Assembly: GCF_964204645.1 (NCBI RefSeq) | Contig: NC_134025.1 | Location: 17,831,101-17,895,100, forward strand | Reading direction: 5' to 3' | Source: Tubulanus polymorphus | Taxonomy: Eukaryota > Animalia > Nemertea | Length of the DNA stretch: 64,000 bases | Shown here: positions 1 through 64,000 of the stretch, one piece after another | How the letters are laid out: every line of letters starts with the position of its first letter | Position numbering within the stretch: the stretch's first letter is position 1 | Made by a program: the position numbers and the translations under genes | Notes under the pieces: model-generated | Databases searched by the model: none | What the model saw: only the letters and a program-made list of their open reading frames with translations | What the model was told of the DNA's origin: nothing

Positions 1-1201
1 CACATATCAGAGGGTGGCTGAATATTGGGTCTTGGAAACCTCTTCCAATTTTGGCCGCGGAAGCTAAAATACCGGCACAGAAGAAATCAGCTATTAGATC
101 GTTTTAAATCCTGGAATTTACCACTACAATATTCAGACCTCGACAGACCTTATAGTTTGCTGCTTAAGTATTTTCAGGTCATATGAAATTACAATTTATT
201 ACAAATTCTATCGAACAGAAAACACAGCGTTCATCTTCTGCTACGATTATTCAGCCCATTTTCATGTCAAACGTGCACGCGTTACAGCATCACCCTTAGT
301 AGTGTACTGTACGAGATGGTCAAACTTTTCCTGTTTGAATATGAGTACAACCAGCACGGTGTTGTCATATCGGGGAATCACAGAACCGAGAATTTTCAAA
401 AAACACGGAATTTCTTCATTTTCACTATAGGCCTACATAGTAACCTTGTAAACCACGGGATACCCCTTGTTGGGCAAGGCACCGGATGCATGTTTCCATT
501 ACTGCTACCTGGTAGGCCTATGTGATGATCTATTACTATCATCACTCAACAAATTAACAATACATCCAAAGGAGAAAATGGAGAACCTACGTAGGCAATT
601 AATCTATCAACATTGACTGCTGACCCGATCACAGTAACTCGTGCATTGGGCCTACACTCAAGGCAGTATGTCGGTTAAGACCGCATCTACGATTTCTGCG
701 AATGTTACCATTAATAAACCTTTAACTAATTTAATAAATGCTGCATTGTAAAATGGATATAAAACGATGGTTTATTTAGACTGCACTGTTTCACTGGTCG
801 TATTCAGACAAACTGAAGTATGTTTTTATACTGTCAATAGAAATATCCCAAAATGAACGAGGTCAGATGAAAACAAATACACATTATGCATATTCTGGCT
901 TTGGATTTTTAATGCATCTCGTGCATGTATATTCTGATTAATGTGAGTGTGGTGTATCTAGAAGAGTTAATAAAAGTTGAATGATATGAAAGATTATATA
1001 TAAAATGGTTTCTTTTTTTAACTCTGTTATTTGTGACGAGAAAGCTGTTACCTAGTTGCTTCTCCTTGTTGATTCCTTGGGTTTAAAAAACCGTATCATT
1101 GATACTAGATGGTGGTTTCTATCAAAATTATTTTTAAGGAATCGCGGTACATAGTTGGTAGTAGCACATATCACGTTTGCAGGCATCTGAAACTATGGTC
1201 G

Positions 1202-2324
1202 AAACTAGAACGTGCTACTAAGATTGCAACTAGGGGTCCAGGGACACCATGCCCACTTGGGAAGTGGTTTCCAATGCTCAACAATATAACAATTTCAAAA
1301 TTCAACGCCCCTGATGACCATACACAAAAACAAATGACCTTGAAACTCACTACAATCATTGAACATGTCAGCAGCTACGATTTTGTAATTGATTGTGATA
1401 ACAAAATATGCCTCGTTACCAATTTAATATGGAAATACTGAGTAATTCTACTCTTAAATGCCCCCTGGTGACCATATGCAAAACCCAATGACCTTGAAAC
1501 TCACCACAATAATAGAACATGTCATGAACTACAACTTTGCAATTGATCATGGTAACAAAATATGCCTAGCTACCAATCTAATAAGGAAATACTAAGTTAT
1601 TCTACTATTCAACACCCCCTGGTGACCATATAGAATAACTAATGTCCTTAAAACTCACCACAATCATAGACAATGTCATGAGCTACAACTGTGATTGTGG
1701 TAACAAAATATGCTTAAGTATCGATATAATGTGGAAAAACTTTTCCCCACCTACGAATGAGTACTGATGATACCAAGATGGCCGCCAATTGTGTCATAAT
1801 TGGCTGATGAAAAATACCTGTCTCAGGTATAAAACATCCCTTCCCAAAGAATACCCATCACAAATTGTAATGAGAAATGGCAAACCAGTAGGAAGCTACA
1901 GGACTCAGAATTTGGGCCAAAATTGACATTTTTGGGCACTAAAAAGGTCATAGGACGGCCATCTTGAGTCCGATCGACCCAATTTTTCATAAGGTGATGG
2001 GCCCTTGGGGGATTCAAATATATACGAAAGATCAAGGTAATTGATTAAAGCGTCTTCAAAATTTCCCTCAAAAAGTGTAAAAAGTGCTGATTTTGGCGAA
2101 CAACAATGGCTGCCAGTCGGCCATCTTGAATCTGACAGGACCAGTTTTTGGGCTGAAGATGTGTCTAGAGTAGATACATGTATAAACCAAATATCAAGAC
2201 GTAACCGTAAAGCGTCTTCTAAACTTCCCTAAATAACTGGATAAAATAACTCGTCTACGGACGGACGACGGACGAAAAGTGAACACAATAGCCCGCTGGG
2301 ACTTAGTCCCAAGTGGGCTAAAAA
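1202..2324. mobile_element. Non-autonomous Helentron/HINE-type element with internal tandem repeats
   Basis: A-rich start (aaactagaa), three ~154-bp internal repeats, a GACG microsatellite (2259-2275) and a terminal hairpin tagcccgctgggac-ttag-tcccaagtgggcta followed by an A tract. This matches HINE/DINE-1-like architecture. Confidence 0.6.
1301..1735 (+). repeat. ~154-bp tandem repeat, about 3 copies
   Basis: Units start near 1301, 1454 and 1608 and share ccccTGgTGACCATA...tGAccTTGAAACTCACcACAAT...GAACATGTCA...TAACAAAATATGC. Confidence 0.85.
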
Positions 2325-4571
2325 CGATCAAAACATTTCATGTGGTAGACGCGCAAAATTTCTACAGCCTCCGCACGATTGCAAGGTCACCTTAAGATCT
2401 AACGTTTTTACCACTAGGGAAACGCCAAAAACCAGGAAGCTATGTTCAGATTGTAAACAATTGCTTCAGTCCCAATGAAAATGAAAACAAGTCATTAAAC
2501 GTGGTACAATATGGTCTTTTTTACTGTTTTTTTTTTATTCCTACAATATTATATTCATTATTTCATCATGTTGAGTCGCTTTTCTGATGATTATCTCGGT
2601 TCTTTTGATGGGAAAAATTGAATTTGTGTATGAATTTTTAAAATCAGTCCATTTTATCCTTATCTTCCCGACATTCAACAACAACTTGTGGTCAGTGCAA
2701 TTCGGTGTTAAGTAGGTTTATAGCCAAGACATTATTTAGGCATTCAATTGTCCATAAGTGTGCCTTGGGCCTAGCGCCTGGCGTAAGGTGTGAATTTTTT
2801 ATCATGATTGTTGAAAATGTCTCGGGTCTGGGAACCTTTTTCCTTCCAGCGCGCCATTTTTTTATTTTGTTGGTTTACCTAAATCCTGTTTGGTAAGTAC
2901 TATTGGTCTGAGCTCCCTTGAATCTTTGAGTTGACTTTAATTTCTTACATATCCTGGCACTTTCACCCTATCTCTCAATTCTGTTTCTCTTTATTTTTGC
3001 TCATGTAAAAGATAGTAACATTGTTCATTTCCATGGAAATGTTGATCAATGGAAATGTTGATCAAGATGAACTGAACAACAATTTCGTAATTGACTTATA
3101 TCGCCATGCTTCTCATAAAATTCCACTCGATCTCATACACCAAGGGCTCATCGTACATTTTAAAAAGGAAAAGGAAGAATATCCGAGTTCACATTTCTCA
3201 AAACAAAATTAAAATCAAAGACTTCGAGTAAAAATTTACCAGCAAAATCTGCAAAAGTCTGGAGAGACCATCGTCAAATGCACTATTCGTAAAGTCATCG
3301 ACTTGTTTCGTAATGACCAAACTGGTTGCTATGAACAGCTAATCACTTTCCTTAAAATGAAAGAGACAGAGAAATATCCAGATGATGTATACTTGAGTAA
3401 CACATTTTGAGAACAACAGGCTGAAAACAGAATATTTGACCGAAGATATTTTCCAGAATGGTGGCCTTTGGAATTCTGCTGAAACTATGGAAACAAATCT
3501 AGCGCCAATGGGTAAACCTGCGAAATTAAAGGCTGTAAAAAATTAAATCTAGGCTATAAGAAGAAATATCTTGGGACAACAAATTGAAGCAAAGATCTCA
3601 TATACGAAATCCTCGTTAGAAGATTTGAAATCATATCTCTTGAATTTATTACAATCGAAAATTGAGAAAGAACATATGTATGAAATACTCACCGAAAAAT
3701 CAAGCACTTTTACCGGGGCGATCATTCGAAAATAGTAGAATATAATGGAGAAATAACATCTATCAAAAACGATGAGTATGAATCGCTGTATGAAGGATAT
3801 AATGACAAGTTTTACATGCAGCTAGATGAGTGTATCAGCGACATATTCTCAGGTCTTCTGATATTGGTGTAACATGATTGAATTAACACCGACTCTTTTA
3901 TTATTTAACTTTTAAATGTAAATACTTAAGCGGATTATTTGAAACATTCAGTGGATTGGATTTGTGTTAGGCATAATGGAATTTACTCATGGATTAGTGA
4001 CATTTACAATGGCTTTAATTGTGGATGTTCTAAAATTCCTATAATGTACTATTCAGTATTATTACACACAGATTTCCACCATTCCCTAGTTGCCATGGTA
4101 ACTGCTATAACTGTTACTATGGTTAAATGGCAGGTACAATCCTGACAAGTCCCAACTCAAAGGCTAAGCATTACACTTAGCCTCACGTGTGACTTTCAGC
4201 TGTTTTTGTTGCAAGAAACTGAACTTTTGTTATCTTTCCCTTGTTGCTACGGGTGTTGCTATGGTAACATGGGTGTCACTATAGCAAAGTGGAAATTATC
4301 TAGGGTGTTTTGTCGTTACTCTTTCTCTATAACTTTTAAAGAGTTTGCATTGCTATCGGTCTGTTACCCCTATTGAAAAACACTTTTCTCTACTGAAAAT
4401 AAGAAGCGAAATATCGCAGATTTTGGAACCTTCAAAATGAAAATGCTCGGTAACCGTTGGGCGGATTTTCAAAAATAAGGGCATTTTAGAATCATCTTCA
4501 AGCCAGCTTTCCATTTAAATCAATTGTTTTATGAATTACAGACTTTGAAATTTCTGTGAACCTGCCTACCT

Positions 4572-4795
4572 AACTCAAATCTCGACATAAAAATAATTCG
4601 GAAATTCGACATGAATATAAACTCGAATTTCGACTTAATTAACTCAAAATTCGAGTAAATTAACTTGAAATTCGACTTATTAAGTCAAATTTTGACTTAT
4701 TATGTCAAATTTCGACTTATTAAGTCGAATTTTGACATAATAACTCGAAATTGAAGATAATAAGTCGAAATTCGACATGATAAGTTGAAATTGTG
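4572..4795. repeat. ~21-bp quasi-palindromic minisatellite
   Basis: About 10 degenerate copies of aaattcgacttattaagtcga. Confidence 0.75.
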
Positions 4796-4911
4796 AAAAA
4801 ATTATCTCGTAAGGCCTAAGTCACCTACTAAAGTCTATTTATTTTTGATCGTCCACGATCTTTTTGGGATATTTCACTTAATTTTGGGTGTGCATAGGTA
4901 CCTCAAATAAG

Positions 4912-6108
4912 CCTAATCGAATCAGTAGAGTTGTGCAGTCTAGATAAATCATCGTTTTGATATCCATTTTGTACCAAGTTGAAGGATTGATGAATATTCT
5001 TGAAAATTGAGCTTTAAATCGGCAAGAGACCGCCATTTTGTTCCAGTTTGTTTACTTCTTAATGCAAATGAGCAGTGTGAAGCCTACCATGTGATCTAGG
5101 AAAGTTTATTTTTTACGGGGTGAGTGCATTGCTCGCACGTGTTTCACTACCCGGGCACGGCCGCATTGGTTGCGCTATCATAGGCCTAAATCATTTCCTA
5201 ACAGCATTGTTTTGATAGCTTTGACAAAGCCATGTTTATTTACTAAAACAGCTTTCTAGGGTAATATTGTGAGTCATTGATTGGTCTCATGGCGACAAGA
5301 AGCTGCTTCATCCATGATATACCGTAAAAACCGGCGTATAAGTCTATGCGGCGTATAAGTCGAGGTCGATTTTTAGACCTACATTTCATGATTTTAACAT
5401 ATATCCGGCTTATAAGTCGAGTCCCTTCTCTTAGAAGAATAATTACTAGTATCATTGTATTGAATAGTTTGTTTTGATAAGGATGTGTGCCTTTACGTGC
5501 GTCAGCCTGATTGCTGCTGTGTGTTAATCAATAGACTGTTACACACACTCAGGTATAATACACTACCATACAGTCAGACAGTAGTGTGAGTCACATGCTA
5601 TAGGCCTATATAGCCTAATGTATTAAGCGCTGCTATGAGCGCGCATATATGAATACATGGTTTTAAATAAAGCTGTGTCAAAATGAAAGAAGTTTTTTTC
5701 ATTAAATAACTTTATTTATCATGAATAATTATTCAAACTGTTATAGCAGTAAGAAGATGAACACTGTCTTTTTTGTCTGGTAGAATCAATATTTCTTGTG
5801 ACCTGAAAATACTTCGTAGAAAACTGTACTCGGCGTATAAGTCGAGGTCAATAATTTAGTGGTAAAATCAGGGGTTAAAAACTCGACTTATACGCCGGTT
5901 TTTACGGTAATTGAAGCATCCCCGCCTCATTGCGCATGTGTGCAATGCCTCATTTGCATAAAGAAATAAGCAAATATGCACAAAATGGCGGTCTTTCTCG
6001 CCGATTTAAAGCTCAATTTTCGAGAAGATTCATCAATCCTTCTAAACAGTGTAAAATGAATCTAAAAACGATGATTTATCTGGACTGCACAACTCTGATT
6101 CGATTAAG
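4912..6108. mobile_element. MITE with ~130-bp imperfect TIRs (host of a nested MITE)
   Basis: ctaatcgaatcag...gaccgccattttg (4913-5040) is the reverse complement of caaaatggcggtc...ctgattcgattaag (5981-6108). Confidence 0.75.
5322..5907. mobile_element. Tc1/mariner-pogo-type MITE
   Basis: TIR CCGTAAAAACCGGCGTATAAGTC at 5322 and its reverse complement ending at 5907; TA on both sides; subterminal repeats of CGGCGTATAAGTCGAG. Confidence 0.85.
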
Positions 6109-6302
6109 ACCACAGGGACCTGACAAAAAAAAATTTTGACCCCAGTATCCTAGGTACTATAGGCCTATATAAAAAAAACAAGGGAGCCAACTCTCCGTCA
6201 GATCGGTCGATAGGTATGTCACTTCAACAGTTCGTAACTTCGTTATTGATGATCCAATCCGATTATTATTCTTAAAGATAGGCCTAATGAATTTCTGCGT
6301 TA

Positions 6303-7150
6303 GACTGGGTGGTTTGAGAAAGATTAGAGTGCCTCTGAGATTGTTAAATCGTGCGATTAATCCGAAAAAATCGGCAAAATCCGTCTGTACCGCACCAGCC
6401 TGGAAGTAAATACGACCATGATTTTTTAAAACAAACAGCGCTTTCGACCAGAAATTCTGAACCGATTTTTTAGAAACGAGGACTTTTTGGAAAGATTGGA
6501 CCCTGAACTTACTTCTGAATATCGTTATTTCCGTTTTAATTGATAATCCTGTTCATAGGGAATATAAAACCAGGCCGAGATTGAAAAACGGCTCCTCTCA
6601 TTACCGCAGTCGCCGCATGGTGGTGCCAGCTGATAAGTACCGCACTCAATGCTCTAACGCGATGTTTTCTAATCACAGTTTTGCACATTTCAAGAATAAC
6701 TACAACGCGCAACAAATATTCCTAGATTAATTACATAAATGTAAGATATTTTGTCTAATTTGCGATGTGTTTCCGCGTCAAAAGTGTTTTATTTGAATTC
6801 TCAATTTTCGTATTAAGTGCGGAGCTATGATTAATGGCCGCCGTGTCGCGATTTTGAAACCCGTTTTCAATCTCGGTCAAATTTTGCGTTCGCTACAGAC
6901 AGATTATCATTTTAATCAGAAATAACCATATGCAGAGGTAAGATCCGAGTCTAAGCTTTCCAAAAAGCCCTCATTTGTAAAAATCGGTTCAGAATTTCTG
7001 TTCGAAAGTGCCGTTTGTTTTCAAAAATCATGGTCATATTTACTTCCAGGCTGGTTGGTGTGGTACAGACGGATTTTGCTGATTTTTTCGGATTAATCAA
7101 ACGAATTAATAATCTCAAAGCCCTTCAAATCTTTCTCAAACCACCCAGTC
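6303..7150. mobile_element. MITE/foldback element with ~285-bp imperfect TIRs
   Basis: gactgggtggtttgagaaaga...gagattgaaaaacgg (6303-6590) mirrors ccgttttcaatctcgg...tctttctcaaaccacccagtc (6861-7150). Confidence 0.8.
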
Positions 7151-7282
7151 GGTGCGATTCAAGAATAGGGGACTATAGCAATATATATGTAGTGATAGTA
7201 ATCAATTAAGTAATAATATTAGTAATTGATAATGATGATAGGCCTATATAATGATAGTAATGTAATAGTAATTAATGATGAT

Positions 7283-7515
7283 TGTTGAGTTATGTTCTCA
7301 ATTTACTCATCTTAGTGTGAGAGATTGTTTATTGTTTATATACCTGGTGGATGCTGCATGTAACCAAGACACACATCTGTTTGTAATTATTCTTGCATCT
7401 CTTTGTATTGTGGTTAAATAAAGATTAGTACGAGTCAGATAGTCAACGAAAGAAGACGTGTTATAGTTTCTCTGCTCAAGGATTTTCCCCCATCATGGAA
7501 GGACAAAACCCAACA
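7283..7515 (+). repeat. 5' LTR
   Basis: TGTTGAG...CCCAACA; 3 mismatches seen against the 3' LTR. Confidence 0.95.
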
Positions 7516-10500
7516 GGTTATGGGCCCAGGACACCAGCTGGACGCTATGGTCGACTTTATTACGATGGGGATGAAAGAAAATACGAACAATGGGAGGCAA
7601 AGTTTTTGGCATATATGAAAATACAAAAACTTAAAGCGGTAATTACCCAAGAAGCGGAAATTGATGATACGGACCTGGATTTAGTCGACAAAAATGAACA
7701 GGCGTACGCAGAACTCATACAGCTACTTGACGACAGGAGTCTGAGCCTGGTAATGCGTGAAGCTGCAGATGACGGTCGAAAAGCATTGGCGATTCTGCGA
7801 CGTCATTACCAAAATGAGGGAAAACCGAGGATCATTTCTCTTTATACGGAACTGACCTCACTAGTCATGAAGCCAAGTGAAAGTGTGACGGACTATATAA
7901 TCCGCGCAGAAACGGCAGCAACAGCTTTAAAAACTGCCAAGGAGAACATAAGCGATAGCTTATTAATCGCGATGGTCCTAAAAGGTTTGCCGGATAGTTA
8001 TAAACCTTTTGTGGCGATAATCACGCAGAAAGACGATGCCCAAACGTTCTTGGACTTTAAAAACGCCCTCAGAAGATTTGAGGAGACCGAAAAAGCGAGG
8101 AAAGATACGGCAGAATCATCAGATGATCATGTGATGAAAAACAGAAGTTTTCCCGCCAAAAATGTCAAGGACAGTCAAAATAGCGGGAATAGTAGTGGCC
8201 CTAAGTGTTTCAGATGTGGAAAGATTGGGCATTACAAAAAGGACTGCTACGCAAAATATTGTTCTACATGTAAGTCCAATACCCATACTGATGAAAATTG
8301 TCGCGCACAAAACCGCGGGAAAAACAACGGTCGAAGAGATAGATTTCATCGAGCGAAAGATGACGCCCGATCATCAGATGACGACGGTAACGAACATTCA
8401 TTCTCATTTCTATATAAAGCTGGGTGTTATTATAGAAAAATTCCTGATGTGAAATCTCAAAATATGCACATCCCGGTGAATGAAGATGCCCTGAAATCGT
8501 GTTCGAGCCGAAAGAAGAATTCAGATGATATGTTGGTGGATTGTGGAGCTACGTCTCATATACTTACGGACTTTGGATTATTCACGAAATTTAATGAAAC
8601 ATTTGTGCCGGAAAAACACACAATTGAACTGGCTAATGGAGAGCGCTCAACAAATGTGGCCGAAAAATGTGGAGATGCAGTAATTAATTTGAAAAACTCT
8701 GACGGAATAAACGTGAAATTCGAACTCAAAGATGCTCTGTATGTCCCGAGTTATCCGCAGGACATTCTATCCGTTCGCGCTGTGACAAAAGAAGGAGCAA
8801 CAGTCACATTCCGTCCCGAGAATGCAAATCTCAAGTTCAAAGGTAACATTTTTAACATTCATATGTCAGATAGATTGTATTATCTTAGTACTGTGGATCA
8901 AAATGATTGTGATTATGTTAGCATCACTCGTGACCTTCAAAGTTGGCACGAGGTCTTAGGTCATTGTAATTATGAAGATGTAATTTCATTAGAGCATGTA
9001 GTCGATGGTATGAAAATCAAAGGTGTCACAAAAATCCCCGATGGTTGTATTGTGTGTACTATGGGAAAGCAAACGTGTGGTCGGAGTAGAGAGGCAAGGG
9101 CTAAATCCAAAGCTCGCCTAGATTTAGTGCATACTGATTTGGCAGGGCCAATTGAACCGGTATCCACTGAGGGATTCAAGTATGCGATTTCCTTTACTGA
9201 CGACTATTCAGGGGCTGTGTCTGTATATTTCCTAAAAGCAAAAAGTAACACGACTGAGAATTTCTGTCTAATTCATTCAAGTCACTTATGAGTAGAAATC
9301 GCATAAGACACGATACCAGCGCCCCCTATAGTCCTCATCAAAATGGTGTTAGTGAAAGGCATTGGAGAACACTATTCTCTATGGGTAGATGCCTGTTATT
9401 TCAGTCTGAGCTGCCAAAAGAAATGTGGCCGTATGCAGTTATGGCGGCAGGTTATATTAGAAACAGGTGCTACAATAACCGGTTGAAAAAGACACCATTT
9501 CAAGCAGTCACAGGTAGAAAACCTAATGTGTCAAATATGCAATCTTTTGGGTGCAGGTGTTTTGCCTACCAACAAAAGAAAACCAAGTTAGACTCAAGAT
9601 GTGTTGAAGGTATTTTTGTAGGATATGATAAAAACAGCCCATCATATCTGGTGTATTTTCCTGAGACAAACAAAGTTCTGAGGTAGAGGGTTGTGAAGTT
9701 TCACACCAAGAAGTTTGTAGAACAACAAACACAAACAGGTGCACATGATGATGATGTTTCTTTATGTGAGTTTCCAATAATCAAATCTGACACAAATAGC
9801 AGCTCAAATGGTTCCAAAGTTCAACCACAATTAACAACTGTCAGTAACCAAGGGACCAGTAACTCACATGATGAAACTGATGAGTCGAGATACCCCAGGC
9901 GTGAGAGAAAGCCTCCTGCTTATCTCAATGACTATATACGTGATTCAGATTTAGAAAGTTCATGTAACGATGACCATATGTTATTTGTATCGAACTCAAA
10001 TGTAGATTATTTGTGTAAGACTAAAGTTCACCCTGTGAACTATAGTGAGGCAATAGCATCCCCTGAGGCACAGCAGTGGCACTAGGCAATGAAGGAAGAG
10101 ATTAAATCCTTAAAAGAGAATGACACATACTCTTTATGTAAATTGCCAGAGGGTAAACATGCTGTGGGGGGTAGATGGGTTTACACAGTCAAAACAAAAC
10201 CTGATGGATCAGAGCTGTATAAGGCAAGATATGTAGCCAAGGGCTATAGTCAAATTGAAGGGGTTGATTACAAGGAGACTTTTTCTCCTACTGCTAAACT
10301 CACATCTGTTAGAATCCTTATGCAATTAGCAGCTCAAAACAATTTGAAACTTGAACAAATGGATGTTAAAACAGCATACTTGAACGCCCCTATCGACTGT
10401 GAGTTGTACATGGAACAGCCAGAGGGCTTCAGTGTAAAATCAAAAAGTGGTGATAAGTTGTATTGTAAGCTCAACAAATCTCTGTATGGTCTAAAACAAA

Positions 10501-10904
10501 GCGGCAGAAATTGGAATAACTTGCTCCATGATCATTTGATAAACCATGGGTTTGACCAAGGTTTAGTTGACCAATGCCTGTATATAAAATATGTAAATAA
10601 TGAAATGGTGATTATGTTAGTATGGGTTGATGACGTCCTAATTGGTGCAAGTAGAGATGATTTAATGTTTAAAACTAAACAAATGCTGAGCGACAGATTT
10701 AAAATGAAAGACCTGGGGAATATCTCCTGGTTCTTAGGCATTGAATTCGAACAGGGTGACGGTGAAATAACAATGAGTCAGAAAATGTACATAAACAAAA
10801 TCCTTGAAAAATTCCAAATGTCTGATTGCAAACCAAGAAAGACCCCATGTGAACAAAAACTGTCATTTAATGAAAATGCGGAGCGATACGATGCTAAGAA
10901 ATAA
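7495..10904 (+). pseudogene. copia gag-pol polyprotein (disrupted)
   Basis: CCHC knuckle CFRCGKIGHYKKDC, protease LVDCGATSH, integrase HHCC and HTDLAGP, NGVSER, RT YVAKGYSQ, QMDVKTAYLN, LYGLKQSGR, WVDD. Integrase-core deletion with frameshift near 9260, stops at 9684 and 10083, RNase H missing. Confidence 0.95.
7516..7529 (+). promoter_or_regulatory. Primer-binding site (internal tRNA-iMet fragment type)
   Basis: GGTTATGGGCCCAG directly after the LTR, the PBS type known from Drosophila copia. Confidence 0.85.
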
Positions 10905-11279
10905 AGGGAGTGCATACAGATTTTAAGTTGAGAGAGTTTCATCCAAATATTTTTGGTTAGAAAAAACTGCTTTGTTAAAAGTGTACCATTAAACGGCATG
11001 TAAACATTGATGCTACACCCACAATGCTTATAAACACGAAAGCACGTGTTTACTGTGTATAGGGATTTTGTAAATATTGTCAATTATAGTATGCATGGTA
11101 ATAGCGAACATTTTAAAGAGTAGAATATTGACCATTTATGATAGATGATTTAACCAATTACAGATGATTAGTGTTTAATATTTATCTGACGCAAAAGTAA
11201 GATTGCCAAATAATGAATATGTTATGAAATATGAGTTATATGTATTTCAATAATCTATCAATTGAGAATCATGTGGGGG

Positions 11280-11512
11280 TGTTGAGTTATGTTCTCAATT
11301 TACTCATCTTAGTGTGAGAGATTGTTTATTGTTTATATACCGGGTGGATGCTGCATGTAACCAAGACACACATCTGTTTGTAATTATTCTTGCATCTCTT
11401 TGTATTGTGGTTAAATAAAGATTAGTACGAGTCAGATAGTCAACGAAAGAAGACATGTTATAGTTTCTCTGCTCAAGCATTTTCCCCCATCATGGAAGGA
11501 CAAAACCCAACA
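11280..11512 (+). repeat. 3' LTR
   Basis: Direct repeat of 7283-7515, preceded by the purine tract GTGGGGG. Confidence 0.95.
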
Positions 11513-12555
11513 ATGATTAGGGAACTAAACCTAACCCTAACCCTAATCCTAACCACTAGTCCCCTATTCTTGAATCTTCAATCTTTTTGAACTAATTAAT
11601 CATTACCCTTACCATGTTTCCTTTGAAAACGCGTTTTATATTTTGATGATTTTAGTGGAAAGCTTATTAAATTGATTTGAATTTATCGGTCATACTAATT
11701 AGCGTCAATAACGACACAAGGGTAGCTCCGAGAATATCCGAATCAGGCATGAGTTATTCTGCAGAATAGACTGGTTACCGGTCTCTATCTTCAATTAGAG
11801 ACTGTCACAACCCTAGTCTAGTACCTAGCCGTTGTTCCTGAAACAACGTCTAGGGCGAAAGTGCTCATATAAGGTTAATTTTCGTCCCTCATTTTGAGGG
11901 ACGAGGCTTTGAGCGTCTATTTCACCCCTTAAAACACCATCAACTTACCTCAAACTGACTGTTCTGTAATAAGATGGAAGTTAACTATTGATTGTGCATA
12001 CATTTGTAATCCTAAGTAGCTTTTGACGATCGTAGTAGCTCAAAACTTTTGACTAGTCGCCTCAAAAAACAGTTGATGTGAAGCAACATAACAAATATGG
12101 CGGCTTTTCGTGGTGCATGATGGGAGTGTAAATTACGGATTCGAACTTAAACTTGGTGCCAATGCAGATATTATTCTTGTTTCAAATTTTTAAGGTTAAA
12201 ATTGACCAAAATTTATGCGTTTTATCAACAAAAAATAACATTAAGAGTAATTTTAGAGAGACATTGAATTTTCATATTTATTAATTTAGTCCGTATTGGA
12301 AATCCCGATAGTGGCAATCAATTCAATTCAAATCAAATCAATATATTCTCCGGTTCGCGATTTAAATCATCAAAGATTTTATTCTTAAACACGTTTTCAA
12401 AGTCAACAAGGTAACTAATTTATTTATTTTAGTACAAAGGTTTCATTTGACAATAAAATCAGTTGTTGCATTGCAATTAACAGGAGTTAACCTCTATATG
12501 ATACTTTAGCGTCAGACGTTGTACGGAACCGTAACAACGACTGGTATTCAGACTA

Positions 12556-15500
12556 TCACAACCCAAGTGGCAATCAACCCGTATTCAAATTATTATAAAT
12601 TGAAGATTTCAAAGGTGGCACGTTCTCTCCAGGAAAAGAAGAAACATAGTTCATATGAAGTAGAAGATTAAGAAATTATATAAACGGAAGCCAAATCATT
12701 CATTACGAGCGGGTGGATCCGATTGTTTTTTGAATTTTTGCTACGCTGGGTGGCCCCGCAACCGCCAATTCGTTCGTTGGAATTAATACAATTTATATCT
12801 TCCAGTTATGATGGGATTGGGATTTTGAAAAATCAATCTTCTGAGAATAGAATGGTACCGGCATTAGTAGTACGTATTTAAAGTTAAAGTATCACGTAGT
12901 AATAGACTGCTTAGAGGGTGGATGATATCCTCGTTAGTAAGCCTGTACCATGAAGTTCGTTATTGGGTTATCATAAAGACGTTCTTCTAAATAATCCAGA
13001 CGGTAAATATGGACCGAACCTCAACTGCATATTAAAACACAACAAGGTGACAACTGCAGTCCTTGGTATGCCGATGTGATGAATAAATTCGACGATCATA
13101 CAAACATTTCTGGGACAAAAATCAGCGGTCAGATAATTTCCTAGAATAGGCATTTAAGTCCAACTTTCCCTAGTTGAATAGCTCACAGACTTGGAATCAT
13201 ACCGAAAATAACAAAAGTGGAATTTATTCATATTTCACTCGGAATAAACCGAGGAAAGATTTTGGCGTACGATGGCGATCAAGATAACTTTTGAAATCTA
13301 AGAATAGTTGATTCCTAGTCTTAGTTTCGTCAAGCGACTCCATTTTGTTAAAATGTAATCATTCCTAGCTCACAAACGATATAAACCTCGAAAATCACTA
13401 ACTTTAATAATTCTAGATCTCGAGTCGGAAGTTACCAATAATCCCTTAATGTGAAATTAGTGATGTCCAGCTCAGAGACTAGAAATTTACACAAACACTC
13501 GTGAAAAAAAGGGCGATGATTAACTCAGAAACTCAGAATGTACCTAACAAAATCACTTTTGAAATTAAAAGGGCAATGATTTCAACTCACATTAACTCGG
13601 AATTTACCCAAAAAGTCAGTTGCGAAATTAAAAAAAGATGATTTCAGCTCAGAAACTCAGAATTTACCTATTTCACTTCAGAAATGTAGCGTTGTGACAT
13701 CGCTCTCTTGAAAAGAATCCATTGTTGTTCTGGTGAGTTGTGTGTGATCCCGGTTGTCAATGCGAAATTAAAAGGGCGATGATTTCGGCTCAAACTCGGA
13801 ATTTACCTAAAAGTCGCTTGCGAAATTAAAAGGGCGATCATTTCGGCTCAGAAACTCGGAATTTACCTAAAAGTCGCTTGCGAAATTAAAAGGGCGATCA
13901 TTTCAGCTCAGAAACAGGAATTTACCTAAAAAGTCGCTAGCGAAATTAAAAGGGCGATGATTTCGGCCCAGAAACTCGGAATTTACCTAAAAAGTCGCTT
14001 GCACTTAAAAGGGCGATGATATCGGCCCAGAAACTCGGCATTTACCTAAAAAGTCGCTTGCGAAATTAAAAGGGCGATCATTTCGGCCCAGAAACTTAGA
14101 ATTTACCTAAAAAGTCGCTTGCGAAATTAAAAGGGCGATCATTTAGGGCTTCTTTCTGGTCAAGACTTGGTCTTTGTAGAGATATCAGTGTCATTCTGTT
14201 GTCACACAATTTGCTATGTTACAAAATACGTATGTCACCATCTTGTCAGGCAGTCTGTATATTGAATAAGATTTTGTACTAGAAGTGGACAATAAATATA
14301 GAATTGCCAGTAAAAAAGATTTAGTCGTGATGGATTTTATACTTAATTTCTAGCAAAAATCATGTATGGTCCATGAGGAGAGGAAAATATTGCAAATATC
14401 CAGTTGATCTGAATAACTAGTCTATCCCAACTTGCTGTCTGTATCATAAGGAATATATGTAGAGATGCCGCGTTGGATCCAAATATCTAATATCACAAAA
14501 CTGACAAGGAGTTCAACTATTGTAAACTTTATTCGGACTTTAGTCATTTTCACATCATCAGAAACACAACAATTGAGTGAATATATTTTACATTATGGTT
14601 GACAAAGAAACCATGTCGCCCTTCAGCCAAGTTCCCTCTGAATGTCTATCAGCTGATCCCTTTTTCTTACCTACGAAATTAATAAGTATCAATTCAGTAG
14701 TGGCTATTTGAATTCCGAGTAATATCAGCGGATTAATTCGATACTCACAGCAATTAATGCCTTTTCTTCGGTCTTCAAATTTCCGTTTGTTTGCTGATTA
14801 CATTTATGATTCATAGATTATCAGCTGATATACTGTAATCAATCATTCCAGTGCGATTTTGATATTACTCTTAGTTTCGCTTATTCGATGAGACGCCATT
14901 GAGCCAATTGTTTATCGGAACTCTATAGTGGATAAATAAACAACATCGACAAAAGGTATTTCTGTGATATTTTGAATTTATTTGCAGTTTAAATTTAGCG
15001 CCATTCTCATTAAAATCCAAGCCAGTTTACAATCCCCTGTGGTGCTCTGTGCACGCGGCAACAACCAGGGACGCATTTCCATGATTATATTGTATTCTTT
15101 CCAGAGATAGCATAGCATTCATGAGACGTGTAGGCTATTTCTGACTTAGTTTTAGGTCCTGGACCTGGTTTAGTACATACCTTACCATACTGATTTTCAA
15201 CGGATCGGCAGACTTCAACTCCAAACATTCGACTTCCACGCTGCCGCCGTGAACTGAACGTTGGACTGTTTGAGATCAGTCAGGATTAGGGTCGTTTCGC
15301 CTATCGCTTAGCATTTTCGATTTCGGCATAGTCTATCTTAGTAGACTGGTTCCGGGCTCTGGGAGCTCAGACCGCTATTCTGTCACAACCCAAGTGGCAA
15401 TCACCCCGTATTCAAACTATTATAAATTGAAGATTTCAAAGGTGGCACTATGATTCTTTCGTCTAAATAATCCAGACGGAAAATATGGAGCGAACCTCAA

Positions 15501-16327
15501 CTGCATATCAAAACACAACAAGGTGACAACTGCAGTCCTTGGTATGCCGATGTGATGAATAAATTCGACGATCATTCAAACATTTCGGGGACAAAAATCA
15601 GCGGTCAGATAATTTCCTAGTATTGGCATTTAAGTCCAACTTTCTGAATAGCTCACAGACTTGGAATCATACCGAAAATAGCAATAGTGGAATTTATTCC
15701 TATTTCACTCGGAATAAACCGAGGAAAAATTTTGTGCTAAGTGGCGTACGATGGCGATCAAGATAACTTTTGAAATCTAAGAATAGTTGATTCCTAGTCT
15801 TAGTTTCATCAAGCGACTCCCTTTTGTTAAAATGTAATCATTCCTAGCTCACAAACAATATAAACCTCGAAAATCACTAACTAAAATGAGTCTAGATCTC
15901 GAGTCGGAAGTTACCAATAACCCCTTAATTTGAAATTAAACTAGTGATGTCCAGCTCAGAGACTCGAGATTTACACAAACACTCGTGAAAAAAGACGATG
16001 ATTAACTCAGAAACTCAGAATGTACTAACAAAATCACTTTTGAAATTAAAAGGGCAATGATTTCAGCACACAGAAACTCGGAATTTACCTACAAAGTCAC
16101 TTGCGGAATTTAAAAAAAAAATGATTTGCAGCTCAGAAACTCAGAATTTACCTAAATCACTTGTAAAATGCGATGATTTCACTTCAGAAATGTAGCAGTG
16201 TGACATCGCTCTCTTGAAAAGAATCCATTGTTATTCTGGTGAGTTGTGTGTGATCCCGGTTGTCACTGCGAAATTAAAAGGGGGATGATTTCAGCTCAGA
16301 AACTCGGAATTTACCAAAAAAGTCGCT
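12556..16327 (+). repeat. Local duplication (12556-13830 vs 15383-16327)
   Basis: A shared block of ~0.9 kb (tcacaacccaagtggcaatc..., ctaaataatccagacgg..., gatcccggttgtca) at high identity. Confidence 0.85.
13762..14143 (+). repeat. ~60-bp tandem repeat, about 6.5 copies (degenerate copies from ~13460)
   Basis: Unit gcgaaattaaaagggcgatcatttcggctcagaaactcggaatttacctaaaagtcgctt. Confidence 0.9.
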
Positions 16328-19300
16328 CAGAATCACCTTAACAAATTTCGTTTCGGTTATCTCAGTTCTCAATTTTATTCAACCGCAGTCCCGACATCAA
16401 CATGGCGCCATAAACATCCCGACATCAACAGCCCGATGAAGGTCCTCCAGAGTGGTCGGATCATTAGGGACTTACAATGAAAGGGTGTTGAAGCTTGAAT
16501 ATTCCAATATATCGTAGTATGAAAAGGATAACTCGTACCAACCATGCCTATGGTCCACACCGGTACTTAAGGCGTAACATGGCTGGTGATTCCTACGAAA
16601 AAGGCAGGGGCGGCGGATCCAGATTCCAATCCAGGGGCATGTTGTGACCATGTCTACCAATAAAATGGGCATATTAGAGGAGCAGCCAGGTCCTATCTTG
16701 CAAAATAAGCTTTAGAGATTCTCATTGACACATTTGCTCTGCTCGGGATATTACGGTATGTTGTAATAGGGGGGTCATGTTGTACGGTTCTGCAGAATTT
16801 CGGCAATTTGACCGATTTTGCGACACTTAAAAGATTTTAACGCAATATATTTCATCAAATTATGAAATTTAGAAATAAGTTCTCCCCCAGGTGGAAAAAT
16901 AAAGTAGTTTAAGTGTATATTGCAAAAGGTTTTAGTTAGATTCGTTAAGCCATCGCTCTCGCCTTTTGGGGTTAAATTTGGGAAGTATCGAAAAAATTTC
17001 TAAATCCGGGCATTTTCATTCACTTCCGGGTTCGCGTAAACGTTTGTTTACATGTGTAAATCAGCTGTTTACGCTAGTTATAAGTTGTTTTAAGTCATTT
17101 TCTCTCAGAATCAATGAAATTTATGATAATTACTTTATTTTGAGCAACTTTGGGGAAGATGTCGCCGATAAAGCTCAAGAAATCCCGTGTGTCATTCTGA
17201 AGGCCTTAGGCCAACCTCATCAATCACATTGAAAAAGCAGCTAGATGAACCCCTGCCTCTCCCCAATAAAAATGTCCATATAAAACCTAAACTGAAGTGA
17301 AAATACAATATTCATTTATCAAAAAATAATTTATTTATGTTTTTCAAGCTACAATTAAACGTCCAAAGCTGACTCACTACTCTTAGTCAATTATCATCTT
17401 CCTTGGACTTGGGCCGCCACAAAATTTATAATTGCTGTATTTTATTGCTAATATAAAATTCTCAATCCACAATTCCATTAATTTATCTATATTGAAGCTT
17501 ATTTGGGTACGACGGTTGCAGTTTGAATAACTCCATCTCAGTGATCGAGAGTTAAAGCTTTTAGGACTTGGCCTACACATTTTGCATAATGATTCTTTTA
17601 AGAGGGGTTGGCTTATTTAACATCATAGTTCTTAAGAGTCACCTGCAAAAGATAAAAGTTCCTTCTTCAAGTACTTTATATACCATAAAGGTTCTTTCTG
17701 GATCTTCTTTAGCTGCGAGGATCCAATAGGCCTAACCCGACTTGGCCTAAATTTGAAATTCAAGAATTCTTACTGGATTTTCTTACCAATGAACCGAATG
17801 CATGAATCCTGATTAAATAGATGAAGCTGGGGTGAATACGATCAGTTTGATACCAATCATGATGCGTTTTTGAGTTTGAAATACTTTCCGAGCGCCGGCA
17901 ACCATTTTAATCCCAAAAATCAAGTGTTGCTATTGTGGTTACCATGGCAACCAATTTTTATGTGTTGCGATGTCTGCGGTAAATTATAGTCAGATATATT
18001 TATCCTTGTAAACTTGTAAGACAAATTAGTAAACATTTATCCTTTGTTTTTAGCTGATAAATACCTGGAACTGGCAATGAGCCAATTAATTAAGCTAATT
18101 ACCCTTAATTGGCTAAGTTAATAATTAGTTTAAGTTTTATAATCAATAGGGAAACTATAATTCTGAATTTTCCCAAAGTTTGATTGAAATCGGATGACAA
18201 TTCCAAAAGATATACAAGTTTCTTTTCTACTTTCAATTATTTCTTTACTAAGAAATTGATCATTTAGAATTTTTAATGATATAGGTAGTCAATCAGAATT
18301 GGTAAATTTGGGGAAGTATATCCAATCGGGATTTGAATATTATATTTAATTTTATGCTTGACTTATATTGTACAGTACGCTATGTCCTATGCACTCTTTC
18401 TTGTAAATATTTTTGTAATCCTAGTAATGTATATATGTATTATATTGTTTTCTTCTAATCCGCTGTTCATTGACGATCATGTCATTTGATTATAATGAAT
18501 AAACAAACTTGAAACTTGAAACTTTGTTCACCATTTGACCTTGTGACCTTTAGTTCATTTCTTAATGAAGACTCTATGGCTGAGAAGTGTGATTTTCAGC
18601 CGACAAATTCCTTCATAACTTTTGAACGGCTTGACCGAATTTAGTTCTGTAAATTGCTATGATCTTATATTAAACCCTTCTTTCATCTAGGCCTTTTAAA
18701 TTGTTTGTATAGTGTTTGGAAAATTTTCACTTGAAAACCCTACCAGATCTGGTGATGGTCGTTTCCATGGTAAAAGGTGGTTTTTTTACGATTACGATTT
18801 TATTTACACTCCAACCATTTTCATGGTAAATGGAGGAAAACTATTACACATGTATATACAAATATTTACAAAACAACACTGAAGTGATTTAAATTTAGAG
18901 AATGAAAACGTAACAAAATATATATACATCAGCTATTTACAATACTATATATACTATTAGAGGGATCTATATAGGCCTAAGCCGGTCTTAATGAATTTAG
19001 CTAATTTGACCGTTGGGTTTTTCAGAATATCAAGGGTATTGAAAGTCAAATAGTTTTTGCGGAAAATTTTTCATTTTTTCTAAATGAAGGTTTGAAAATT
19101 TGTTCACAGGTAAAATATAGGACCCGACCCTAAATTCAAATAAACTAGTTCCTAAGTCATCACCAAGTTCAATTATATACTTCTCTAACCTAATATCATT
19201 TTTATATTGCCTAAAGTTAGTGTATATCGGATTAGTATTTGTGGCAGATACGGTTTATTGAAGGTGCTCGTTACGGAGTATCTGTTTTATTCGTTTTGAA

Positions 19301-19429
19301 AAAGATTTACTGTTTGTCATGAATTGCTGCGTCCAAATGCAGGACAAACCACAGTCATCAAAGGTTTTCTTTATATATGATAACCAAGGGCTCTTAAATT
19401 TATCCCTTAAAAATAAATTGAAAGATATT

Positions 19430-19848
19430 AGTAATTGTATAGGCCTATATGTTGTTCTAGACCAAAGGTCGAACGGTCGAGCTCACTAAAAAAAAACAAA
19501 TATTATAAGTAATTTAAAACTATAATATATTTTCATAGCCGTGCGTATTTTAAATTATAAATAAATATTTATTCTAAAATATTAATAATTTTAATTTTAT
19601 AAAGCATATTGTATTAAACCAATTGGTCACGTCGCTTCGCTCCGCTCCCAATTGATTTAATACAATACACAATAAAGAATATATTCATATAATCAAATAT
19701 ATAATAATAATAATAATTATTCGATTATTTAATCTAAAGTACATGCGGCTATGAAAGTATATTATAGTTTTAAATTACTTTTAATATTTGTTTTCTAATG
19801 AGCCCAATCTTTCAACCTTTAATCTAGTACGACATATATACAATTACT
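19430..19848. repeat. Terminal repeat of copy A: ~420-bp imperfect palindrome
   Basis: agtaattgtata...accaaaggtcgaa...caattggtc[GC-rich apex]caattg...ttcaaccttt...tatacaattact; homologous to the reverse complement of 57328-57730. Confidence 0.85.
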
Positions 19849-20089
19849 CTAATATTTTTATATATGGATATTTTGTATATGAATAACTTTAAAAATCAAT
19901 TTCAATAAAAAATTTGTTATTAAAATGGAAGCAAATAAGAAGTACTACTGTCCAACATGTAAAATCAATATAGATAAATCTCAAAAAGCAAGACACAATA
20001 AAACTAAAACACATTTAGAAAATAAATTGAAATTAGAATAAAAAGATGATATATTAGAAACTAAATTAGAAGAATTAAGGTGCAATAAA

Positions 20090-20490
20090 AGTTGATAACT
20101 ATTATAATCCTGAAATATCAAGAGTAGAAATAACAATTGAAGGTATAGCAAATGAAATATTTTGTCAAGGAATTAGAATGATAGTTCAATGGAATCAGAG
20201 AAATTAAAAAACATTTCATGATTGAAAAAAATAAATTATCTGAAGATTGTAATATCAATCAAATTGATTACTATCCCGGCAATAAATATGCATTATGGTT
20301 AGATTTTAGAACAACTGAGGATAACTTAATACTTGGTTCTGGGAAAAAATTACAAAATACAAAAGATGGAATACAATTATTCATGAAAAAGAAAAAAAGA
20401 GGTTTAAATTATAAAATGCGTATTCATATTATATCTGATGCGAAAATAAATATTATAAATTCTCAATTAGATAGTGTTATGTATCAAAAT
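20090..20490 (+). pseudogene. Major capsid protein, C-terminal fragment
   Basis: VDNYYNPEISRVEITIEG matches the end of the copy C capsid gene; continues YALWLDFRTTEDN...GSG...GIQL. Confidence 0.7.
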
Positions 20491-20519
20491 AAAACTTTTA
20501 ATAAAAAATTGTATAATAA

Positions 20520-21290
20520 ATGGATGAAGGTTAAGTATATAAACATATTCCATACAATGATACACATGAAAATAATGATGGTCTATATTATATAATACCT
20601 TGTAATATAGCTTTAATATTTGATCCTATTTTTAGAAATTAAAAAATAAACTTATCGAAATCGATAATAATTTAATTGAAACCGAAAATAATAAAAGTGG
20701 TGTTGTTGATAATTTAAGTAATGAAATTGATAATGATGTTATTCCTTCTACATCTAATAATGTTATTCCTTCTACATCGAATAATGTTATTCCTTCTTCA
20801 TCTAATGGAATAATAAATTATAGTGATAATAGAAATTATTGTGGATATTGTAATGGTGAATTTTCAAACGCTCCAACAAATTGGAATAATCATATGAATA
20901 CAAATACACATATTACTAATGTTATAAAAAGTGTTGGTTTAAGAGAATTTATAGAACATCCATTTAGATATGTCATAAAATTTGTTTCAAATAATAAAGT
21001 AAATGGTAAAGAATTATATAAAGAATTATTAGTTAATTTTTTATTCAAGGATCCTAAAGAATCATGTTTAAACTCATGAAAGACGAATTAGATTTAACTG
21101 ATGCAAAACACATATTAGGGTCTAACACTATGAATTATATGAAACTGAGAATAGAAAATATAGTTACAGGTAAGCGTATTGTTTATGATAATGAAGATTC
21201 TATGAAACTGAAAACAGAAAATAAAGTTACAGCTTACAAACCTTATCTAAGGATCTTTTAGAGTCTGATGATGAAATAGTCTGATGATAA
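20520..21290 (+). pseudogene. Zinc-finger protein (homologue of 51457-52185)
   Basis: Shared KHIPY..GLYY.IPCNIALIFDPIF, CxxC..H..H and GLREFIEHPFRY motifs; frameshifted. Confidence 0.75.
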
Positions 21291-21644
21291 ATAATTCAGA
21301 TAGTAAATATAATATATTGGTTGAAAATACAAAATATATTACATAAATAATAGTTAATTAAGGGGTCTCAAGCATGTATGTATCTTATACGTATTAGATA
21401 CGTATTAATTGAAATAATCTAAATTATAATTTTATTCTTTAAATTTATATTCATATGGAAATTGAAACCTCAGTAATAATTTAGAACCTTTATTATTTTT
21501 TAATTTATTCATATATTTGTTGAAAATTTAAAATATATTGTATGAATAAAAGTTAATTTAAAAAGGGGGTCTCAGGAATTTATGTACCTAATACGTATTT
21601 AATACGTATTTAAAACGTATTATTCGAGATATCTTTTACTGAGG

Positions 21645-22190
21645 TTATTTTAAAAATTTATATTCATATGGAAATTGTAGTCTCAGTAATAATTTAGAAC
21701 CTTTATTATTTTTAATTTATTCATATATTCATCGTGTAATTCAGTAGGTATGATTTGATTATCTTCCAGAGATTGTTGCATAGATTTTCTATCTTTGTTA
21801 TAGAATAATACTAAAAATCTAATATTCTCTCTAAAATCTTTCACAATTGAATTATATTTTTGATTTAAAACCCATGTTGTTATCCCAAAATGTCTCCCCG
21901 AGAAAGCTAGATAGCTTAGTTCACTTTCTCCAACTTTTGAATCATGTAATTTTTATACAATTATCTAAGTTATTCTTTACAGAAGTAGGATTTAATATAA
22001 TAAATCTTTTATCTTTAAAATTATATCTCTATTATACGTTTCATTCATTTCATAAAATAATATTATATTATCAAAATGATTCTTATAAACAGTTTCTAAT
22101 GAATTCAATATGAAATGTGTTTTACCACAATTTGTTACTCCAGTAACTAACTTATCATGTGGTTCAAATATAAATAATCTTTATTAATTT
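21645..22190 (-). pseudogene. Packaging ATPase (A32/FtsK-like), degraded
   Basis: Reverse-complement homologue of 56624-57235 (VTGVTNCGKT). Confidence 0.85.
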
Positions 22191-22199
22191 ATTTTTTTT

Positions 22200-23271
22200 A
22201 ATTTCATTTGATAAGATCCATTCATTAAATTTATCATCATACCCTTTATATTTCACCAGAGAATACTTCTTACCACGTAACGTTTTTGTTTTGAATCCTT
22301 TTTCTATTTTGTATTCTATAGCATCTGGATTTGGTACAAGTGATAATTCTTGTTCATAAAAATAGCCTAATATTTCTTCTTCTTGTAAATCTTCTAATTT
22401 ATAAACAAAAGGTTTAGTTAATATTATTTTTTTTAAATTTTAAATATTCGTCAGTAAAATTTGGAGTATAACCTTTGTAAAATGTTTCTCTATATTTAGA
22501 TATTCTTACATGTTGTCCAATTTAGGTTCTCCAAAATCATGTGTAACAAATGCACCATATAAATTATTCCAAACAACTTCTGAATTACATTCTTTTCTAG
22601 CTTGTATAGGTTTCATACCAATACTTGAATGTTTAGAATTATTATAACCTTTCACTAAATCATCTAATACATCGATATATTTATATGTTTCATTAGCAGT
22701 AAAATATTTCCATATTCTACTTTTCTTCAATGTTTTATTAAATCTTTCTATAATAGATGCTTTTTTATCTGAGTGTGTAGAAAAATACTCTACATCGTTA
22801 TCAGATAATAATTTTTTTTAAATGTTTATTATAAAATTCTTTACCTTCATCAAATTGTATCTTATCTGGGATAGCTTCTTTAGATATATTTTTAGATGCA
22901 TTAGTAACTTCTATACCAGTTTTGTTTTTAATTCGAATTGACCATGCGTATCTACTGAATATACCTATAACATTTAATATCAAATAATATCCTTTATTGT
23001 ATTCTTCTAAGTTCTTCATATCTGTTAAATCTGCTTGCCATTGTTGATCAATATATGAAACCATAACTTTTCTTGTTAAATAATCTTTATCCATTTTGGA
23101 TCCATTATGGATTTGATATGTGGGTCGACTTTGTAACCATAATTTCAATTCACTATATTTTATATTTTCATTATCAAATCTTATTTTATGCCATAATTCT
23201 GAAACACTAGAATATGATACTTCACTCTCTGGGTTATAATATAAATCTCTTAAATGTTGTTCTTTTTTCAT
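22200..23271 (-). pseudogene. RVE integrase with C-terminal chromodomain, degraded
   Basis: WQADL, FSRYAW, QFDEGKEF, ERFNKTL and YNNSKHSSI motifs. Confidence 0.9.
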
Positions 23272-23624
23272 CTTATTTGATCCATTAATAATAATTTAGA
23301 TTTATTTTCAATGATTTTATCATTTGATTTATTTTCTTGTATAATATCACCATCATCATTTTTATCAAATTTGAATTTATATATCACACCAGAGAATATA
23401 ATTACTGTGATTAATCCAATTGTAATGTATAAGTTCTTATTTCCAGTATTAGAAGAATTAGATGGTTTATCATTCGAATTAATAACAGATAATTTCTGTG
23501 ATTCATTTATATCAGTTAATTTCTTTTTCTTAGCTTTTTTACACTCAGCAGATTTTCTACCTAATTGCTTTGACAACGCAATTTGTTTTTCAGATCTAGG
23601 CTTTTTTTTAATATCATCACTCAT
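23268..23624 (-). CDS. Small basic protein with one transmembrane segment
   Basis: Intact ORF homologous to 32165-32523 and 55062-55544; hydrophobic LYITIGLITVIIFSGVIY. Confidence 0.7.
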   Translation of the reverse strand: MSDDIKKKPRSEKQIALSKQLGRKSAECKKAKKKKLTDINESQKLSVINSNDKPSNSSNTGNKNLYITIGLITVIIFSGVIYKFKFDKNDDGDIIQENKSNDKIIENKSKLLLMDQIR

Positions 23625-24275
23625 TTATTTTAGTTAATTTTTGTTCTGATTTAATATTATCTGTTTCGATATCTGATTTTTTATCTTTTCTTTGTTCATA
23701 TTATCTAATTCTTGAAAAGTTATTATTTTACCAATAAATTCTTTGTATTTACCACTAGCAATTAGTTACTCAAGTTGATGTTTACAATATAAATAGTATT
23801 CAATATCAATAATATTATTTTGAATACAAATAGTTGTTACATTATCATTATTATTTTCAATTTTGGCTTCGGTTAATCCTAAATCATCTAATGTTTTTTC
23901 AATATCAATATTATTCTTACTCGATTTCTTAGACATTTATTATGAGAAAAAAGTAAAGAAAAATATAATATATTAATACTAGCTAGTTAAAATGCTTTAA
24001 ATTTTAAATACTAGCTAGTTAAGTTAAAGAATTTTTATTCAATTCTATTTAAGTTATAAAGTATTGTCTTTTTTGAAAAGGTATATTAGATTTTGAAAAA
24101 AATTAAAATAGAAATAATGTCTACTTGCAGTTATTGTTTTTTTAATATTTTGTATTTGAATTAGGATTTAATTTCTCACTACTTATGTCTATCTATGTGG
24201 AGCAGTTACTATAAATATCCAGATACTTCATTTCAGATTCTTGGTATTAAATTCCACAAACTATTCTTTAACCAC

Positions 24276-24850
24276 TTAATAAAGATTCAACGTATTGTTC
24301 ATTATTTTGATCATATTGTTCCATAATTCACTAAATTTCTTTGGTTTTGCTAATTGATCTAAATATAATTGTAAATCTAGTTTGTTTCCTTTCCTAGTAT
24401 TTTCTGCTTTTTCTAAAGGTCTTAAATTTTTCCAATTCCAAATTAACTTTTTATTGTATTCATCATTCATGTTAAATTTCGATATAGGTAAAACATGATC
24501 AATATGAAAATAATCTCCATAATTATCTATATTCATTTCATCATTAAACTGATATATAATCCATGATTTTAAGAATTCATCTGAACAACCCAATAAATTT
24601 GTAAGTGTTTCTGAGTGATTATCTTTACTGAATAAACTTGATAATCTATTGCCTAGACATTTGCTCACTTTAAAATTAAAATCTGTTCGACACCTTTCTT
24701 TTTGGTAATTGTTATTATACACTTTAATATGCTCTCTATTATCATTCATCCATTCTCTCATATATACTTTTTTACAACTTTTACAATAACTTTGCTTACC
24801 ATCTTTAGAATATTTATCTTTATAATATTCCGAGAATTGTTTACTTTACC
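24276..24850 (-). pseudogene. HNH endonuclease, 5'-truncated
   Basis: LLGCSDEFLK...NYG.YFHIDHVLP...NLRPL...N..K.NK; cut off at the junction with the PolB fragment. Confidence 0.85.
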
Positions 24851-27800
24851 AGAAAATTCCAATGAAAGAAAAGAACGATTAGAAAATATGAATGTGGATG
24901 AAATAAAATGTGAAGTTTGTAATGAATTTATAGCAAAAAGGAATTAAAAAAGACATCTCGAATCGCAAAAACATAAACAAAATTTAAGTAATAATGTTTT
25001 AGGAACAGATTATTTTGATGATAAACCTCAACAAGTAAAAAACCAGTTTCAAACACTAAATCTATTTTAAATAAACCTTACATAGAAAATGTTAGAAATT
25101 ATATCGATTCACTAGAAATAAAAGATACAATTGAAATTTTAGAAACATTACGCAGTAAAATTGGACCTGCAGCTATTATATTTAGATTTTTTAAAGGTAC
25201 AACAATAGAAGATTATAATAAATTTATTGAAATCATGGAAAAAATACTAGATTTGGTAACAGATGTTGAATATCCAAAAATTAGTATTTCTGGAAAAGTA
25301 AGTTTTATCAAATCAGAAGAAAAAATGGATTATAATATTCAAACACACTCTGAAGAAATAATTTCAAAAACACAAATAAAAGAGAAATTAGAAAAAATAT
25401 TTAATGAATTTAAACGTCATATTGAGGAAAGATATTTTGAGGGTTCTGGTTTAACATTGAATGAAATTATATTTTTAGATTTGAATATTTATAATACAAA
25501 AAGGAATAAAGCATCAAAAAGTAAAACAATGTTTAAAAATAATTCAAACTTTACAACAGCAAAGGATATTAGAGCATCATCTTATATTAAATTTACATTT
25601 ATGTTTTCTTAATAATTTGTTTTCTATGGTCAATTATTGGTTGTTTACACCCAACAGAAGATATTACGCATAGTTTTAGAATAACAGATTACCGGAAATA
25701 TGAAGCATTATATAAAATTGATCAATATCTTGTAACTATAAAAATGATACCTAAAATAGAAAAAGTTAATAATTTAAAAATGAATGTATTCGAATTAATG
25801 CAATTACCAGAGGCAAAAGGTGAAAATATCAAAGATTATACATTGGAAGCTTTATATTTAACAGAATAATATGATGATGAAAATGTTATAGATTTGTTAT
25901 TTTACAAAAAAGATGAACATGAACATTATATGTGGTTAAAACAAATTGATTTATTCTTTAGAACAACAGAAAGTGATCATCATCGTAAAATTGATCTATG
26001 TAGAAAATGTTTATTTAAATTTATGACAGAGAATGCGTTACTAAAACATAAAGAATTATGTGATAATAAAGGTTTTTGTAAATTAATAATGCCAACAAAA
26101 AAAGATTGTAAGTTGAAATTCATTAATCATAAATTTAAAAATATTGTTCCATTTGTAATTTATGGGGATTTTGAATCGTTGACTAAAGAATTAACTGATC
26201 AAGATAGTAAAGAAATATATAACAAAAAGCAATTTTTAAAATTAATGGATAAAGGAAATGAACTAAATGAAGATATAATTCAAGACCCACCAATTATAAA
26301 TACAATTTAAAAAGTTCATCAAAGAGCTGCTGCTTATGGAATTTATATGAAATCAAATTATACTGAATTATATGAAAGTCAATATATTTCTTTTAGAGGT
26401 GATGATGTAGTAAATAAATTTTGTGATAAAATAATTGAAATAGAAAATGATTTCGCAAAATTATTAAACAAAAATAAAAGAATAGTTATGACAAAAGAAG
26501 ATGAAATTGATTTTAATTATGCAACTCATTGTTGTTACCGTGAAAAACGTTTTTATTCATTTGATAAAAAAGTAACAGATCATGATCATTTAAATTCAAA
26601 ATATCGTGGAGCTGCTCATGAAGATTGTAATTTACAAGCTAAGAAAGTTAATTTCGTGCCAATTTTATTTCGTAATTTATCAGGCTATGATACCCATCTA
26701 TTTATAAAACAATTATCAGGAAAATTGGGCGCAATTAATCAAGAAATAGAAGAATATAATGCTATGAATGAAGCAAATGTAAGAAAATATGATATTACCC
26801 AGAACATTTAGCCGTAGATGATAGTTATTTAAGTGAATGCCAGAAGAAAATAAAACCGAAAGATCATGTTTTTACAGAAAAATTAATACTTACTCAAAAT
26901 AATGAATACAATTATATTGTTCATTATAGAATGTTAAAATTTAATCTAAAATAAGGAACGAAATTAAAGAAAGTACATAGATATATTGAATTTAATCAAT
27001 CGAAGTGGTTAGAAAAATATATAGATTTTAATACTCAACAGAGAACCATATCAAAAACAGATTTTGAAAAAGATTTCTTCAAATTAATGAATAATAGTTT
27101 TTATGGAAAAACATGTGAAAATATTAGAAATAGAAATGCTATTGAATTAGTAAATAATCCTGAACGATTAAGACATTTACAATCAAGTCCAAGACATTTA
27201 GGAAATAAAAGATTCGAAGATTATGTAACCGCAGTAAAATTAAAAAGAACGTCAATGAAATTTAATAAACCTATATTCATTGGTTCAACTGTTTTAGAAA
27301 TATCAAAATTATTAATGTATGATTTTTATTATAATGTTTTACAACCACTTTTTGGGGAAAAGCATATTGAAATATCATATTTTGATTCTGTTACAGCTGA
27401 CACCCCAATATTATTAAAATGTAATGATTAAATATTGATAAGAAGAATTTCAGAAATAATTCCAAAGCAAAATGAACGTTATATTTCATATGGTGAAAAA
27501 GAATTAATACAAATAAATGGATTAATGGATGTTTGGACAAGAAATGGATGGAAAAAATTAAAGAATATTATTAGGCATAAAACAAATAAGAAAATCTATA
27601 GAGTTAGAACTAAATTAGGGTTTGTAGATGTTACAGAAGATCATAGTTTAATTAAACGAAATGGTGATGAAATAAAACCAACTGATATAAAAATTGGAGA
27701 TGAATTATTACATAAAACATTTTACCCAAGAATGAATCATATGTCATTTGATGAAATAATTGATAATATTTATAATATAGAACCCAAAACATTGGTAGAA

Positions 27801-28852
27801 AAAGAATATTTCATTAAAGGATTTTTTTATGGGTGATGGTTCAGCAGGTGTGTATAAATATGTTAGTGGAACTAAATATTGTTGGTATTTATGCAATCAA
27901 GATTTGAAATTATTAGAAAGAATAAAGAAATACTGTGAAGTAGTTTATTCGCACAAAGTTTTTAAAATCATGGATGTTATGAAATCATCAGCAGTTTATA
28001 GAATACTTGTAAATAATCCTAAAAATTTTGCTATAAAATATAATGATGAATTCTATATTCATGCAATAGTGAAAAGTAATACTTCGACCAAAGAAAAGAT
28101 AGTGCCAGATTATGTATTAAATGCAGTTATGAGTTCTCCAGTAATAAGATTTGCACAAAAAGGAAAAGTTGTAATAAGTGGTTTAAATGTGTTGTGTCAT
28201 TCACTAGGTTTTAATATGCGTTTTGAAATTATGAAAGATTAACCAAATTGTTTTAAGTTAACACATGTAGAAAAAGAATTAACTGAAGACGTTAGAGATT
28301 TATTTAAAAAATATTACCCAACAGATTATGTTTATGATTTATCAACTGAAGATGGAACATTTAACTGTGGATTTCCATTAATTTGCTTAAATACTGACGC
28401 CTACATACTAAAAATCAAGACAAATGACATAACAAAAGACTTAAAAACATTAAAACATCATATTGACTTTAGCAAAAGATCCAAAAGATCATGAATTATT
28501 TAGCAATGATAATAAAAAAATTCCTGGTAAGTTTAAAGATGAATTAGGGGGTGATGAAATGATTGAATTTGTTGGGATAAAAAGTAAAATGTATAGTTAT
28601 AGAACAAAAGATCATGAAGCTAAAAAGTTAAAAGAAAAAAGCACGTGGTTGACAAACATATAGAATTTCAAGATTATATAAAGTGTTTATATAACTCAAT
28701 TGTAATGAAACATAAAATGAATTGTTTAAGATCAGAAGATCACAAGATGTACATTAATGAAGTTGAAAAAAACTAGTTTAAATCCATTCGACGATAAGAG
28801 ATATATTTTGGATGATGGAATAAAAACATTAGCTTATGGCCATTTAACATAA
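24851..28852 (+). pseudogene. Protein-primed family B DNA polymerase (pPolB) with intein, degraded (piece A')
   Basis: ZnF N-terminus, VIYGDFES, EndoVII-like DHDHLNSKYRGAAHEDCN, FRNLSGYD, KLMNNSFYGKT, YFD|intein|TDA, GKFKDE, KMYS, FDDKRY. Many stops and frameshifts and a deletion near 26805. Confidence 0.93.
27387..28392 (+). mobile_element. Intein with LAGLIDADG homing endonuclease in PolB motif C (degraded)
   Basis: Block A SVTADTPILL, block B VDVTEDHSL, LAGLIDADG-like FIKGFF(M)GDGS, block F YVYDLSTEDGTF, terminal CLN followed by Thr. Absent from the PolB of copy B. Confidence 0.92.
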
Positions 28853-29809
28853 AATCAAGATCATCATACTCGAAATCACTACTGGTTTTTTTATGAAAAG
28901 GATGAAATAGTACGGCGCGTACGGCCCGACTTCCTCCACCAAAAATTCGTGCTTTCAACATGTTTCAGTCATTGTCGTGGGCCGGCTATAAACAACTACA
29001 AGAAAGTGATTCATCCTTACCTTTTACGTTGTTGTTCACTAGAGCTTATACACAACACAACAATACACAAACAAGTTTATAGCGAGAAATCAATTCGAGC
29101 GCATGTAAATACAAAATGGTGTCTGAGCAGTAGCACGGTACGCACTAAATTCAAAATTACTTTATTACCAATATTTTCTAAGCATAGTTTCATTGGTTTC
29201 CTCATTAATTAAATTTAGACCAAACTAAATCATAATATTTTTAATAACCTACAAGTACATTATGAACTTTTGAATGGTCTAACCCAGTATAGTCCCCCGT
29301 GATATAGAAATTCTCGGAGCCCTCCTTTATTTACTTACTAAATGACGTCACAAACTGTTATTTCGCCGGTGCTTGTTGTCTAACAATTCAATTCAATTCT
29401 TTATTTACAGTAACCTAATAAGTAATTTTAAGTTTCAAATAGGATGGAAAGTACATTTAGACAATCTGTTGGTTCAGAGAGACCGTTATTACAGTATCAA
29501 CATACATTTCGTTTCGAAGCTGTCAGTTGCCGAATCTGAATGAAGATGAATTTTATTTGACGAAATCGGCGGAAAATATATTATAATAATAATAATAATC
29601 AACAGAATTTCAAGAGGGTTTTCGACGAAAGTCAGAAAACCCTAAATAGGGATAATATGAAAATTTATTTTTCATTTTTTACTCACTCGCCCCTTCAACC
29701 TTTAACCTGAACCCCTATTATCCATATTACTCTTAAAATATTCATATATATGAATAACATATAAACGAATAACTTCTAAATCAATTTAGTAAAAAAATTT
29801 GATATTAAA

Positions 29810-30461
29810 ATGGAACCAGAACAATCACAAACTATCAATATTACAAATAATACTGGCGTTATAAATATATACTATAAGAAGTGTTCTACATGTGAATTAG
29901 ATAAATTAGCTATAACAGAATTTAGTAAGTGTAAGATTAGCAAAGATGATTTTCAATATTGCTGCAAAACTTGTATTAAACTATATACTAAGCAATATCG
30001 AGCAGATAATAGAGAACATTTTAACGATTATATGACAGAATATATGAGAAGAAGATATAAAAAAGATCTTAATTTAAAATGAAACAACGTTTAAGGTCTA
30101 GATTAACACAATTATTCAACAAAGAAACGCATTCAACAACACTATCTTATTTGTTGGGTTGTACAGATGAATTTCTCAAATCATGGATAATATATCAATT
30201 CGACGATAAAATGAATATAGATAATTATGGTGAATACTTTCATATTCATCATGTGTTGCCGATTTCTAAATTTAACATGAATGATGAATACAATCAGAAG
30301 TTAATATGGAATTGAAGAAATTTAAGGCCTCTTGAAAAGAAGGAAAATATAATTAAATCTAATAAACTAGACTTTCAGTTATATTTAGATCAACTGGATA
30401 AAGCAAAGACATTTGTTGAATTATGGAATTCAACACAGAATGAAAAATACGTTGAATCTTA
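29810..30461 (+). pseudogene. Zn-finger/HNH endonuclease
   Basis: Homologue of 52664-53314 with a frameshift near 30075 and a stop at 30313. Confidence 0.85.
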
Positions 30462-30549
30462 AGCGTTTATAATAAGAACTCTACTCGAGTCGCTCGTGTA
30501 TGTGTGTATATAGCTCTCCATTATAACTGCCTATATGCAATTATACTAG

Positions 30550-31373
30550 CATCTGTGCCACATTTTATATTCAGTTGAATGGGGAGTACCTCATTTGAAT
30601 ATTGATCGAACGTGCTCTTTCAGTTGAAAAGGATTAATCAATTTCATCACAAAAGAACATCTGTTGCACAGACAGACCAGGCCTGGGTATATTGAGCGCA
30701 GACGCATTACAACAGCCGAACTGAAAAGGTGGAATATAGAACGCATAGGATTTCTAGAAACACAATTAGGAGTTTATAGTTATAAATGTAAGTACTGTTT
30801 TTGTTGTTATTAAGACGCTGGGAAACGTTACGCATGTTATAGTGTATTAATCTATAATTGAAAACTACAACTTCAAGTTAGTTTTATTCTACGCTAGATA
30901 TTTATCTTTTAGATAACAAAATGCTACGCGTAACAAGAAGACCATTGCTATTTGAACCAAGAAAGTGAAGATAGGAGGATGTGGAATCAGAAATTATGGA
31001 TATTTCAACTCATGAGACCGTAGCAGTTTAGCCATACTGTATAGACTTTCAATGCATTACGTTTGCCGGAATTTCAATTGCGTCATTCAGCTGTTGTTAA
31101 TGTTGCAGTGACAGATGTTGTATTATACTTTATTGATTCCCGCATTCCCGCATACCTTACCGCTCATGAAATGAGCGGCTTGGAATGTGGAAATCGATAC
31201 TGAATGTAGAATAAAATATATGTGATTATGAAATAGTAATTCCACCAGTCGTTTCTTTGAATTGATTTTCAGTTTGACGATTTATTATCAAGGATCCGAA
31301 ATGACTTATCTTGACAGTTTTAGTTACTGCTCCTAATAGATAGACAAAAGTAGTGAGATAATCTAAATCCTAA
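30550..31373 (+). ncRNA. Candidate large structured ncRNA (copy B)
   Basis: No ORF, GC-richer than flanking viral genes, conserved with 53385-54235, and stems preserved by compensatory changes. Confidence 0.6.
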
Positions 31374-31600
31374 TTTAAATAAAATATATTAGAAATTACA
31401 TACCTTCAACTAGCCATTATTTCTATAATATTTTTTTTTCTCAAAAATCTATTATTTCTTTTCAAAAAGAGAATACTTTATATTTTGATAAGATTCGAAT
31501 AGAAATTCTTTAACTTAACTAAGCTAGTATTTAAGATTCTTTAACTTAACTAGCTAGTATTAAAATATTATATTTTTCTTGCTTTTTCTCTCTAATATAA

Positions 31601-32172
31601 ATGTCAAAGAAATCTAATAAGAATAGTATTGATATTGAAAAAACCTTAGATGATTTGGGCATTAGTGATAATAAGGATATTCCAACCAAAATTGAAAATA
31701 ATATTGATTATAATATTGATTATGAATACTATTTAACATGTAAGCACCATCTTGAACTATTGATTGCTGGTGGAAAATCTAAAGAGTTTATTGGCAAAAT
31801 AATAACTTTTCAAGAATTAGATGCCATGAAACCAGATAAAGTAATCAAACACAAATATATGAAGAAGCTAGATTGGCCCGAATAAACGATTCTATTTCGG
31901 ATGGTATTATAAAATGTTACTCTAAATTATGTAACCGGATAATACCAATTGATGATGAAAATAAATTATATAGTGATTTAAAAAATGACTATTTAGTTAT
32001 GACAGAATTACAGAAACGGGTTGGATATGCTTTATTCCAATTAGGTGGAATAATAACATTGATTTCTACTGGAGTTATAACATTTTCTAACATTAAACCT
32101 ATAGAATATAAAGACAAAAGTAAATCAGATAATATCGAATCAGAACAAAAATTAACTAAAATAAATGAGTGA
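31601..32172 (+). pseudogene. Conserved Polinton protein (homologue of 54467-55069)
   Basis: Two ORFs joined by a frameshift, both matching 54467-55069. Confidence 0.8.
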
Positions 32173-32523
32173 TGATGTTAAGAAGAAGCCTAGATCTGAA
32201 AAACAAATTAAATGGGCAAGGGAATTAGGTAAAAGATCTTCAGAATTAAAAAAGCTAAGAAAAAGAAATTAACTGATATAAATGAATCACAGAAATTATC
32301 TGATATTGATTCAAATGATAATCCATCTAATTCTTCTAATGCTGGAAGTAATAACAAATTATATATTACAATTGGATTAGTTACAGTTATTATATTATCC
32401 GGTGTAATATATAAATCTAAATTTAATAACAATAATGATTCCGATGATAAACCTATTATACCAGAAAATAAGTCAAATGATAAAATCATTGAAACTAAAT
32501 CTAAATTATTATTAATGGATTAA
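32165..32523 (+). pseudogene. Small basic transmembrane protein
   Basis: MSDDVKKKPRSEKQIKW start; frameshifted homologue of 55062-55544. Confidence 0.75.
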
Positions 32524-32529
32524 AATAAG

Positions 32530-33614
32530 ATGAAAAAAGAACAATATTTAAGAGATTTATATTATAACCCAGAGAGTGAAGTATCATATTCTAGTGTTAG
32601 AGAATTATGGGATAAAATTATATCTGATAAAGAAAATATAAAATATAGTGAGTTAAAATTATGGTTACAAAATCAACCAACATATCAAATCCATAACAAA
32701 ATGGATAACAATTATTTAACAAGAAAAGTTATGGTTTCATATATCGATCAACAATGGCAAGCTGATTTAATTGACATGAAGAACTTAGAAGAATACAACA
32801 AAGGATATTTCTGGATATTAAATGTTATAGACATATTCAGTAGATACGCATGGTCAATTCCAATCAAAAATAAAACTGGTATAGAAGTTACTAATGCATT
32901 TAAAGATATATTTAAAGAAGCTATTCCAGGTAAGATACAATTCGATGAAGGTAAGGAATTTTATAATAAACATTTTAAAAAACTATTATCTGATAACGAT
33001 GTAGAATATTTTTCGACTCACTCAGATAAAAAAGCATCTATTATAGAAAGATTTAATAAAACATTGAAAACTAGAATGTGGAAATATTTTACTGCTAATG
33101 AAACATATAAATATATCTATGTGTTAGATGATTTAGTGAAAGGTTATAATAATTCTAAACATAGTTCTATAAATATGAAACCTATACAAGCTAGAAAAGA
33201 AGATAATTCAGAAATAGTTTGGAATAATTTATATGGTGCGTTTGTTACACATGATTTCGGAGAACCTAAATTAAAATTGGACAACATGTTAGAATATCTA
33301 AATATCGAAAAACATTTTATAAAGGTTATACTCCAAATCTTACTGAAGAAATATTCAAGATTAAAAAGATAATATTAACTAAACCTTTTGTTTATAAATT
33401 AGTAGATTTAAAAGTTGAAGAAATATTAGGTTATTTCTATGAACAAGAATTATCACTTGTACCAAATCCAGATGAAATAGAATACAAAATAGAAAAAGTA
33501 TTGAAAACAAAAACTCTTAAAGGAAAAAAGTATTCTTTGGTGAAATATAAAGGGTATGATGATAAATTTAATGAATGGATTTTATCTAGTAAAATTAAAA
33601 GAATAAATGAATAA
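32530..33614 (+). pseudogene. RVE integrase with chromodomain
   Basis: DDE core (WQADL, FDEGKEF, IERFNKTLK); frameshift near 33275; chromodomain YKIEKVL...LVKYKGYDDKFNEWI. Confidence 0.93.
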
Positions 33615-34215
33615 AGATTTATTTATATTTGAACCACATAATATGTTAGTTACTGGGGTAACCAACTGTGGTAAAACGCATTTCATATCAGATTTGTTAG
33701 AAACTATTTATAAGAATCATTTTGATAAAATAATATTATTCTGTCCCACTTATTAAATGAATAAGACATATAATAGGGATATAGTTCAGATAAACAAGTT
33801 TATTATATTAGATCCTAAAACAGTAAAAGAAAATTTAGATAATTGTATAAAAATAGCAATTGATATTTATAAAGGTTCAAATACATTATTCATTATAGAT
33901 GATTGTGCAAATGTACATGATTCAAAAGTTAGAGAAAGTGAACTATGCTATTTAGCTTTCTCTGGGAGACATTTTGGGATAACAACATGGGTTTTAAATC
34001 AAAAATATAATTCAATTGTTAAAGATTTTAGGGAGAATATAAGATTTTTAGTATTATTCTACAATAAAGATAGAAAATCTATGCAACAATCATTGGAAGA
34101 AAATCAAATTATACCTGAATTACATGATGAATATATGAATAAATTAAAGAATAATAAATGTTCCAAATTACTTCTAAGGCTTCAATTTCCATATGAATAT
34201 AAATTTATAAAATAA
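33607..34215 (+). pseudogene. Packaging ATPase
   Basis: Walker A GVTNCGKT, Walker B FIIDD, GRH..I and Q motifs; stop at 33754. Confidence 0.9.
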
Positions 34216-35149
34216 GGTATTTTAAGTATTTATGTATTAGATACGTATTAGGTACGTATTAGATACCTTAATACTTAAAACCCCCTTTTTTAAAATATAT
34301 ACTATTTATTTTAATTTTTCAACTAAGTTTGAAAATAATAAAGGTTATTTTAGATTAATACATATTAGATACATAAATATTTAAATATGTATTAGATACG
34401 TATTAGATACGTATTAGATACCTAGTTGCTTAAAACCTCGTTTTTTTAAATAAATATTATTTATACAATTTTCAACCAATTCATTTTTATTTTTTCAACT
34501 AAGTTTGAAAATAATAAAGGTTAATTTTTATTAATGAGGTTTCAATATAAATAAAAAAAATTATAACTTAAGGTATTTTCAAATAATATGTATTAGATAC
34601 GTATTAGATGCATAAATACTTAAAACCCCTTTTTTATTAACTATTATTTTATACAATTATCAACTAATATATTATGTGCGTGTTAGATAATTATCATTAC
34701 TATCTGAATCACTTTCATCATCAGACCCTAACAATTTATTCAACATATCTACCGAATCATTTTCACAATAAGCCTCTGATAAATTAACCAAATTAAAATC
34801 TTTTTTTGATAAAACTTTCTTAGTGCCTTCATCATTATAATCAATATATTTACCTGTAACTATATTTTCCTTATCCTCTTTCTTTGTGTTTGACTCCAAC
34901 ATTTAATTTACAATGTTTTATCCTAATATTTTTTCCTAATATTTTTTAGAGGGTTTGAAAAAGCCGTATTGTGCTGCCACGTAGTGGCAACAACCCCGCA
35001 GTACACGATTAAACCAAGATGACGCGACGATCGTAATCGACCGACGCTTCGTTGATTTTGGCTCTGGTTTATATATGAGGTGTATTTGACGGAACCAATC
35101 GCTATTTGAAAAAATTACCATAAATTTATGTTGTTCATTAGATATCTTT

Positions 35150-35462
35150 ATTCTTATTTTATTAGTACTATCAATTTTATTAAATTTAATTTCAAATACA
35201 GAAGTTCCCCCGATTTTCAACCGAGCTCTTCTATTAATTTCCTGCGCTAATGGTTCTAAATTATAATCCTGGTTTTAAAAATAGATGAAACCATTTATCT
35301 TTATTTCTCATATAAATCATAAACCCTCTATGTTCAAAAGTTTTATCCGATATATTATAAAAAGAATTACATAAATTGTAATTGTACTAGTAAATTATGT
35401 GATTTAGAATTTAACAGTTTTCTAGAATCAACAAATATTCTATATTCATTTAATTCTACCAT
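35150..35462 (-). pseudogene. Probable minor capsid (penton) protein, 5' part
   Basis: Homologue of 46473 (EYRIFVDSR...NSFYNI). Confidence 0.55.
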
Positions 35463-35524
35463 TTATTTTACATATTTTCTTATTCGAAATCTATTTCATG
35501 GTGCCCTTTTTCATTCTTACCTTT

Positions 35525-35833
35525 TTATACGAAATAGAAATCACCTGAACATAATTCTTCTAAATCTTCACTTGATAATCTATGAAATCTATCTGGTAAA
35601 TATGTTCTGAATTTATATTTATTTCCTTCTAATCCTTCATATTCTAAGTGGATAACTAATTTACTACCATATCTATTAGTAACTGTATCAATATTTGTAA
35701 TTATATATTTCTTATGAATTGTTAATTCTGTTAACTTCTTAAATTTATAATCTACTGATTTGACATTTGAAGTAACTTTTATTCTATCTAGAAATGATTT
35801 GTTGTTCTCACTGTGTGCTTGTTTACTCTCCAT
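35525..35833 (-). pseudogene. Small protein directly downstream of PolB (homologue of 46105)
   Basis: Near-identical to 46105-46458; TAAATG start. Confidence 0.75.
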
Positions 35834-35882
35834 TTATAATACATACTTTTATTAAAATTTGATTAACACGCTAGAATTCTTT

Positions 35883-37716
35883 TCATAATCCATTCTCTTT
35901 TGTTTCTTCTCTTTTAAATATTAAGTATTCATCTAAATTGCAACCATAAGCAACTGTGTGTATACCATCATCTAAAATATATCTTTTATCATCAAATGGG
36001 TTTAGACTTATCTTCTCTATCTCTTCAATAAACATTTCATGATCTTCAGATCTTAAACATTTCATCTTGTGTTTTCTAACTTTTTCATTGAATATACAAT
36101 TGATGTAATCTTTGAAATGAATATTCTTTTCTACTACACTTTTGGTTATTCCTTTTAACTTTTTAGCTTCATGAGTTTTAGTTCTATAACTATACATTTT
36201 AGATCGAATACCTATAAATTCTATCATTTCTTCACCTCCTAATTCATCTTTGAATTTACCAGGCACCTTTTTATTATCATTGTTAAACAATTCATGATCT
36301 TTCGGATAATTACTAAAATCAAAATGATGTTTTAATGTTTTTAAATCATCTGTTATGTTATTAGTTTTTATCTTTAATATGTAAGAATCTGTATCAAAAT
36401 ATAAGATTTCTATATGCTTTTCTCCAAAATGAGGTTGTAATACGTTATAATAGAATCTTTGATATTTCTAAAACTGAAGCACCGACATAGACTGGTTTAT
36501 TAAATTTCATAGAAGTTCTTCTCATTTTAACTGCAGCTAAATTTTCATCAAATATTCTGTTACCTATGAACTTAGGATATGTTTGTAAATGTCTAATTCT
36601 TTTACCAGTACTAACTAACTCAATATCATTTCTATTTCTGATATTTTTACAAGTCTTACCATAGAATGCATTATTCATTAACTTGAAGAAATCTTTTTCG
36701 AAATCAGTTTTAGCTTTAGTTCTCTGTTTGGTGTTAAAATCTATATATTTTTCTAACCATTTAGATTGACTGAATGAAATATATCTATGCACTTTTTTAC
36801 AATCATTCCTTGATTCAAATAAAACTTCAACATTCTATAATGCACTACCTAATTATATTTATCTACCTGAGTTACCATTAACTTTTCTGTATGAATATGA
36901 TTTTCAGGTTTAATTCTTCATGTGTTACAGTTTTATGTTCGGGACAGTATGCTAGATTTCTAGATTTAAATTTAATGTTTTCAGGGTATTCCAAGTCTAC
37001 AACAAAGAAGTAACCAGTCTCTGAATCATCTGCAATATCTAGAATTCTTTTAGAATTAGATTATTTGCATCTATATATAATAACTTATATCCAGGATTAT
37101 CATTTACATTGAAATATCTATCACCTAATACACCTGAAACTCCTCCTCTTATAGATTTTTCAAATAACAATAATTGATCTATATTTGTTAATAAATCCAT
37201 TTTTATATCTGAAAATTTTAAACCACCATCCCAAGTTAATCCTGGGCTAGCATAACAATGACATGGATCAATATTAAAATATTTTCGATTTACATCTCTA
37301 AACCTTTCAAATATATATGTTAATAATAATATATCTGATTTTAAATATGAATCTACTAATTGTCCATGATTTTTTATTTTGAAATGATTCCAAATATTCA
37401 ATGTTCTATTATAAACTTCATATTTAACATATTCGGATCATAAATCATCATAGAATTGTTCTTTTAGTAATTGAGTCATATTAAAATCATTATGATTTTT
37501 ATAAAATGAATATGGAATTGCTCCTTTATATCTCATTAAATGAAAATCATCATCATTTGGATAGTGTTGCTTTAATATTTTTAATTCATCATCAACTAAA
37601 GATTTTGACCAATTATCTAATGAACTACTTAAAAATTTATATGAATCTATAAATCTTAGACATCCAAATTGGAAAGATATATAATTCTCAGATGTTTTAG
37701 CTAACATTTTAAATTC
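35883..37716 (-). pseudogene. Protein-primed DNA polymerase B, intein-free allele, 5'-truncated
   Basis: RFIDSYKF, YLKSDILLL, IRGGVS, YIDANNL, KLMNNAFYGKT, an uninterrupted LYFDTDSY (~36382-36405), GKFKDE and FDDKRY. Confidence 0.93.
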
Positions 37717-38494
37717 CAGCTGCTTCTCTAGCAACGAACTAAAATATTCAATTAAATCATCATACAATATTCTGGCCAACCAGGTTATGGTATAAGGATC
37801 TGTGTCCATTGGGAAGATTCAACTTGACAAAGCCACAGCAATAAACTTCAAAAAATCCTTTGGATTTAATGTTAACTGTTCCTACAACATATGCATATGA
37901 AATCAACCGATTCGAACTAATTTTTACAAAGCTAAAAAATGCTCTGAAGTGCTTCAGATTACACTAAATACTTACGGCTCCTGATTATAAATCATTCTGA
38001 ACAGCCCTGTTAGAAGCTCCTCAGCTTCTTGCTGATGACGAATATCGCCACCAGGAATAATGTCTGAAAGCAATGAAAGGCAATTAAAGCTAACACCAAA
38101 CTGCAACTTTTGCACGAAACATCTGTAACCCCTTAAATGTCCTTATCTTATTCTAAATAAATTTGAGTCTATGCCCCAGTAGTCAGAAATGAACTTGGAT
38201 ATTGCATTCTTCATACAGTTTAAAAGAGGAATTAAGACTTACCATTTACCAGATAAAAAAGCTCTTTGTGGTAGCCACTAAAGCAGTGGTCTAGTATAAA
38301 AATTATGCAATCATCGACTGCATCTACAACAGGAACATGAAAATTATTCAATGTTCTACTTGCTGCAAGACTACATTTTATATTATCATCGAATGTACAT
38401 GTATCTTAAAAAAAACCTTGAAATTACACAGCATAAATGATTTCTTTTTAACATGATCACGATTGGTAGAACACTATATCCGTGTTGACGCGAT

Positions 38495-38664
38495 GAGGAG
38501 AGAATCCCACAATGATAATAAAAAGTCCGAAAATGAAACTTCGAGATAGTAGTTTATTTCAACGTTTCGACTATATCTAGGGATATAGTCGAAACGTTGA
38601 AATAAACTACTATCTCGAAGTTTCATTTTCGGACTTTTTATTATCATTGTGGGATTCTCTCCTC
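38495..38664. repeat. Perfect 170-bp palindrome (83-bp arms, 4-nt loop)
   Basis: gaggagagaatc...cgactatatc-tagg-gatatagtcg...gattctctcctc. Confidence 0.95.
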
Positions 38665-39419
38665 TTCTTTTTAACATGTTCAATTTACTCCAGCTGACAA
38701 CGTAACACGCAAGGTTCTATTATCTTACAGGCATACCTGTTAATATTTGAGGTCATACTCACATTAAACTGTGCTGCTGTGTGCAAATATTTGCTCTCTA
38801 AAACATGGCAAGGCCTCCAAACATTGAATTATCGCATTCAAGTAACATCTACTTGCATTTAGATTGTTTTGCCCTTTAGGTTCCATATTTACCAGAACTG
38901 AAAGTAAAAACGTTTTATCATCAATTCGGTCGTAGATAACTGTGCTTCAATTATCTGTATATGATAATGATAATGAGACATATCAATATCTGTATTCATA
39001 TATAGGCCTATATACCTGGCGGCATATAGCTGGCCTGGAGAAAATATTTCTACTCGAATTAAATATGTTTATTTCATCATTTCAGTCAGATAAACCAACT
39101 TGAATCAAATCGACCTTGGTCATTTTCCGAACTTTTCCATACCTCAGGATGAGATCGTGACATCAACCCGTAAACAGCATCATACCCGCATGGTGCCATA
39201 ATACGCATGCGTGAACCCGGTGGACTTAGAAAATCCAAAGACAAATGTTTCGGCCTCACGTGTACTCAAAGCTACAGTTTGCTGTTTACGGCTTTTCCAA
39301 GAAATTGGTGCACCCTTTTCACATAAACTATAACAATATCCGGTTATGCTCCGGCGATCCGAGGATGCAGCCCAATCGGCATCACAATATCCTACAATAC
39401 TTCCAAAACATCACTCGTT

Positions 39420-42400
39420 ATCTAAACTCTAACTTTTTACACCTTGTTCCCTTCAGATAACGTAAAACACGTTTTACAATACTTAAGGCTCGTTCAGTTG
39501 GACTAGACATAAACTGAGACAGCTTGGTAAAAATGTAAGAAATATCTGGTCTAGTGCCAGTCATAATCTAAATAAGACTCCCTAACATCTCACGATATAA
39601 CTATGTTTTTTTTCCAGTTAACAAGATATAAGATTCATCACTCAAGAGTTTAGTATAAGATAACTCACACGGTGTCGATCTAGATTTAGATTTACAGTTT
39701 TTCATATTAAATTTCTCAAGAATTCGATCGATATACAGAGTTTGGTTCATTGAAATATCATCCACTTCATGTGTAAATTCCATACCAAGAAACCATAATA
39801 TACTTCCTAAATCTTTCATCTTGAACCTAGTTCCTAAAGAACTTTTAATAGAGTTTAATGCATCATTACAATTAGTAGCTATTGTAATATCATCGACCCA
39901 TATAACTAGAACAGTCCATGATTAACCATCGAACTTAGTATAAACACAATTATCACTTTGTGATTGAGTAAAACCCAGTGAAATAAATAATTCGTGCAGT
40001 AAAACTTTCCAATTATGACCACTCTGTCTTAATCCGTAGATGGATTTCTTTAATTTTAAAACTACTCGTTCACCAGATTCACCTTTTACCTCAGACCCTT
40101 TAGGTTGTTCAATACACAGTTCCCTCTCTACAGGGGCATTAAGGAATGCAGACTTCCATCTGATGGATTTTTAAATCATGCTGTACTGCTCATTGTATTA
40201 GCATTCTAATCGAGGTAAGTCGAGCAGTTGGAGAGAAAGTACCATTTTCACTGTAGTCAACTCCTAAAACCTGATTGTAACCCTTTGCTACATATATAGC
40301 TTTGTATTGTTCATTGCCCTCTGAGTCATTTTTAATAGTGTACACCCATCGTGCGGTTCCTGAACTTCGCTGAAAAAGCTGAATCACTGAAACGCTGAAA
40401 CGCTGAAATAAAAACGCTGAAATTTCAGGGAATTTCCGAAAAACGCCGAAATTTCAGGGAATTCCCGAAAAACGCTGAAATCGTGCTAGGTACCAACAAT
40501 ACACGTTTTGAAATATTTTCCGGGCCGGTGTCCGCTGCCGAGTCCTGAACCGTGTTTTAGTCTCTACCTTCGGTTACAGAGACACGCATGGACAGTATGT
40601 GTGGAGTATACTTCTAGAGGGCCACTTGTTGGACAAATTAATTCGCTTGGAATCCGGATTTTTAATGCATACAGGCAGCATAATGAGGAAAACCCATACA
40701 CAAACCGTGCAAGCCAACTTAAACACTATGCTCCATATTCCCTGCAAGACGCAAAATATCTTATTTGAACGTTCATGTATAAAACATGGAGCAACTTTTC
40801 TTTTGTCAACACGTTGATGGGCGACGGACTATGTCACTATGGTATTCTCTGAAGGAGGTAAATTAAATTTGACAGCTAGTTATATAAATGATGCAGCTTT
40901 TGGACAAAAGGGATCTAACTAAATTTCTTTTTAATTCACTGTGGAATGGAATGGAATGGATTGACGCCAATGGCATGCAGTAGGCCCCTACGTATGGGTC
41001 ATACTGATTAGCGTCAACCAATTAATCTAAATCGGGCTAACCATTCAACAACTGTGAATAATTTATTTGCTGTGGCGTGATAATAATTAGTTTTTTTGAA
41101 GAAATGACATACCAACTGTTAGAAAAATGTACCGATTCTTATTTTTAGACTACTACTGAATCTATAAAAGGAGGAGTCATAGACAAAGTTGATTTGCTTA
41201 GCTGGTGACACTTCTTGTCAAGTACATCATCTCAAGTACTGGGTGTTTTGTAAGTTTAATTTCAGTATTTATTTACTAAGTGCTGTTCTCTCGGACCTCA
41301 GTGCTTTCAAACTAGGCCCACCCCATAGGCTATATAGTCCAGGGTGTATTAGCCACTATTCTTTTATATCCGACTAAAATGCACCTTTTTCTATTTTTAG
41401 ATTCAGGCTTAGAATGTGCAAATTTTTTGAGATACTGAGAAATCAGATGGCACCAGTAAACTTCAACTGCGAAATTTGCAGCAGGATAGCTGAACGACAC
41501 AATTTTTAAAAATAAAATGGCTATTCGAATGCTATTTCAATAATAACTTGATTCAACCAGAGAGAAATAAGTCAATTGCGGATGTACAGTACACCCACTT
41601 TTCTTCCCTGTTTCCTGGTACCAAATTTTTAGTCTTAAGCTAAGCGATATTCTAAGGTATACTAGTGGCTTTCATTAGAATATGAAGCAATGGAACCAGA
41701 ATTCTAGCCAGAGTTAAGCGAACTATTGATTCTGATATAATGTAAGAACTGATTTCCTTTGTATACTCTTGCAGAATGTGTTATGTATTATTTCAAGCTG
41801 TTAAATAATATAGTTAGACAAATGTCCAATTATTGGATCTTTCTTGTTGACTCGTTTAATTTTGTGAGTTAAGATTTCCAGTCAATCCACAATGTGCAGT
41901 GCCTAGCCTTCATCTACACTAAAGCCATGCCTGTGTATGGGAAAAAAATATCGGTCGACTCCTATAGGCCAGACACATCAAAGCATGCAATACATTGCAG
42001 ATAGTAGTCTACGGCAAGTCGAAAGTAAACCAGGTTTTACCCCGTACCCCACCCGGGAACAAAGACACTTAAAGATTCCTTCCTCCTTGTAGAAATTGTA
42101 GAAATATGACACCCAATTGTAGCAATGCTAAGTACAGTATACTATGACGGTTGAACCTTTATTAACGAATTTCAATGACACCGAAAATAGAATCAAAATA
42201 ATCATTAGTTCCATGCTAGCACTTAATTTGGGTTATCAGGTTCAGCCTAACTGTACTTTCATTCAGCTACTACTTGTATGAGACTTGGCAATGATAAGTT
42301 GCAAGAAATCACCAAACATAAGAAAAAATATTGTGAATTAATATTACTGTGATTAAGAATTTATTCAAATGAAGTGATAACTTCATTGTTAGATCGTACC

Positions 42401-43900
42401 GGTATATGCACATACAACTATGGCAAAAAACACATCTAACAATCCACGCAATCCGCAATCGATCAAGTCGATCATGACGACGACCTTAAGGCATGTCTCT
42501 GTAACCGAAGGTAGAGCATAAAACACGGTTCAGGACTCGTCAGCGGACGACGGCCCGGAAAACATTTCAAAACGTGTATTGTCGGTACCTAGCACGATTT
42601 CAGCGTTTTTCGGGAATTCCCTGAAATTTCGGCGTTTTTCGGAAATTCCCTGAAATTTCAGCGTTTTTATTTCAGCGTTTCAGCTTTTCAGTGTTTCAGC
42701 TTTTTCAGCGAAGTTCAGGAACCGCCCATCGTGCCCTAATCGTGCCCGTCTAACTAATCCATTTTCTCGTGTACCATCCGCCAGTTCGATATAGTGTTCT
42801 TGTGGATTAAATGTAGTATCCAAATTAATAAACTTCGATTCATCGATGATTATATGTGCCGTCGCACCAAAGTCGACGAGCATTCGATCGATAACAGTAC
42901 CCACACTTTATCCGTTATCGATGCTTGCTTGAAAGACGAAAGCACCGGCAACATTTTCCTCGGATTCCGTTTCCACTGATTTAGCCGCTGCACATTTATT
43001 TTTTGCGACAGTATTTAGTATCGTGTGTGGTACTACGACATGTAGTACGCCAATGATTATGTTGACCGGTTTTTGGTTGACGACAATATGCAGCCCGGTG
43101 GCCACGTTTCCCGCAGTTATAACATGTCATCTGCCGATCTCCCTGCTGGTTCTTATTTTGTTGTCGTACATCAACGGTTAAAATATTGTCATTCCTGATA
43201 GCAGTTTTAATTGTTTCCTCATAATTACGAAACACAACTTTGAATTCTGCAAATGTCGTTAACTCTTTTTGTGTAATAACAGTACAAAAAGATTTATACC
43301 CGTCTACTGGTAGACCTTTCATAGTCATAGAAATTAACAGAGCGTCACTTACGGTTTCACCTGCCGATTTTGACAAGGCAGCGACAGTCTCCGCTCTCAG
43401 GATATAATCCGTTACTGTCTCTTCCGAATGGGATTCTTGCTGAGCGTTGTAAGTACATGCACTGTATAGAGCGAAATTATCTTCGGTTTCCCGGTACTCA
43501 AATTATACTGTCGTAAAATCTTTAACGCGCTATATCCACCATCTTTCGCATCCCGCATTATTAACGAAAGGCTTCGGTCATCCACACACTGGACTAATTG
43601 GGCATACGCATCTTTATTCTTCTCGGGTTCTGCGGTCGTCACGGTATTCATTGTCACGACATTATGCAACTTTAAGATACGCATAGACCCGAGGAATTTT
43701 TCCTCCCGAAGTTCACGCTTCTGTTCATTTCCATCGAAGATCGGTTGCCGCGTCGCCCTGGGCCCATAACCTGTTGAATCCAAAGGCATATTTCCTCGAT
43801 GGAAGCCGATAATCCTCAGTGTGTGAGAAAAGGTAGCAAACACGTCTTTTCAGTGTGATAATTCAGCCGGAAGAGAGAGGAATCCATTATTGCGAAATAA
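39420..43900 (-). mobile_element. Degenerate Ty1/copia element (gag-PR...RT; integrase deleted)
   Basis: PBS GGTTATGGGCCCAG on minus (43758-43771) after ...CAACA; gag STGYGPR and CYNCGKRGH, protease LVDFGATAH, RT RWVYTIK, YVAKGY and MKDLG. Ends are approximate. Confidence 0.88.
40354..42724. mobile_element. Non-autonomous DNA transposon, probably MULE-like
   Basis: ~235-bp TIRs starting CGGTTCCTGAACTTCGCTGAAA; 9-bp TSD CCCATCGTG (40345-40353 and 42725-42733); no transposase ORF. Confidence 0.85.
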
Positions 43901-44214
43901 TAGAGTAGTACATAATTTTATCCACACGTGTCACCACCAACTGGCGTTACCATAAAATCCGGAAAATGGCGAGCACGGCAATTACACCGAGAAGAGGTAC
44001 GCTGGCGAGAAAATTCAAAAAAGTGAGTGAATCGAGTTCAATACCGAAAGATCAAATTGCGGTCAGCATACCTGCTGGTCAGAAGGTCAGTTTGATGGAT
44101 ATAGAAGCCCAGGTTAGGAAGCAGAACGGTCAGATTAGTACCAAAAACATAATCATTAGTTCACCCGGAGTCACCAAGAACAATAACAATATGGCGGTCA
44201 CGAAAAACGACGCA

Positions 44215-44545
44215 TATTTTACGGTTTGAAGGAAACGACAGACGAGAACCCTGAAATAGTAATCAAAAATTTCATCCAGGTTGAGCTGGACCTTCCATCT
44301 GCAGAGATGGAATTCGCAAGAGCCCATCGCATGGGTAGCGTAAAGAAAGACAAAGTCCGCCCGATCGTAGTGAAGTTTGAAAAATACAAAGACCGAGAAA
44401 CTGTTAGATCTTCAGCGAATAAACTCAAAGGAAAAAAACTTCAGTATTTCGGAACAACTCCCGAAGGAGTGGTAGGATAAGACGAGATCACTGATTCCGA
44501 AGAATCGGAATGCGAAAGCTAATGGAAACAAGGTATATTTCTAAA
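44215..44545 (+). pseudogene. LINE ORF1 (L1-type RRM) fragment
   Basis: FYGLKE...ARAHRMG...RPIVVKFEKYKDRE.V...KLKG, typical of the non-LTR ORF1 RRM. Confidence 0.75.
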
Positions 44546-45384
44546 AGGAAATATACTGAGACAGGTGGTTTTGCAAAGTCATTAAAAATCATGATCAAAT
44601 GCTTTTAAGGATACAATTCTTCTGACTTTGGAGGGAGAAGTCATAAAGAATGAATAAATTTATGAAGATTAAGAAATCGGTAATAAACGAACAGTTTAAA
44701 AGCGGAAGCACCCGTCGCGATAAAATAAAGATTTGAATATTACAAAATTATTATCTAAAACGGAATGAAAAGAAACGAATGCTACCGTTGATAGTATTCA
44801 CGTACAAATTGTAGAATGAGAATAGAAAATTTAATTGAAGACAAGTCACGAGAAGAGCAAAGAGATTTAGACAACCAATCCGGCGGCTTGAAATAAAGAA
44901 ACTCCTTAAAATGAATAAACTCGAATGCAAGATCTTTGTTTAATTACAAGGGTAGACCTAAGGTTCATCTAAATCTATATTTTTGAATTTAGAAATCAGG
45001 GGATCTAAAAATAGTATTCATCATTAGCGGGACGTCGATTCAGCAATTAATTTTTCAGGGAAGAGCCGCTCAGCCATTTCCGAAAGGGAATTGCGCATCA
45101 TCCGTGAGTATCGCAAAAATTATCTCATTGCTAATTAAAGTTGAAAAATAAGATGCATGTACGTTGTTTTCTGAATACTAAAAGATTCTTAATTTTATTT
45201 GTGTTCTGTCTACTTAATTGCGGAAATCCGATGTATTTGCAGTACTGGGAACAATAAAGTATTGAATTAGTAATAATTAAGTATATTTAAGTTTTAATAA
45301 AGTATATTTGAACTTGAATTGAGCGCACTAGGTGGTAGTATTGGAAGACACCAGGCGGTTTGATCATCTAAATATGCTTCAGCG

Positions 45385-45620
45385 CCGTGGGGCTGTCGCA
45401 AAAAGGCTGTATTTGTACGCGATAAACTCATTATTGACGGGAAAGAGCATAAACTGATAACGCCCATGGACACGAAGTAGGATATCGATGAGACCAACTT
45501 TAAGATAGGTGCTATCAATGTTTGCAGACTATTATCTAAATTAACGAAACCGGACTTTGTGGAATATACGAAAAATTTTGACTTTCTTTGCGTTTCTGAA
45601 ACAAAAACTGATGACGTCGA
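45385..45620 (+). pseudogene. LINE ORF1 end and ORF2 AP-endonuclease start, interrupted by Polinton C
   Basis: KAVFVRDKLIIDGK, then FKIGAINVCRL.SKL...FDFLCVSETK, cut at 45621. Confidence 0.7.
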
Positions 45621-45742
45621 AGTAATAGGGTATTAGTTGTTCTATACCAAAGGTCGAAGGGTCGAGAAATAAATTCTCGCACACTCGAATTTATTTTTCG
45701 ACCTCTCAACCTTTGTTATAGAACAACTAATACCCTATAACT
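45621..45742. repeat. Left terminal palindrome (~120 bp)
   Basis: agtaatagggtattagttgttctataccaaaggtcga...tcaacctttgttatagaacaactaataccctataact. Confidence 0.88.
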
Positions 45743-45759
45743 TCTACATAATCACGAGT

Positions 45760-46067
45760 CTCATAAATTTACAAGCCTCAACACGTTGAGTATTGTTGAT
45801 TCTAGATGGATGGTTCTAGAAAACTACTCTAGCCAATCACAGTTGAGTATTACTCTAGCCAATCACAGTTGAGTATTCCCTATTATTCTAGCCAATCACA
45901 AGCCTCAACACGTTGAGTATTCCCTATTACACTAGCCAATCACAAGCCTCATAATTTACAAGCCTCAACACGCAGCTGGGTTTTCCCCACTGTTGAGTTG
46001 TATCAATAGGAGGGATGCACACGTGGTGGGACTCATACGTGGCGGCGGGACGCGTTGAGAGGTAAGT
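45760..46067 (+). promoter_or_regulatory. Putative Pol II promoter: four CCAAT boxes, E-box, E2F-like site, then a splice donor
   Basis: TAGCCAATCACA four times (45830-45944), CACGTG near 46020, GGCGGGA near 46044, AG|GTAAGT at 46060-46067. Confidence 0.5.
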
Positions 46068-46104
46068 GTTATGTTCAGTTTTAATAAATAAATTTGATAT
46101 TTAA

Positions 46105-46458
46105 ATGGAGAGTAAACAAGTACAAAGTGAGAACAACAAATCATTTCTAGATAGAATTAAAGATATCACAAATGCTAAATCTGTAGATTATAAGTTTAAG
46201 AAGTTGAATGAACTAACAATTCATAAGAAATATTTAATTACTAATATTGATACAGTTACTAATAGATATGGAGATAAATTAGTTATTCACTTAGAATATG
46301 AAGGATTGAAAGGAAATACATATAAATTCAGAACATATTTACCAGATAGATTTCATAGATTATCAAGTGAAGATTAAGAAGAATTATGTTCTGGAGATTT
46401 CTATTTCATATATAAGGGTAAAAATGAAAAAGGACACCATGAAATAGATTTCGAATAA
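46105..46458 (+). pseudogene. Small conserved viral protein
   Basis: Homologue of 35525-35833; frameshift near 46375. Confidence 0.75.
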
Positions 46459-46472
46459 AATATGTAAAATAA

Positions 46473-46826
46473 ATGGTAGAATTAAAAGAATATAGAATAT
46501 TTGTTGATTCAAGAAGACTTACAAATTATAAATCACATTATTTACTAGTTCAATTAGATAGAGCATTTAAGAATTGTGTAGATTTAAAATTAGTAAATGT
46601 AAGTTTATGTAATTCTTTTTATAATATAACGGATAAAACTATTGAAGATAATACTTTTTAAATTCATATTAGAAATATAAACAAACGGTTTCATCTAATT
46701 TTATATTTTATCTATTCTATTTTTTTTAATATAATTTTGAAACACTAGCTCAAGAAATTAATCGAAGAGCACGGTTGAAAATTAGAAGAGATGATAAATT
46801 TTTAATTAGATTTATAAAAAAGTGAT
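46473..46826 (+). pseudogene. Probable minor capsid (penton) protein fragment
   Basis: IFVDSR...LDR...LKLVNVSLCNSFYNI resembles Polinton/virophage minor capsid N-termini. Confidence 0.55.
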
Positions 46827-47285
46827 AGCACAAATGGATGATAAAGTTGATAATATTGATATTATTCCTGATGATATAAATAAAACTTAATTAAAAACAT
46901 ATTTAGAAAAACAAATAATAGAATTTGAAAGTGACTTAAAGATAAAAAAAGAAAAAATATTTAAAAAGTAAAATTATATATTATTTTATTATCAGTGGTT
47001 CACTTACAATAAGTTCTGTAATAACATTTCTAGCAATATTCAGTCCATTAACACCTTTAGCTATATCAATTGGCGTGTTAGGATTAAGTTCAAGTGTTTT
47101 AACTGGTATAAGTTCAAAAATAAATATAAAAAGTAATAAAGAAAAAATTAAAACTAATATAAAAGAAATTAATAAATTGAAAAATACACTAGATTATATA
47201 ATAAGTTTAAATGGCGATATAACAGTTGAAGAACAAGATAAATTATTAAAAGAATTAGTTAATTATTAATTTTTTTGTTATATAA

Positions 47286-48580
47286 ATGGGGTTTCCAAAA
47301 GCTTTCCAATATAATAAATCAATTAAATATGAAATTCCTGCAATAGATTTTAATAAAAATATTACATATAAAAATTTAGTTTTAAATTCATTAACTTATT
47401 TAGAAATTTATGTTACTGAATCACAGTTTTTTATTTCTAAAATGGAAAATATATTTAATACATATGAAGTTACTTTCACTCGAGATGAATATCATATATA
47501 TAAAGTAAAATCTAATATGAAATATCGGCAGAATCAATTAAATTTTGCTGTTTATTGTGCAACAACTGGTTGTGGTATAAGTTGGAATGATCATTTAAAT
47601 AACTTAGATAAAAATTTGAATTATTCTGATTCAAAATTAATTCACACAATATTTAGATTTCACACATATTTTCAAATCAGAATAATATTAAATGAATTAG
47701 AATGCCATTTGCCTGGATCTAAATATTTTAAAGAATTGGATAATAATATTAATCTATCTAAGTTTTATAAAATATGTAATGAATTTAATATAAATATTCA
47801 TGCCTTTTTAAGAGCGCATGGTACATTGCAAGGTATTGGTGAACAGTATGAAATAAAAATAATTGATTATATGCATAGAATTGGAGCTTATCATAATTAT
47901 AAAATTGATAATAATAATGGTTGGATTAATTTTATTTAAGAAAATAGTGAAGGTTTTACTAAAGCTGGAATACAGAGAATAAATCAATCTATAAGAATAT
48001 ATTTAATTTGTATTCTAGGTGCACAGGTTGAAACAAGATCACCAATAATTGGAAATGATAATACTTCATTTGATACACAAAAACAATTCAAAGTATTATT
48101 TGAAGATTCCATTCATAATGATAAAAATAGATCGATTCCAGAAAATATAGTTAGGTACCAAAATTATTTAGATAAATCACATATTAGATTAAATTATTGT
48201 ATAGGCCCTAATTTATTAATTATTTCTAATGATTTAGTTTCAAAGATGGGAAATATTATTGGTTATAATAATCTAATTAAGACTGCAACAATAAATAATT
48301 CATTTAGATTAAATGATATAAATAAAAAGATTATTACTGCTCCAAAACTAATGGAAGGTGAAAAAAATAAAAAACATATTCAATCAACTGAAACTAAAAC
48401 TAAGAATATCAAATTAAATAATGATTCTAAAATAAAAGATTACAATACATCGGAAAATATAAAAACTGATAATATTCAACATGAAATAATTAAAACTAAT
48501 AATGATAATAAATCACATGAAAATACTAAATTAGCTATAACTTGTATAGGAATTGTAAAGGAGGATTATTATATTTTAAA
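47286..48580 (+). pseudogene. Conserved Polinton hypothetical protein
   Basis: QNQLNFAVYCATTGCGIS, FRFHTYFQIR, GFTKAGIQRINQSIR and ILGAQ motifs; internal stop at 47937. Confidence 0.65.
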
Positions 48581-48603
48581 TTTTAATTTTCTTTATTATG
48601 TAA

Positions 48604-50353
48604 ATGGCAGAAGGTGGAGAAGATATTGGAATTGATACTTTTGATGCACCCGGCATAACTGAAGAACCACAACCTGAATATAATGAAACTAATATTGATT
48701 ATGATGATGGATCAGCATATAATACTAATTTAGGTGAAGATGATGATCCATCATATAATTCTAGTTTAGCTGATGAAGATGATGGTGTAATTGATTACGA
48801 AACGCATGAAGAATTTAAAGAATATATGACAGCTTCCGACAGGAAAGTTATTAAACCCATAACATTTAAGAAAGATTTAATGAATAAATTAGTAAAATAC
48901 AACTGATCCTTTGAAAGATCAATTATATGGAATGAAAAGTAGAGTAATGGATACAATTGTTAACGAATTATTACCAAAAGTTGTAATAGATGAAATTGAT
49001 ACAGAAGGTGTTGTAATGCAAATTTTAAAAGATGATCCACATTTCATGAATAATTTAGAATTTAAAAATGATTCATGGTATTATAATGTTGAATTAAATA
49101 ACAAAACTGCATCAATACAATTATCTAGAATGGGACAAGAAAATATTTTTGAACCTGGAATGCTAGCAAGATCTACAATTGAAAAAGGTTCATATTACGT
49201 TCAAAAGGTGGTTCAGAATTTTTCAGAATTATATGGAATGCAATCGATAGAATAAATGAAGAAGAACCAATTAAGAATATTGATATTAACAAATATTCAC
49301 CATTTAAAAATCCAAATCCAAATCCTACATATGTTGATCCAGAAATGTAGAGTATGGAGATCGATTAGATAAATTAAGATCTTCAATACCAGAAACATCG
49401 AGAAGAGATATTCAAGAAATTGATAATGATTCAAGTCAATTACAATTAGTATTAGAAAAACAAATTGATAGCATGTTAGATACAATGAATTCATTTGAAG
49501 AAAATATTATTAGTGTTTTAGATACACCTGGTACTGAAACTGGAACAAACGAATGCAATCTTTATTAAAAAAAGGATTACTTGCTTTAAATGAAGAACAA
49601 TTAAAAATATTTCCTGAACAGCACGTAGAGAAATTAAAGGTATGCAAGAATCAGCTGGTGAAATTGCTAATATTAAGATGAGATTTTCTAAAATAACCAT
49701 GTTAGAAAAAGAATTAACTAATGCAAATGAAGAATTAAACCGATTAGAATTAACTAAAGATCTTCAAGTAATTGATGAAGTTGAATATGAATGCAGAAAG
49801 TTAGCTTTAGAAAAAGAAATTGATGATTTAAAATATAACAAAGAATTACAGGAAAAAGAAAGAGATATATTATTTAGATCATATGATCTTAATCATTTTT
49901 AAAAATTAAAAGTTATTTTCAAAGATTTAATAATAAAATCAGATTCTGAAATATCATTAAAAGATAGAATAAAATTATTATTTAAGTTAGAAGGTATAAC
50001 AATTCTTTCAATTCTAACAGCTGTAACTATGGTATTGGTTTAGCAATATCAAATTCACTGAAATCTACACCTACTCCCAATAAACCGGATAAACCTCCGA
50101 GTAATAATTCAATACAAGATAAAGTCAAAGATGGATTAAAGAAATTAGCAAAATATCTATGGGAACTAAAAAATTAGAAAATACAAAAAAATCTGCTGCA
50201 GCTTTACCAGGAATTATAGCATCAATTGTTGGTTTTATATTGAAACCTGCAGGAAGTATTCTTAACTTCGCTGCTGAACATATAATCTTATTTTTAATTA
50301 AAGTTGTAAGTGCAATTATTTTTGGGTTAGTGAATATGATAAAAAATAAATAA
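48604..50353 (+). pseudogene. Acidic/coiled-coil protein with C-terminal hydrophobic helices
   Basis: Chain of fragments: acidic N-terminus, coiled coil, EGITILSILTAV and AAALPGIIASIVGFIL. Confidence 0.6.
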
Positions 50354-50372
50354 ATAATTTTTTGTTAAATAA

Positions 50373-51424
50373 ATGAGTGGGAGTTACATAAATCCTTCTA
50401 GGAATTCAAGAATATATAATGCTATCAAAGCAGAGAGGTCTCATCATATAATTACTCATAATCCTTCTAATATTAATCCTGATGAAACTTTATATGTTAG
50501 AATCCCTCGATTAACACAAAATACTTTTTATGTTCCAAGTAGTATTTATTTATCAGCTGATATAAAAGTAACTGGCCATGATAATAATTATGTTGTTGAA
50601 AATGTTGGAAGATACTTGATTAAAAAATTAACTATAAAGATTGGACCAGAAACAGTTATCTCATTAGATGATTATAATTTATTTATGCATTATAAAGATT
50701 TATGGTTAACAAAAGAAAATAGAAATAATATGATATTTCAAGGCATCCAATCTGAAAACCATAATAAATTAAGATCAGAAGCTAATATTGCAATAATAAC
50801 TAATGCTACAGATGATTTGATAAAAAAAGATTTATGGAAGCAAACATAAAATTCCATTAGATTTTGAATTGATAAATAATAATGCACCTTTCTATAAATA
50901 TGCAATTCAAGAAGATATTATATTTGAAATAACATTTGCTCCTGTTAATGAAATTGTCTTATCAAGTGTGGTTAAAGATATGGGTTATAAATTATCGAAT
51001 ATATGTTTAAAATATGATACAGTAACTGATGAAAATATTTCAAGTATAATTCAAACTCAATACAATCAAGGATTTTCATTATTATATGATTATATTGATA
51101 AATTTAAAACTGTAACTATAAATGCAAATGATGAAATAATTAATGAGAATATTAACTTCCCAAGAAGATCTATTAAAGGTATATTAATATTTTTTACCAT
51201 TGCAACATATACTAATGGCGCAATAAATGTTGATAATTATTATAATCCTGAAATAACAAAAGTAGAAATAACTATCGAAGGAATAGCAAATAAAATATTT
51301 TGTCAAGGAATGAGAATGATAGACAAAGAATAAAGGAATCAAAAATTTTAAAATGCACATTTATATTATATCTGACGCGCAATTAAATATTGTAAATTCA
51401 CAATTAGATAGTGTTATGTATTAA
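50373..51424 (+). pseudogene. Major capsid protein (double jelly-roll, inferred)
   Basis: IITHNPSNI...LYVRIPRL, Y.LSNI.L.YD and NINFPRRSIKGILIFF motifs resemble invertebrate Polinton MCPs; frameshift near 50830 and deletion near 51325. Confidence 0.75.
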
Positions 51425-51456
51425 AATTTTAACTTTAATAAAAAATCTTATATTAA

Positions 51457-52185
51457 ATGGAAGGAGGTAAAGTATATAAACATATTCCATACATCGATAC
51501 ACATGAAAATAATGATGGTTTATATTATGTAATACCTTGTAATATAGCTTTGATATTTGATCCTATTTTCAAAATTTATAAAACTAAACTAATAGAAATC
51601 GATAGTAATAAAAGTGAAGTTGTTGATAATTTAAGTAATGTAATTGATAATAATGTAATACCTACTACAGTAATACCTACTACAGTAATACCTACTACAT
51701 CTAATAATGTAATACCTTCTACATCTAATAATGCAATAATATTAAATGTTAGTGAAAATAGAAATTATTGTGATTATTGTAAAGGTGAATTTTCAAACGC
51801 TCCATCAAATTGGAATAAACATATGAATACAAGGGTACATATAAATAATGTTATAGAACGTGTTGGTTTAAGAGAATTTATAGAACACCCATTTAGATAT
51901 GTTACAAAGTTTGTTTCAAATCAAAAAGTAAATGGTAAAGAATTATATAAAGATTTATTATTAGCAACACCTAATAAAGATGAATTAGATTTAACCGATG
52001 CTAATAAAATATTAGAATCAAACACTGTAAATGAAATATTAGGAGCAAACACTAATAAAGATAATAATGAAAATACAGGAAAGCGCATTGATAATAAAGA
52101 TTCTATGAAACTTAAATCAGAAAATAAAGATATAGTTGAGACGCCTAATAAGTATATCAATAAATTATTGATGAAGATACGGTAG
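51457..52185 (+). CDS. Zinc-finger protein with VIPTT/VIPST repeats
   Basis: CDYC...WNKHMNTRVH finger; homologous to 20520; acidic tail frameshifted. Confidence 0.7.
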   Translation: MEGGKVYKHIPYIDTHENNDGLYYVIPCNIALIFDPIFKIYKTKLIEIDSNKSEVVDNLSNVIDNNVIPTTVIPTTVIPTTSNNVIPSTSNNAIILNVSENRNYCDYCKGEFSNAPSNWNKHMNTRVHINNVIERVGLREFIEHPFRYVTKFVSNQKVNGKELYKDLLLATPNKDELDLTDANKILESNTVNEILGANTNKDNNENTGKRIDNKDSMKLKSENKDIVETPNKYINKLLMKIR

Positions 52186-52663
52186 AGAATTTGAAAAAAT
52201 TGATGGGGTATGATAGTGAATTGGAGAGTGATGATGAAAGTGATTCAGAAAGTAATTATCTAACACTCAAAAAGTAATAAAGGTTGAAAATTGTATAAAA
52301 TAATAGTAAATAAAAAAGGGGGTTTTAAGTAATTGAGGTATTTAAGGTATCTAATACATATCTAATACAATCTAATACATAAAATATCTTATTTTATAAA
52401 TTGATATTCATATGGAAATTGAAACCTCAGTAATAATAAATAACCTTTATTATTTTCAAACTTATTCATATATTAGTTGAAAAAATAAAAATAAATTGGT
52501 TGAAAATTGTATAAATAATATTTATTTAAAAAAGGGGGTTTTAAGTATTTAAGGTATCTAATAGGGTATCAGGTATTAGGGTATCTAATACATAGGTATT
52601 CATGAATAACATATAAATGAATAACTTCTAAAATCAATTTAGTAAAAAAAATATGTATAATAA

Positions 52664-53314
52664 ATGGAACCAGAACAACCACTAACTATAAATATTACAA
52701 ATAACACTGGCGTTATAAACATATACTACAAGAAGCGTTCTAAATGTGAATTAGCTAAATCATTAACAGAATTTAGTAAGCGTAATATTAGCAAAGATGG
52801 TTTTCAATATTGCTGTAAAACTTGTTTTAAACTATATACCAAACAATATCGAGAAGATAATATAGAACATTATAATTATTATATGGCAGAATATATGAGA
52901 GTAAGATATCAAACAGATCTTAATTTTAGATTGAAACAATGCTTAAGGACTAGATTAACACAATTATTCAACAAAGAAACACATTCAGAGACACTATCTA
53001 ATTTATTGGGTTGTTCAGATGAATTCTTAAAATCATGGATAATATATCAATTCGATGATAAAATGAATATAGATAATTATGGTGAATACTTTCATATTGA
53101 TCACGTGTTGCCGATTTCTAAATTTGACATGAGTGATGATTATAATAAGAAGCTAATCTGGTGCTGGAAGAATTTAAGGCCTTTAGAAAAGAAGGAAAAC
53201 ATAATTAAATCTAATAAACTAGATTTACAGTTATATTTAGATCAACTGGATAAAGCAAAGACATTTGTTAAATTATGGAACTCAACACATACTGAAAAAT
53301 ACGTTGAATGTTAA
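52664..53314 (+). CDS. Zn-finger/HNH endonuclease, intact ORF
   Basis: CCKTC finger, then LLGCS...NYGEYFHIDHVLPIS...NLRPLEKKENIIKSNK (HNH). Confidence 0.88.
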   Translation: MEPEQPLTINITNNTGVINIYYKKRSKCELAKSLTEFSKRNISKDGFQYCCKTCFKLYTKQYREDNIEHYNYYMAEYMRVRYQTDLNFRLKQCLRTRLTQLFNKETHSETLSNLLGCSDEFLKSWIIYQFDDKMNIDNYGEYFHIDHVLPISKFDMSDDYNKKLIWCWKNLRPLEKKENIIKSNKLDLQLYLDQLDKAKTFVKLWNSTHTEKYVEC

Positions 53315-53384
53315 ACGCTTAGAAAACCGGTTACTCTCGATCTATGTCAAACCGCCTGTATGTAATTGTATTAGGTTGTTTACA

Positions 53385-54235
53385 AAAACATCTGTGCCGT
53401 ATTTCATATTCAGTTGAATAGGGCGCACCTCATTTGAATATTGATCGAATGTGCTATTTCAGTTGAAAAGGATTAATCATAAAAGAACAAAGGAACATCT
53501 GTTGCACCAGACAGTGTTTAGCTAGTGAATAACTGGCAGTTATAAACGCGCAGCACATAAGCATAGGAACGTATAGGATATTCTCTCTATAAACACAATT
53601 TTAGGAGTTTACAGTTATAAATGTAAGTACTGTTTTTGTTGTTATTAAGGCGTTGGAAAACGATAAACATGTAAAACTTATCCTGGTAAGATGAGCCACA
53701 AAATGGTCATGTTTAAGTGTTGTAATTAATATTTTACAACTACAACTTCAAGTTAGTTTTATTCTACACTAGATATTTATCTTTTAGATAACAAAATGAA
53801 GGCCATTGAATCAAGAAAGTGAAGATAGATGGATGTGGAATTAGAAATAATGGATATTTCAACTCATGAAACTGTAGCAGTTTAGCCATACTGTATAGGC
53901 TTCCAATGCATTACGTTTGCAGGAATTTCAATTACGTCATTAAGCTGTTGTTAATGTCACATAGTGACAGATGTTGTATTATACTTTATTGATTCCTGCA
54001 TTCCACGCATACCTTACCGCTCGGCTGCCGAGCGGCTTGGAATGTGGAAATCGATAATGATTGTAGAATAAAATATACGTGTGTTTATGAAATAGTATTT
54101 CCACCAGTCGTTTCTTTGAATTTATTTTCAGTTTTAGGATTTATTATCGAGAATCCGAAATGACTTATCTGGACAGTTATAATTACTGCTCCTAATAGAT
54201 AGACAATAGTAGTGAGATAATCTAAATCCTAATTT
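53385..54235 (+). ncRNA. Candidate large structured ncRNA (copy C)
   Basis: ORF-free; many hairpins, long-range helices, and covariation with 30550-31373. Confidence 0.62.
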
Positions 54236-54466
54236 AGATAAAAAGTATTAAAAATTACATATCTTCAACTAGCTAGTATTAGTTATTGTTTTTTTAATAC
54301 TTTCTTTTCAAAAGAGAATACTTTATATTTTGAATAAAAAATACTAAAAAACAATAACTAATACTAAAATTCTTTACCTTTAACTAAGCTAGTATTAATC
54401 TAAAGAGATACTAGTATCATTTGAAGAATACTTATTATATTTTTTTCGCTTTTTTCTCTAATATAA

Positions 54467-55069
54467 ATGTCAAAGAAATCTAATAAGAATAGTATTGATA
54501 TTGAAAAGACATTAGATGATTTGGGTATTAGTGATAATAAAGATACAGTTGTTTCTAATTCTATTCAAGTTAATAACAATATAGATTATGAATACTATTT
54601 AACATGTAAACACCATCTAGAATTATTAATTGCTGGCGGGAAATGTAATCAGTTTATCGGGAAAATAATTACTTTTCAAGAATTAGACTCTATGAAACCA
54701 GATAAAGTAATAAAATATTTTAAGATTTATGAAGAAGCTAGATTAGCTAGAATAAATGATTCTATTTCAGATGGTATTGTCAAATGTTATTCTAAGTTAT
54801 GTAACCAGTTAATACCAATTGATGATGAAAATAAATTAAATAGTGATTTGAAAAATGACTACTTAGTTATGACTGAATTACAAAAATGGGTTGGTTATGC
54901 TTCATTCCAATTAGGATCGGTTATGACATTAATTTCTACTGGTGTCATAACATTTTCGAACATCACGCCTATGGAATATAAATCAGGTAAGAAAGAAACA
55001 GATGTACTACAACCAAACGTCGAAACAGAAAATGAATCAGAACAAAAATTAACTAAAATAAATGAGTGA
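54467..55069 (+). CDS. Conserved Polinton protein with C-terminal hydrophobic segment
   Basis: Intact 200-aa ORF with homologues in copies A and B. Confidence 0.8.
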   Translation: MSKKSNKNSIDIEKTLDDLGISDNKDTVVSNSIQVNNNIDYEYYLTCKHHLELLIAGGKCNQFIGKIITFQELDSMKPDKVIKYFKIYEEARLARINDSISDGIVKCYSKLCNQLIPIDDENKLNSDLKNDYLVMTELQKWVGYASFQLGSVMTLISTGVITFSNITPMEYKSGKKETDVLQPNVETENESEQKLTKINE

Positions 55070-55544
55070 TGACGTTAAGAAAAAGGCTAGATCCGAGAAA
55101 CAAATTAAATGGGCAAGAGAATTAGGTAAAAGATCTTCAGAATTAAAAAAAGCTAAGAAAAATAAATTAACTGATATAGAGAAACAAATTAAATGGGCAA
55201 GAGAATTAGGTAAAAGATCTTCAGAATTAAAAAAAGCTAAGAAAAATAAATTAACTGATATAAATGAATCACAGAAATTATCTGATATTGATTCGAATGA
55301 TAATACATCTGATTCTTCTAATGCTGGAAGAAATTATAAATTATATATTACAATTGGGTTAATCACAGTTATTATATTATCCGGTGTAATATATAAATCA
55401 AAATTCAAATCTGATGATAAAGATGATTCCAATGATGATCGGAAACTTAGTTATCCGTGTACAGACAATAAACCTATTATACCAGAAAATAAGTCAAATC
55501 ATAAAGCTTTTGAAACTAAATCTAAATTATTATTAATGGATTAA
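55062..55544 (+). CDS. Small basic transmembrane protein with an internal 28-aa duplication
   Basis: EKQIKWARELGKRSSELKKAKKNKLTDI twice; one TM segment. Confidence 0.75.
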   Translation: MSDDVKKKARSEKQIKWARELGKRSSELKKAKKNKLTDIEKQIKWARELGKRSSELKKAKKNKLTDINESQKLSDIDSNDNTSDSSNAGRNYKLYITIGLITVIILSGVIYKSKFKSDDKDDSNDDRKLSYPCTDNKPIIPENKSNHKAFETKSKLLLMD

Positions 55545-55550
55545 AAGAAG

Positions 55551-56631
55551 ATGAAAAAAGAACAATATTTAAGAGATTTATATTATAACCCAGAAAGTGA
55601 AGTATCATATTCTAACGTTTCAGAATTATGGAATAAAATTAAATCTGAAAATAGTGATATAAAATATAGTGAATTAAAATCATGGTTACAAAACCAACCA
55701 ACATATCAAATCCACAAGAAAATGGATAAAACTTATTTAACAAGAAAAGTTATGGTTTCATATATCGTTCAACAATGGCAAGCAGATTTAATTGACATGA
55801 AGAACTTAGAAGAATACAACAAAGGATATTTCTAGATATTGAATGTTATAGACATATTCAGTAGATACGCATGGTCAATTCCAATCAAAAATAAAACTGG
55901 AATAGAAGTAACAAATGCTTTTAAATCTATATTTAAAGAAGCTATTCCAGATAAGATACAATTTGATGAAGGTAAGGAATTCTATAACAAACATTTCAAA
56001 AAACTATTATCTGATAACGATGTTTTTTTTAACACACTCAGATAAAAAAGCATCTATTATAGAAAGATTTAATAAAACATTGAAAACTAGAATGTGGAAA
56101 TATTTTACTGCTAATGAAACATATAAATATATCGATGTGTTAGATGATTTAGTGAAAGGTTATAATAATTCTAAACATAGTTCTATAAATATGAAACCTA
56201 TACAAGCTAGAAAAGAAGATAATTCGGAAATAGTTTGGAATAATTTATATGGGGCGTTTGTTACACACGATTTCGGTGAACCTAAATTTAAAATAGGACA
56301 ACACGTAAGAAAGTCTAAATATCGAAAAACATTTTATAAAGGTTATACCCTTAAATTTTACTGAAGAAATATTCAAGATTAAAAAGATAATATTAACTAA
56401 ACCTTTTGTTTATAAATTAGAAGATCTAAAAGATGAAGAAATATTAGGTTATTTCTATGAACAAGAATTATCACTTGTACCAAATCCAGATGAAATAGAA
56501 TACAAAATAGAAAAAGTATTGAAAACAAAAACTCTTAAAGGAAAAAGTATTCTTTGGTGAAATATAAAGGATACGATGATAAATTTAATGAATGGATTTT
56601 ATCTAGTAAAATTAAAAGAATAAATGAATAA
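55551..56631 (+). pseudogene. RVE integrase with chromodomain
   Basis: Same motifs as 32530; stop at 55833 and several frameshifts. Confidence 0.92.
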
Positions 56632-57235
56632 AGATTTATTTATATTTGAACCGCATAATATGTTAGTTACTGGAGTAACCAATTGTGGTAAAACACATTT
56701 CATATTAGTATTGTTAGAAACTATTTATAAGAATCATTTTGATAATATAATATTATTTCGTCCTACTTATGAAATGAATAAAACATATAATAGAGATATA
56801 GTTAAGATGAAAAAGTTTATTATATTAAATCCTAAAACAGTAAAAGAAAATTTAGATAATTGTATAAAAATAGCAATTGATGCTTATAAAGGATCAAATA
56901 CATTATTCATTGTAGATGATTGCGCAAATTTACATGATTCAAAATTGAGAGAAAGTGAGTTATGTTATTTAGCTTTCTCTGGAAGACATTTTGGGATAAC
57001 AACATGGGTTTTAAATCAAAAATATAATTCAATTGTTAAAGACTTTAGGGAGAATATAAGATTTCTAGTTTTATTCTACAATAAAGATAGAAAATCTATG
57101 CAACAATCATTGGAAGAAAATCAAATTATACCTACTGAATTATATGATGAATATATGAATAAATTAAAGAATAATAAAGGTTCAAAATTATTACTGAGAC
57201 TACAATTTCCATATGAATATAAATTTATAAAATAA
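56624..57235 (+). CDS. A32/FtsK-like packaging ATPase, intact ORF
   Basis: GVTNCGKT, FIVDD, GRHFGI, NQKY and FREN. Confidence 0.92.
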   Translation: MNKDLFIFEPHNMLVTGVTNCGKTHFILVLLETIYKNHFDNIILFRPTYEMNKTYNRDIVKMKKFIILNPKTVKENLDNCIKIAIDAYKGSNTLFIVDDCANLHDSKLRESELCYLAFSGRHFGITTWVLNQKYNSIVKDFRENIRFLVLFYNKDRKSMQQSLEENQIIPTELYDEYMNKLKNNKGSKLLLRLQFPYEYKFIK

Positions 57236-57327
57236 CTATTTATATATATATATCCTATAAGAGCTTACACTTTTATATTGAATAATCTGTCAATTTAAAT
57301 GTTATTCATTTATATGAATATTTTAAG

Positions 57328-57730
57328 AGTAATAGGGGTAATAGGCTTTCATATCAAAGGTTGAATGGTCGAGTTCATTAAAAACATATATTAAAAGTAA
57401 TTTAAAACTATAATATATTTTCATAACCGTGTGTATTTCAGTTGAATAAACGAATAATTATTATTATTTGAATATATTTGATTATATGAATTTGTGTATT
57501 GTAAATAAATCAATTGGTCGCGGAGCGGAGCGGTAGCGAAGTGGAGCGACCAATTGATTTAATATAATATGCTTTTTAAATTATTGATATCTTAGAATAA
57601 ATATTTAGTTATAATATAAAATGCACACGGTTATGAAAATATATTATAGTTTTAAATTACTTTTAATGTTTTGTTTTTAATGAACTCGACCGTTCGACCT
57701 TTGGTATGAAAGCCTATTACCCCTATTACT
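57328..57730. repeat. Right terminal palindrome (~400 bp)
   Basis: agtaataggggtaataggctttcat...caattggtcgc[GC apex]gcgaccaattg...atgaaagcctattacccctattact. Confidence 0.9.
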
Positions 57731-57731
57731 G

Positions 57732-59126
57732 ATGTCGCCGAAAACTTACAATAGAGCTCTTCAAGTGGCGCACCACCTTGCCCAGTTGAGCTCTGGTCCG
57801 AAAGCGATTCGGAGGAAGAAGGACCATCTGAAGATGTTCCTGCGGCCGGCGGCTTGCACCGAAGCAGTGACGGTGCAGCTGCACGCTGCCGCGGACGTCT
57901 GGATGGAGACAGTCTCGAAAGAGCTGACCATTCATTATGCCGGCACATTTGTAGCGCTAATGGGTGATCCTCTGCCGGACTGTCTGTCAGCACAGGATGT
58001 CGCCCTGACATGGGCCCGGAGGAATTTCGGCCCCCGTCTGAGCCCCGGAACAATCCGGCTTTTCAACATCGCGCTCGATTTGCGGTCGAAATTCCGCGGT
58101 CAGGCTCTGTCTGACAAACTCAGAAATGTCTTATCTAATCCACCCTCTTCCCCTTCTCATTTCAGGTCACACCACCAGGAGGCACCCACGGAGCCGAAGA
58201 TTCGTCCGCCGCCGAGACCGAGCCGGAAGATTCGACAGCCCGCGACGCCGAGGACGCCTGCACCAACCGCAGCTGCGCCCGCCGCGCCCACAGCGCCTCC
58301 TTCTTTTTCTAATTCCAGGTCACCGAGAAGCTACGCGGATGTCACCAGGACGCCACCAACCAGAATGGCGCCACCACCGAGAAGTCCGACGCCGCCGCCG
58401 CCGCCACCAAGAAGTCCGACGCCGCCGCCTCGAAACCCGACGCCGCCGCCGCAGAGAACGCCGACCGCACCAACCATCAGTCCGATGCCGTCTCTCTCTT
58501 CTTCTCTTTCCAGCTCTCCGTCTCATTACAGGTCACCAGGGGGCCTACTGCCAGCGCGAAGTCCGACGCCAACACCGAGACCGATGGCGCCCAAGGAAGT
58601 TCGCCGTCATCCGAATACGGGTCGGAAGAAACAGGATTGGAGTCTGCCACCAACCCGGTGACCCATTCTGGTGATTGGTGACTCAAATCTGAGTAACATC
58701 ACATCAAGCCGCCGCCCGGATGACGTCCAGATTGAGAGCTTCCCCGGCTGCAAGATAGCTCATCTCGCCGACCTGATCGATGATGTACCGGAGCGCCGAG
58801 ATCGCCCGGATACGGTGATCATCAGCGTCGGAATCAACAACCGCGACAACAACTTCGAAGCGACCACCAGGAAGACTACACAGCGCCTGATCAACGCCGC
58901 AGTCAAAAAGTATCAGCACTCGTTCGTCCACTTCGTTCAACTCAACACGACCCGCGAACACCAGCAGTTCGCCCGGAAGTTCAACGAACTCCTCGAGAAT
59001 AACGACGACGTCACCGCGATACCACCCATCGATGATCGACGCTTCAGAGTTGTTGGAGACGGGATCCACTGGAACCGTGGTACAGCTAACACCCTGCTGG
59101 ACCACTGGCTCAGTGGTTTAAACTAA
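57732..59126 (+). CDS. ORF1: proline-rich region plus SGNH/GDSL hydrolase, with an in-frame TGA at 58659
   Basis: ORFs 57732 and 58671 are in the same frame; SGNH blocks GDSN, FPG, GINN and DGIH. Confidence 0.75.
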
Positions 59127-59281
59127 GTATTAGTGAGACCAACGGGTCCACTATTGGTGAGTTAAATCAACCGGAATTAACCAATGCTTCTCTGATTTCT
59201 TCCATTTCCAGGTCCGACGAACACGAAGAACCGGCACCAAACCAAGCGCGACGCGATCCGGTCACCGCTCTCGGGAGCCCG

Positions 59282-61568
59282 GTGATCAACCTCACACGTT
59301 CACTCCGCCTAAGTCCGGCGCAACATCAGCTACTCCGAAAGGGCCTCACTTATTGCCCGACTCCAAAAATCGGTTCTGATGCCGCCGCGACCGAGCGCAC
59401 CAAGGGAGTGTGCCGATTCAACCGGCTAGTGAAACTCGACCATCACTTCCGAGACAAACCGGACCGCGAGGCTCCGCGCTTCCGTCTGCCCAGCAGTTGG
59501 GCTCCGGATGAAATAGAACCAGTAATCGCCGGGTTCTGCAACGACGCGCACGAATTGGCTCAACAAACCAGGGATACGCGTCGTGTAAATGATAGCCTCA
59601 CTAAACAGGAACGCGAAGCCCTCAAGCAGCTGCGTGACAACACTAATATTGTCATCAAAGCCGCCGATAAGGGTTCCGCCACGGTTATCATGGACCGCGA
59701 CGACTACGTCCACGAAGCCATGCGCCAACTAGCCGATCTCGAGTATTATCAGCCGCTGCAGCAACCGATCTTCGAACAGACCGGGGAAGAAATTCGCGAA
59801 ATCATCGAAAATATGGCTCGACGAAAAATCATCCCGCTAAAAACCGCCGAATATCTATTACCGCCCGATAATCCGAAACAGAGGCAGTTCTATCTGCTTC
59901 CCAAAATCCATAAAGAACGCGAGAAGTGGACGGTACCCGATCGCGTACCGCCGGGGAGACCGATCGTCTCCGACTGCGGCTCCGAAACCTACGAAATTTC
60001 GGAATGGATCGACTACTATTTGCAGCCGATCGCCCGCGGTCACCCGTCGTACGTCAAAGATACCAACCACTTTCTAGATATTTTTGCCGGTAAACAGTTT
60101 AGCGCCGATGCGTTACTCGTCACCATGGACATCGATTCGCTCTACACCAACATCCACCACGAAGAGGGTATCGCCAGGATCCGACAAGCTCTCCGAGATA
60201 ACCCAAACCCGGGACGCCCGGATGCAGAGCTGCTGAAACTACTCGAAATCAGCCTGAAGAAAAACGACTTTAACTTTAACGAAAACACATATTTACAGGT
60301 AAAAGGTACCGCAATGGGTAAGCGTTTTGCTCCTTCTTATGCCAATATCTTTGTAGCCGAATGGGAAAAAGAAGGTCTGTCCAGAAGCGAACTCAACCAT
60401 CGCTATACGCTCGGTTCATCGACGACATCTACATAGTTTGGGAACACGGCCGCGAAACGTTGATGCAATTCATCGACGTCTTACAAACAGTGAGCCGATC
60501 CATCGAACTCAAGTTCGAAATCAGCGACACCAGCGTCAACTTCCTGGACGTAACCACTTTCAAAGGCCCGCGATTCGAGACAAGTGGCACAGTAGACACC
60601 AAAGTCTACTTCAAACCAACCGATTCGCATCAATTACTACATCGATCTTCGTTTCACCCTAAACACACATTTTCTGGTATAGTTAAAAGTCAAATTCTCC
60701 GGTTCCGGCGCATTTGCAATAACGATTCGGACCTACACCCAGCGTCCGGAACCGTCCTTAAAGTACTCAGAGGTCGTGGCTACAAAGACCGCGAACTGCG
60801 ACACATCAAAAGCCAAGCTCTACGGCACCACGCCGAACGAGATCTACGAGAACAACAACGGGCCAATGAACCACCGAAAAAGCGTTTACCGCTTATCTTA
60901 CCTCACTCCGAAGCCAACCGAACCCTAGCCCGTAACATCCGAACCAGATTCACGGAACTGGCTACGGCCACCGGCCGGTCGGACGAGGTATCCACGGTCA
61001 CCGCCTACACCAAGCACAAGAGTCTCAAGGATCTCCTAACTTCGTCGCAGCTCAAACCCACGGAGCCACCCCCTCCCCGAGTCCCCTCTTCACCGTTTCG
61101 TAACAGAAATACTTCCGTTGTTTCCAATTCTTCTATTTCCAGGTCTACTCAAAGAACTCCGTCAACCCGACGTCGAGGCACCAAGAAATGCAGAACACCG
61201 AGATGTCGTACGTGTCCACTCGTCCGAGAAACAACCGTTTGCCGCAGCCACAACAAAATGCACGCGATCCGCAGCACAATTAATTGCGCGACCCGTGAAA
61301 TTGTATACTGCATCGAATGCACCAAGTGCAACATGCTGTACGTCGGCCAAACCGGAATGTCTCTACGAGAACGCGTCACTCATCACGTCTCACGCATCAG
61401 AACGAAGAATTCGACTCCAGTCTCGGACCACTTCAACCAAGTCGAACACACCCGCGAACACTTTCGGGTGTACGGTCAGGCTCCACGAGACCGATCCGCG
61501 AAGCAGCCGAACAAGACTGGATGCGACGACTCGACACGAACACGCCCCGAGGCATGAACGTCCCGTAG
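59282..61568 (+). pseudogene. Penelope-type reverse transcriptase plus GIY-YIG endonuclease
   Basis: IKAADKG, LPKIHK, GRPIVS, DIDSLYTNI, GTAMG, RFIDD, VYFKPT, CCC linker, VYCIEC...YVGQT...R...H. Frameshifts near 60385 and 61475. Confidence 0.93.
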
Positions 61569-61662
61569 ACCGCCTCACTACAACAATTAACTCTTACTAC
61601 TTTTTTACAGGGATTACCCGCTGCCCGTGCACTAGTGGGGTCTCCAAACCTTCGGTTTGGTC

Positions 61663-61750
61663 CCCTAACCTCTATCTCTAAACCTAACCCTCTGAACCCT
61701 CTTGACCCTAACCCTAACCCTCTGGACCCTCTAGACCCTAAACCCTACCC
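61663..61750 (+). repeat. Degenerate (CCCTAA)n telomere-like tract
   Basis: ccctaacc...aacctaaccct...ccctaaccctaaccct...ccctaaaccctacccc. Confidence 0.75.
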
Positions 61751-62430
61751 CTTCTGCGATTCAAAAAGCCGCCATTTTGTCTCTTTTCAATATCACTTCC
61801 GTTTTGTGGATGGTTTCAACATTACCTAAATTGCGGTTTACACACGCCGGCAATAGATTGAATAAATTGAATTGAATTGAGGCATCCGCGCGATTCAACG
61901 CACAATCTAAGGCAACTTTGCGGTCAACAAAAGTGTCACACTTACCCCTTCATGTGTAAAAAGGATTTCTCCAGTACTCAACGTCATTGATAATTGCTTA
62001 CCTCGCAAACAGCGAGCTTCTTCCGCAAGAAAATATAACGACAGCGTCACAGCGCGGCTATACACGAGGATCGGGCCTATTCGATTGGCATTCGACTGTA
62101 CAGTGCGAGCGTAATCTTCCGCGATTTAGCGTATCAATTGAATGTACGTTTTTTGCAAAATATGGGAAATAGAAACGATATGACGGCTATCAAATTCAAG
62201 AAATAACATAAGAGATTCTCCATGACTGGGAAATGAAAAACTAGATGCTACAAAATGGCACATTAGCAGATAAGACCAGTTTGTATGCGTCGTATAATCG
62301 AATATGCCCTTACAATAATGAGGACTCTACGATCGACTGTGGCAAGTCAGTATCACTAGATAGCGCTCAGAATAGTCAGACAGGATCACCTGAATGGATG
62401 TATGTTGATTAACGCGGTTTTTCGACTATC

Positions 62431-64000
62431 ATGACTATGGAATACAACAAATACTCAAATTTAACCCTAAACGAGCTAAAAATCATCCTTCGCAGCAGGA
62501 ATTTGAAGGTTTCTGGAAAAAAGAAGGATCTTTTGAGAGGTAGGTAGCCTTCAGGGGCGGATCTAGACGGGAACACGCGGAGCACGTGCTCTTGTCGCAA
62601 ATTCTGAGTGCCCTTTTTGAAAAATGTGCGAAATGAAAAATTTTTGACCCATCTCTTAATGAATTGTTGCAGAATGTCATTTTTGTGTCTCAGGTGCCTG
62701 GATTTGCATTTAAATGGGTTAAAATTCAAAAATTTTCTGGGGGAGACCCAGACCCCCACGAAAATAAATAAATAGATTAATAGATAGTTGCACTGCAGAT
62801 TTCTGGATTTCGATTTCTGGGAAAACAGCTTCTAATGTTCTTCTCTAACGTTCGGAGCTGCTGAATTGGCTTTTCCACTATGCTGGTCAGAATCGGAGCT
62901 TGTTCTTACAGTTATCTTGTACTTTCTTAGATTTTCATGAGCCCACTGTTGAATACCATATGGATCTCCCTGATTATTCACAGTACAAAGATATTCATAG
63001 TCAAATGCTGGATGATTTCCCGGAGGTTACCATGGACAGACTGAATGATTATTTGACCACTTGCAGCAAAACATTTGATAACAAATGTGAGGAGTTATAT
63101 AATGGGAGGTAGGTCAAAGTGAATGCACTTCTTTAAAGTTAGTTTTTGTTTAAATGCCTTAACTTGGGTCTACTCATTTGCTTCAGGTATATTCAATATA
63201 TGCGTACCTGCAAGAGCGATGACAAGATATATGTGACGGGCAATATATGGGCCGAGATGAAGAAGTCTGTGGCTTACAGGACGGATATCGCATTAGACAA
63301 GTTTGGTGTGGTGCAGGAGTGCCAGTGCGAATGTGCGGTGGGACAGGGTCCGGCTGCCCATTGCAAACATGTTAGCACATCATTGTACGCTTTATCAAGA
63401 TTCTGTTTAACTGGAAGAATTCTCACAGAGTTGACCTGCACGCAAGTACGTTACCAATCGAGTCTGCCTTTTTAAACTTTCAACAGATTTGTTGAAAATG
63501 TGGAAAATGATCTCTAATTTTAGGTTCTACAAAAGTTCCATCAGGCAAAGGCCTACAAGGGAAGTCCCGTAAAAACAAGAAATATGACTGGAAGTAAAGG
63601 CGCATATATATATGATCCTCGCCCACCGTCGAAAAGACCTGCTGAAAAAATACAGGAAGATACAAGAAACATTATAATCAATTGGCCGGTAAGGTCCTAC
63701 ATTCTGCTTAAACACATCACATTTATTTAATCGGAATTTATGACTGGCCCCTTTTGAATTAATAAGATCAACTTGCAAATGTATATTCTCATAAAATGGC
63801 ATGGTTGTTAGCAATTATTTTGCTGATTTGTGTTATTTTGACACAGTGATTTGTATTAGAAATTATTCCATTCAGAACAAGGTAGCAAGACAGCCGATTT
63901 TACAATCCTATGGTCCAGCTAGGATGCAAGGTTTGACTCATGACCATGATTATCAAGAATTTTCAATGGAACACAAGTTTTTGGTGGATGAAAAGGTATG
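62431..64000 (+). CDS. Spliced SAP plus SWIM zinc-finger gene (Kolobok-type transposon ORF?), runs off the window
   Basis: Exon 1 SAP (LTLNELKIILRSRNLKVSGKKKDLL, then GT); further exons near 62932-63108, 63187-63445 (AEMKK, CQCECAVGQGPAAHCKHV, TCTQ) and 63528-63688 (YDPRP). Confidence 0.55.

Follow-up and report, generated by a model that had tools for sequence, protein, structure and literature searches.

The locus described here raises the question of why the catalytic motif C of a decayed Polinton DNA polymerase in a nemertean genome is split by an insert, where that insert came from, and whether it has moved among polymerase copies. We analyzed a window of 64,000 nucleotides of Tubulanus polymorphus DNA (contig NC_134025.1, positions 17,831,101 to 17,895,100), and all positions below refer to this window. 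We favor, with a probability of roughly 78%, the reading that the insert is a homing-endonuclease intein, dead in this copy, in motif C of a Polinton polymerase, derived long ago from a giant-virus pool and homing among Polinton copies.

The insert lies within polymerase A (25025..28846, forward strand), a decayed protein-primed family B polymerase of the Polinton type identified by Pfam and by tblastn with the intact relative P0001. It occupies 27387..28392 of the forward strand, between the Asp and Thr of motif C: positions 27378-27386 encode YFD, SVTADTP begins at 27387, the terminal Asn is at 28390-28392, and TDAYILKIK resumes from 28393. Polymerase B, a decayed paralog on the minus strand (35943..37818), reads YFD/TDSYILKIK without interruption, with its empty site between 36393 and 36392. 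Polinton polymerase (pPolB) profile scores were above the cut-off in P0001 and just below it in polymerase B (DNA_pol_B_2, E 1.7e-5). A self-blastn comparison matched polymerase A to B in two blocks, 26849-27386 (76%) and 28391-28839 (77%), and because both blocks abut in polymerase B at 36393/36394, the insert of 1,006 bp is exact.

By profile score, the identity of the insert as an intein is not due to chance: the NCBIfam model TIGR01445 (intein_Nterm) scored 35.8 bits over residues 2-88 (cut-off 24.5; E 1.2e-8). Pfam intein matches to the broken pieces were weak (19.1 and 12.1 bits, below cut-off). With breaks read as X, the window intein shared 57% identity with the intact intein of P0001 (354 aa), and its N-terminal part was 42% identical to that of the Mimivirus PolB intein. 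The N-terminal splicing region matched by TIGR01445 (27387..27650, forward strand) contains Ser1, block A, and the TxxH of block B (27633-27644). An endonuclease region of the LAGLIDADG type (27808..28242, forward strand) was recognized by alignment to intact relatives that pass the LAGLIDADG_3 and Hom_end cut-offs. The C-terminal splicing blocks F and G (DYVYDL...N) and the +1 Thr (28393-28395) fall at 28324..28395 on the same strand, in the layout of 259 full relatives, for which a terminal Asn was an extraction requirement rather than an independent count. Ser1, block B TxxH, the terminal Asn, and the +1 Thr, as in a class 1 intein, are present, and the original prediction of a motif-C intein with an empty allele in the same window is borne out by the exact insert relative to polymerase B and by the TIGR01445 score, with a Hint fold predicted for the P0001 relative.

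The window copy is itself out of frame and has no read-through translation. Stops interrupt the intein in its N-terminal region (27429-27431) and its endonuclease region (28240-28242), and a frameshift at about 27820-27830 crosses the first LAGLIDADG-like block (GFF.GDG), so the copy is dead, as had been proposed. The second block (GFY..DG) is gone, and the deletion predicted near 28125 was recovered as a 20-residue gap relative to P0001 and P0201; with one motif frameshifted and the other deleted, the window copy lacks the two intact LAGLIDADG motifs expected of such a nuclease. A penultimate residue other than His is ordinary in the family (157 His, 90 Lys, 11 Ser, and 1 Arg), but the Leu observed earlier occurs in none of 259 full non-redundant relatives. 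Because Leu is absent from these relatives, it likely reflects decay of this copy rather than a family trait. The surrounding polymerase carries many stops and frameshifts, and about 280 residues corresponding to P0001 697-976, including motif A, are missing at about 26793.

Genes around the polymerases are those of Polintons/Mavericks (Polintoviricetes), namely pPolB, an rve integrase with a chromodomain, an A32-type ATPase, and a likely capsid gene. The element of polymerase A also has a broken integrase (22509..23295, minus strand; rve E 1.9e-5), which shares 82-84% DNA identity with the other two copies. A neighboring copy encodes an integrase with a chromodomain followed by an A32-type packaging ATPase (32524..34212, forward strand; rve 37.6 bits, Chromo E 2.8e-5, Pox_A32 25.8 bits). 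A third contains a likely major capsid protein (50373..51330, forward strand; Capsid_N E 5.9e-4, below cut-off) and an A32-type packaging ATPase (56624..57232, forward strand; Pox_A32 44.7 bits). DNA of this third-copy region matches 20079-21593, and a 3' capsid fragment lies at 20079-20592. The gene set, with integrase and ATPase above cut-off and capsid weak, is spread over several decayed copies, and no family match to a maturation protease was found among the 39 window ORFs scanned. The Polinton genes of the window form an AT-rich cluster in which all copies are decayed or shortened. Separately, the matching segments 19461-19823 and 57353-57705 may be Polinton ends.

The intein is in frame in intact relatives, which measure 1537 aa with it and 1191 aa without it, a difference of 346 that equals the intein length. 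Both LAGLIDADG patterns are present in eight of nine full Polinton inteins, and a TxDH pattern in seven. The predicted structure of the intact P0001 intein, which was modeled rather than the window copy, comprises a splicing domain and a LAGLIDADG nuclease (pLDDT 92.7); its best matches among solved structures are the endonuclease-bearing inteins 7qsu, 2cw7, and 1dq3, plus I-DmoI. The insertion point coincides with that of the Mimivirus PolB intein (P0073, residues 1053-1403), named the pol-c allele in the accessible text of PMC549080. The expectation that the site is shared with family B polymerase inteins of giant viruses such as mimivirus is therefore correct, and both the motif-C position and the similarity to inteins of the Mimivirus-type site place the insert in the pol-c type.

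We considered the origin of the intein using 411 inteins of 300-500 aa, a set that also held seven partial Polinton rows outside that range; these were reduced to 266 at 80% identity for FastTree, and an IQ-TREE set contained 59 rows, with the short P0227 left out. The Polinton inteins formed a clade with support of 100 in both analyses (14 rows in FastTree, 13 in IQ-TREE). Its sister comprised giant-virus-type and T4-like phage inteins (support 96 in FastTree, SH-aLRT 92 in IQ-TREE), in trees whose root is an arbitrary, weakly supported outgroup and which leave out the archaeal InBase pol-c inteins. As the original prediction anticipated, the nearest inteins outside the Polintons are those of giant-virus-type PolB; T4-like phage inteins are interspersed among them. 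The three main groups of the intein tree correspond to the three of the polymerase tree, and because this match occurs within a fully supported Polinton clade, entry into Polintons looks old rather than a recent event in the window lineage, as judged from these sequence comparisons.

This placement bears on the proposal that a co-infecting large DNA virus recently passed the intein, by homing, to the Polintons of the host lineage. The outside relatives are indeed giant-virus-type inteins at the same motif, plus and empty alleles occur together in the host, and inteins are known in animal-infecting iridoviruses according to the accessible parts of PMC5784728. Against this, the nearest relatives of the window intein are other Polinton inteins (57-64% identity, compared with 36-39% for the best giant-virus or phage inteins), and the Polinton clade covers polymerases only 37-45% identical to one another, which makes recent entry highly improbable. 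Of the proposed giant-virus origin, the relationship thus stands and the separate entry into the window lineage does not. Co-infection may have been the route of the older entry. The named sister giant viruses, such as ChoanoV1, presumably infect protists, and therefore entry need not have taken place in an animal cell.

Flow in the other direction, or shared flow, would make Polinton-type viruses a reservoir or go-between toward giant viruses and T4-like phages, or would involve several Polinton entries. The Polinton clade is sister to the GFPLI-type giant-virus group rather than deep inside it, phage inteins nest among giant-virus ones, and in neither free tree do the inteins of P0178 and P0196 join the main clade, although their polymerases are inside the main polymerase tree. 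Two independent entries had seemed likely from those free trees, but we dropped this claim because the AU test gave it no support: a single origin for all 15 Polinton rows was not rejected (p 0.554), and the constrained tree was 2.6 lnL better. Diversity is also far greater in giant-virus-type polymerases, with 250 of 266 non-redundant rows being non-Polinton, and we regard reverse or shared flow as very unlikely.

Viral contigs searched with the single Polinton proteins P0003 and P0149 gave no relative. A profile scan listed at least 361 viral loci; the 80 best had identities of 32-42%, and the flanks marked none of these 80 as a Polinton polymerase. Metagenome data gave at least 372 loci, and of the 80 best, L081 alone had flanks of that kind. 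An Atlas search with the P0006 intein gave leads that were all under 0.9.

Sequence flanking the insertion point suggests that the intein has moved among copies. In the P0006 family (136 members), seven plus and five empty full alleles were compared at the protein level. Plus and empty polymerases were about 98-99% identical except beside the junction. Residues 1-1034 showed no fixed plus/empty difference at informative sites, with haplotypes common to both classes, and ten fixed differences fell in a 50-residue stretch surrounding the junction, a clustering matched by none of 200,000 random draws. Plus copies of the family read YMD/TDSFVLSVN, a sequence also found in P0165 and P0167, whose lineage is 71-76% identical to the family upstream, and absent from empty copies that are 95-99% identical. 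We interpret this pattern as an indirect, putative footprint of homing, and it could partly represent empty alleles escaping the nuclease. We rejected TDA as a mark of such resistant alleles: four of five empty P0006-family alleles fit, but TDA is no general rule because plus copies of the window family (A and P0201) have TDA and its empty ones have TDS.

Alternatively, the intein could be an old passenger, with one ancestral entry, vertical descent, repeated precise loss, an inactive nuclease, and mixing through ordinary recombination. The correspondence of intein and polymerase groups also fits vertical descent with loss, and the AU test is compatible with the single entry that this account needs. 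Among P0006-family plus copies, the inteins differ by 2.1% and the N-exteins by 0.6%, so these data show no sign of a very recent sweep. However, junction flanks track the intein and not the polymerase background, both nuclease motifs are kept across inteins only 42-47% identical, and precise intein loss is rare without homing cycles. Moreover, the intein of P0018 belongs to the same clade and shares 46% identity with the P0001 intein, and it resides in a type of polymerase that does not align, with no blastp match of the exteins at E 1e-3. Together, these observations make passive descent unlikely.

The host genome appears to contain both allele classes in number. Reads from the host species covered the intein at depths of 172-261 (lowest bin 4.2), compared with 450-540 on the empty polymerase B, and 15 reads span the empty site in A-like copies. 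These data suggest roughly 50 intein-plus copies alongside empty ones, an estimate from short-read depth rather than from assembly or Logan contig depths, with the wholeness of single copies beyond the reach of short reads. Most host reads lack three of the window copy's four lesions, and 129 reads join 26793 in polymerase A to B-like sequence at 37713. The intein is thus polymorphic within the family, as had been predicted from the empty polymerase B.

A mechanism for homing among Polinton copies can be outlined from the motifs. In an intact precursor, Ser1 would attack with the assistance of the TxxH block, the +1 Thr would take over, and the terminal Asn would cyclize, restoring the D/TD[SA] that the polymerase needs to function. 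The freed two-motif LAGLIDADG nuclease would then cleave motif C in another Polinton copy that lacks the intein, and repair templated by an intein-plus copy would transfer the intein along with a few adjacent codons. Splicing, cutting, and the direction of transfer are all predicted from sequence, and homing may involve chromosomal copies or, instead, virus genomes during replication. That the intein homes between dispersed chromosomal Polinton copies in animal germlines, and has jumped between two distant polymerase types, is a more tentative claim to which we give somewhat less than even odds.

If homing is chromosomal, this would be the first homing intein resident in an animal nuclear genome. 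It would act as a natural gene drive inside a transposon family, one parasite living on another and severing host chromosomes at empty Polinton copies. In a multi-copy element, plus and empty targets share one nucleus, so invasion, flank conversion, target escape, and decay can be counted in one genome at a time, something difficult to do with single-copy host genes. The intein also provides an unusual marker of contact between Polinton lineages and a record of gene traffic among giant viruses, T4-like phages, and Polintons, whose common ground is only a short catalytic motif. To annotation pipelines, polymerases of intein-bearing copies appear overlong or disrupted. Additionally, the family is a source of new inteins and of LAGLIDADG nucleases, all likely to be functional in animal cells.

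In the accessible literature, we found no description of a Polinton intein beyond the suggestion in PMC11071308 that pPolB nuclease inserts "result from intein invasions", and supplements, Repbase notes, or subscription journals might hold one. Intein surveys, as far as their accessible text extends, report nuclear inteins from fungi and from unicellular eukaryotes, and viral inteins from giant viruses, with none from animals or Polintons (PMC5784728, PMC10710043). The nuclear inteins of fungi, amoebozoans, and Anaeramoeba treated in those surveys, for which viruses as vectors and intragenomic spread have been proposed, reside in host genes, whereas the window intein resides in an endogenous virus-like element. 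Nuclease inserts of the HNH and VSR types have been described in Polinton pPolB (10.1101/2023.08.22.554363) and likewise place a nuclease domain within the polymerase; polymerase A has an endonuclease-VII-like (HNH-type) insert of this kind near 26540-26640. In the accessible text of that study, where the word "intein" does not occur, the inserts lie elsewhere in the protein and have no described splicing domain, whereas the Polinton intein combines a full splicing domain and a LAGLIDADG nuclease within the catalytic motif and has empty alleles. The closest known systems are the pol-c inteins of Mimivirus PolB and archaeal PolI (position III), which, as described in the available portions of PMC549080, share the motif-C point xD/TD, a length of about 350 aa, Ser1, TxxH, two LAGLIDADG blocks, the Asn end, and the +1 Thr. 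Their hosts are RNA-primed giant-virus and archaeal polymerases, whereas the Polinton intein resides in a protein-primed polymerase (PF03175) of an integrating, multi-copy element, and the Polinton inteins form their own clade, with plus and empty alleles dispersed in one nuclear genome.

The insert at 27387-28392 is a real, though dead, member of a Polinton branch of inteins at pol-c, the site in motif C of family B DNA polymerases. It sits within a decayed plus-strand Polinton polymerase gene (polymerase A), with SVTADTP directly after YFD and a terminal Asn followed by TDAYILKIK. The minus-strand paralog (polymerase B) reads YFD/TDSYILKIK (slash marking the junction), empty between the two motifs. 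DNA similarity between the polymerases (76-77%) stops at 27386 and restarts at 28391, and both matching blocks abut in the paralog. Four lesions mark the intein: stops lie at 27429 and 28240, the frame shifts near 27820-27830, and the second LAGLIDADG block has gone with a 20-residue gap. About 280 residues, motif A included, are missing from the surrounding polymerase. All the sequence observations of the original prediction, which described a dead copy and an empty allele in the same window, hold. The N-terminal piece, with X at the stop, scored 35.8 bits against TIGR01445 (cut-off 24.5); Pfam matches of the broken pieces fell under cut-off.

Intact relatives were found among database proteins (P-numbers). 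A search with the C-terminal piece of the window intein returned five proteins. Best among them is P0001, a protein-primed polymerase of 1,693 aa that is unbroken and carries a 354-aa intein at the matching site. Three further searches and two contig scans gave at least 494 intein-like stretches, 27 of them in Polinton-type polymerases as judged by flanking motifs (many being near-identical cluster members), and several additional ORFs start too near the junction to be classed this way. The remaining stretches are mostly in RNA-primed family B polymerases, including Mimivirus PolB (P0073), whose intein (1053-1403) is the pol-c allele in the available part of PMC549080. The P0001 intein model (63-row alignment) had a mean pLDDT of 92.7; its best solved-structure matches were endonuclease-bearing inteins and I-DmoI, and its best named viral-model matches were giant-virus polymerases. 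Among 259 full non-redundant inteins, the first residue was Ser in 256, and the penultimate residue was His (157), Lys (90), Ser (11) or Arg (1). Leu, the penultimate residue of the window intein, was found in none of the 259 although extraction permitted it, so in the window copy it likely reflects decay.

Intact Polinton inteins are predicted to splice and to cut. Translation of an intact copy would yield a polymerase precursor whose catalytic motif is interrupted; splicing would therefore be obligatory, and purifying selection on splicing residues would follow. The excised nuclease would cleave the empty motif-C site of another Polinton genome, whether chromosomal or a replicating episome, and repair from the intein-plus copy would then convert the cut site. 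Silencing or breakage of a copy, as in the window, would lead to decay of intein and polymerase alike.

Indirect evidence that Polinton pol-c inteins home comes from protein-level comparison of the P0006 family, from a host other than that of the window. This cluster has 136 members, of which 40 were read; the 15 listed lie on contigs whose lengths range from 57 kb to 1 Mb, and comprise seven full-length intein-plus copies, five intein-free ones and three fragments. Before the junction, plus and empty copies are 0.5-5.6% apart and share haplotypes (P0006 with P0152, an empty copy, at three sites), and no informative site in residues 1-1034 showed a fixed plus/empty difference. Ten fixed differences fall within 50 residues around the junction; none of 200,000 random draws clustered this tightly. 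The flank residues of the plus copies, YMD/TDSFVLSVNTKD, recur unchanged in P0165 and P0167. In the region upstream, identity to P0006 is only 71-76% for P0165 and three partial relatives. Empty copies 95-99% identical to P0006 have different residues at the flank. The junction flank therefore follows the intein rather than the polymerase background. Homing endonucleases act through double-strand-break repair with co-conversion, and the flank pattern is as expected for that process; empty alleles that escape the nuclease may contribute too. Among plus copies, divergence is 2.1% for the inteins and 0.6% for the N-exteins, which counts against a recent sweep. In motif C, TDA replaces TDS in the intein-plus copies of the window family (28393-28401 in the window; P0201) and in empty P0006-family copies (P0148, P0149, P0151 and P0152 among the rows concerned), and one empty copy has CDS.

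Raw DNA reads with the same species label as the window (run X5, 12% read, 85% likeness) covered the intein at a depth of 172-261 over 27444-28139 and 102-150 over its last 170 bases, compared with 450-540 over the polymerase of the empty paralog and 4.2 in the 664-base bin of lowest depth within a 20-kb stretch. This gives a rough estimate of 40-60 intein-plus copies and about twice as many like polymerase B if the lowest bin is single-copy, although that bin may be repeated or hemizygous and the reads likely come from another individual. Reads differed from the window copy at the first stop (161 of 236) and at the frameshift (143 of 204), and 126 continued into other sequence at 28125, where the window has its deletion; three of its four lesions are thus missing from most reads. 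Fifteen reads bridge the empty site in copies like polymerase A. Intein presence therefore varies among family members in the host genome, as originally proposed, and the window copy's damage is largely private to it; short reads cannot show any single copy whole. Just past the deletion, depth fell to 9 (28140-28226; adjoining intein bins 100-260), so this part is unusually diverged or of other origin.

In a FastTree phylogeny (266 rows), 14 of 16 Polinton rows, the window's included, formed one clade (support 100), with a sister group (support 96) of 29 rows including giant-virus polymerases, one named ChoanoV1. IQ-TREE (59 rows) agreed, with 13 Polinton rows at 100 and the sister group at 92. 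The rows closest to the window intein are P0201, P0001, P0194 and P0180 (57-64% identical), versus 36-39% for the best non-Polinton inteins. P0178 and P0196, both Polinton rows, fell outside the main clade. We do not claim a second, independent entry into Polintons, since an AU test did not reject one origin (p 0.554). Polymerase and intein trees share three main groups, many polymerase rows being partial, which argues for a long residence of the intein in this polymerase type. The proposed entry from a giant virus into this particular lineage is thereby only partly borne out: the sister group includes giant-virus polymerases, but the nearest relatives are Polinton inteins of a shared, old clade. 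The direction from giant virus to Polinton rests on the far greater intein diversity outside Polintons, the tree root being arbitrary. P0018, a polymerase of a different type, is an exception to the shared grouping: its exteins had no blastp match to those of P0001 or P0006 at E 1e-3, yet its intein falls inside the Polinton clade and has 44-46% identity with theirs. The most likely reading of this indirect evidence is that the intein jumped between Polinton polymerase types.

Related inteins also occur in other hosts. P0039, P0048 and P0273 are phage-type DNA polymerases whose inteins form a clade within the sister group, nested among giant-virus inteins; this placement suggests that phages and giant viruses have exchanged inteins. 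Of the three, P0039 and P0273 were scanned, and both strongly match a phage DNA polymerase family that we take to be T4-like. Same-family inteins in type II topoisomerases at a look-alike D/TDG site (P0373, P0363, P0348, P0377; the first two Pfam-checked) suggest a jump to a non-allelic target. Three giant-virus-type polymerases (P0008, P0010, P0014) carry tandem inteins in motif C, two host residues apart (YGD/intein/TD/intein/SNY; 762-1096 and 1099-1468 in P0014).

Around the window intein, decayed Polinton copies cluster in AT-rich DNA (22-31% GC) from about 19.5 to 57.7 kb; among 39 window ORFs scanned, we found integrase, chromodomain and A32 ATPase matches and a weak capsid match. An in-frame 84-bp exact tandem duplication lies inside a plus-strand Polinton ORF (55095-55262). 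Polymerase A also contains an endonuclease-VII/HNH-like insert (26540-26640, plus strand; Pfam E 0.16 in the window, 3e-8 in P0021) that resembles the HNH insert described for nematode Polintons. Three related free-standing ORFs (24279-24845, minus; 29780-30460 and 52664-53311, plus) have an HNH-like motif by eye, with no Pfam match at E 0.01. An ORF outside the Polinton element grouped, in a weak check, with clusters of eukaryotic, mostly animal, SWIM-type proteins. Other features are a plus-strand Copia-type LTR retrotransposon (7283-11512; 233-bp LTRs 98.7% identical, in-frame stops in pol); 235-bp inverted repeats, 96% alike, flanking 1.9 kb (40353-42725), which at a read depth of about 1,000 or higher are likely part of a non-autonomous DNA transposon present in many copies; and a GC-rich plus-strand element (57684-61554), likely of the Penelope-like kind but with an additional esterase domain, which has a Pro-rich ORF, an ORF weakly resembling SGNH/GDSL esterases, an ORF that looks by eye like a reverse transcriptase, and a weak match to GIY-YIG.

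The literature check advised with the original prediction yielded one speculative sentence. In searches of the openly available full-text literature, we found no account of an intein in a Polinton beyond PMC11071308, in the available part of which it is suggested that invading inteins gave rise to the homing-endonuclease insertions of polinton pPolBs. We take its source to be a nematode Polinton paper (10.1101/2023.08.22.554363), in whose available part HNH and VSR domains are described and the term "intein" does not occur. The available parts of PMC12220804, PMC3671162, PMC5718144, PMC13768754 and 10.64898/2026.06.19.733378 held nothing relevant on inteins in Polintons. The available text of PMC5784728 names fungi, amoebae, a green alga, choanoflagellates and an apusozoan as bearers of nuclear inteins, and four giant-virus families plus unclassified viruses as bearers of viral ones; previously known nuclear inteins are mostly from unicellular organisms (PMC10710043, in part). 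The Polinton branch of pol-c inteins is apparently undescribed so far, and the window intein represents an already known type of element in a type of host that is new for it.

What the first reader, a model, noticed from the sequence alone, without database searches (positions are those of the whole stretch)
52664..54235. HNH nuclease followed by a ~850-nt covarying structured RNA inside a Polinton
Seen: in a gene-dense element of ~80% AT, the only long ORF-free stretch lies directly 3' of the HNH gene. It is GC-richer than the genes and conserved between copy C (53385-54235) and copy B (30550-31373). Differences between copies preserve pairing. The hairpin CCGCTCgg-ctg-ccGAGCGG (C, 54017-54035) is CCGCTCat-gaa-atGAGCGG in B (two compensated pairs). 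It sits on a longer stem, TTATTGATTCC(T/C)GCATTCC with GGAATGTGGAAATCGATA, where the T/C change faces a G. The long-range helix TTTTATTCTAC(A/G) (53757) with TGTAGAATAAAA (54062) keeps an A-U or G-U pair. A(C/T)AGT...ACTGT (53611-53633) and TAGGATTTA-TTATC with GATAA-TC-TAAATCCTA also pair. GTGGAA (53835) with TTCCAC (54099) could form a pseudoknot. G-U pairs favour the plus strand, co-oriented with HNH, and indels cluster in variable segments. I found no group I (P/Q/R/S) or group II domain V consensus. Inference: an undescribed large viral ncRNA, possibly forming an RNP with the HNH protein by analogy to HEARO or IscB/omegaRNA pairs, or a ribozyme or host-defence decoy.
Basis: partly seen in the sequence, partly recalled or inferred. 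Interest (0 to 1): 0.88.

Follow-up and report, generated by a model that had tools for sequence, protein, structure and literature searches.

The report
Large knotted RNA in animal Polinton
Behind a DNA-cutting (HNH) gene, some copies of a virus-like Polinton transposon carry an 880-base protein-free stretch that matches no catalogued RNA family and is predicted to fold into a knotted RNA; it likely rides along with the nuclease gene without being its guide, because close relatives keep the gene and lack the RNA, and no transcript has been seen yet.

Summary
The stretch is real. C 53355-54235 and B 30530-31376 are ORF-free, 33-35% GC against 25-27% in the element, and about 89% alike. Their shared helices beat shuffles (z -5.9; long-range z -5.0; five control segments -2.3 to +0.5). 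Covariation is not established: 1 of 8 non-circular two-copy tests passed. Rfam, a custom group I profile and all homolog searches found nothing.

The link to HNH is one-sided. Copy A keeps only the last 100 nt, the close Polinton relative L003/L004 has an intact HNH and no RNA, and reads put the full block in roughly 40-50% of HNH copies. The protein belongs to a giant-virus family that mostly sits in group I introns (36 of 51 loci). It has no RuvC and the RNA lies 3', so this is not HEARO/IscB.

Best reading (0.45): an optional, modular, pseudoknotted RNA in the HNH 3' UTR that acts without the protein and hitchhikes with the gene. Expression is untested. Interest 0.6.

The parts
52664..53314 (+). 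Free-standing zinc-finger + HNH (endonuclease VII-like) gene of copy C, 216 aa, open, with the family's invariant N138, H147 and N170
   Evidence: PHROG endonuclease VII E 9e-17 over residues 22-201; model pLDDT 93.7; best viral folds include mimivirus L246 and a Bodo saltans virus intron-encoded endonuclease
53355..54235 (+). Predicted structured RNA element, copy C (about 880 nt); 5' end set at the first hairpin shared with B, 3' end at the terminal stem
   Evidence: ends inferred from conservation, no RNA data
53355..54135 (+). Optional block, absent from copy A and from L003/L004
   Evidence: read depth about 300-460 against 700-930 on the HNH gene
54136..54235 (+). 3' module of about 100 nt, kept in A, B and C, absent from L003/L004
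   Evidence: read depth about 840-1000
53494..53975 (+). H1: 12-bp long-range helix 53494-53505 / 53964-53975, the strongest shared helix
   Evidence: -14.8 kcal/mol; pair probability 0.97 and 0.96 when the enclosed domain is folded alone
53756..54074 (+). H2: 13-bp helix 53756-53768 / 54062-54074, which crosses H1 (predicted pseudoknot)
   Evidence: A-U in C, G-U in B and in 275 of 282 reads
53987..54056 (+). H3: long stem with the GC-rich tip hairpin 54017-54035, lying between the 3' strands of H1 and H2
53601..54195 (+). H5 (53601-53608 / 54188-54195) and H4 (54106-54114 / 54157-54165): helices that tie the optional block to the 3' module
   Evidence: invariant in B and C; both module strands are changed in A, which lacks their partners
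54236..54466 (+). AT-rich spacer with inverted repeats (21-nt perfect arms 54274-54294 / 54346-54366); homologous to the whole HNH-to-next-gene spacer of L003; likely holds the transcript end
   Evidence: transcript end is inferred
30530..31376 (+). Second full copy of the RNA element (copy B)
29810..30462 (+). HNH gene of copy B, broken (frame change near 30073-30082, premature stop near 30316)
24276..24845 (-). HNH frame of copy A (61% identical to C)
24158..24257 (-). 3' module alone in copy A, about 20 nt after the HNH stop

Best explanation
An optional, protein-free 880-base element sits directly behind a free-standing HNH gene in part of this Polinton family; it is likely transcribed as the 3' end of the HNH message, is predicted to fold into a compact pseudoknotted RNA that would act without the HNH protein (as a stabilising end of the message or as a stable decoy RNA left after trimming), and likely spreads between copies by hitchhiking with the nuclease gene. 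Shown: position, non-coding character, helix excess, optional presence, HNH family. Inferred: transcription, the fold, the transcript end in the AT-rich palindromes after 54236, homing activity of this HNH, and the function.
For: Helices shared by B and C exceed shuffles and five control segments, with the plus strand stronger (-80.8 against -66.7 kcal/mol). Single sites fit the fold: U-A against C-G at 53400/53420; a 5-bp helix 53569-53573/53933-53937 with U-A in C and C-G in B (folded in C, read in B from the alignment); several G-U/Watson-Crick swaps. Indels behave like modules. A 40-nt two-hairpin unit at a helix tip is missing in B and in 36 reads. A rare variant (one contig each in X1 and X2, 2 reads in X6) replaces the 199 nt between the 5' strand of H2 and the 3' strand of H1 and keeps both strands; its last three letters would turn two G-U pairs of H1 into Watson-Crick pairs, if its 5' strand, not seen on the same reads, is as in B and C. 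The RNA differs at 87 of 806 aligned sites against 36 of 168 four-fold sites pooled over four genes (Fisher P 5e-4). The protein does not need the RNA: L003/L004, copy A, and 36 of 51 distinct relatives in group I introns. HNH four-fold sites differ at 3 of 36 against 14 of 38 in the next gene (P 0.005), and many reads leave the window sequence just 5' of HNH (314 and 547 loose ends), which fits a cassette that moves as a unit.
Against: Only two full copies could be aligned. The non-circular pairing test passed in 1 of 8 settings. B and C folded separately give different inner structures, and the variable 5' arm pairs with the conserved arm no better than 37 and 53 of 500 shuffles. The RNA is not more conserved than the four-fold sites of its own HNH gene (7.7-10.8% against 8%), so recent shared ancestry can explain the conservation. 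HNH four-fold divergence does not differ significantly from the ATPase (P 0.07) or integrase (P 0.35) genes. One control segment (integrase) also beat 25 of 25 shuffles in one test, at z -2.3. Nothing tests function or transcript ends.
Confidence: 0.45

Rival explanations
1. No functional RNA. The block is captured or locally expanded DNA (host-derived, or a DNA-level control region) that is conserved only because B and C are recent relatives at this locus; its helices are by-products of internal duplication.
For: GC 0.33-0.35 approaches the host flanks (0.37-0.38). Divergence equals that of HNH four-fold sites. Short internal direct repeats exist (53596/54129, 53611/54173, 53409/53458). Covariation is not significant in 7 of 8 tests. 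More than half of HNH copies appear to do without the full block.
Against: Long-range helix excess z -5.0, seen in none of five control segments. Scrambled segments alternate with near-invariant ones. Read depth over the block never exceeds that of the Polinton genes, so it is not a high-copy host repeat at 80-85% identity. The host genome itself could not be searched.
Confidence: 0.22
2. A ribozyme or its relic. The order H1(5') - large domain - H2(5') - optional insert - H1(3') - H3 hairpin - H2(3') - 3' domain is the order of P3, P4-P6, P7, P7.1/7.2, P3', P8, P7', P9 in group I introns (my recall of that architecture), so the element would be a remodelled group I core that came with its endonuclease, or a new self-processing RNA.
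For: The HNH family is mostly group I intron-encoded. The rare variant shortens exactly the segment between H2(5') and H1(3').
Against: No Rfam intron or ribozyme match at E up to 5 (C) or 10 (B). A profile from 11 giant-virus group I introns scores below zero bits on A, B and C (best E 3) while it finds 12 of 18 control loci at E 3e-11 or better. H2 is an unbroken AU-rich 13-bp helix without the bulged G-binding pocket. No gene is interrupted, and the short forms do not share one precise junction.
Confidence: 0.15
3. A ribonucleoprotein: the RNA binds the HNH protein as scaffold, inhibitor or guide in those lineages that have it (the RNA would need the protein, not the reverse).
For: Both full copies follow an HNH gene on the same strand. 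No loose end at the 5' border of the block is among the six largest listed for X6, so no other context is seen above 194 reads. Both appear to share recent ancestry.
Against: Intact HNH without RNA in L003/L004. No RuvC or RRXRR family hit, and one endonuclease VII profile covers residues 22-201 of 216. HEARO/omega RNAs lie in the 5' UTR (PMC9755519, passages). No variable guide segment at either end was found.
Confidence: 0.1
4. A spliceosomal intron in the HNH 3' UTR that survives as a stable intronic RNA (donor-like GTAAGT at 53623, pyrimidine tract and CAG ending at 54132).
For: Both signals are in B and C, and the acceptor-like site lies close to where copy A rejoins.
Against: A 6-mer donor is expected by chance in 900 AT-rich bases (about 0.3 times, my estimate). 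No read or contig joint at these sites is among those listed (DNA or unknown libraries). H4 and H5 would span the 3' splice site.
Confidence: 0.08

Closest known systems
GOLLD and ROOL large ornate RNAs (PMC12286853, passages read)
   Same: Size (GOLLD often above 800 nt), virus-borne, optional, predicted multiple pseudoknots, conserved 3' part with a more variable 5' part, function unknown.
   Different: Bacterial phages and prophages, often near tRNA islands; own Rfam models, which do not match here. This one is in an animal Polinton behind an HNH gene; expression and multimers are untested.
HEARO / IscB-omegaRNA (PMC9755519, passages read)
   Same: A structured RNA next to an HNH-containing ORF.
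   Different: Those proteins have RuvC + HNH and an RRXRR motif, the RNA is in the 5' UTR and is required. Here the protein is a 216-aa zinc-finger + HNH, the RNA is 3' and dispensable.
Group I introns with HNH homing endonucleases in giant viruses (Bodo saltans virus, PMC5871332, passages; loci L001, L002) and group I introns of protist Polinton-like viruses (PMC12220804 section 16)
   Same: Same protein family; RNA directly 3' of the ORF; similar order of two crossing helices.
   Different: No P/Q/R/S sequence, no G-binding P7, no interrupted gene, about three times longer.
Known ncRNAs of Polinton-like viruses and virophages (PMC12220804 section 16)
   Same: Non-coding RNA carried by a Polinton-type element.
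   Different: That survey lists only catalogued classes (tRNA, rRNA, miRNA, group I introns, snRNA, snoRNA, histone stem-loop); nothing of this size or type.
Adenovirus VA RNAs and herpesvirus long ncRNAs (recalled, not read here)
   Same: Structured RNAs of animal dsDNA viruses that act as decoys or are stabilised by 3' folds; adenoviruses are distant relatives of Polintons.
   Different: No Rfam match; VA RNAs are short Pol III transcripts, whereas this element has internal T runs and is over five times longer.

Membership tests
Group I intron | P/Q/R/S core sequence or match to RF00028 | tested here: not met
   (no hit); custom profile negative, 12 of 18 control loci positive; motif scan
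Group I intron | P3/P7 pseudoknot with G-binding pocket | tested here: inconclusive
   crossing helices H1/H2 in the same order, but H2 is unbroken and AU-rich; judged by eye
Group I intron | Interrupts a gene with precise splice junctions | tested here: not met
   lies after the HNH stop; short forms rejoin at different places
Group II intron | Domain V/VI or D1-D4 match | tested here: not met
HEARO / IscB-omegaRNA | RuvC + HNH protein with RRXRR motif | tested here: not met
   0 Pfam families at E 0.01; one endonuclease VII profile spans residues 22-201 of 216
HEARO / IscB-omegaRNA | RNA in the 5' UTR matching RF02033 | tested here: not met
   RNA is 3' of the ORF; no Rfam hit in the whole window
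HEARO / IscB-omegaRNA | RNA required for cleavage | not testable with these tools
   close relatives lack the RNA, which argues against it
GOLLD / ROOL / OLE | Match to the Rfam models | tested here: not met
   blastn against phages gave only a 29-nt chance match, plasmids none
Large ornate viral ncRNA (as a kind) | Several hundred nt, non-coding, multi-helix with pseudoknots | tested here: met
   the fold is predicted
Large ornate viral ncRNA (as a kind) | Statistically significant covariation | tested here: inconclusive
   two copies; 1 of 8 tests
Large ornate viral ncRNA (as a kind) | Discrete, abundant transcript | not testable with these tools
   no run on record as RNA holds the stretch
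Polinton/Maverick (host element) | Protein-primed PolB, retroviral-type integrase, packaging ATPase, capsid, terminal inverted repeats | tested here: met
   rve, Pox_A32 and weak Capsid_N hits; PolB-type frames shared with the 1241-aa ORF of L003 (named by my reading, no family hit); 81% inverted repeats at 19461-19823 / 57353-57705
tRNA-derived SINE or known host ncRNA | tRNA/5S/7SL head or Rfam match; high copy number outside the Polinton | tested here: not met
   flat read depth; host genome not available

The most novel reading that the evidence does not exclude
Animal Polintons carry their own class of giant, multi-pseudoknot RNA: a remodelled group I ribozyme core or a new self-processing RNA that has stayed with its homing endonuclease after leaving the intron, and that works on or with that nuclease in competition between Polintons and their helper viruses.
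Probability: 0.22. Interest if true: 0.88.

Novelty: new variant of a known kind. Interest (0 to 1): 0.6.

Why it matters
Large ornate RNAs are described from bacteria and phages. I found no report of one in a Polinton in nine library searches (open-access papers only, listings seen), and the one survey of ncRNAs in Polinton-like viruses that I read lists only catalogued classes. Polintons are widespread in animal genomes and are treated as protein-only elements. The genome seems to hold many natural copies with, without and with part of the RNA, so its structure and role can be tested directly by comparison. If the group I-like helix order is real ancestry, it would show a route from a self-splicing intron to a non-splicing viral RNA.

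Tried and rejected
Host genome: none held, so a genome-wide copy collection was impossible. Homolog searches for the RNA all failed: exact patterns in viral contigs (0; 1 chance hit inside a coding frame); a 16-base module pattern gave 10 viral and 54 prokaryotic stretches, none extending beyond the seed; blastn and nhmmer against 69 HNH loci; covariance model R1 of the 3' module over 63 sources found only A, B and C; blastn against phages and plasmids. No close Polinton was found in viral contigs with the L003 integrase, and no HNH relative in prokaryote genomes. A model of the 3' 346 columns was too long to calibrate and was not built. Expression: no RNA holder listed; X8 (RNA is a guess) and X7 laid 0 records; X5 (kind unknown) laid 8 short contigs on the 3' half of B; none of this is evidence either way. 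Decayed protein gene: rejected (indels out of frame). miRNA and snoRNA Rfam rows are far below their gathering scores. A resemblance to 7SK RNA words that I recalled got no Rfam support and was dropped. No solved structure matched the HNH by sequence or Foldseek at E 0.001; the best VIA-align Z was 4.7, to HNH-type nucleases, which is uninformative. The 246-267 reads that join at C 54080 / B 31214 cannot be told apart as diverged full-length or shorter versions. Both read tables list only the 40 best-supported variants (579 and 119 more not shown); 32 of the 38 B variants that I checked and 8 of 9 C variants are simply the other copy's letter, so they add little independent covariation.

Full report
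Setting. The window holds three decayed copies of an AT-rich Polinton among host DNA of 37-38% GC. Earlier unchecked notes call the host a ribbon worm; I did not test that. No whole genome is held, so the evidence comes from the window, from reads of the same species label and from public contigs.

The observation. After the HNH stop of copy C (53314) the next ATG is at 54467. The stretch 53355-54235 aligns with B 30530-31376 at 87 differences in 806 columns. It has no frame of 62 or more codons on either strand and is 33-35% GC. Rfam gives nothing at gathering level in the whole window and only weak hairpin matches at E up to 5 or 10. ARAGORN finds nothing.

Is the structure more than chance? 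I listed all helices of 6 bp or more that both copies can form and summed the eight best non-overlapping ones, allowing pseudoknots. The plus strand gives -80.8 kcal/mol against -46 to -56 in three kinds of column shuffle (0 of 60 each); the minus strand gives -66.7, also 0 of 60. Five other B/C segments give z -2.3 to +0.5 where the element gives -5.9, and for helices spanning 100 nt or more -1.7 to +0.5 against -5.0. The best helices are H1 (53494-53505/53964-53975), H2 (53756-53768/54062-54074), the H3 stem and tip hairpin (53987-54056), H4 (54106-54114/54157-54165) and H5 (53601-53608/54188-54195). H2 and H5 cross H1, so the fold would be pseudoknotted. Against this: local folding is outstanding in only 2 of 61 windows, whole-length z is -3.5 for C but -1.8 for B, and the two copies fold differently inside H1.

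Covariation. With pairs taken from one copy and tested on the other, one of eight settings is significant (9 of 14 changed pairs kept, null 4.3, P 0.012) and seven are not. Single cases fit the fold: U-A/C-G at 53400/53420, U-A/C-G in the helix 53569-53573/53933-53937, and several G-U swaps. A 40-nt two-hairpin unit is missing in B and in 36 reads. A rare variant replaces the segment between H2(5') and H1(3') and would improve H1, assuming its 5' strand is unchanged. The RNA is more conserved than four-fold sites pooled over four genes (36 of 168; P 5e-4) but not more than those of its own HNH gene (3 of 36). The word 'covarying' is therefore plausible, not shown.

The link to HNH. Copy A, on the minus strand, has the HNH frame followed about 20 nt later by the last 100 nt of the element only. 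L003 and L004, one close Polinton (identical around the end of the HNH match) with the order PolB, HNH, the 54467 gene, the next gene, integrase, has an intact HNH at 55-56% identity, and its whole spacer aligns with C from about 54210 on. Raw DNA reads (X6, about 12% of the run, both mate directions summed) give depth 700-930 on HNH, 300-460 on the block, about 840 on 54079-54219 and 290 just after; on B, 420-475 on the conserved 3' half of the block and 870-1000 on the module. Loose ends pile up at C 54080 (246 reads) and 54145 (288). So the family holds full, module-only and possibly diverged forms, and the full block is in roughly 40-50% of HNH copies at this stringency. Depth never rises above gene level, which argues against a host repeat.

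The protein. It is a 216-aa zinc-finger + HNH protein. A profile finds 40,075 representatives at E 1e-10. PHROG calls it endonuclease VII-like. The model is confident and matches mimivirus L246 and a Bodo saltans virus intron-encoded endonuclease. Of 69 loci with a relative, 51 are distinct, and 36 of these have group I R and S motifs right behind the gene; Rfam confirms one for L001, and the custom profile finds a core behind three more that the motif scan missed (L024, L031, L034). Such enzymes are described as homing endonucleases used in competition between viruses (PMC5871332, passages), and free-standing ones can carry neighbouring elements along (PMC11296320, passages). HNH capture by Polintons from group I introns has been proposed for a PolB-fused domain (PMC10748475, passages). 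Activity of this protein is inferred.

How it most likely works. The AT-rich inverted repeats after 54236 have counterparts in A and L003. Palindromes end transcripts in mimiviruses (PMC4402537, passages); applying that here is inference. It would put the element in the HNH 3' UTR. I think it most likely folds into a compact knotted RNA that acts without the protein, stabilising the message or persisting as a decoy, and travels with the nuclease gene (0.45). The cassette idea rests on HNH four-fold divergence of 3 of 36 against 14 of 38 in the next gene (P 0.005; not significant against ATPase or integrase) and on varied 5' contexts. Rivals: no functional RNA (0.22); ribozyme or group I relic, suggested by the helix order but with no sequence support (0.15); RNP with HNH (0.10); stable spliceosomal intron (0.08).

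Comparison. It resembles GOLLD and ROOL in size, viral carriage and a conserved 3' part (PMC12286853, passages) but is not a member. It fails the HEARO/IscB tests (PMC9755519, passages) and the group I and II tests. The survey of ncRNAs in Polinton-like viruses lists only catalogued classes (PMC12220804, section 16; its supplementary tables S11-S12 were not read and might list weak hits). Nine library searches showed no report of such an RNA in a Polinton. Earlier scan notes hold no look-alike sequence; notes on phage RNAs next to passenger HNH genes are parallels, not support.

Verdict. A real, uncatalogued, probably structured RNA element in an animal Polinton, optional and not an obligate partner of the HNH. 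The evidence is limited to two full copies without expression data. Novelty: new variant of a known kind (large orphan viral RNA). Interest 0.6; 0.88 if it proves catalytic or functionally tied to the nuclease (probability 0.22).

Noticed in passing
window 19460-38000 and 46000-57710: WATAAATG is the start context of many Polinton ORFs (12 of 29 sites open 50 or more codons in these decayed copies; 33 matches in the window against 22.8 expected). It resembles the poxvirus late promoter TAAATG (recalled) and may point to transcription by a helper virus.
   Followed up: partly
window 53616-53638 (B 30781-30803): A conserved copy of that start motif lies in a hairpin loop inside the RNA, with a stop codon right after the ATG, overlapping GTAAGT and followed by a T run. 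It could be an internal start for a shorter RNA of about 620 nt.
   Followed up: no
window 53767-53967: A rare variant in three runs replaces these 199 nt by 29 other letters and keeps the strands of H2 and H1: a possible compact natural form.
   Followed up: partly
window 27432-27836: Intein-like frame inside the PolB of copy A (Pfam Intein_splicing E 0.0012, below cutoff); the PolB of L003 runs through without it. The HNH lies next to PolB in A and L003.
   Followed up: no
L039 1-10339: Twenty group I intron profile hits in 10 kb of a giant-virus contig; L020 has eight in 5.5 kb.
   Followed up: no
window 54269-54410; L003 5010-5105: GCTAGTA-type motifs upstream of the gene at 54467 occur in A, B, C and as a short tandem run in L003; likely a promoter element of that gene and not part of the RNA.
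   Followed up: partly
window 19461-19823 and 57353-57705: Inverted repeats at 81% identity bound all three Polinton copies and an 8-kb host-like stretch (38000-46000): a nested or composite locus.
   Followed up: no
window 7283-11512 and 57700-62000: A copia-type LTR element with 99% identical 233-nt repeats, and a GC-rich element with a weak GIY-YIG hit, probably Penelope-like.
   Followed up: no
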